Below are positions 1 through 44,604 of a stretch of 44,604 nucleotides of DNA, in pieces. Under the pieces are notes generated by a model. That model was not told where the DNA came from and made no database searches. It was given only the letters and a program-made list of their open reading frames with translations. A program made the position numbers and the translations under genes. This DNA comes from Caulobacteraceae bacterium (GTDB lineage Bacteria; Pseudomonadota; Alphaproteobacteria; Caulobacterales; Caulobacteraceae). The stretch is from positions 1 through 44,604 of the forward strand of contig JAFANN010000320.1 of NCBI GenBank assembly GCA_019232665.1. Reading direction: 5' to 3'. Position 1 is the stretch's first letter; each line of letters opens with the position of its first letter.

Positions 1-3812
<3,812 letters not shown>

Positions 3813-3845
3813 GCCGAAGCCAGCACATCCACAGACATCAGAGGC

Positions 3846-3870
3846 GGGGAGGGGCCGTCAGCCCCTCCCC
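3846..3870 (+). other. GC-rich stem-loop in the rpoB-rpoC intergenic region
   Basis: GGGGAGGGGC-CGTCA-GCCCCTCCCC: a perfect 10-bp inverted repeat followed by a pyrimidine-rich tract. Confidence 0.6.
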
Positions 3871-3909
3871 AACGCCTTCTTCCCTCTTTCTGACGAACTG
3901 GAAATCAAT

Positions 3910-8100
<4,191 letters not shown>

Positions 8101-8128
8101 CGCCAAGCGTATCTACGTTGATCTGCGG

Positions 8129-8162
8129 AGCGGCCCGGGAGAGATCCCGGGCCGCTTTCGTT
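8129..8162 (+). terminator. Intrinsic terminator of the rpoBC operon
   Basis: AGCGGCCCGGGA-GAGA-TCCCGGGCCGCT: 12-bp stem with a GNRA loop, then TTCGTT, about 30 nt after the rpoC stop. Confidence 0.8.
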
Positions 8163-8257
8163 ACATAATGGCGTGTGGGCGCGGATTGGCGGAGCCGCCG
8201 CTCTTCACCAGCCGCCGCCGCACGCTTAGGCTCCCGTTGGGGGGCCGCGGGGGAGTG

Positions 8258-9361
8258 ATGCCAGGCGCAGCAACCAGGGCGCGACTCAGGATCGGCGTGT
8301 CGAGCTCGGAACGGTCTACCCAGGCCGATAGCGCCGAAGCCGCTTCGTTTGGCCGACTGGTAACCGTCATCCTCTTCATGTTCGCCGTCGTCGTCGCCTC
8401 GACGCTCGCCTACATGGAGGCTGGCTGGAAGGTCGGCGACGCCCTCTACATGGTCCTTCTGACGGTCTACACGGTCGGCTATCGCGAGGTCCGGCCGGTC
8501 GATTCGACGTGGCTGCGCTTCGTCACCATGACCACGATCGTCCTGGGCTGCACAGGCATGATCCTGGTCACCGGTTTCCTCGTACAGTGGCTTACCGCGT
8601 CGCAGGTCCGGCGCGTGCTCAGCGGAGGTCGCATGCAGAGCGATGTAGACCGGCTCATGGACCACGTGATCATCTGTGGGTACGGCCGGATCGGGTCCAT
8701 GGCGGCGCACCATCTGGCCACCAGCGAAACCTCGTTCGTCGTACTCGACCTGGCCGAGGGGAAATTGGCGGAGGCGCGGTCGGCGGGCTTTCTCACCATC
8801 CAGGGCGATGCGACGGATGAGGAGGTGCTCCGGATGGCGGGCGTCGAGCGCGCCCGCGTGCTGGCGACCGTGCTTCCCTCAGACGCCGCCAATGTCTTCA
8901 TTACGCTCAGCGCGCGCAGCCTCAATCCGAAGCTGCAGATCATCGCCCGGGGCGAGGCGCCGTCCACGGAAGGAAAGCTGCTGCAGGCGGGGGCGAGCCA
9001 GGTGGTGCTTCCCGCCCACATCGGCGCCGAGCGCATCGCCGAGATGATCCTGTTTCCGGAGACGACGCGTCTCGTTCGGGATTCGCCGGAATTCCGCGAA
9101 GTGGAGACCGGTCTGGTTCGTCTCGGACTGGAATTCGACGTGGTCGAAGTCCGAGATCCGAGCCGGCTGGCCGGAATGGAGATCCGGGAAATCGAAAAGC
9201 GTGCGCGGGGAGCCCTGTTCGTCGTCCAGGTGGGACGCAACGGAGACACCATCATCCGGCCGCCGCAGGACTATCGCATCGTTCCCGGCGACGACCTGCT
9301 GGTCGTCGGCCGCGGGGATGGTCAGATCAAGGCGGCCCTGGTCGAAGGCGGACTTGTCTGA
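8258..9361 (+). CDS. Potassium channel family protein (2TM pore + TrkA-N/TrkA-C RCK domains)
   Basis: TM-pore-TM segment with TVYTVGYREV, then the RCK motifs HVIICGYGRIG, GDATDEEVL and SDAANVFITLSAR. Start placed at ATG 8258 after GGGAG because the upstream ORF extension looks non-coding; the start is uncertain. Confidence 0.88.
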   Translation: MPGAATRARLRIGVSSSERSTQADSAEAASFGRLVTVILFMFAVVVASTLAYMEAGWKVGDALYMVLLTVYTVGYREVRPVDSTWLRFVTMTTIVLGCTGMILVTGFLVQWLTASQVRRVLSGGRMQSDVDRLMDHVIICGYGRIGSMAAHHLATSETSFVVLDLAEGKLAEARSAGFLTIQGDATDEEVLRMAGVERARVLATVLPSDAANVFITLSARSLNPKLQIIARGEAPSTEGKLLQAGASQVVLPAHIGAERIAEMILFPETTRLVRDSPEFREVETGLVRLGLEFDVVEVRDPSRLAGMEIREIEKRARGALFVVQVGRNGDTIIRPPQDYRIVPGDDLLVVGRGDGQIKAALVEGGLV

Positions 9362-9409
9362 GGGGAAGCTCCCGCTTTCGTCCTCTTCGGACACGCTTCC
9401 TTCGCGCCT

Positions 9410-9437
9410 TTGTCACCTAGGGGGGGCATGTTAGCGT
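9410..9437 (+). promoter_or_regulatory. Putative sigma70-type promoter for the phosphoesterase operon
   Basis: TTGTCA-N16-TAGCGT about 40 nt upstream of the TTG start. Confidence 0.3.
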
Positions 9438-9479
9438 CCTGCGGTCGAGCGTGGCCCGCGCATCGGACGGGAGGGGCAG

Positions 9480-10970
9480 TTGGCGAACCAGCTCGGGAAG
9501 ATCGAGCACGTCGTCCAGCTCATGCTGGAAAACCGCTCGTTCGATCACATGCTCGGGTTCCTCTACGCCGACAGCGGCAATGTCTCCCCCTTGGGTCAGC
9601 CGTTCGACGGCCTGACGGGCGAGGAGTCTAACCCGGACGACACGGGAAAGCAGGTCAAGGTCTACAAGATCCAGGCCAGCGATCCGAACCCTTACCTGAT
9701 GCCCGGCGCCGATCCGGGAGAGGGATTCCAGAACACCAACTTCCAGTTGTTCAGCAACGACGACCCAGCGTCCGGCGCGGTTCCGCAGAACAATGGCTTC
9801 GTCGTCAACTTCAAGGCCGCGATCGCCTCCGACATCGCCAACAACTTCAGCGATACGATCCCAGGAACTCAGCCGTCCCAGATCATGGGCATGTACACGC
9901 CCGAGCTGCTCCCGGTCCTGTCAGGGCTCGCCAAGGGCTATGCGGTCTGCGACCGCTGGTTCGCTTCGGCGCCGACCATGACCATGCCGAACCGCGCTTT
10001 CGCGGCGGCCGGAACCTCACAGGGGCATCTGGACGATCATGTGAAGGTGTTCACCTGTCCGAGCATCTTCGGGCGCCTGTCTGACAAGGGCGTCGACTGG
10101 GCGATCTTCGGCTACAACCGAGATTCGCTCACCCAGCAGGACTTCCCTGACACCCAGAGCGCCGACTCAAGCCATTTCGGCCATTTCCGGGACTTCCAGG
10201 ATCGCGCGGCGGCGGGAACCTTGCCGGCCTACACGTTCCTCGAACCGAGCTGGGACGCCACCGGCAACAGCCAGCACCCGAACTACGACGTCTCCAAGGG
10301 CGAGCAGCTCATCCACGACACCTACTACGCCCTCTTCAACGGCAAGGCGTGGACTAGCACTCTGCTGATCATCACCTACGACGAGCATGGCGGGTGCTAC
10401 GATCACGTCGCCCCACCGGCCAATGCGACGCCTCCAGGCGACGGCACAGTGGGCGAGTTCGGCTTCGACTTCACCCGCTTTGGCGTGCGTGTGCCCGCCG
10501 TCCTGGTCTCACCGCTCATCACGGCGGGCACGGTGTTCCGGGGATCGGGGCCGATCGACCATACTTCGGTACTCAAGACCGTTCAGGAGCGGTGGGGCGT
10601 GGCGCCGCTGACCGCGCGCGACAAGGCCGCCGCATCGCTCGGCGACGTCCTGACCCTCGCGCAACCGCGGACGGACGATCCCTTGAGCGGCGTGACGGTC
10701 CCGGCTTCAGCGGTGCTGCATCCCCAGGCCTCGACGCCTTCCAAGATCGACATGATCCAGGCCAAGCGCGTCGCCGCCCTGCCGATCCGCAACGAAAAGG
10801 GGCACTACGGCGAGACCGGCCGGCTTCCGCCACTGTCGTCGGCGGCCGACGTCAGCGACTTCATCCGTGACCGCACCGCCGCCTGGAGCCAGCACGTCCA
10901 GCGCCAGAAGCGGCGGCGGACCAGCGAATCCACGCCCAACCACGGGGGGCGGCCGACGTCCTCGTCCTGA
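9480..10970 (+). CDS. Phosphoesterase family protein (phospholipase C/AcpA family, non-specific PLC-like)
   Basis: [65 protein letters not shown] start after GGAGGGG. No signal peptide visible. Confidence 0.9.
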
Positions 10971-10984
10971 TCGCGGAGGCTTCG

Positions 10985-11662
10985 ATGAACCGGCTGATCC
11001 TGGTGCGTCACGGCGGCAGCACCGCCAACGAGGACAGCAGCTTCTACAACTACAATGACAGCGCGATCTGCCTGACCACCAATGGGATACGCCAGGCGCT
11101 GAACACTGCGGGCGTCCTGGCCCAGGTCGATCCGCGGTGGGCTCGGCCCGGGAACTTCGCCCTCGAGGTGTTCGCCTCCGAATATACCCGCACCCAGCAG
11201 ACGGCGCGCATCACCCTCGACCAGATGGGCCTGTTGTCGGTCGAACCGAGGATCCGGCCGCTGCTCAACGAGCGGGACTATGGCACGGTCTACGATCCAA
11301 GGATGGACACCGATCCGACATTCGACGCCAACGACTCTGAAAGCTCCGTCCGCGCGAAACTGCGCGTGCGGGAGTTCATGGGCGAGATCGATGGACTGCT
11401 CAACCGGGCCGATGTCCTGGCGTTCTCGCACTTCGGCGCGATCCGCGCCCTGGTGGCGGACCTGATCGGACTCACGGACGCACAGATGATGAGCCTGGAT
11501 GTCCCCAACGGGGGCGCGTTCATGTTCTTGCGGACGATCGGCGCCGACGGGACGTCGAGCTACAGCCAGCAGACACTGCCAGACCACGTCCTTCCAAAGG
11601 TCGCCGCCGCGATCACGGCCCCGCCTGCCGCTCCGCCCCCTCTTCGGCAGGGCCCGCGGTAA
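10985..11662 (+). CDS. Histidine phosphatase (phosphoglycerate mutase) family protein
   Basis: LILVRHG, SEYTRTQQTA, LNERDYG and FSHFG motifs. GGAGG RBS, 14 nt after the phosphoesterase stop. Confidence 0.88.
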   Translation: MNRLILVRHGGSTANEDSSFYNYNDSAICLTTNGIRQALNTAGVLAQVDPRWARPGNFALEVFASEYTRTQQTARITLDQMGLLSVEPRIRPLLNERDYGTVYDPRMDTDPTFDANDSESSVRAKLRVREFMGEIDGLLNRADVLAFSHFGAIRALVADLIGLTDAQMMSLDVPNGGAFMFLRTIGADGTSSYSQQTLPDHVLPKVAAAITAPPAAPPPLRQGPR

Positions 11663-13787
11663 CGACGGTCAGCGACATTGCAGGCAGGCGGACGGGCGCG
11701 TCGGGCGCAATTCGGAAGCGAACGGGCGGACGATCCCGCGCCGGGTGACTGTTCACGCCGAGGTCCAGCCATTCGTATTGGGCGGGGGAGTATTGGACCA
11801 CGCTCGCTGAATTGCCCGGAAACCTTGCGGTCCCTCCGGCCTCCTTGAGGCGCAGCGTCATGACGTGGGCGGCGTCGTCGTCCCGGTTCAGAAGCATCAC
11901 CGAAAGCGCGCCGTCCGGGCGACGCAGGGCGTAGGCCAGGACCATCGGACGCCCCTGGGCGTCGCGGGTCTCGCCTGCCGCCGCCCATAGCCTGTGGGGC
12001 TGGTCCGCGGGCGCGCCCCAGTCGTCCATCATCGTCTTTTCGGCGAAGTACATCGGCATTGGCCAGCGCGACTGGCCTTTGGCGTCCGCCTCAAACAGCA
12101 TCATGTCGCCGTAGCCGGCGCACGGGAACGCCTGGTTCGAAGGCCAGCTGGGGGTGGCCCCGAACATGTAGGCGACATCGCCGCCCCGGGAGAGGAAGTG
12201 GCCGACGACGTCGGCCGAGAACAACGCGCTGGGCACGAGGGACATCGCACGTCCCGCGAAGGGCGAAAGCCCATATTCGCTGATCACCCACGGTACTGAT
12301 GTCGGGACGCCGGCGGCGATCGTCTGGTCAAGGATGCGGTCGAGCAGCTGGGTTTCGTCCCGCAGCATCTTTCCCAGAGGTTCGCAGACATCGTCGAAGG
12401 CATAGTGCTCGAAGGAGAAGAACTGCAGCTGGTCCAGCGCGTCCTGCTGGCGCAAGTAGGCGACGAAGCGGCCGATCCACGAGCGACCGCCCTCCGGGAC
12501 CGGCCAGGTGTCGGTCAGCGCGCCCTGCATACTGGGACCGCCCAGCTCGAGTTCCGGGGCCACGGCGTGAATGCGCCGGGCGGCTTCGAGATAGAGGTCG
12601 GCGTAGTCCTCAGGGGCGATGAATTGGCCGTCGGGCTCCTCGCCAAGCTCGAGCCGCCGCACCGGCCAGCCCTGGCGATGGATGTAGCTGGCTTCGGCGG
12701 CCGCGTTTTCGGGCGTGTCGTAGAAGACTCCCGCAGGGACCATCAGGGGAAGGCCCCCGTTGAGGCCCTTGCGAAACATGAACGCCAAACTGGGCTGTTC
12801 GGTCTGGGGATCGCGGTCGATCGCCCGGTGCCAGGGATCGGTCGAGGAGACGTTGACCTGGGTCTGCAGGTTGCGGCCGGCGCCGTGGCGAATGGCGTCC
12901 ACGAAAGCCCCGTCTGCGCCCACGATCCCGAGCCCCAACTCGGAGATGGCGTAGCCGAGACGATCGCGCACGTCCTGGGAGGTGGAAGGGGCGGTGTCCG
13001 AGGAGCGTGTCAGCAGGATCCGAACGAAGCGGACGGCGAGCGGGCTCGGGGCGAGACGGATCGTCTCGTCGCCGGGGAACCGCTCCCGGGTCTGGGATCC
13101 CGCGGGGAAGTCGACCCAGCGGCCGCCGCGATCGAACTCGTCCCTGCCACTCCAGTACTGGACCTCGAAGACAGTGGCATACGGCTCGGCCCAGTCGATG
13201 CGCGCCGCATCGATCTGCTGCGGCTTGTCGAACGTCACGACCACCCATTGAGGCCGGTTCGACGAGCGGCCGGTGAAGCGATGGTCGAGATAGGGATTGC
13301 TCTTCCAGAACGTCGCCAGGTCGCCGTCGTCGAGCCGTGAGTAGCCGGTGTCGTTGGCCTGATCGATGGTGTCGCCGCGCCGAGGAAGGCTGTAGCCCCA
13401 GGTCACGTCCGGATGGCCGCTGGGATGGTCGCTGGAGGTCCAGTAACCCTGCCGGCGCGTCGGGTCGCTCCACTGGCCCTCGTCGCTCCAGTGCCACGCC
13501 TCGATACCGAGCTCGGTGCGCAGGCGATAGGTGGTCCGTCGAAGGCCAGAGGACTTCATCAGAGCGATGTTCCGGGGCGTGAGGATCTCTGCCACCTGGC
13601 CCTTCAGCGCGCCGTCGATCGCCTCACCCAGCGCCATGGCGGGCAAGATCACATGCGAGGGGCCCGCGAGGTCGATCGTGAGGGCGTCCTCGACCGTTGG
13701 AGTGGTCGAAGGCGAATGGGAAAGCGGCGGGCTTGCCCGGGACGCAAGCGCCAGGCCGAGCGCCGCAAGTGTGGAAGGGATGCTCAC
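11613..13787 (-). CDS. Secreted discoidin (F5/8 type C) domain protein with a GH-A-like catalytic barrel
   Basis: GTG start 2 nt after the dehalogenase stop gives a signal-like N-terminus (SIPSTLAALGLALAS). Discoidin pattern LDDGDLATFWKS..PQWVVVTF..RIDW..YATVFEVQY..RFVRI..ISEL; GH-A-like LELGEEPDG, LGGPS, FFSFEHY and VISEYG. Confidence 0.7.
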   Translation of the reverse strand: MSIPSTLAALGLALASRASPPLSHSPSTTPTVEDALTIDLAGPSHVILPAMALGEAIDGALKGQVAEILTPRNIALMKSSGLRRTTYRLRTELGIEAWHWSDEGQWSDPTRRQGYWTSSDHPSGHPDVTWGYSLPRRGDTIDQANDTGYSRLDDGDLATFWKSNPYLDHRFTGRSSNRPQWVVVTFDKPQQIDAARIDWAEPYATVFEVQYWSGRDEFDRGGRWVDFPAGSQTRERFPGDETIRLAPSPLAVRFVRILLTRSSDTAPSTSQDVRDRLGYAISELGLGIVGADGAFVDAIRHGAGRNLQTQVNVSSTDPWHRAIDRDPQTEQPSLAFMFRKGLNGGLPLMVPAGVFYDTPENAAAEASYIHRQGWPVRRLELGEEPDGQFIAPEDYADLYLEAARRIHAVAPELELGGPSMQGALTDTWPVPEGGRSWIGRFVAYLRQQDALDQLQFFSFEHYAFDDVCEPLGKMLRDETQLLDRILDQTIAAGVPTSVPWVISEYGLSPFAGRAMSLVPSALFSADVVGHFLSRGGDVAYMFGATPSWPSNQAFPCAGYGDMMLFEADAKGQSRWPMPMYFAEKTMMDDWGAPADQPHRLWAAAGETRDAQGRPMVLAYALRRPDGALSVMLLNRDDDAAHVMTLRLKEAGGTARFPGNSASVVQYSPAQYEWLDLGVNSHPARDRPPVRFRIAPDAPVRLPAMSLTVVTAGPAEEGAERQAGP

Positions 13788-13789
13788 GG

Positions 13790-14692
13790 TCAGGGCGCGC
13801 TCAGCACCTCCAGCGCCCGACGCGCAATCGGCTCTCCCCACTCCTGTACGAAGTGTCCTGCCTGCGGGACGACCATGGGCTCGGGACAGCCGCGGATCTG
13901 GCGACGCAAGGCTTCCATGTGATCGAGCGGAAATACCGGATCGGCGCCTCCGCATGCCATGAATGCACGTCCGTGCCAGCGATTTGCCCAGAAGTCGCGC
14001 GCCGCTCGGGATTCGGGCACGCCTTGCATCTCGGGGCTGGTCATCACGAGCCGGGGAAATGCCCGTACGCCAGCCTTGTACTGGGCGTCCGGGAAGGGCG
14101 CGTCATAGGCGGCGGCCTCGGCGTCGGAGAGAACGTTTGCGCCTCGCCGCACGAGCGCTCCGACCGCGAGGTCCGGCTGAGTGGCCGCATAGGCGCGCCA
14201 GGCGTCGAAGCCGGGAGTCAGGGGCTCGCCGACGGCGAGGGCGGTGTTCATCACCACGAGGCCGGAAATCCGGGCCCGCGCGCCTTCGTCGGCAGGGAGC
14301 GTGAGCCCGAGCAGGCCGCCCCAGTCCTGCACCACCAGCACGATGCGCCGCAGGTCGAGGCGCTCGATGAGGCGGAGAAGGAAATTGCGGTGGAAGTGGA
14401 AGCTGTAATCGTCATCGTTCACCGGCTTGTCGGACCGGCCGAAGCCAAAGAAGTCCGGGGCGACGACGCGCGCGCCGGACGCCAGAAACACCGGGATCAT
14501 CTTGCGGTAGAGATAGCTCCACGTGGGTTCGCCGTGGAGGCACAGGAACGTGCGGTCCGCGTTCCGCGGCCCTTCGTCGACGACCGCAGCGCGCAAACCG
14601 GCGAAACCTGGAAGATCGTCCAGCCACGTTGGCGTCCATGGGAATCCGTCGAGGCGTGAGAAGCGATCCTCTGGCGTGCGTACGACGTCCAT
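13790..14692 (-). CDS. Haloalkane dehalogenase (HLD-I/DhlA-like alpha/beta hydrolase)
   Basis: LHGEPTWSYLYRKMIPVF, APDFFGFGRSDKP, VQDWGG nucleophile, FDAW, GGADP acid and AGHFVQE histidine. Confidence 0.88.
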   Translation of the reverse strand: MDVVRTPEDRFSRLDGFPWTPTWLDDLPGFAGLRAAVVDEGPRNADRTFLCLHGEPTWSYLYRKMIPVFLASGARVVAPDFFGFGRSDKPVNDDDYSFHFHRNFLLRLIERLDLRRIVLVVQDWGGLLGLTLPADEGARARISGLVVMNTALAVGEPLTPGFDAWRAYAATQPDLAVGALVRRGANVLSDAEAAAYDAPFPDAQYKAGVRAFPRLVMTSPEMQGVPESRAARDFWANRWHGRAFMACGGADPVFPLDHMEALRRQIRGCPEPMVVPQAGHFVQEWGEPIARRALEVLSAP

Positions 14693-14803
14693 GGGTTTAC
14701 TCGCCCCTCTGCGTCCGGCTTCGCCGCCCGCTTCTAACTCTTAGCCGCATGGTCGCAAGGCTCGGCGGCTGTGGCTAGGGTTGCCTGAAAGGGGAGGGGA
14801 CGG

Positions 14804-15211
14804 ATGAGTCGGCTGGCGCTGGGGAGCATCGCGCTTTTGCTGCTTACGGGGTGCGAGAAGCATGCGGCGGTGGCCCTCGCCGATCCGTGTCAAACGCCGC
14901 CGCTATCGCCACCCGCGCACGCGGCGGGGACGACTGACGGCGAGGATGAGCGCGTGACGTTGTGCATGAAGACGGCGGTGCGGGAACTCGACCGCGCTGG
15001 GGGGGCCGTTGAGGTGGTGGCGAAGGTGGCCGTAGCCCGATGCGCCGCCGAGGAACGCGCCGAGTATGCCGCCATGGCGCGCCACGAGCGTGTCTATCAG
15101 TGGGAGAAGGACGAGATGCACGACATGCTGCAGCACTCCGCCCTGCTCAACGCCCGCCAGACCCGCTCGCGCGGTTGCGGCCGTACCGGCGGCGCAGCCG
15201 AGGAGCCTTGA
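14804..15211 (+). CDS. Hypothetical lipoprotein
   Basis: GGGGAGGGG RBS; hydrophobic N-terminus with lipobox LLTG-C; ends 3 nt before the GH84 start. Confidence 0.6.
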   Translation: MSRLALGSIALLLLTGCEKHAAVALADPCQTPPLSPPAHAAGTTDGEDERVTLCMKTAVRELDRAGGAVEVVAKVAVARCAAEERAEYAAMARHERVYQWEKDEMHDMLQHSALLNARQTRSRGCGRTGGAAEEP

Positions 15212-15214
15212 GCG

Positions 15215-16297
15215 ATGTCCATTCCCTTCGCCCAGACGCCGCCCCTCGGGATCATCGAGGGCTATTACGGCCGGCCTTGGTCGTGGGAGGCGCGCGGCCG
15301 CGTGGCGGCGCTGCTGGCCGGCCATGGCTACGAGTTCTTCCTCTATGCGCCCAAGGCCGACGAGTTTCTCAGGAGGCGGTGGCGCGAGCCGCACCCGAAA
15401 GACGAGGCGACGGCGTTGGCGGCGTTCGCCGGGAGTTGCCGCGCGCTCGGGCTCGCCTTTGGAGTGGGTCTGAGTCCGTTCGAGATCTATCTCGCGTTCG
15501 ATTCGGAAGCGAAGGCGGCGCTCTCGGATAAGTTGGCGGAGTTGGATTCCCTTGGCGTCCAGCGACTGGCGATCCTGTTCGACGACATGCGCGGCGACCT
15601 GCCCGATCTCGCGGCGCGGCAGGCGGACATCCTGCACTGGATCGGCGAGCGCACCCGCGCCGAGCGCCTGATCATGTGCCCGACCTACTACAGCGACGAC
15701 CGCTCCCTCGACACCTACTTCGGAGCGCGGCCGGAGGGCTATCTCGAGGCGCTCGGAGCCTCGCTCGATCCTGCCATCGAGGTCTTCTGGACCGGTCCGG
15801 AGGTCTGTTCGCGGGAGCTGAAGCCGGGGCATCTCTCCCGAGTCGCCGCCCAGCTCGGTCGCCGGCCGCTGCTGTGGGACAACTATCCGGTCAACGATGG
15901 ACCGCGGATGAGCCCTTACCTCTACCTGCGGGCCTTCACAGGTCGCTCGGCGGCGATCGCACCGCTGATCGCCGGCCACGCGGTGAACCCTGCCCTGCAG
16001 CCGACCCTGAGCTGCATCCCTGCGCTGACCCTCGCCGAGAGCTACGCGCTGGGGGAGGACTACGACTACGGCGCAGCCTTCCGGCGCGCCGCGTCCGAGG
16101 TGCTCGGCGCGCCGCTGGCGGCCCAGGTCGAGCGGCGGCTCGTGTCGCTGCAGGACGTGGGACTGGACAACCTGGGCGAGATGGCAGCGCGGCTGCGGGC
16201 GCGGTTCGAGGCGTCGGATCATCCGGGGGCGCGCGAGATCGTCGCCTGGCTGGATGGCGCGTGGAGAGTCACGCGAGAGGAGATGGAAGCATCCTGA
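15215..16297 (+). CDS. GH84 beta-N-acetylglucosaminidase (O-GlcNAcase-like), stand-alone catalytic domain
   Basis: GIIEGYYGRPW, LYAPKAD, catalytic LFDD, CPTYY, VFWTGPEV, LWDNYPVND. Confidence 0.9.
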   Translation: MSIPFAQTPPLGIIEGYYGRPWSWEARGRVAALLAGHGYEFFLYAPKADEFLRRRWREPHPKDEATALAAFAGSCRALGLAFGVGLSPFEIYLAFDSEAKAALSDKLAELDSLGVQRLAILFDDMRGDLPDLAARQADILHWIGERTRAERLIMCPTYYSDDRSLDTYFGARPEGYLEALGASLDPAIEVFWTGPEVCSRELKPGHLSRVAAQLGRRPLLWDNYPVNDGPRMSPYLYLRAFTGRSAAIAPLIAGHAVNPALQPTLSCIPALTLAESYALGEDYDYGAAFRRAASEVLGAPLAAQVERRLVSLQDVGLDNLGEMAARLRARFEASDHPGAREIVAWLDGAWRVTREEMEAS

Positions 16298-16306
16298 GCC
16301 CGCCGC

Positions 16307-16771
16307 TCAGTGACCATGGTCCTCGGTGTCGTGATCCTGGGCGGGCGGCGCGCCAGGGACGCCGGGTGGGCAGTCGTCGCCCAATCGGTGGGCGTCGGTG
16401 GAGGCCTCCACGGCGAGCGGCCCGATCTTCACCAGCGCGGTCATCTTCAGGGTGGTCTCGGTGTATTCGCCGTGCCCCGAGATCCCGACGGCGAAGCCCT
16501 TCTTGTCGACGCAGCGGCCGTTGAAGCTGATCTGCCCGTTGGTCGCGGAGTGCTCGGGGTACTGGCAATCGTAGATGTGGTTGCGCGGACCCTGGATGAA
16601 CTTCGCCACGTCCTTGGGCGTGATGCAGCGGCGGTCGATCTTCGTCGAGCCAACCGGGAAGCCGACCTTGTTCACCGACTCCCAATAGCCGGGCTTGATG
16701 GTTTCCTCTCCCCGGGCTGCGCCCGCGCAGAGGGCGACGACCGCGGCCAGGCTGAGGATCGGGGGGCGCAT
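16307..16771 (-). CDS. DUF3617-like secreted protein
   Basis: Signal peptide MRPPILSLAAVVALCAGAARG, IKPGYWE, and four Cys in the pattern CIT..C..C..RLGDDC. Confidence 0.7.
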   Translation of the reverse strand: MRPPILSLAAVVALCAGAARGEETIKPGYWESVNKVGFPVGSTKIDRRCITPKDVAKFIQGPRNHIYDCQYPEHSATNGQISFNGRCVDKKGFAVGISGHGEYTETTLKMTALVKIGPLAVEASTDAHRLGDDCPPGVPGAPPAQDHDTEDHGH

Positions 16772-16838
16772 CGCTTGGCTCAACTCCAGGTTCGAGCGAT
16801 CGGACGGCAAATGCGTACGCGCGTGGTCGGATCAAGGT

Positions 16839-17870
16839 TCACTGGGGCAGCTTGATCGTGGTCGTGGTCTCGTCCTTGGGAACGCCGCCAAGGCCCACAA
16901 GGTCGCGGGCGGTGGTCGAGTTCCGATAGGCGCGGTCGCGGTCGGCCTTTTCGACGTCGTGATCGAATTTCGCGCGGCGGTCCGGCGCGATGTCGTCGAG
17001 GTGGGGAGCCGCGCCGATCGCCGCTCCGAAACGCTGGTCGCAATGCGCCCGCTCCACCGAGGACAGCCCCACGGCCTGGGCGTTCGCGCAGCCCACCAGG
17101 CTGCCGCGCAGGCCAGGCCCCCCGTTGGGCAGGACTCCCCCAGGGTAGGGAACCAGGCCCTGGAGGCGTGAACCGCCGCCCCCGCCGCCTTGCGCCGCGC
17201 CTCCGCCAGGCGCCTCCGCCTGGCGTCCGCCCGGAGGCGGCTGATTGGGGGAGGGGGCCATGGGCAGGGTCGGCACCCCAGCCGGCGCCTCCTTCTCCGA
17301 CTTGTGGATGTTCAGGTGAGGCGCTTGCGGTCCAGGCGCCGTGGCGGGCGCCTGGACGGCGGCAGGCTTGGGCGGGGCGGCGGGCGCTGCGGGCGTCGGA
17401 GCTGGCGTCGGAGCCGGAGCCGGCTCGGGGACGAACTCGGGAATCGCGTTGGGATTGAGGCTCACGCGCGGCGGCTGGCGCGCGACGAGCGGCGCGGCGC
17501 GAGGCGCTTCAACGGTCGGCGTCGGCCGGGCGATGATCGGCGCGGGCGGACTGGGGACCGGCGCAGGCGGGGCAGGGGTGGGCTGGGTGACGGGAGGCTG
17601 GGGCTTCGGCGGAGTCGGCTGAGGCGTCGGCTGCGCTGCAGCGGGGGGGACAGGCTTGGTCGCAGGTGTCTCGGGGATCGGCGGCAGGCGCTCGGGCGGG
17701 ATGATCTGCTCGGGCGGCGTGATCTCCACTTCCATGGGCGGCTGGGGCGGCTGCGGCAGCTGGTATTCGCCCACGCCCTGGACCAGGAACACCGCCAGGG
17801 CGAGGAGGTGAACCATGGCCGAGGCGGCGAACGCCACGACGTTGCGCAAGGATCGACGTCGGCCGGTCAA
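16839..17870 (-). CDS. Membrane-anchored proline-rich (TonB/TolA-like architecture) hypothetical protein
   Basis: N-terminal TM with SAMVHL (TonB-like SxxxH), a long Pro/Ala-rich linker and a small C-terminal domain with two Cys (GCANA..ERAHCDQRFG). Confidence 0.65.
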   Translation of the reverse strand: MTGRRRSLRNVVAFAASAMVHLLALAVFLVQGVGEYQLPQPPQPPMEVEITPPEQIIPPERLPPIPETPATKPVPPAAAQPTPQPTPPKPQPPVTQPTPAPPAPVPSPPAPIIARPTPTVEAPRAAPLVARQPPRVSLNPNAIPEFVPEPAPAPTPAPTPAAPAAPPKPAAVQAPATAPGPQAPHLNIHKSEKEAPAGVPTLPMAPSPNQPPPGGRQAEAPGGGAAQGGGGGGSRLQGLVPYPGGVLPNGGPGLRGSLVGCANAQAVGLSSVERAHCDQRFGAAIGAAPHLDDIAPDRRAKFDHDVEKADRDRAYRNSTTARDLVGLGGVPKDETTTTIKLPQ

Positions 17871-17989
17871 CAGAAGAGAGTCCTCGCCGGCTCCGTCGTC
17901 CCTCGGTCAGGGAGCCGCCAGCGTGGGGCCAAGTCAAGGCGCCGGGCCGGGCGAGATCGCGACCGAGTTCCGCAGGCGGAAGGTCGGCC

Positions 17990-18019
17990 TTGACGCTGCG
18001 GCCACCCTCGTTTAGAGAC
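17990..18019 (+). promoter_or_regulatory. Putative housekeeping promoter of the S10 operon
   Basis: TTGACG-N17-TAGAGAC, resembling Caulobacter-type sigma70 promoters, about 250 nt upstream of rpsJ. Confidence 0.5.
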
Positions 18020-18024
18020 CGCGC

Positions 18025-18269
18025 TTCCGATTGAGCCGGCTGTGCCGCGCGGGGCCCGCCCCGCAAGGCAGACGCGGTTCGCAAGACGGAACGGGCCTTC
18101 GCGGTCCGGTTAACGGCCCTCGCGGGACACTCCGCGCGGGCCATTCGTTTTTGCGGGCAGTCGCGTTCGTCCAGCCGGGCCTCAGTCGAGGATCGGCGGG
18201 GCCGGTCTTTGACAAGGCGGATGTGAGCGCGGGGCCTCAAGCCTCGAGGGAAAGTCGAAGTAGAGCGAT
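18025..18269 (+). promoter_or_regulatory. Structured 5' leader of rpsJ (multiple hairpins, terminator-like stem, boxA-like motif)
   Basis: Nested pairings at 18025-18091, a hairpin at 18092-18108, a GC stem at 18115-18142 followed by ATTCGTTTTT, and GGTCTTTGACAA at 18204-18215. Confidence 0.55.
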
Positions 18270-18578
18270 ATGGATCGTCAGAACATCCGCATCAGGCTCA
18301 AGGCCTTCGATCACCGGGTCCTGGATCACTCCACCCGGGAGATCGTGAACACCGCCAAGCGCACCGGCGCCACCGTGCGCGGCCCGATTCCGCTGCCGAC
18401 GCTGATCGAGCGCTTCACCGTCAACCGCTCGCCGCACATCGACAAGAAGTCGCGCGAACAGTTCGAGATCCGCACCCACAAGCGGGTGCTGGATATCGTC
18501 GACCCGACCCCCCAGACCGTCGACGCCCTGATGAAGCTCGACCTGTCGGCCGGTGTCGACGTCGAGATCAAGCTCTAA
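18270..18578 (+). CDS. rpsJ: 30S ribosomal protein S10 (NusE)
   Basis: [35 protein letters not shown]. Confidence 0.99.
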
Positions 18579-18588
18579 GGGGGCGACC

Positions 18589-19338
18589 ATGCGTACCGGA
18601 GTCATCGCCCGCAAGCTCGGCATGACCCGCCTCTTCGACGAGGCGGGGACCCACGTGCCCGTGACCGTGCTCAGCCTCGACGGCTGCCAGGTCACCGGCC
18701 AGCGCACCAAGGACCGCGACGGCTACGTCGCCCTCCAGCTGGGCGCCGGCGCCAAGAAGGCCAAGAACACCATCCAGGCCCAGCGCGGGCAGTTCGCCAA
18801 GGCGCTCGTCGAGCCCAAGCGCTGCATCGCGGAATTCCGGGTCACCGAGGACAACCTGATCGACGTGGGCGCGGAGCTGACCGCCGACCACTTCGTCGCC
18901 GGCCAGAAGGTCGACGTCTCCGGCGTGACCGTCGGTAAGGGTTTCGCCGGCGCGATGAAGCGCTGGAACTTCGGCGGGCTGCGCGCCACCCACGGCGTGT
19001 CCGTGTCGCACCGCTCCCACGGATCAACTGGCCAGCGCCAGGATCCGGGCAAGGTGTTCAAGGGCAAGAAGATGGCTGGCCACATGGGCCAGGAGAAAGT
19101 CACCACGCTCAACCTGACGATCCACCGGGTGGATGTCGAGCGCGGCCTGATCCTGGTGCGCGGCGCAGTGCCGGGCGCCCAGGGCTCGTTCGTCAAGATC
19201 CGCGACGCGATCAAGATCGCCGCGCCGGCCGATGCGCCGCGTCCCGGCGCGTTCCGCGCAAGGACGTCCGAGGCTCCTGCCGCCGAGACGCCCGCCCCCG
19301 AAGCGCCGGCCGCCGACGCCAGCGAGACCGAGGCCTGA
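18589..19338 (+). CDS. rplC: 50S ribosomal protein L3
   Basis: [45 protein letters not shown]. Start set at the ATG after the rpsJ stop. Confidence 0.99.
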
Positions 19339-19339
19339 C

Positions 19340-19978
19340 ATGAAGATCGACGTCATCACCCTCGACGGCGGGTCCGGCAAGGCGCTGGAACTGCGCGACG
19401 ATATCTTCGGCATCGACGACATCCGCGCCGACATCCTGCACCGCTGCGTCACCTGGCAACTCGCCAAGCGCCGCGCCGGCACGCACAAGATCCAGGTCCG
19501 TAACGAGGTTTCGCGTACGGGCAAGAAGATGTACCGGCAGAAGGGCACCGGCGGCGCCCGGCACGGTTCGCGCCGTGCGGCTCAGTTCGTCGGCGGCGCC
19601 AAGGCGCACGGTCCTGTCGTCCGCAGCCACGCCTTCGACCTTCCCAAGAAGGTCCGCGCTCTGGCCCTGCGCTACGCCCTGTCCTCCAAGGCCAAGTCCG
19701 GCGCCCTTGTGGTTCTCGAAGACGCACGGCTGGACGAACCCAAGACGGCGACCCTGCGCGGCCGCTTCGCCAGCCTGGGTCTCAAGAACGCCCTGATCAT
19801 CGCCGGGCCCGAGGTGGACGCGAACTTCAAGCTGGCAGCCCGCAACATCCCGGACGTGGACGTGCTGCCGAACGCCGGTCTCAACGTCTACGACGTGCTG
19901 CGCCGCCACACCCTGGTCCTCACCCGCGCGGCCGTCGAAGCCATCGAGGCCCGCTTCGAAGCGAAGGAAGCCGCGTGA
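19340..19978 (+). CDS. rplD: 50S ribosomal protein L4
   Basis: [31 protein letters not shown]. Confidence 0.99.
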
Positions 19979-20274
19979 TGGCCGCCACAGCTCGTCACTA
20001 CGACACGATCCTGGCGCCGCTCATCACTGAGAAGGCGACCCAGCTCTCCGACCAGAACAAGCTGGTCTTCAAGGTCGCCCTGGACGCGACCAAGGAAGAG
20101 ATCGCCCAGGCGGTCGAGGAGCTGTTCAAGGTCAATGTCGTGAAGGTCAACACCTTGATTCAGAAGGGCAAGACCAAGCGCTTCCGCGGCCGTCCAGGCC
20201 AGCGGTCGGACATCAAGAAGGCCATCGTGACGCTGCGCGAGGGCCAGTCCATCGACATCACGACGGGGCTCTGA
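19978..20274 (+). CDS. rplW: 50S ribosomal protein L23
   Basis: PLITEKA, KKAIVTL; TGATG coupling with rplD. Confidence 0.98.
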
Positions 20275-20284
20275 GGGTAGGGTC

Positions 20285-21121
20285 ATGGCTCTGAAGAATT
20301 TCAATCCGACCTCGCCCTCGCGTCGCGGGCTGGTGCTGGTCGACCGCTCCGAGCTGCACAAGGGCCGGCCCGAGAAGTCCCTCGTAGAGGGATTGACCAA
20401 GTCGGGCGGACGCGGCGGCGGCGGGCGCATCTCCACGCGCTTCCGCGGCGGCGGCGCCAAGCGGCTGTACCGCGTCGTGGACTTCAAGCGGCGCAAGTGG
20501 GGCGTCCCCGCGACCGTCGAGCGTCTGGAGTACGATCCCAACCGGACCGCCTTCATCGCCCTGGTGCGCTACGCTGACGGCGAACTCGCCTACATCCTCG
20601 CCCCGCAGCGCCTGAAGGTCGGCGACGAGGTCGTGGCGAACGAGCGCGTGGACGTGAAGCCCGGTAACGCTTCGCCCCTGCGCAGCCTCCCGGTCGGCAC
20701 GATCATCCACAATGTCGAGCTCAAGCCGCTGAAGGGCGGTCAGATCGCCCGCAGCGCCGGCGCGTACGCCCAGCTGGTCGGCCGTGACGCAGGCTACGCC
20801 CAGATCCGCCTGAACTCGGGCGAGCTTCGCATGGTGCCCGACAGCTGCATGGCCACGATCGGCGCGGTGTCGAACCCGGACCACATGAACGAGGTCCTCG
20901 GGAAGGCCGGCCGCGTCCGCCACAAGGGCCGTCGCCCGCACGTCCGCGGCGTCGCCATGAACCCGATCGACCACCCGCACGGCGGCGGCGAAGGCCGCAC
21001 CTCGGGCGGCCGTCACCCCGTCACTCCGTGGGGCAAACCCACCAAGGGTCGCAAAACCCGCACCAACAAGGCGACGGACAAGCTCATCATCCGTTCGCGC
21101 CACGTCAGGAAGGCCCGCTGA
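20285..21121 (+). CDS. rplB: 50S ribosomal protein L2
   Basis: [30 protein letters not shown]. Confidence 0.99.
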
Positions 21122-21399
21122 TGACCCGTTCCGTATGGAAAGGCCCGTTCGTCGACGGCTATCTGCTCGACAAGGCGGAAGCCGCCCAATCGTCGGGCCG
21201 CAAGGACGTGATCAAGACCTGGTCGCGCCGCTCGACGATCATGCCGCAGTTCGTGGGCCTCACCTTCGGCGTCCACAATGGCCAGAAGCACGTCCCCGTC
21301 CTCGTCTCCGAGGACATGGTGGGCATGAAGCTCGGGGAGTTCGCTCCCACGCGCTACTTCCCCGGCCACGCCGCCGACAAGAAGGCCAAGAGGAAGTAG
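21121..21399 (+). CDS. rpsS: 30S ribosomal protein S19
   Basis: [28 protein letters not shown]; TGATG coupling. Confidence 0.99.
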
Positions 21400-21400
21400 C

Positions 21401-21781
21401 ATGGGCAAGTCCGTCAATCCGCGCCGCGTTGGCGCCGATTCCGCGATGAGCAAGGTGCGCACGCTGCGCACCAGCGCGCGCAAGCTGAACCTCGTCGCCC
21501 AGTCCATCCGTGGGCTGAAGGTGCAGCGCGCCCTCAACGAGCTGGAATTCAGCCCCAAGCGCATCGCCGCCGACGTGCGCAAGGCCCTCTACTCGGCGAT
21601 CTCGAACGCCGAGAACAACCACGGCCTGGACATCGACAACCTGGTGGTCGCCGAAGCCTATGTCGGCCGCAACCTGGTCATGAAGCGCTTCTCCGCACGC
21701 GCCCGTGGGCGTTCGTCGCGCATCGAGAAGCCGTTCTCGGAGATCACCATCGTGGTTCGTGAACTGGGCGAGGTCGCCTGA
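21401..21781 (+). CDS. rplV: 50S ribosomal protein L22
   Basis: [24 protein letters not shown]. Confidence 0.98.
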
Positions 21782-22539
21782 TGGGTCAGAAAGTCAATCC
21801 AGTCGGTCTGCGGCTCGGCATCAACCGGACCTGGGACAGCCGCTGGTTCGCGAGCGGGCACGATTATTCGCGCCTGCTGCACGACGACCTGAAGCTGCGC
21901 AAGGAGCTTAAGAGGCGCCTGCAGCAAGCGGGAGTGTCGCGCATCCTGATCGAGCGTCCGCACAAGAAGTGCCGCGTGACCATCTATGCCGCACGCCCGG
22001 GCGTGATCATCGGCAAGAAGGGCGCCGACATCGAGAAGCTCCGTTCGGACCTCTCGAAGATGACCGAGGGCGATGTCCACCTGAACATCGTCGAGGTGCG
22101 CAAGCCCGAGACCGACGCGCAGCTGGTGGCCGAGAACATCGCCCAGCAGCTCGAGCGCCGGATCGCCTTCCGCCGCGCGATGAAGCGCTCGATGCAGTCG
22201 GCCATGCGCCTAGGCGCCAAGGGTGTCCGCGTCGAGGTGGCCGGCCGTCTGGGCGGCGCCGAGATCGCTCGCGCCGAGTCCTATCACGAGGGCCGGGTGC
22301 CGCGTCACACGCTGCGCGCCGACATCGACTACGGTTTCGCCGAAGCGAAGACGACCTACGGGATCATCGGCGTGAAGACCTGGATCTTCAAAGGCGAGGT
22401 CCTCGAGCACGACCCGATGGCGCTGGACAAGCGCCTGGCCAGCGAGACCGGCGCAGCCGGCGAGGGCCCGGGACGAGACCGCGGCGAACGCGGGGAGCGG
22501 GGCCCGCGCCGGGAACGGCGCGAAGCGCCGGCGGCCTGA
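21781..22539 (+). CDS. rpsC: 30S ribosomal protein S3
   Basis: [42 protein letters not shown]. Confidence 0.99.
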
Positions 22540-22555
22540 GCTTAAGGGTTAGATC

Positions 22556-22987
22556 ATGCTGTCCCCGAAGAAGACGAAGTACCGCAAGCAGTTCAAGGGC
22601 CGCATCCATGGCATGTCCAAGGGTGGCTTCACGCTGAACTTTGGCTCGCACGGCCTCAAGTCGCTGCAGCCCGAGCGCGTCACCGCGCGCCAGATCGAAG
22701 CCGCCCGGCGGGCGATCACCCGCCAGATGAAGCGTCAGGGCCGGGTGTGGATCCGGATCTTCCCGGACGTCCCGGTCAGCGACAAGCCGGCCGAAGTCCG
22801 CATGGGCAAGGGCAAGGGCGCGATCGAGTACTGGGCCGCGCGCGTCGCGCCGGGCCGGATCATGTTCGAGGTGGACGGCGTGCCAGACGACGTCGCGCGC
22901 GAAGCCCTGCGCCTTGGCGCGGCCAAGCTGCCGGTCAAGACGCGCATCGTCACCCGTATCGGCGAAGCCGCGGTCGAGGCTGCGTAA
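22556..22987 (+). CDS. rplP: 50S ribosomal protein L16
   Basis: [26 protein letters not shown]. Confidence 0.99.
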
Positions 22988-22991
22988 GACC

Positions 22992-23186
22992 ATGAAGATC
23001 GATGACGTCCGCCGCATGAGCGCCGACGAGCTCTCCGACGAGCTGCTGTCGCTCAAGAAGGAACAGTTCAACCTGCGTTTCCAGGCCGCCACCGGGCAGC
23101 TCGAAAAGACGCACCGGGCCCAGGAAGTCCGCCGGGACATCGCCCGCATCAAGACCGTGATGCGCGCGAAGTCGGCGAACGCCTGA
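22992..23186 (+). CDS. rpmC: 50S ribosomal protein L29
   Basis: [27 protein letters not shown]. Confidence 0.98.
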
Positions 23187-23205
23187 GTCAGCAGAGAAGA
23201 TCGAG

Positions 23206-23457
23206 ATGCCCAAGCGAATCCTCGAAGGCGTGGTGGTCTCCGACAAGGAGAACAAGACGGTGATCGTGCGCGTCGAGCGCACCTTCCTGCACCCGCTGCT
23301 CAAGAAGACCGTGCGCCGCTCCAAGCGCTACCACGCCCATGACGAGACCAACTCGTACCATGAAGGCGAGATCGCTCGGATCATCGAGTGCGCGCCCAAG
23401 TCCAAGCTCAAGACGTGGGAGGTCCTGCCGAAGGACGCCTCCCCGACCGGCGCCTGA
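23206..23457 (+). CDS. rpsQ: 30S ribosomal protein S17
   Basis: [26 protein letters not shown]. Confidence 0.98.
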
Positions 23458-23472
23458 GGGAGCGGCTGAACC

Positions 23473-23841
23473 ATGATTCAGATGCAGACCAACCTCGAGG
23501 TCGCCGACAACTCCGGCGCGCGCCGGGTGATGTGCGTGAAGGTCCTCGGCGGCGCCAAGCGCCGCTACGCCGGCGTGGGCGACAAGATCGTCGTCTCCGT
23601 CAAGGAAGCGATCCCGCGCGGCCGCGTGAAGAAGGGCGACGTCCTGCAGGCGATCGTCGTGCGCACCAGCTCGGCGATCAAGCGCCGCGACGGCTCGATC
23701 ATCCGCTTCGACAAGAACGCGGCGGTGATCGTGAACAAGCAGTCGGAGCCGATCGGCACGCGCATCTTCGGACCCGTGCCGCGCGAGCTCCGGGCGAAGA
23801 ACCACATGAAAATCATCTCCCTCGCCCCCGAGGTGCTGTGA
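23473..23841 (+). CDS. rplN: 50S ribosomal protein L14
   Basis: [30 protein letters not shown]. Confidence 0.99.
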
Positions 23842-24155
23842 TGGCTGCGAAGATCAAGAAGGGCGACCGGGTGATCCTGATCGCCGGCAAGGACAAGGGC
23901 CGCACCGGCGTGGTCGAGCAGGTCATGCCGAAGGAGGACCGCGTGATCGTGGGCGGCCTCAACCTGGTGCAGCGCCATACGCGTCCGACCCAAGGCGATC
24001 CGCAGGGCGGCATCAAGACCAAGGCCGCGAGCATCCATGTGTCCAACGTCGCCCTGGTCGACAGCAACGGAAAGCCGACCCGCGTCGGATTCCGCGTCGA
24101 GGGCGAGAAGAAGGTGAGGGTGGCCAAGTCCACCGGCGAGGTCGTCAATGGCTGA
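23841..24155 (+). CDS. rplX: 50S ribosomal protein L24
   Basis: KOW motif [23 protein letters not shown]; TGATG coupling. Confidence 0.98.
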
Positions 24156-24720
24156 GACCGAAACCGCGTACGAACCGCGGATGAAGACCGAATATCGCCA
24201 GCGCATCCGCAAGGCGATGAAGGACAAGTTCGCCTACACCAACGAGATGCAGATCCCGAAGATCGACAAGATCGTCGTGAACATGGGCATCGGCGAAGCC
24301 GTGACGGACTCCAAGAAGGCCGCTTCGGCGATGAAGGACCTCGCCGCGATCACGGGCCAGAAGCCCGTGGCGACCAAGGCGCGCACCTCGATCGCCGGCT
24401 TCAAGCTGCGTGAAGGCATGGTGGTGGGCGCCAAGGTGACCCTGCGCGCCGACCGTATGTACGAGTTCCTGGATCGTCTTATCACCATCGCCCTGCCGCG
24501 GGTGAAGGACTTCCGGGGTCTCAAGCCGACGAGCTTCGACGGCCGTGGCAACTACGCCATGGGTCTGCGCGAACACCTGGTGTTCCCCGAGATCAACTAC
24601 GACGAGATCGACCAGATCTGGGGCATGGACATCATCGTCTGCACCACCGCGAAGTCCGATGAGGAAGCTCGTGAGCTCCTCCGGGAATTCCACTTCCCGT
24701 TCACCCAGGCCCAGGCCTGA
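24148..24720 (+). CDS. rplE: 50S ribosomal protein L5
   Basis: [33 protein letters not shown]. Confidence 0.99.
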
Positions 24721-24747
24721 GCCGAGAACGGGCAAGGAGAACCATTC

Positions 24748-25053
24748 ATGGCCAAGAAGAGCGCCGTCAACCGCAACGAACGCGTCCGCAAGCTGGTGAA
24801 GCAGTTCGCCGCCAAGCGCGCCGCGCTTAAGGCGACCGCCGAGAACGACAACCTCTCCCTCGAGGAGCGGTTCGAGGCTCGTTTGCAGCTCGCCAAGCTG
24901 CCGCGCAACTCCGCGCCGACCCGCATCCGCAACCGCTGCGAGGTGACGGGCCGTCCACGCGCTTTCTACCGGAAGCTGAAGATGAGCCGTATCGCCCTGC
25001 GCGAACTGGGATCTGCCGGGCAGATTCCCGGTCTCGTGAAGTCGAGCTGGTGA
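24748..25053 (+). CDS. rpsN: 30S ribosomal protein S14 (long, Zn-free type)
   Basis: [32 protein letters not shown]; 101 aa. Confidence 0.98.
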
Positions 25054-25063
25054 GGAGGGCGAG

Positions 25064-25459
25064 ATGGTGAACGATCCCCTCGGCGATATGATCGCCCGCA
25101 TCCGCAACGCCGCCCAGCGTAAGCGGTCCAAGGTGCTGACGCCCGCTTCGCGGATGCGCGAGCGCGTGCTCGATGTGCTGCTGTCGGAAGGCTACATCCG
25201 CGGCTTCACCCTCGTGCAGGAGCCCGGCGCCTTCCCGCAATTCGAGGTCGAGCTGAAGTACTTCGACGGCCAGCCGGTCATCGCCGAGATCTCTCGCGTG
25301 TCGAAGCCGGGCCGCCGGGTCTATTCGTCGATCGGCGATCTCAAGCCGGTGAAGAACGGCCTGGGCATCTCGATCCTTTCGACGCCCAAGGGCGTGATGT
25401 CGGACACCGCGGCGCGCAGCGCCAACGTGGGCGGCGAAGTCCTCTGTCAGGTGTACTGA
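25064..25459 (+). CDS. rpsH: 30S ribosomal protein S8
   Basis: [27 protein letters not shown]. Confidence 0.99.
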
Positions 25460-25460
25460 G

Positions 25461-25994
25461 ATGTCCCGGATCGGCAAGAAAGCGATCGCCATCCCCTCTG
25501 GGGTGACCGTCACCCTGCAGGGCCAGACGGTGACCGTGAAGGGGCCGAAGGGCCAGCTGGCCTGGACGGTGAGCGACGAGATCGAAGTGGCCCAGGCCGA
25601 CGGCCAGGTGAGCTTCACCCCTCGGTCGGAGTCCACGCGCGCCAGGGCGATGTGGGGTCTCTCCCGCACCCTGATCAACAACATGGTCGTGGGTGTCACC
25701 AAGGGCTACGAGGAGACCCTCGAGCTCGTCGGCGTCGGCTATCGCGCGGCGATGAAGGGCCAGGCGCTCAACATGCAGCTGGGGTTCTCCCACGAAGTGG
25801 ATGTCCCACCCCCGGCCGGCATCACCTTCGCGGTGCCGCGCCCGGTCGAGATCAAGATCTCGGGCATCGACAAGCAGCTCGTGGGCGAGATCGCCGCCAG
25901 GATCCGCAAGATCCGCCCGCCCGAGCCCTACAAGGGCAAGGGCGTCCGCTACGGCGGCGAGACTGTCCGGCGCAAGGAAGGCAAGAAGAAGTAA
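25461..25994 (+). CDS. rplF: 50S ribosomal protein L6
   Basis: [25 protein letters not shown]. Confidence 0.99.
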
Positions 25995-25995
25995 G

Positions 25996-26355
25996 ATGGC
26001 CCTCTCACCGCGAGACATCACCAAGAAGCGCGCCGAGCGCGTTCGCCGCCGCCTCCGCACGGTGGGCGGCGGTCGTCCGCGCCTGTCGGTCTTCCGTTCG
26101 GCGAAGAACATCTACGCCCAGGTCATTGACGACGAGCGCGGCGTGACCCTGGCGGCGGCCTCCTCGCTCGAAGAGGGCGAGAAGGGTTCGAAGGGTTCGG
26201 ACAAGGCGGCGGCCGCGAAGGTCGGCGCCCTGGTCGCCCAGCGCGCGATCGAGAAGGGCTGCAAGGAGGTCGTCTTCGACCGCGGCGGTTACATCTATCA
26301 CGGCCGGATCAAGGCGCTGGCTGACGCCGCGCGTGAAGCCGGCCTGAACTTCTGA
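25996..26355 (+). CDS. rplR: 50S ribosomal protein L18
   Basis: [30 protein letters not shown]. Confidence 0.99.
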
Positions 26356-26372
26356 TTTGGAAAGGCTTTAGC

Positions 26373-26972
26373 ATGGCCCGTGGCGAACAGCAGCGCGGCG
26401 GCGGAGAGCGCCGGGACCGGCGCGACCGGAACAAGCCCGAAGAGCGGGCCGATTCCGAAATCGTCGAGAAGCTGGTGCACATCAACCGCGTCGCCGCCAC
26501 GGTGAAGGGCGGCCGGCGCTTCTCCTTCGCCGCCCTTATGGTGGTGGGAGACCAGAAGGGCCGCGTCGGCTTCGGCCACGGCAAGGCTCGCGAGGTCCCC
26601 GAAGCCATCCGGAAGGCGACCGAGGAAGCCAAGAAGTCGATGATCCGCGTGCCGCTGCGCGAATCCCGCACGCTGCACCACGACGGGGCGGGGCGCTGGG
26701 GCGCTGGCAAGATCATGATGCGCGCGGCGCCTCCCGGCACCGGCGTGATCGCCGGTGGTCCGATGCGCGCCGTGCTCGAGACCTTGGGCGTGCAGGACGT
26801 GGTGGCCAAGTCGGTCGGCTCGTCCAACCCCTACAACATGATCCGCGCCACCTTCGAAGCGCTGAAGGAACAGGCCTCGCCCCGCCAGGTGGCGGCCAAG
26901 CGCGGCAAGAAGGTCAGCGACATCGTCGAGCGGCGCTCCGACTCCGCCAGCGGCGAAGCCGTCGAAGCCTGA
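26373..26972 (+). CDS. rpsE: 30S ribosomal protein S5
   Basis: [24 protein letters not shown]. Confidence 0.99.
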
Positions 26973-26993
26973 GCCGACCGGGGATTTTAGAAC

Positions 26994-27203
26994 ATGGTAA
27001 AGTCCAAGGCCGAGCCTAAGGCCGCCAAGCTCACCGTCCGCCAGACGGCCAGCCCGATCCGTCGCAAGTTCGACCAGCGCGCCACGCTCGTGGGCCTGGG
27101 CCTGAACCGGATCGGCCGCACCGTGACCCTCGACGACACGCCCGCGATCCGCGGGATGATCGCCAAGGTCGCCCACATGGTCGAAGTCGTTTCGGCCGAA
27201 TAG
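26994..27203 (+). CDS. rpmD: 50S ribosomal protein L30
   Basis: [32 protein letters not shown]. Confidence 0.97.
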
Positions 27204-27211
27204 TCCGCATA

Positions 27212-27291
27212 CCCCCAACGCTCAGGCGAAGGGGGACCCCGTCCTCCGAAGCCTTGGCGTAGGAGGAAGCCGAGTCGGGCGCGAGCCCGGC
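27212..27291 (+). repeat. Three tandem palindromic hairpins (REP-like) between rpmD and rplO
   Basis: CCCCC-AA-CGC-TCAG-GCG-AA-GGGGG; TCCTCC-GAA-GCC-TT-GGC-GTA-GGAGGA; GTCGGGC-GCGA-GCCCGGC. Confidence 0.5.
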
Positions 27292-27317
27292 GACAGATCT
27301 CCTAGGAGAGGCGCCAG

Positions 27318-27812
27318 ATGACCAAGCTCAACGAACTCGCCCCGAGCCCGGGCTCGACCCAGTACAAGACCCGCGTCGGACGCGGCCCGGGATCGGGCAA
27401 GGGCAAGACCGGCGGCCGCGGCGTGAAGGGCCAGAAGTCCCGGACGGGCGTGGCCATCGCCGGCTTCGAGGGCGGCCAGATGCCGCTGCACATGCGGATG
27501 CCCAAGCGCGGCTTCAACAACCCGCGCGCCCTCGACCTGGCCGAAGTCAACTTCTGGCGTCTCGAGCAGGCGATCGCCGCGGGCAAGCTGGACGCTTCCA
27601 AGCCGATCGATGCGGCCGTTCTCGTCGAAGCCGGCGTGCTTCGCCGGGCGAAGGACGGCGTGAAGCTGCTCGCCAAGGGCGAGCTGAAGTCGAAGCTCCA
27701 GATCACCGTATACGCGGCCTCGGCCTCCGCCCGCGAGGCGGTCGAGAAGGCCGGCGGCTCTCTCACCGTGACCCGCCCGCAACCGGCCGAGGCGGAGGCT
27801 TCCGCGGGCTGA
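27318..27812 (+). CDS. rplO: 50S ribosomal protein L15
   Basis: [32 protein letters not shown]. Confidence 0.99.
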
Positions 27813-27818
27813 TCTCGA

Positions 27819-27851
27819 CGAGGGCGAAGGGCCGCGGCCGTTTCGCCCTCG
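27819..27851 (+). other. Stem-loop between rplO and secY
   Basis: CGAGGGCGAA...TTCGCCCTCG perfect 10-bp inverted repeat with no U-tract. Confidence 0.5.
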
Positions 27852-27908
27852 CGCCCGCCGCGCGGGCCGCCTATCTTGCGCGCACGACCTCTAGTTCCGG
27901 GATGACGC

Positions 27909-29252
27909 ATGGCTTCGGCCGCCGAACAGCTCGCCGCCAACATGAATTTCGGCGCCTTCCAGAAGGCGACGGAGCTCCACAAGCGCATCGGCTTCACCCT
28001 GCTGGCGATGGTTGTCTATCGCCTGGGGACCTACATCCCGATCCCGGGGATCAACGCGGCCGCGTTCGCCCACGCCTTCGAAGGGCAGGCCAAGGGCATC
28101 CTTGGCATGTTCAACATGTTCTCCGGCGGCGCCGTCCAGCGGATGGCGATCTTCTCGCTGAACGTGATGCCGTACATCTCGGCCTCGATCATCGTGCAGC
28201 TCCTCGGCAGCGCGTATCCGCCGTGGGAGAAGCTGCGCAAGGAAGGCGGCGAGGCCGGCCGCAAGCAGCTCAACCAATACACCCGCTATCTCACGGTTGT
28301 GCTCGCCCTGTTCCAGTCCTTCGGCATCGCCGTTGGTCTCTCCAATGCACCGGGCATTGTCGACGAGCCTGGTATCTTCTTCATCGCCTCGACGATGATC
28401 ACGCTCACCGGCGGCACGATCTTCCTGATGTGGCTGGGCGAGCAGATGACGACCCGCGGCGTGGGTAACGGCATCTCGCTGATCATCTTCGCCGGCATCG
28501 TCGCCCGGCTTCCCACGGGTCTCTGGGACCTGCTGCAGGAAGCGCGCCTGGATCCTTCGAAGACGGTCCAGATCTTCGGCTATATCGCCCTGGCCGTAGC
28601 CGTGATCCTGTTCATCGTGTTCATGGAGCGCGCCCAGCGGCGCCTTCTGATCGTCTACCCCAAGCGGCAGGTCGGAAACCGGATGATGGGCGGGGAGAAT
28701 TCCTTCCTCCCGCTCAAGATCAACGTCAGCGGCGTCATCCCACCGATCTTCGCTTCGTCCCTGCTGCTGCTGCCGGCGACGGCGGCCGGGTTCCTGGCGA
28801 CCGCGAAGCTGCCGCCATGGGCGCAGTGGCTGCCGACGGCGGTCGGCATGCTGGGCCACGGCAAGCCGCTGTTCATGATCCTGTACGGGGTCCTGATCGT
28901 CTTCTTCTGCTTCTTCTACACCTCGGTCGTCTTCAATCCGGACGACACCGCCGAGCAGCTCCGCAAGTACGGCGGCAACCTCCCCGGCATCCGGCCTGGC
29001 AAGCGCACGGCTGAGTACATCGACTATGTGCTCACGCGACTGACGTTGATCGGCGCGGTCTACATAGCGGCCGTGTGTCTTCTGCCGGAGTTCCTGGCGG
29101 GGTCGAGCGGCTCCTACGCCTTTGGCGGCACGTCAATCCTGATCGTCGTGTCGGTGACCATGGACACCGTGGCGCAGATCCAGTCCCATCTGCTCGCCCA
29201 CCAGTACGAGGGGCTGATCAAGAAATCGCGGATGCGCGGCGCCCGTCGCTGA
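27909..29252 (+). CDS. secY: Preprotein translocase subunit SecY
   Basis: YRLGTYIPIPG, VMPYISASIIVQL, WLGEQMT.RGVGNGISLIIF, IRPGKRT, FGGTSILIVV. Confidence 0.99.
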   Translation: MASAAEQLAANMNFGAFQKATELHKRIGFTLLAMVVYRLGTYIPIPGINAAAFAHAFEGQAKGILGMFNMFSGGAVQRMAIFSLNVMPYISASIIVQLLGSAYPPWEKLRKEGGEAGRKQLNQYTRYLTVVLALFQSFGIAVGLSNAPGIVDEPGIFFIASTMITLTGGTIFLMWLGEQMTTRGVGNGISLIIFAGIVARLPTGLWDLLQEARLDPSKTVQIFGYIALAVAVILFIVFMERAQRRLLIVYPKRQVGNRMMGGENSFLPLKINVSGVIPPIFASSLLLLPATAAGFLATAKLPPWAQWLPTAVGMLGHGKPLFMILYGVLIVFFCFFYTSVVFNPDDTAEQLRKYGGNLPGIRPGKRTAEYIDYVLTRLTLIGAVYIAAVCLLPEFLAGSSGSYAFGGTSILIVVSVTMDTVAQIQSHLLAHQYEGLIKKSRMRGARR

Positions 29253-29375
29253 GCGGGCCGATGAGCTGGGCTGCCGCCAACTGACGCAGCGACAGGCTGG
29301 AGCGCGGCGCCGACTCATGGGAGCGAACTGATTTTGGAGCGCGCCACAAGGGCGGTCGCCCAAGGGAGGGAGTGG

Positions 29376-29942
29376 ATGAACCTGATCCTTTTCGGTCCGC
29401 CGGCGGCGGGGAAGGGAACTCAGGCCAAGCGCCTGGTGGAGCGCCGGCGGATGGTCCAGCTGTCCACGGGCGACATGCTGCGCGCGGAAATCGCCTCCGG
29501 CTCGGAGCTCGGTCAGAGGGTCTCCAGCATTATCCAGCATGGCCACCTGGTGCCCGATGGGATCGTCATCCGATTGATCGAAGATAGGCTTCCGGGACTG
29601 GCGGGCACCGGCGGCGCCATCTTCGATGGCTTCCCCCGAACGGTCGCCCAGGCCAAGGCGCTCGACGCCATGCTCAAGCACGCCGGGAAAAAGATCGACC
29701 AGGTCATCCGGTTGAGCGTCAACGACGAAGAACTCAAGGCGCGCGTCGCCGGGCGCTTCGCCGAGTCGGGGCGGCCCGACGACAATCCGGAATCCTTCGC
29801 CGTCCGGCTGTCGGCCTACAATCGGGACACCGCGCCGCTGATCCCGTATTACGAGGCCCAGGGAAAGCTTCGGAACGTCGATGGCATGGCCAGCATCGAT
29901 GTCGTGGCTGACCAGATCGACGAGCTTCTGGAGAAAGTCTGA
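29376..29942 (+). CDS. adk: Adenylate kinase (short LID)
   Basis: GPPAAGKGTQA, LSTGDMLR, DGFPRT, GRPDD; ATG after GGGAGGGAG. Confidence 0.97.
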   Translation: MNLILFGPPAAGKGTQAKRLVERRRMVQLSTGDMLRAEIASGSELGQRVSSIIQHGHLVPDGIVIRLIEDRLPGLAGTGGAIFDGFPRTVAQAKALDAMLKHAGKKIDQVIRLSVNDEELKARVAGRFAESGRPDDNPESFAVRLSAYNRDTAPLIPYYEAQGKLRNVDGMASIDVVADQIDELLEKV

Positions 29943-29971
29943 TCAGGACGTCCGGGAGGCTTCAAAGGCCA

Positions 29972-29999
29972 TTGACCTCGCTGCGTTCATCCCTATAAC
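29972..29999 (+). promoter_or_regulatory. Promoter of the alpha operon
   Basis: TTGACC-N16-TATAAC, near-consensus, 100 nt upstream of rpsM. Confidence 0.7.
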
Positions 30000-30010
30000 C
30001 ACTCCCTCCG

Positions 30011-30070
30011 CGAAAGAAGCGCGATCGGCGTCTGCCCCTGCGAGGAGGCGGATTCGTTCGCGCTTTTTCG
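30011..30070 (+). promoter_or_regulatory. Long hairpin in the rpsM 5' UTR
   Basis: CGAAAGAAGCGCGA pairs with TCGCGCTTTTTCG; inner pairs TCTGCC/GGCGGA and CCT/AGG. Confidence 0.5.
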
Positions 30071-30098
30071 CCGTGTCCGGCGCCGTCAGGAGATTAGC

Positions 30099-30467
30099 TT
30101 GGCCCGCATTGCAGGCGTGAACATCCCCACGAACAAGCGCGTCATCATCGCGCTGCAGTATATCCATGGCATCGGCCCGGCGGTCGCCCGCGAAATCGTC
30201 GATCGGGTCGGCATCGCCGACGCCCGCCGGGTGAACCAACTCACGGACCAGGAAGTGGTTCAGATCCGTGAGGTGATCGACCGTGATTATCTAGTCGAAG
30301 GCGACCTGCGTCGCGAAACCGCAACCAACATCAAGCGGCTGATGGACCTGGCCTGCTACCGCGGCCTGCGCCACCGCAAGGGCCTGCCGGTGCGGGGACA
30401 GCGCACCCACACGAACGCCCGGACCCGCAAGGGCCCGGCCAAGCCGATCGCCGGCAAGAAGAAGTAA
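30099..30467 (+). CDS. rpsM: 30S ribosomal protein S13
   Basis: [35 protein letters not shown]; TTG start after AGGAG. Confidence 0.99.
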
Positions 30468-30480
30468 GAAGGGGCGTCCG

Positions 30481-30870
30481 ATGGCCAGGGAACCGGCGCG
30501 CGTCAAGAAGCGCGAGCGCAAGAACATCACTTCGGGCGTGGCGCACGTGAACGCCTCGTTCAACAACACGATGATCACCATCACCGACGCCCAGGGCAAT
30601 GCGATCTCCTGGTCCAGCGCCGGCTCGATGGGCTTCAAGGGCTCGCGCAAGTCGACGCCCTACGCGGCGCAGATGGCGGCGGAAGATGCGGGCCGGAAGG
30701 CGGCGGAACACGGTGTCCGCACCCTCGAAGTCAACGTCTCGGGGCCGGGGTCCGGCCGGGAATCGGCGCTGCGGGCTCTTCAGGCCGTCGGCATGACTAT
30801 CACCACTATCCGCGACGTCACTCCGATGCCGCACAACGGCTGCCGTCCGCCAAAGCGTCGGCGCGTCTGA
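30481..30870 (+). CDS. rpsK: 30S ribosomal protein S11
   Basis: [38 protein letters not shown]. Confidence 0.99.
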
Positions 30871-30961
30871 GTTACTATATCCCCGAATATTTCCGTTCAT
30901 TGCCGATCTGTGAGGACCTGCGCAGGCCGGCGAACCCGTGTCGAAGGACACCGATAAATCC

Positions 30962-31978
30962 GTGATCGAACGCAACTGGAACGAACTGATCCGTCCTGAG
31001 AAGCCGCAGATCGAGGCCGGCGCCGACAGCTCCCGCAAGGCGCGCATCGTCGCCGAACCGCTGGAGCGGGGCTTCGGGGTGACCCTGGGCAACTCGCTGC
31101 GCCGGGTGCTTCTGTCGTCGCTGCAGGGCGCGGCCGTCACCGCCATCCAGATCGATGGCGTGGTGCACGAGTTCTCCTCTCTCGAGGGCGTGCGCGAGGA
31201 CGTCGTCGACATCGTCCTCAACATCAAGCAGCTGGCGCTGCGGATGCACGCCGAGGGCCCCAAGCGCATGACCCTGCGTGCGACCGGTCCGGGCGCGGTG
31301 ACCGCGGGCCAGATCGAGGCGCCCTCGGACATCGAGATCCTCAATCCCAAGCACGTCCTGCTCACCCTCGATGAGGGCGCAAGCGTGCGGATCGAGTTCA
31401 CCGTGCAGAACGGCAAGGGTTACGTTCCGTCCGAGCGCAACCGGCCCGAGGATGCGCCGATTGGCCTGATCGCCGTCGACGCCCTGTACAGCCCGGTCAA
31501 GCGCGTCGCCTACCGCGTCGAGCCGACCCGCCAGGGCCAGAGCCTCGACTACGACAAGCTGATCATGGAAGTGGAAACCAACGGCGCGGTTTCGCCGGTG
31601 GACGCGGTGGCTTACGCAGCCCGGATCCTCCAGGACCAGCTGCAGGTGTTCATCACCTTCGAGGAGCCGAAGAAGAAGCTCGAAGGCGAGGCCAAGCCGG
31701 ACCTGCCGTTCAACCCGGCCCTCCTCAAGAAGGTGGACGAGCTGGAGCTGTCGGTCCGCTCGGCCAACTGCCTGAAGAACGACAACATCGTCTACATCGG
31801 CGATCTGATCCAGAAGACGGAGGCGGAGATGCTCCGCACTCCGAACTTCGGACGCAAGTCGTTGAACGAGATCAAGGAGGTCCTGACCAACATGGGACTC
31901 CACCTCGGTATGGACGTGCCGAACTGGCCGCCGGACAACATCGAGGACCTGGCCAAGAAATTCGAAGACCAGATCTAA
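30962..31978 (+). CDS. rpoA: DNA-directed RNA polymerase alpha subunit
   Basis: [46 protein letters not shown] start at 30962 preferred over 30938. Confidence 0.99.
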
Positions 31979-32030
31979 ACCTCTGGTATAAGGCCCGTCC
32001 TTCTAAAGGGCCGTTTGGAGAGACGAGACC

Positions 32031-32438
32031 ATGCGCCACGGTTACGCGCACCGCAAACTCGGCCGCACTACGGCCCACCGCACGGCCCTGTTCGCCAACA
32101 TGTCGGCGAGCTTGATCAAGCACGAGCAAATCGTCACGACGCTGCCCAAGGCCAAGGAGCTTCGCCCCTTCGTGGAAAAGCTCGTGACCCTGGCCAAGCG
32201 CGGCGACCTTCACTCGCGCCGGATCGCGATCTCCAAGGTCCGTGACGTGAGCCAGGTCGGCAAACTGTTCTCGACGCTCGGCCCCCGCTACGCGGGCCGC
32301 AACGGCGGCTACACCCGTGTGCTGAAGGCTGGCTTCCGTCACGGCGACAACGCGGCGATGGCCGTGATCGAATTCGTCGACCGTGACGTGTCGGCCAAGG
32401 GGCAGGACTCCGGCCCGAACCAAGCCACCGCGGAATGA
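32031..32438 (+). CDS. rplQ: 50S ribosomal protein L17
   Basis: [33 protein letters not shown]. Confidence 0.99.
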
Positions 32439-32456
32439 GCTCCGTCGATCCATGCG

Positions 32457-32487
32457 AACCCGGGCCTCGCGGCCCGGGTTTTCATTT
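32457..32487 (+). terminator. Intrinsic terminator of the alpha operon
   Basis: AACCCGGGCC-TCGC-GGCCCGGGTT followed by TTCATTT. Confidence 0.85.
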
Positions 32488-32517
32488 GACCAGATACTTT
32501 CGTGGATGTAGAAATAT
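32486..32517 (+). promoter_or_regulatory. Promoter and overlapping AT-rich dyad (candidate ArsR operator) for the VOC-ArsR-SRPBCC-MFS operon
   Basis: TTGACC-N17-TAGAAA; imperfect dyad ATACTT-N12-AAATAT at 32494-32517. Confidence 0.5.
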
Positions 32518-32542
32518 TCTCCAGAAACGCAGGAGGTGCGTC

Positions 32543-33019
32543 ATGGAGAGCGAACGTCCAACCCTCGCCGTAGGCGTCTGTTACAAGAATCCCCGCGCCG
32601 CGCTGGCGTGGCTGGAAAAGGCCTTTGGCTTCGAGACCACCATGGTCGTCGAGAACCCCGACGGCTCCATCGGCCACAGCGAGATGCGGGTCGGCCGGAA
32701 CGGACTGGTGATGGTGGGTCGCGAGTGGGACGAGTTCCACCGCAGCCCGGCCTCGATCGGCGGGGTGAACAGCCAGTCGGTCCATATCAATCTCGACGAC
32801 GCCGACGACATCGACGCCCACTACCACCGCGCCCTGACGGCCGGCGCGAAGAAGCTGCGCGAGCCGGCGGACCAGTTCTACGGCGATCGCGTCTACGGGG
32901 TCATCGATCCCGAGGGTCATCAGTGGACCTTCAGCCGCACTATCAAGGCCATGACCATCGACGAGATGTCGAAGGCCGGCGGCCGGAAGATCCGCGAGCG
33001 TCTGGAGGAGTCGCAATGA
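32543..33019 (+). CDS. VOC/glyoxalase (PhnB-like) family protein, copy 1
   Basis: AGGAGG RBS; AALAWLEKAFGFE, GHSEMRVG, AGAK..EPADQFYGDR.YGVIDPEGHQWTF. Confidence 0.88.
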   Translation: MESERPTLAVGVCYKNPRAALAWLEKAFGFETTMVVENPDGSIGHSEMRVGRNGLVMVGREWDEFHRSPASIGGVNSQSVHINLDDADDIDAHYHRALTAGAKKLREPADQFYGDRVYGVIDPEGHQWTFSRTIKAMTIDEMSKAGGRKIRERLEESQ

Positions 33020-33483
33020 GCTCCGCGTTCACAACCTCGGTGTTCTATCAGGACCCGTTGGCCGCGTTGCACTGGCTCGAGAAGGCGTTTGGCTTCGAGA
33101 CCACGCTCCTCGTTACGGACGACGCCGGCGCTGTCGGCCACGCCGAGATGAGTTTTGGCGGGGGGTCGATCAACGTCGGCGGCGAATGGAGTTCACCCGA
33201 GCTCATTGGTCCGGCGGCGATGAAGAGCCCCGCCTCGCTCCATGGGCAGGCGACGCATCTCATCCGGGTGCACCTGGAAGACGGGATCGACGACCACTGC
33301 GCGCGAGCGGAGGCGGCCGGGGCGCAGATCACCCAGCGACCGGAGGATCAATTCTACGGAGCACGGGTCTATCGGGCCCTCGACCCTGAAGGGCACGTCT
33401 GGGCGTTCGACCAGACGATCAGCGACCTCTCTCACGCCGACATGGAGCGTGCGAGCGGCTTGAAAATCGCGACTTCGCTCTGA
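33016..33483 (+). CDS. VOC/glyoxalase (PhnB-like) family protein, copy 2
   Basis: ATGA overlap with copy 1; AALHWLEKAFGFE, GHAEMSFG, PEDQFYGARVYRALDPEGHVWAF. Confidence 0.88.
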   Translation: MSSAFTTSVFYQDPLAALHWLEKAFGFETTLLVTDDAGAVGHAEMSFGGGSINVGGEWSSPELIGPAAMKSPASLHGQATHLIRVHLEDGIDDHCARAEAAGAQITQRPEDQFYGARVYRALDPEGHVWAFDQTISDLSHADMERASGLKIATSL

Positions 33484-33484
33484 C

Positions 33485-33808
33485 GTGTCGCGTCTCGACG
33501 CCACTCTGGCGGCTCTGGCCGATCCCAACCGCCGCCGCGTGGTCGACCTACTGCGCGAGCGGCCCAGGGCCGCGGGAGAACTGGCGCGGGAAGTAGGGGT
33601 GCCTGGGCCGGCCATGAGCCGGGCCCTGCGCGCCCTTAGGGAAGTCGGCCTCGTTGCGGAGACACATCCCGCCCATGACGCCCGAGTACGCATCTACGAA
33701 CTCCAGCCGGGGCCGATGCGCGAGCTCAAGGCGTGGCTGGACGAGACCGAGGCTCTCTGGAGCGAGCAACTCTCGGCGTTCAGGGCTCATCTCGAGCAGG
33801 AAGCCTGA
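33485..33808 (+). CDS. ArsR/SmtB family transcriptional regulator
   Basis: AALADPNRRRVVDLL..AGELA..SRALRALREVGLV..RVRIY; C-terminal W..QL.AF tail typical of SRPBCC-associated ArsRs. Confidence 0.88.
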   Translation: MSRLDATLAALADPNRRRVVDLLRERPRAAGELAREVGVPGPAMSRALRALREVGLVAETHPAHDARVRIYELQPGPMRELKAWLDETEALWSEQLSAFRAHLEQEA

Positions 33809-33809
33809 G

Positions 33810-34304
33810 GTGGCTTCCCGCGTCCTGGTGGCGCTGCGGGTGCCGGCGGCGCCGCAACGGGCGTTCGACGCCTTCACCGGCCAGATTGGCCGCTGGTGGC
33901 GGCCCAATCCGCTGTTCGCCTTCACCCCGCGGGACCCCGGGGTTCTAGCGTTTGAGGGCGGGGAGGGCGGCCGGCTGATCGAGAGAATGTCGACCGGCAA
34001 GGTGTTCGAGATCGGCAAGGTGAAGATTTGGTCGCCGCCGGAGCGCTTGGTCTTCTCCTGGCGCCAAGCGACCTTCGCCCCGGATCAGGACACCGAGGTC
34101 GAGGTCCGCTTCGAACCGGTTGGGGAAGAGACCCGGGTCACCGTCGAACATCGCGGCTGGGACACTGTCCCCGCCGCGCATGCGGCGCGCCATGGCTTCC
34201 CGAACCAGGTCTTCCTGCTTCGCCACGCCGAATGGTGGCAGGCCTTGCTCGGCTCGCTGAAGCGGTCCATGGCCGTGGGAAGCGAAGCGGAGGAGGGGCC
34301 GTGA
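33810..34304 (+). CDS. SRPBCC/AHSA1 (START-like) domain protein
   Basis: AFDAFT..IGRWW, WSPPERLVFSW, TEVEVRF..ETRVTVEHRGW, terminal W..LL..LK helix. Confidence 0.85.
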   Translation: MASRVLVALRVPAAPQRAFDAFTGQIGRWWRPNPLFAFTPRDPGVLAFEGGEGGRLIERMSTGKVFEIGKVKIWSPPERLVFSWRQATFAPDQDTEVEVRFEPVGEETRVTVEHRGWDTVPAAHAARHGFPNQVFLLRHAEWWQALLGSLKRSMAVGSEAEEGP

Positions 34305-35557
34305 CCGCCTCGACGATCAATGGCGCACGGCAGCCGCGGACCGCGGCCTTCGGATTCGTCTTCGCATCCGCGCTGATGAACTCGGTGTCGTTCGGGATCA
34401 TGATCCCGATCCTGCCCAACCTCATCAAGCAGATGAACGGAGGCGACACTGCCGCCGCCTCCGTCTGGACCGCCGTCTTCGCGACCGTCTGGGGCCTGAT
34501 GCAGTTCTTTTGCGGGCCGATCCTCGGGATGCTCTCGGATCGCTTCGGCCGACGCCCCGTGTTGCTGGTTTCGATCTTCGGCCTGTTCGTGGACTTCCTG
34601 TTCATGGCCTTCGCGCCGACCCTGCAGTGGCTGTTCGTCGGGCGCGTATTCAACGGCATAACCGCCTCGAGCTTCTCGACGGCCAACGCCTATGTCGCCG
34701 ACATCACCCCTCCGGAGAAGCGAGCCCATAACTTCGGGATCATGGGCTCGGCGTTTGGCGTGGGGTTCGTGCTCGGCCCGACGATCGGCGGCGTCCTTGG
34801 CGAGCACAACCTGCGCTGGCCGTTCCTTGCAGCAGCCGCCCTGTGCGCGATCAACTGGATCTACGGACTGCTCGTCCTGCCAGAGTCGCTGCCATTGGAG
34901 CGGCGGAGCAAGATCCAATGGTCGAGGGCGAACCCGATAGGCTCGCTGCTTTTCCTGCACAGCACGCCGAACCTGCTCGGCCTGGCGAGCGTCGGCCTGC
35001 TGTTCCAGCTCGGCTTCACCGTCCTGCCGACGATCTTCGTCCTCTACACCGGCTACCGCTACGGCTGGACGCCGCAGATCCTCGGCTTCACCTTCATGGC
35101 CACAGGCGTCAGCCAGATCGTGGTCCAGGCCTTCCTTGTGGGCCCGGCCGTCCGCCGGCTCGGAGAGCGCGGGGCCGTCCTTGTCGGGCTCGTCGCCGGC
35201 TCCCTGGCCTTTGCGATCTATGGCCTTGCGCCCACGGGCTGGCTGTATCTCTGCGGAGTTCCGGTCTTCGCCCTGACCGGCTTCATTCAACCGGGACTGA
35301 TGGGCCTGATGAGCCAGAGGGTGGGGCCAACGCATCAGGGCCAGCTGCAGGGCGCCAATCAGAGCCTCCAGGGGATCGCATCATTCTCGGCGCCCTCCTT
35401 TTTCGGATTCGTCTTCGCCTGGGCAGTGAGGCACGACGCCACCCTGCATCTGCCGGGCCTGCCGATCCTCGCCTCGGCCGCCCTGTTCGGCGTGGCGTTC
35501 TTCTTGTCCCTACGGGTCGCTACGCCCCTGTCGGTTTCACAGCGGCCTCCGGCTTGA
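34301..35557 (+). CDS. TetA-like (TCR/DHA1) MFS efflux transporter
   Basis: Motif A GMLSDRFGRRPVLL, motif B LFVGRVFNGI, AYVADIT, motif C GVGFVLGPTIGG, LPESL, QGQLQG; GTGA overlap with SRPBCC. Confidence 0.88.
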   Translation: MTASTINGARQPRTAAFGFVFASALMNSVSFGIMIPILPNLIKQMNGGDTAAASVWTAVFATVWGLMQFFCGPILGMLSDRFGRRPVLLVSIFGLFVDFLFMAFAPTLQWLFVGRVFNGITASSFSTANAYVADITPPEKRAHNFGIMGSAFGVGFVLGPTIGGVLGEHNLRWPFLAAAALCAINWIYGLLVLPESLPLERRSKIQWSRANPIGSLLFLHSTPNLLGLASVGLLFQLGFTVLPTIFVLYTGYRYGWTPQILGFTFMATGVSQIVVQAFLVGPAVRRLGERGAVLVGLVAGSLAFAIYGLAPTGWLYLCGVPVFALTGFIQPGLMGLMSQRVGPTHQGQLQGANQSLQGIASFSAPSFFGFVFAWAVRHDATLHLPGLPILASAALFGVAFFLSLRVATPLSVSQRPPA

Positions 35558-35626
35558 ACAGGTCGGAAGGGTGTGGCCATTTCGCCGCCAAGTGACCTGC
35601 CTGCCATTCCTGTGGGGATCCGATCC

Positions 35627-37015
35627 ATGACTCGAGGCCTTCTGGCCTTCGCCGCATCCGCATGCCTGGCTCTTCCGGCGATCGCCCAGCCGAGCCTGCC
35701 CGAACCGACACGGGTCCCTGCCGACGCATCGGAGATGCGCCTTTCCTTCGCCCCGATCGTAAAGCGCGTCGCACCAGCCGTCGTGAACGTCTATTCCAAG
35801 CGCGTCGTCCGCGCGCAGGTCGATCCCTTCTGGTCGTTCTTCGCCGGCGCCATGCCCCGCTCGCGGACCGAGCAGTCGCTGGGCTCCGGCTCCATCGTCC
35901 GGTCGGACGGCGTGATCCTCACCAATCACCACAACATCGATGGCGCGCAGGAGATCCGCGTGGTGACCTCCGATCGCCGCGAATGGCCGGCGACCGTACT
36001 GCTCGACGATCCGCGCGCGGACCTCGCGGTCCTGAAGATCGACACCAAAGGCGAAAAGCTGCCGACTATTCCCATCGACACCCAGGGAAGCCCGCAGGTC
36101 GGCGATCTGGTGCTGGCGATCGGCGATCCCTTTGGTGTGGGGCAGACGGTGACCAACGGGATCGTCTCGGCGCTCGCGCGCTCGGACGTCGGGATCAACG
36201 ACTACGCCTTCTTCATCCAGACCGACGCGGCCATCAATCCGGGCAATTCGGGCGGCCCGCTGGTGGACATGAACGGGGATCTGATCGGCATAAACACCGC
36301 CATCGTCTCCAGTTCTGGCGCTTCGGCGGGGGTCGGCTTCGCCATCCCAGCGGTCATGGCCAAGCAGGTGGTGGAGACGGCGCTGAGCGGCAGCCACAGC
36401 ATCGTACGGCCCTGGCTGGGCGCAAAGACACAAACTCTCACGGACGAGATGGCGCATAGCTTCGGCCTCTCGGCGCCGGTGGGTGTGGTCGTAACCGAGG
36501 TCTGGCCGGGCGGCCCGGCGGACAAGGCCGGACTCCACAGCGGAGACGTCATCGAGGCGGTGGACGGCGCGCCGATCGATTCCGAAGGCTCGCTCACCTA
36601 CCGCGTCGCCACCCACCGCTCGGGCGAAAGCGTTCAGCTTACCGTCCGCCGCGGCAAGGCGAGCTTCCTGCCGCGCCTGACGGTCGAGCCGCCGCCTGCC
36701 GTCCCGGCCGAAGACAAGCGCACCATTGCCGGCCGCAATCCACTGGCCGGCGCCACAGTGGTCAATCTCTCACCGGCGAGCGCGATCGAAAATGGATCAG
36801 ACCCGTTCGCGGCGCACGGCGTTCTTGTGACCTCTGTCGCCGGCGGGCCGGCGGGAATGATCGGAATCCGGTCGGGCGACATCATCCGGCAGGTGAACGA
36901 TCAGGCGGTGACGAATACCGCCGGCCTGGAGTCGCTGCTGGCGGCGCCCGCTCGCGGCTGGACGCTTTCGATCCAGCGGGGCGATCAGGTGATCACGGCG
37001 AGGTTCGAGGGTTAG
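35627..37015 (+). CDS. HtrA/DegP-DegQ family periplasmic serine protease with two PDZ domains
   Basis: Signal peptide, APAVVNV, LTNHH, DLAVLKI, FIQTDAAINPGNSGGPL, RPWLG. Confidence 0.95.
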   Translation: MTRGLLAFAASACLALPAIAQPSLPEPTRVPADASEMRLSFAPIVKRVAPAVVNVYSKRVVRAQVDPFWSFFAGAMPRSRTEQSLGSGSIVRSDGVILTNHHNIDGAQEIRVVTSDRREWPATVLLDDPRADLAVLKIDTKGEKLPTIPIDTQGSPQVGDLVLAIGDPFGVGQTVTNGIVSALARSDVGINDYAFFIQTDAAINPGNSGGPLVDMNGDLIGINTAIVSSSGASAGVGFAIPAVMAKQVVETALSGSHSIVRPWLGAKTQTLTDEMAHSFGLSAPVGVVVTEVWPGGPADKAGLHSGDVIEAVDGAPIDSEGSLTYRVATHRSGESVQLTVRRGKASFLPRLTVEPPPAVPAEDKRTIAGRNPLAGATVVNLSPASAIENGSDPFAAHGVLVTSVAGGPAGMIGIRSGDIIRQVNDQAVTNTAGLESLLAAPARGWTLSIQRGDQVITARFEG

Positions 37016-37425
37016 GAGCGCTCGACTACCGTCGAGCGGAGGCGCCAGATCGTCGGCGCGCCTGCCGCGTACCAGAGGGCGAGCACGGGATCGCAGATCG
37101 CACAGCCTAACGAGGATGTGGCCGCGAAGGGAATTATCGGGTGACCCCATAGATGATGGGCGATGTCCCAGCCGCTGTGCAGTAGCCAGCCCAGCGCGAC
37201 GGCCCAATAGTTCTCAAGACCGACGTAGGCGAGGATGGTGATCGTCGCGCAGAAGGCGAATTCGGCGACGCCGAAACCGCCGCTAAGATAGGCCGCGCCG
37301 GCGCCCGCCAGAAAGATGGCGCTGAACCGTCGCCGGGGCGGCTCCGGTAGCAGCGAGCCAAGCGCGATCAGCACGATTGCGACGCCGACTGGGGCGATCC
37401 ACCGAATTAGGTCCACGCCGTCCAT
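37012..37425 (-). CDS. DUF6010-like small membrane protein
   Basis: GGAGGA RBS; hydrophobic; AGAGAAYLSGG, GWLLHSGWDIAHH, GCAICD. Confidence 0.65.
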   Translation of the reverse strand: MDGVDLIRWIAPVGVAIVLIALGSLLPEPPRRRFSAIFLAGAGAAYLSGGFGVAEFAFCATITILAYVGLENYWAVALGWLLHSGWDIAHHLWGHPIIPFAATSSLGCAICDPVLALWYAAGAPTIWRLRSTVVERS

Positions 37426-37494
37426 TGGCGATCCTCCAAGGCGACCGTAGCGCCTTGTGGCACTGGTAACCGCGGTTCCGGCGCGTGTGTGAGA

Positions 37495-37528
37495 TGGCGG
37501 ATCGTCAATCATCGTCGATAATCCGTCA
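37495..37528. promoter_or_regulatory. Candidate operator between the DUF6010-like gene and the AraC regulator
   Basis: TGGCGGAT-N18-ATCCGTCA inverted repeat with one mismatch in the divergent intergenic region. Confidence 0.35.
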
Positions 37529-37562
37529 CGGACTGCTATCCTAGTCCGCCACGGAGTTTCTC

Positions 37563-38501
37563 ATGCGCCGCGTCGCCATTCTTGCGATGGACGGAGTCTC
37601 CCCCGGAGACCTCGCGATCCCGTGGGAAGTGTTCTCGCGCGTCCGCCTGGCGGACGGCTCACCGGGTTACGACGTGCGCGTCTGCGGCGAGAGCGCCGAC
37701 GTCCGCGCCGACGGCTTTCGCCTGAGCGCGCCATGGTCGCTGGAGGATGCGGAAGAAGCGGACACCCTGATCGTTCCCGGAACGGACAGGCCGGAAGCGC
37801 CGGTCGCCTCTCGCGTGCTTGGCGCCGTGCGTGGAGCGCATGATCGGGGCGCCAGGGTGGCCTCGATCTGCTCGGGCGCGTTCGTTCTCGCGGCGGCGGG
37901 ATTGCTCGATGGGCGCCGGGCAACCACACACTGGATGGCCGCGCCCCGCCTCGCTGAGCGGTATCCGGCCGTGCGTCTGGAGCCAGACGTCCTCTTCGTC
38001 GACGAAGGGCGGGTGCTCACTTCCGCAGGCGCCTTCGCCGGGTTGGACCTTTGCCTGCACATGGTGAGATGCGACCATGGACAGTGGGTAGCCGCCCAGG
38101 CGGCGCGCATGGCTGTCGCTCCCATCGAGCGAACGGGCGGGCAGGCGCAGTTCATCCGCCGCGAGGTTCCTTCAGCGTCTGCAAGTCTCGCGCCCGTGCT
38201 CGAGTGGGCGACGCGCAACGCCCATCGTCCCCTCACCGTGGCGGACCTTGCCGCGCGCGCGGCTTCAAGCCCTCGCACGCTTGAGCGTCGTTTCAGGGCC
38301 CAGACGGGTCTATCCCCGCTTCAGTGGCTGCTGGCCGCGCGGCTCGCTCGTGCTCGCGAGCTGCTCGAAGCAACAGGACTCCCGGTGGAGACGATCGCCT
38401 GCGAGAGCGGCTTCCCGACCGCGGCGGCCCTGCGGGAGCAGTTCCGGCGCAGCCTCGGCGTCACGCCCACCGCCTACCGGCGCGCCTTCGGCGGCGGGTG
38501 A
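37563..38501 (+). CDS. GlxA-family AraC regulator (DJ-1/PfpI + AraC HTH)
   Basis: ASICSGAFVLAAAGLLDGRRATTHW, TSAG, GGQAQFI, C-terminal double HTH ending GVTPTAYR. Confidence 0.92.
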   Translation: MRRVAILAMDGVSPGDLAIPWEVFSRVRLADGSPGYDVRVCGESADVRADGFRLSAPWSLEDAEEADTLIVPGTDRPEAPVASRVLGAVRGAHDRGARVASICSGAFVLAAAGLLDGRRATTHWMAAPRLAERYPAVRLEPDVLFVDEGRVLTSAGAFAGLDLCLHMVRCDHGQWVAAQAARMAVAPIERTGGQAQFIRREVPSASASLAPVLEWATRNAHRPLTVADLAARAASSPRTLERRFRAQTGLSPLQWLLAARLARARELLEATGLPVETIACESGFPTAAALREQFRRSLGVTPTAYRRAFGGG

Positions 38502-38538
38502 GGGTCCTTTTAGGCTGAGGTCAGGCGGCAGCCTCACT

Positions 38539-39027
38539 TCAGCCCTTGAGGGCCTCGGCCATATGCAGGTGCTTGCGGAGCACGGGCAGCGACTGGCGCG
38601 CGTGCGCCGCGGCCGGTCCATGGCCGGACTTCGCTTCCTGCTCGAACATCGCGATGTCCTTCTGGTGATCCTGGATCGCGATCTGCTTGGCCTGGGTGTC
38701 CAGCTGGGCGCCCGAAAGGCTCTGAAGTTGGCTCATCGCCTGGACGGCGTCCGGATCCGGCTGCTCCGGCGCGCTGGCTCCCATTGCCTTGGCCGCAGCT
38801 TCGGCCTTGCGACGGCTGAGCGTGTGGTCCTGGACAAGGGTTGCGCCGAAGTGACGGACCTGCGCCGTTCCGCCTTTCTGTTCCAGCATGTGACCCATCT
38901 GGATTTCGCCCGTGTCGCCGGCGACTGCCTTTTGAATAAAGGTATTGTCGTCCGCGGGCTGCGCCAGAGCCGGCGTGGCAGCAAGCGCGACCACGGCGGC
39001 GGCGGCAGCGCAGAATGAGAGTTTCAT
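38539..39027 (-). CDS. DUF4142 secreted protein
   Basis: Signal peptide ending ALA-Q; DNTFIQKA..EIQMG..VRHFGATLVQDH..DHQKDIAMFEQEA..LPVLRKHLHMA. Confidence 0.85.
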   Translation of the reverse strand: MKLSFCAAAAAVVALAATPALAQPADDNTFIQKAVAGDTGEIQMGHMLEQKGGTAQVRHFGATLVQDHTLSRRKAEAAAKAMGASAPEQPDPDAVQAMSQLQSLSGAQLDTQAKQIAIQDHQKDIAMFEQEAKSGHGPAAAHARQSLPVLRKHLHMAEALKG

Positions 39028-39063
39028 CGAACACCCCATATCAGGACCAGAACCTAGGCCCTG

Positions 39064-39089
39064 AACCCATTGAGGAGCGGCGCAGTTTC
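39064..39089 (-). promoter_or_regulatory. Possible EcfG/SigT general-stress promoter of the DUF4142 gene
   Basis: GAAAC-N17-GGTT on the minus strand, one mismatch from the alphaproteobacterial GGAAC-N16/17-(C/G)GTT pattern. Confidence 0.3.
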
Positions 39090-39114
39090 GGGACGTCAAA
39101 CAGGCGTCCTGCTC

Positions 39115-39594
39115 CTACTCGATCGCCAGGATCTCCGTCTCACCGCCGCCGATGGCCGCCGTCTCCCCCACGGTCTTGCCTGACAGAGCTCGGGCCAAGG
39201 GAGAGACGTAGGAAATCCGCCCTTCCTTGGGGTCGGCCTCGTCCTCGCCGACGATGCGGAAGCGCTGAATGCGTCCGTCCTCTCGCTCGATCGTGACCGT
39301 CGAGCCGAACGCCACGCTGTCGGTCGTCTCCGGGGGGTGGACGAGCTGGGCCGATGCGCGGCGCGCGGACCAGTATCGCAGCTCACGAGTGGCCCTCGCC
39401 ATGGCGGTGCGATCGACGCTCAAGTCGTCTTTCGCCTGCGCGGCCCCGTAGGCGGCTTGCGCTTCGGCCAGCGCCGCTTCGATCGCCGCGAGGCCCTCGG
39501 GAGTGACGAGGTTGGGATGAAGGGAAATCGGCCGGTCTGGGAGATCGGCTGCTTGGGCCTCGATATCTTCCTCTCGGGTGAAGGCGACACTCAT
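39115..39594 (-). CDS. GreA/GreB-family-like elongation factor (atypical, short coiled coil)
   Basis: C-terminal Gre domain VAFGSTV..FRIVGEDEADP.EGRISYVSPLARAL.GK.VGE; N-terminus MSVAFTREE..PNLVTPEG. Confidence 0.85.
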   Translation of the reverse strand: MSVAFTREEDIEAQAADLPDRPISLHPNLVTPEGLAAIEAALAEAQAAYGAAQAKDDLSVDRTAMARATRELRYWSARRASAQLVHPPETTDSVAFGSTVTIEREDGRIQRFRIVGEDEADPKEGRISYVSPLARALSGKTVGETAAIGGGETEILAIE

Positions 39595-39648
39595 TGCAAG
39601 GCTTTCATTGTGCTTGATCGTGTACGAAAGCGGCGGTCATCATGCCAC

Positions 39649-39825
39649 ATGCTCAAGGTCTAGGGCCGCCGCAATTCAATCAATGTGCAGAAGGTCATGT
39701 GGCTGCTTGGGGAACTGCAAATTGAGTACGAGCATGTACCCGCCGGCGGTCCGTTCGGCGGATTGTCGGATCCGGAGCACGTCGACATCGCCTTCGACGA
39801 CCTGAAGGGTCGTCTGGCTTTCTGA
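39649..39825 (+). pseudogene. Glutathione S-transferase (GstB/YliJ-like) pseudogene
   Basis: Manual translation: MLKV*GRRNSINVQKVMWLLGELQIEYEHVPAGGPFGGLSDPE|HVDIAFDDLKGRLAF*. TAG at 39661 where Trp is expected, and the N-terminus is joined directly to a C-terminal-like tail. Confidence 0.8.
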
Positions 39826-39827
39826 CG

Positions 39828-40637
39828 ATGAAAGCCCCTGACGCCTGGCTCGACCTCGCCGCTCGCGCTTGCTCCCACGCAGGTCTGGATTCGAGGCGCC
39901 TCGCCGTCGAGGCGGTGGATCACGGAAAATCAGGAGCCGAGGTTCTGCTCCTGGACGGTTCGGCTCCGGCGGTCCTGAAGGCGGTGCGGGCCACGGAGCG
40001 GGCCGCGGCCGCGAGCCTCGCGCGTGAGACCGAGTCCATGGTCTGGCTGGCCGGACGGGCGCGAGCGCCAAAGGTGTACTGGTCCGGCGTGCTCGGCGAA
40101 TGGCGGGTCCTGCTGAGCGAACGTCTGCCGGGGGGTCCGGCGTCGCACCTCCCGGCGGCGCAAGCCGAGGAGGGCCTGGTTCGCGTCGTACATGCGCTCG
40201 CCGCACTCCATGCAATGTCGGTGACGGATTGTCCTTTCGACCAGCGGCTGGATGTGAAGCTCGCTGCGGCCCGCGAAAGGGTGGAGACGGGGGTGATCAC
40301 GCCGGACGACTTCACGGGGCGCAATCGAGGCCAGGACCCAAGGGAGATGTTCCGCCGCCTCGAAGCGCGGATCCCGCTCCGCCAGGATCTCGTCGTCACC
40401 CACGGCGACGCAAGCCTGCCCAACTTCCTCGTGCCGCCGGATGGGGAGGTCGGCCTGGTCGACCTCGCCCTGCTCGGCGTGGCCGACCGTTGGCACGACC
40501 TGGCGCTCTTCCTGCGCTCGGCCGCGCGCAACTTCCCGCAAGTCGACGCCGTCGCGATCCTGAAGGATCACTATCCCCTGGCGCGGATCGACCCGAGACG
40601 GCGGGAGTTCTACCGCCGCCTCGACGAGTTCGCCTGA
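39828..40637 (+). CDS. APH(3')-like aminoglycoside phosphotransferase
   Basis: GKSGAEV, CPFDQRL, LVVTHGDASLPN, VDLALLGVADRWHDLAL, C-terminal FYRRLDEF. Confidence 0.85.
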   Translation: MKAPDAWLDLAARACSHAGLDSRRLAVEAVDHGKSGAEVLLLDGSAPAVLKAVRATERAAAASLARETESMVWLAGRARAPKVYWSGVLGEWRVLLSERLPGGPASHLPAAQAEEGLVRVVHALAALHAMSVTDCPFDQRLDVKLAAARERVETGVITPDDFTGRNRGQDPREMFRRLEARIPLRQDLVVTHGDASLPNFLVPPDGEVGLVDLALLGVADRWHDLALFLRSAARNFPQVDAVAILKDHYPLARIDPRRREFYRRLDEFA

Positions 40638-40644
40638 AGGCGTC

Positions 40645-40788
40645 TCAGAACCGTTCGCCCACCATCTCCTCGCTTTTTGCCCACAGCGCTTTGGCGTGGT
40701 CGGCGTCCAGGGCATAGGGCCGCACGCCGCCCATACGGAAGTCCTCCGCATCCACGATCTAGGCGACGTGGCAGTCCTCGCAGTAGCG
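40645..40788 (-). pseudogene. 3' remnant of an SDR oxidoreductase gene
   Basis: Manual translation: RYCEDCHVA*IVDAEDFRMGGVRPYALDADHAKALWAKSEEMVGERF*. This is a typical C-terminus of retinol-dehydrogenase-like SDRs, with an internal TAG at 40759-40761 and no 5' part. Confidence 0.75.
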
Positions 40789-40802
40789 GCTTGTCGACAT
40801 CA

Positions 40803-41519
40803 TCATGGACGGCTTACGCGCGCCGACTCGGTAACGGGCGAAGACGCCCCAGTCGTGGTGGAATGGGCGCCTTCCAGGCGACGAATGACCCACATCCTCA
40901 TAGGCCAACCCACCAGGAAGAGCCCAATCAGGAGAAGGGTGATAAGCCCCGGCGGCGGATTGTGCACACCGCTCACCAGGAAGAGGAAGAAGGGAGGCGT
41001 GAGGAGGATCAGGAGGAAGCTGAATATTCTGGTTCTCTTGCCGATTTCGGGCGCCACCTTGTCGACGATCAGGGCGGCGTAGCCCCAGAGAGCGGCGAGG
41101 GCGACGCCGATGGCGATCACAAGGGAGGAATAGACCTCCATCGCCGCCTGGGTCGGGCCCCCGCCGTGCACCAAGTGGGTCGCGGCGGGGAGCAGACCCA
41201 CCAAGCCGAGGAAGATGAGATTCAACACGGTGATGGGCGGGTCGGCGTCCAGGATCATCGAGAAGAAGCGCCGGTGCGCGAGCCAGAAAACGGCGATCAC
41301 GAGGAAGCTGAGCGCATACGCGTCCAGCTGCGGCGCGAGGGTTCGCCAGATATCGAGGGCGGTGGTCCATTTCGAAGGCGCGTACATCTCCAGCGCCAGC
41401 AAGGTCATCGAAATGGCGAAGACCCCGTCTGACAACATGATGACGCGGTCGAACCAGTGTCGCCGTCGCCGCCGCTCAAGCGGCTCGTCCGTGTCCAGGG
41501 ATTCCGGCTCTCCCGCCAT
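40803..41519 (-). CDS. TMEM175 (DUF1211) family membrane protein / putative K+ channel
   Basis: DRVIMLSDGVFAISMTLLAL, YALSFLVIAVFWLAHRRFF, LNLIFL..LLP; about 6 TM segments. Confidence 0.85.
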   Translation of the reverse strand: MAGEPESLDTDEPLERRRRRHWFDRVIMLSDGVFAISMTLLALEMYAPSKWTTALDIWRTLAPQLDAYALSFLVIAVFWLAHRRFFSMILDADPPITVLNLIFLGLVGLLPAATHLVHGGGPTQAAMEVYSSLVIAIGVALAALWGYAALIVDKVAPEIGKRTRIFSFLLILLTPPFFLFLVSGVHNPPPGLITLLLIGLFLVGWPMRMWVIRRLEGAHSTTTGASSPVTESARVSRP

Positions 41520-41525
41520 CGGGGG

Positions 41526-42425
41526 TTAGCCGAACCCCCGGTCGGCCAGCCAGTCGCCGAGGAGGTCGATCCAGCGGTCGGACGGGAGTCCCTGGCGGAC
41601 CATGCCGAAGCCGTGTTGCCCGCGAGCGAAGATGTGGAGTTCGGCGGAGCGCTCGGCGTCCGTCCAGTCCATGTAGAGCTGCTCGACCATCCGGAACAGC
41701 AACCGGTCGTCGTGGGCGATGACGGTGAAGAGGGGCGGCGCCTCTGGCGGCACAGGGCGGCCTTGCGTGTCGCCGCCATAGATCGCTGCGACGAAGGCTG
41801 GCGGCGCGCCCTGCGGGTCCATCGCCACGTCCGCCACCAGGAAGGCGCCGGCGGAGAAGCCGATCAGGCCAATCCTTTCAGGCTTCAGGCCAAATTCCGC
41901 CGCCCGCTCGCGGGCGATCTGCAGCGCACGGCGTCCGTCGTCAGCGGCGATCTCCCGGGCGAACTGAAGGCTCTCTTCGCGCAGGAGCTGATCCATGCGG
42001 CGAGGCGCGCCGGCGGCGGGACGCGGCGCGGACAGCTGCTGCTGCATCGCCGCCGAAGCCCTCGCGAACTCGGCGGGATCGGCGGGCGTGCCGCGCACGC
42101 GGTACTTCAGCAGGAAGGCGGTGAAGCCTCGGTGGGCGAACCACTCTGCCACGTCCAGGCCTTCATGCTCCCAGGCCAGGATGCGCCAGCCTCCGCCAGG
42201 GCAGACGACGACGCCGCAGCCATTGGCCGTCCCGGGGTCGGGCGTGAACACGGTCAGGGTCGCTTCCGAGACGTTGCGGAGCATTTTCGTGCCCGCCGCG
42301 ACGCCTTCGGGTGGGCTGAAGACGAGTTCGGGTCCGACGCACGGCAGGGTGCGGGCAGGTCCCCGGGGCCACAGGCGTATCTCCTCGCGCGCGATCGTTG
42401 TGGCGCCGCGAACGTCGTCGGCCAT
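41526..42425 (-). CDS. Alpha/beta hydrolase (carbohydrate esterase/BD-FAE-like)
   Basis: VVVCPGGGW, LLKYR, nucleophile GFSAG, AHDD, ELHIFARGQHGFGM. Confidence 0.85.
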   Translation of the reverse strand: MADDVRGATTIAREEIRLWPRGPARTLPCVGPELVFSPPEGVAAGTKMLRNVSEATLTVFTPDPGTANGCGVVVCPGGGWRILAWEHEGLDVAEWFAHRGFTAFLLKYRVRGTPADPAEFARASAAMQQQLSAPRPAAGAPRRMDQLLREESLQFAREIAADDGRRALQIARERAAEFGLKPERIGLIGFSAGAFLVADVAMDPQGAPPAFVAAIYGGDTQGRPVPPEAPPLFTVIAHDDRLLFRMVEQLYMDWTDAERSAELHIFARGQHGFGMVRQGLPSDRWIDLLGDWLADRGFG

Positions 42426-42486
42426 GACGGCTCCTCCCTTGTTTCCCGGCGCGCAGCATCCGACGTGGCGCGCCGGCCGTCAAAGG

Positions 42487-43815
42487 TCAGGTCGAGACGA
42501 ACTCGCGCAGGACGGCGATCGGGACCAGGCCGGTCCAGCCGCAGAAGTCCGGTCGAGCGATATGGCCGGGCGCGAGCGCGTCGGGCGCGTAGTTCTCCCA
42601 GAAGGTCCCGGTGGCCAGGAAGACCTGGGCCACGGCCCAATAGTAAGCGCTTGCGAGTCGCCGCGCCGTTGCCTCATGGCCCGAGCGGCGCAGGCCGCGC
42701 AGCAGCATGTAGTTGGTCGGCGCCCAAACGCCGCCCATCCAATATCCGCCTCCAGGTGAGAACCCCGCCTGGTCGGCCGGCCACGCCGCGGCGGGAATCT
42801 CTCGCCAGAACTCCGCCGTATCGGTCAGATGGGCGATCAGCCGCCGCGCCCGCTCGGGGGGCGCGACGCCAGCCATCAGTGTCCAGAACATGCCGATGTG
42901 CTTGCGCCGGATCGGCTGGCCGTAGCCGAGGTCGTAGTAGAAGCCGTCTTCCTCGCTCCAGCACAGCCCATTGATCGCCCGAGCGATCGAGTCGTGCGCA
43001 ACGCGCCAGCGCCTCGCCTCGTCTGGTCGCCGAAGGAGCCGCGCGATCTGGGCCAGCTCGTCTGCGAAGAGGGCCATCTGGGCGGACAGATCGACGCTGC
43101 GTCCCTGCCGGTTCCACTTGGAACTCAGGAGGTTGTAGTCAAACACCGCGGGATAGAGGTTATGCAGCGGGATCCCACGCCCGTCGTCGCGCCAGCCATC
43201 GGGGTAGCGCGGGATATTGTCCATCCCCGAACCGAGCGCATCGCTGAAGAACAGACCGTCGTCGCCCCGATAGCGCCCGGCGACGAAATCGAAGAGGCGC
43301 GTGAGTTTCGGATAGACGCTCGCAAGGCGAGCGACATCCCGCGTCCGGCTGAACAGTTCCAGTTCGGCGAAGGCGAGCAGGGGCGGATTGATGCTGACCG
43401 GGTGGTCTTTCGGCCAGAACGGCCGGCCCTCAGAGTCATATTCCCGGCAGATGAACCCGTCCGCCTCCTGACGATCGTAGAAGTTGTCGAGCGCCGGCCG
43501 GATCGGCAGTTCATCGGGATGATATTTGGCGTAGGCGGCGATGAAGCAGGTGTCCCACAGGAAGATGTGGCTGCTGAACGCCGCGTCGACGAAGCGATGT
43601 GGATAGGGGGAGCCGGGTTCTCCTCCACGGACGTGACGCTTCGCGCTCTCCAGGGCCGCGCTGTACATCCGCCGCTGGAGATCGCGCGGAACATCGAGGG
43701 CCTGAGGTTCATCGCTCCACGCCGGCCACGACGACAGGGCGATGGCGCCGCCAGCCATGCCGGCGACGACATCGCGGCGGGAGAACAGGCAAGACCGGGG
43801 GAGGGACGAGCGCAT
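42487..43815 (-). CDS. Tat-exported (alpha/alpha)6 glycoside hydrolase, GH63/MGH1-like
   Basis: Tat signal FSRRDVVAG..AWS; FLWDTCF, NPPLLA, SGMDNIPR, DGFYYD, YWMGGVWAPTNY, FWENY, DFCGWT. Confidence 0.8.
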   Translation of the reverse strand: MRSSLPRSCLFSRRDVVAGMAGGAIALSSWPAWSDEPQALDVPRDLQRRMYSAALESAKRHVRGGEPGSPYPHRFVDAAFSSHIFLWDTCFIAAYAKYHPDELPIRPALDNFYDRQEADGFICREYDSEGRPFWPKDHPVSINPPLLAFAELELFSRTRDVARLASVYPKLTRLFDFVAGRYRGDDGLFFSDALGSGMDNIPRYPDGWRDDGRGIPLHNLYPAVFDYNLLSSKWNRQGRSVDLSAQMALFADELAQIARLLRRPDEARRWRVAHDSIARAINGLCWSEEDGFYYDLGYGQPIRRKHIGMFWTLMAGVAPPERARRLIAHLTDTAEFWREIPAAAWPADQAGFSPGGGYWMGGVWAPTNYMLLRGLRRSGHEATARRLASAYYWAVAQVFLATGTFWENYAPDALAPGHIARPDFCGWTGLVPIAVLREFVST

Positions 43816-43820
43816 GGCGC

Positions 43821-44414
43821 TCAGCCTAACAGCGGATTCCAGCGTGCGAACCGCAAGGTTTCGTCTCGGACATCCTCCGGCCAGTCGCCCATGCGCGCAC
43901 GCAACTCGTCCAGATCACCTGCGAACAGAGCCCGTGCGGCGGCCTCGAAACCAGGCAAGTCGCCAGCGGTTGAGCGCATGAAACGGTAGGCGGCCTCGCG
44001 GGCGGCGCGCTGACGTCCGGCATCCCCCTCCGCGCGTCGCGCGGCGTCTACGAGGCGGCGCAGCGCGGCCGACGCGCCGCCGGGCTGACTGCCCAGCCAC
44101 TCCCAGTGCCGCGGAAGCAGAGTCACCTCGCGCGCCGTGACCCCGAGCTTTGGACGTCCACGCACTGGGGCCGAGCCCGGCGGCAGTGCGTGACGGGCCA
44201 GGATCTCAGTTTCATCGCCCCGCAGATCCAGGTCGACAACGGCTCCGGTCTCACCGTCGAATACGAGCACCGGCCTGTCGGGGCCGCGCTGGTGGGCGCG
44301 CCAAGCGGCGATCGCCGCCTCGGCGAGGGAGCCGCGGGCCAGGCGCGTGGAGCCTTCGAAGGCGATGAAGGTGGAAGACTCTCCCTCAGCTACCGGGAGC
44401 GGCGTGGATTTCAT
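43821..44414 (-). CDS. DUF2239 family protein
   Basis: LVFDGETGAVVDLDLRG, RGRPKLGVTAREVTLLPRHWEWL..QPGGASAALRRLV, AYRFM..AGDLPGFE.A.RALFA. Confidence 0.9.
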   Translation of the reverse strand: MKSTPLPVAEGESSTFIAFEGSTRLARGSLAEAAIAAWRAHQRGPDRPVLVFDGETGAVVDLDLRGDETEILARHALPPGSAPVRGRPKLGVTAREVTLLPRHWEWLGSQPGGASAALRRLVDAARRAEGDAGRQRAAREAAYRFMRSTAGDLPGFEAAARALFAGDLDELRARMGDWPEDVRDETLRFARWNPLLG

Positions 44415-44420
44415 GCACCC

Positions 44421-44448
44421 TATTTACCCGGGTATAAATCTCAGTCAA
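44421..44448 (-). promoter_or_regulatory. DUF2239 promoter (apparently leaderless) containing a perfect palindrome
   Basis: Minus strand reads TTGACT-N16-TAAATA-GGGTGC-ATG; TACCCGGGTA at 44425-44434. Confidence 0.6.
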
Positions 44449-44474
44449 CATTTGCGGGGACGGAAGGAGTGGTG

Positions 44475-44604
44475 ATGCAAAAAGCAGAGCGGCGCGCGCT
44501 GATCACTGCGTTCAAGGAACGCAAAGTGGCGTGGGGCGTGTTCGTCGTCCGATGCGCCGCGACGGGCGAAGCCTGGGTCGGTGACAGCCGGCATGTGGAC
44601 ACCC
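44475..44604 (+). CDS. GIY-YIG-like small protein (3'-truncated by window edge)
   Basis: AAGGAG RBS; MQKAERRALITAFKERKVAWGVFVVRCAATGEAWVGDSRHVDT, with a degenerate GVF-x10-WVG hairpin. Absent from the ORF track. Confidence 0.65.
   Translation, partial: MQKAERRALITAFKERKVAWGVFVVRCAATGEAWVGDSRHVDT

Follow-up and report, generated by a model that had tools for sequence, protein, structure and literature searches.

A boxA element like that of the rRNA leader, and an S8-site-like hairpin, in a conserved structured leader of rpsJ in the Caulobacteraceae

The stretch of DNA analysed here (the window, 44,604 nt) carries the S10-spc operon of a bacterium whose family, to judge from its closest named S10 relatives (Caulobacterales, Phenylobacterium and Caulobacter records), appears to be the Caulobacteraceae. 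The first gene of the operon is rpsJ, coding for ribosomal protein S10, which is also NusE; it stands here without tuf upstream and is preceded by unrelated genes. The run from rpsJ to adk (18270-29942) would form a transcription unit of roughly 12 kb, the length that the earlier note on this DNA had given, consistent with a promoter-like site before rpsM (TTGACC, 17 nt, TATAAC at 29972-29999), which suggests that the alpha operon is transcribed separately. After rpoBC, positions 8168-17870 hold unrelated genes with weak potassium-channel-like, phosphoesterase-like, phosphoglycerate-mutase-like and glycosidase-like matches; the str operon does not follow rpoBC, and its rpsL is found on contig C225.

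Upstream of rpsJ a predicted sigma70-type promoter would start transcription near position 18025 and so produce the leader listed in Table 1. All 48 family leaders have a TTGAC-16/18-YA arrangement whose distance to the 5' hairpin is constant, and in each of them the promoter-like site is found about 210 nt upstream of boxA. A consensus promoter scan misses the rpsJ promoter because its TAGAGA is without the last consensus T; the same -10 hexamer is shared by the promoter of the genome's own rrn operon (G000:C267). RNA-library contigs for one relative (L289) span boxA and continue into rpsJ in three of four runs; those from two studies begin about 20 nt past the predicted start and two others reach upstream beyond the promoter, strand and start not being fixed by contigs of this kind.

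Table 1. Features of the rpsJ leader and its operon, and loci with related elements in other genomes.
Feature	Position or locus	Strand	Basis or remark
Predicted sigma70-type promoter of the S10-spc operon (TTGACG, 17 nt, TAGAGA)	17990..18018	+	
Conserved structured 5' leader of rpsJ, about 245 nt	18025..18269	+	
5' hairpin with S8-site-like internal loop	18033..18080	+	Core 18038-18043 GGCTGT and 18070-18075 AGACGC
Long-range helix, 18079-18090 with 18145-18156, around variable stems and the GC hairpin	18079..18156	+	Pair counts in alignment A1; duplex controls
GC hairpin, then U-rich tract	18115-18142	+	RNAalifold
Helix, 18161-18172 with 18216-18231, around the boxA region	18161..18231	+	Duplex controls; fold of this genome
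Hairpin described in the earlier note	18174..18197	+	-13.0 kcal/mol; differs in sequence among family members
Competing 13-bp hairpin, which by prediction covers the entire boxA in this genome	18185..18213	+	-19.0 kcal/mol
boxA element CGGTCTTTGACAA	18203-18215	+	ATG of rpsJ (18270) 54 nt downstream
rpsJ (S10 = NusE), first gene of the operon	18270..18578	+	NCBIfam above cut-off
rpsH (S8), candidate ligand of the 5' hairpin	25064..25459	+	NCBIfam above cut-off; same gene run as rpsJ
rpsL upstream regions with S8-like hairpin	L404, L411-L415, L418, L422, L424, L425, L430, L431		
S8-like hairpin locus	L332:1501-1545		
Rhizobium-family tuf-rpsJ spacers with hairpin and boxA-like motif	L075, L079, L094, L297, L299, L301, L302, L305, L315		

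The boxA-like motif before rpsJ, first pointed out in the earlier note for its likeness to the E. coli boxA quoted there, has the sequence and the place described (9 of 12 positions identical), although this match alone lies within chance, 10 sites in the window reaching the same level. The comparison with the genome's own rrn boxA, which the same note had proposed, gave 11 of 12 identical positions. That rrn leader was located by motif scan, the 16S family search of the genome having given nothing, and reads TTGACA, 17 nt, TAGAGA, then TCGATCTTTGACAT, then the 16S start; rrn boxA lies about 65-105 nt past the rrn -35 box. TCTTTGA(C/A)A is present in 31 of 31 rrn leaders examined, namely its own and 30 relatives' loci, the latter from a search of 50 genomes of which 39 matched. 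With a scoring matrix trained solely on the 30 family rrn boxA sites, the rpsJ site holds the joint top score with two other sites in the 3.83-Mb genome, where GNTCTTTRAMA occurs 12 times; the rpsJ boxA 11-mer is also found at two unrelated sites, one of them inside a repeat family. What lifts the rpsJ motif above chance is its identity with the rrn boxA together with the matrix score and its presence throughout the family, set against 12 of 1920 shuffled leaders with the pattern.

The last two positions of the motif differ from the rrn form in most relatives: the rrn C is replaced by A in 41 of the 48 family rpsJ sites, and the final A is lost in 13. The position that varies most is the N of the published consensus GYTCTTTAANA, a gammaproteobacterial one (PMC5725501), which none of the 48 sites fits. 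As a separate observation, a family of dispersed repeats, apparently intergenic and possibly palindromic, starts with a boxA-like (G/A)GTCTTT(A/G)ACA followed by CGGAGGACACGGAG repeats (G000:C155, C237, C355, C360, C119, C328 and C59). In E. coli-type rrn operons boxA is also described in the 16S-23S spacer (PMC8632103); the spacer DNA scanned here (L132 and L265-L267, from three family genomes, two of them partly covered) gave no boxA-like match.

Regions upstream of rpsJ were fetched for 49 of 56 matching Caulobacteraceae genomes, and in 48 of the 49, from 22 of 23 genera, GNTCTTTGA(A/C)H is found 35-91 nt upstream of the rpsJ ATG. The pattern was scored in all 83 family loci, always within this same range, and all 29 further genomes from one genus carry it; GGTCTTTGA does not vary among the 35 aligned leaders, nor does its 3' part, TTTGA, among the 83 loci. 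The distance from boxA to the ATG is thus constrained while the predicted length of the leader spans about 180 to 307 nt. The sole genome without the element, G017, still has tuf joined to rpsJ, 69 nt upstream, and its rpsL leader has the 5' hairpin and lacks boxA, from which it appears that boxA tracks the start of rpsJ and not simply the head of the operon.

The conservation in the Alphaproteobacteria by which the earlier note proposed to judge the element thus stands for the family, but the strict pattern was not found before rpsJ in two wider samples. The first comprised 20 genomes of four other families in the order, fetched out of 47 matches, and a loose pattern occurs in two of them; the second comprised 80 genomes of the class, chosen out of 158 matches among the better-scoring that had upstream DNA, and a loose pattern occurs in one. 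Among 80 named loci, boxA occurs in 11: seven close Caulobacteraceae-like records, one other member of the Caulobacterales (L102, 134 nt from the ATG) and three Rhizobium/Ensifer records. The Rhizobium family has a strict boxA before rpsJ in 4 of 30 loci and a loose one in 7 of 30, 84-99 nt upstream; three of five rrn leaders checked there carry the motif as GTT(C/T)TTTGACAA variants and one is without a match. The tuf-rpsJ spacers of that family hold a GC hairpin and then directly the boxA-like motif, 84-99 nt before rpsJ, and the C-to-T variant is common to the rrn and rpsJ motifs in G322, not in G359. A boxA-like site was seen in one of 30 rpsL leaders. Related genomes are not independent of one another: the boxA of the 48 family genomes probably goes back to a single gain, and those outside the Caulobacteraceae would be separate gains.

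Around the invariant boxA block the leader is built of helices in series, as seen in an alignment of 35 leaders (A1; 50% mean identity, with invariant blocks). No terminator was called at the GC hairpin and its U-rich tract; antitermination by boxA could not act on the sole terminator-like stem of the leader, since that stem comes before it. For the helix that brackets boxA, the within-genome duplex beats cross-genome duplexes in 20 of 20 permutations. The hairpin that the earlier note placed just before boxA does exist, but it competes with, and is outcompeted by, the stronger 13-bp hairpin (-19.0 against -13.0 kcal/mol), which is the strongest local boxA masking of its kind among the 83 loci. 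The G/GT-rich stretch after boxA, once likened to boxC, is more plausibly the 3' arm of the bracketing helix and is variable in the family; with no conserved boxC-like sequence after boxA, the proposed boxB-boxA-boxC layout finds no support. Missing from that first description were the larger structured leader and the S8-like hairpin at its 5' end. Rfam gave no family at gathering score in the window (three chance-level matches by E-value) and none in 16 relative loci except one intron.

The 5' hairpin, in which GGCNGU faces A(R)ACGC, is found in all 83 family loci, its core invariant bar two variable positions. In 47 sequences, picked with this same motif as anchor, 96% of cells are paired and 9 of 13 pairs compensatory, and none of 500 shuffles reaches as high; the hairpin model has a single strong match in the genome itself (E 1.8e-10). 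The S8 core in 16S helix 21 consists of G597-C643 and U598-A640 with 641-642 bulged (PMC4176348). The equivalents of G597, U598, A640, A642 and C643 are all invariant in the 83 hairpins, on a paired stem with a two-base bulge, and the G beside the C-G pair is invariant as well, but one variable base precedes the G597 equivalent. A scan of the family rRNA places the hairpin core in 16S solely at helix 21, and at one conserved site in 23S. This 23S site fits the core letters about as well as helix 21 does and lies, we presume, near an L2 contact. The hairpin model itself scores no match to 16S helix 21.

The genomic positions of the hairpin are what favour S8 as its ligand, for it is met at the heads of rpsJ and rpsL and at rplE-rpsN. 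Where tuf is split off in family genomes the hairpin precedes rpsJ, and it is absent before rpsL in all three such split-operon genomes that were checked. Before rpsL it does occur in G017 and, among 30 other alphaproteobacteria, in 12, the background rate being 0.6%. Five of these rpsL-leader hairpins were confirmed by the model (E up to 0.04), some show a C-G to U-A change, and those checked have no Rfam match; we regard the rpsL-heading form as a candidate class-wide r-leader in its own right. One genome, G127, has a copy over the rplE stop, just before rpsN-rpsH (L368:1812-1854, minus strand) and downstream of the L2 and L4 genes, as well as an S8-like hairpin before rpsL. A general S8-like site at rplE-rpsN was rejected, only 2 of 60 genomes showing one. 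A genome-wide search with the hairpin model was limited to 73 candidates per genome at most and overlooked known cases; it matched 9 of 80 genomes, several by chance. In the leader studied here the hairpin sits upstream of rpsH within the same operon, and we consider it likely that it binds spare S8. Since 8 of 20 order relatives have the hairpin before rpsJ without boxA, boxA appears to be the later addition.

The two ends of the leader can also pair with each other. In place of its own hairpin, the 5' strand can pair with the 5' half of boxA, in 79-83 of 83 leaders at six of the eight pairs, and when transcripts that stop just past boxA are folded, this helix prevails in 63 of the 83. Imposing the S8-type fold opens boxA in 55 of the 83 leaders and closes it in 14, and the mean unpaired probability of boxA rises from 0.41 in the free leaders to 0.57. 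For the present genome the values are 0.11 free and 0.01 with the S8-type fold; access to boxA would here have to be transient, because the 13-bp hairpin wins in both states. Three further signs of masking or switching were looked at. The bases just 5' of boxA are biased to pyrimidine in 42 of 48 rpsJ leaders against 11 of 30 rrn leaders, a bias which we rejected as a unique sign of the masking helix, since it is also accounted for by a weak stem that holds boxA in its loop. We likewise rejected a conserved hairpin that would cover boxA from the downstream side, as in 19 of 20 it did not outperform partners taken across genomes. A switch in the accessibility of the ribosome site was unsupported by full-length folds: pairing of boxA went with a more open site in 15 of 55 and with a less open one in 6 of 55.

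One may read the leader as a two-input switch for ribosomal proteins, answering to S8 and to NusB-S10. Without bound S8 the leader would refold and its 5' strand hide boxA; spare S8 would lock the first hairpin and expose boxA, and NusB-S10 would then load an rRNA transcription complex on the mRNA and shut the S10-spc operon. We think this full scheme rather unlikely and put the link between S8 and boxA forward as a hypothesis, given that boxA is masked in both states in this very genome, that the pyrimidine bias has a second explanation and that the full-length folds are split. If true, an rRNA-mimic r-leader would here act through the Nus machinery, and the spc regulator that has been missing throughout the Alphaproteobacteria would be the S8-type hairpin.

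The proteins that a Nus-type mechanism would call for are encoded in the genome, with nusB, nusA, nusG, rho and a SuhB-like phosphatase all present, the last as a match below the equivalog cut-off. As a side observation, rho gives two strong partial matches on different contigs (G000:C131:35220-36101 and C210:4057-4836), so that either the assembly has split the gene or a second copy exists. In front of the genome's own nusB and its three genes of the inositol-phosphatase family no boxA was found, and none of the 12 genome-wide matches to the boxA pattern lies on the nusA or nusG contigs; this absence at the other Nus genes fits a single autoregulated Nus gene per species (PMC5725501). The rpsJ coding sequence is C-rich (C/G of 1.25-1.8 in most 60-nt windows), compatible with Rho loading, and the C-richness extends into rplC, hence is not specific to rpsJ.

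NusB-NusE binds boxA, and at E. coli suhB the full Nus complex represses translation, upon which Rho termination follows (PMC5725501); the repression survived insertions that moved boxA as much as 100 nt further from the Shine-Dalgarno sequence (PMC5725501, Baniulyte et al. 2017). We hold it very likely that NusB-S10 binds the boxA of the rpsJ leader. That its loading represses the operon is the reading we lean towards, with somewhat less than firm confidence, the direction, repression and not activation, being taken by analogy with suhB. Excess S10, as NusB-S10, would load on boxA of the nascent leader RNA and lower the initiation of rpsJ translation, and the reduced translation would bring Rho polarity and with it lower expression from rpsJ to adk; spare S8 on the 5' hairpin would be a second input.

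Were boxA to act instead as it does in rrn operons, it would load a fast, Rho-resistant Nus complex that runs through the 12-kb S10-spc unit and raises its expression. The near-identity of the rpsJ and rrn boxA, the length of the operon, the suppression of pausing and Rho termination by rrn-type complexes (PMC8632103) and the boxA-like site in one of the rpsL leaders would all suit such antitermination, and the 5' hairpin alone could then give the negative feedback, as in the order relatives without boxA. The placement, however, is of another kind: boxA occupies the leader's 3' end, past the U-rich stem and at a constrained distance from the start codon, and not at the spacing from a -35 box given above for rrn. 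By activating its own operon S10 would moreover enter a positive feedback, and the tested case of boxA on an E. coli mRNA, suhB, is repressive (PMC5725501). We regard antitermination as the main rival, though an unlikely one.

The sequence of boxA might also have been kept as an RNA-pairing element of the leader, with no Nus binding and with the S8-like hairpin as the one regulator. Its 5' half can find a partner in the 5' strand of almost every leader, that helix dominates most nascent folds, and boxA is predicted to be masked in this genome. The 5'-strand helix nevertheless leaves the invariant TTTGA unexplained, the motif as a whole is that of the rrn boxA, and rpsJ is preceded by a similar motif in the Rhizobiaceae (4 of 30 by the strict pattern, 7 by the loose one) and in three gammaproteobacterial genera, so that we find the pairing role improbable. 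More remote still is a role as DNA: the TTGACA within the motif would be the -35 hexamer of an additional promoter, a view against which the earlier note had already argued, or a transcription factor would recognise the motif. TTGACA occurs here and in 7 of 48 relatives, but the other 41 have TTGAAA, TTGAAC or TTGAAT, TA at the -10 position is found in only 2 of the 48, and no promoter was called on it; the promoter-like site further upstream is present throughout, and the RNA contigs that cover boxA and run into rpsJ agree with it, though contigs cannot prove a start.

The idea of boxA control at rpsJ, put forward in the earlier note, is not new. A search of 940 gammaproteobacterial genomes, and of these only, for GYTCTTTAANA within 50 bp predicted a boxA before rpsJ in Colwellia, Saccharophagus and Teredinibacter, and NusE autoregulation was proposed from it (PMC5725501). 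Nus control at rpsJ had thus been predicted, and what our searches did not find described are its alphaproteobacterial form, its near-universal retention in a family and its pairing with an S8-like leader. A full-text literature search gave no paper on boxA or an S8-type rpsJ leader in the Alphaproteobacteria, though supplements could list the leader; in the part of the PMC7247131 supplement that was covered, Caulobacter, rpsJ and boxA were not found. The rpsL motif of Pelagibacter is said to be unlike S7, S8 or L4 sites (PMC2704228), and rpsL attenuators are described as having no common feature (PMC2965389). According to a 2024 review, spc control outside the gammaproteobacteria is unknown and the L4 leader narrowly distributed (PMC10931766). 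The present leader offers defined sites, in a family with a laboratory model, for spc control and for NusE autoregulation at rpsJ. If the element is repressive, the rRNA operons and the largest ribosomal-protein operon would compete for one pool of NusB-S10, and the supply of ribosomal proteins would be directly coupled to rRNA synthesis.

Among known systems, the E. coli S10 leader (the uL4/NusA attenuator) and the L2-Alphaproteobacteria r-leader are likewise structured leaders of the S10 operon, but unlike them the rpsJ leader has no Rfam match; identity with the L2 r-leader (PMC7247131) was rejected, that being an rplB motif whose first rows and taxa are Rhodobacteraceae, with a different sequence. 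The 5' hairpin shares with the uS8 site of the E. coli spc operator and 16S helix 21 (PMC4176348, PMC3616713) the GU facing A-N-A-C and the two-base bulge, its G adjoins a C-G pair as in the G595-(C596-G644) triple of T. thermophilus (PMC4176348), and as with the E. coli operator rpsH lies in the gene run that would be controlled. It differs in one extra variable base on the 5' strand and in its place, which is 210-280 nt upstream of rpsJ or, where it heads rpsL, about 170-235 nt upstream of that gene, and not at the start of rplE. The boxA follows a hairpin, as in the rrn boxB-boxA-boxC leader, with which it shares its near-identical sequence; unlike the rrn element it is on an mRNA, near a start codon and about 180 nt past the predicted start, and the stretch after it is a variable helix arm that differs from the continuation of the rrn leader. 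Like the boxA of the three gammaproteobacterial genera it stands upstream of rpsJ, where NusE autoregulation was proposed from sequence, yet theirs lies 16-32 bp upstream and is not the near-universal family trait seen at 35-91 nt in the Caulobacteraceae. Closest in design is E. coli suhB, where boxA also lies in the 5' UTR of a Nus-factor gene, apparently the one boxA-bearing Nus gene of the genome, and ours falls within the distance over which suhB repression worked; it differs in that the rpsJ case, known from sequence, has the form GGTCTTTGA, is set inside a long structured leader and heads a 12-kb operon.
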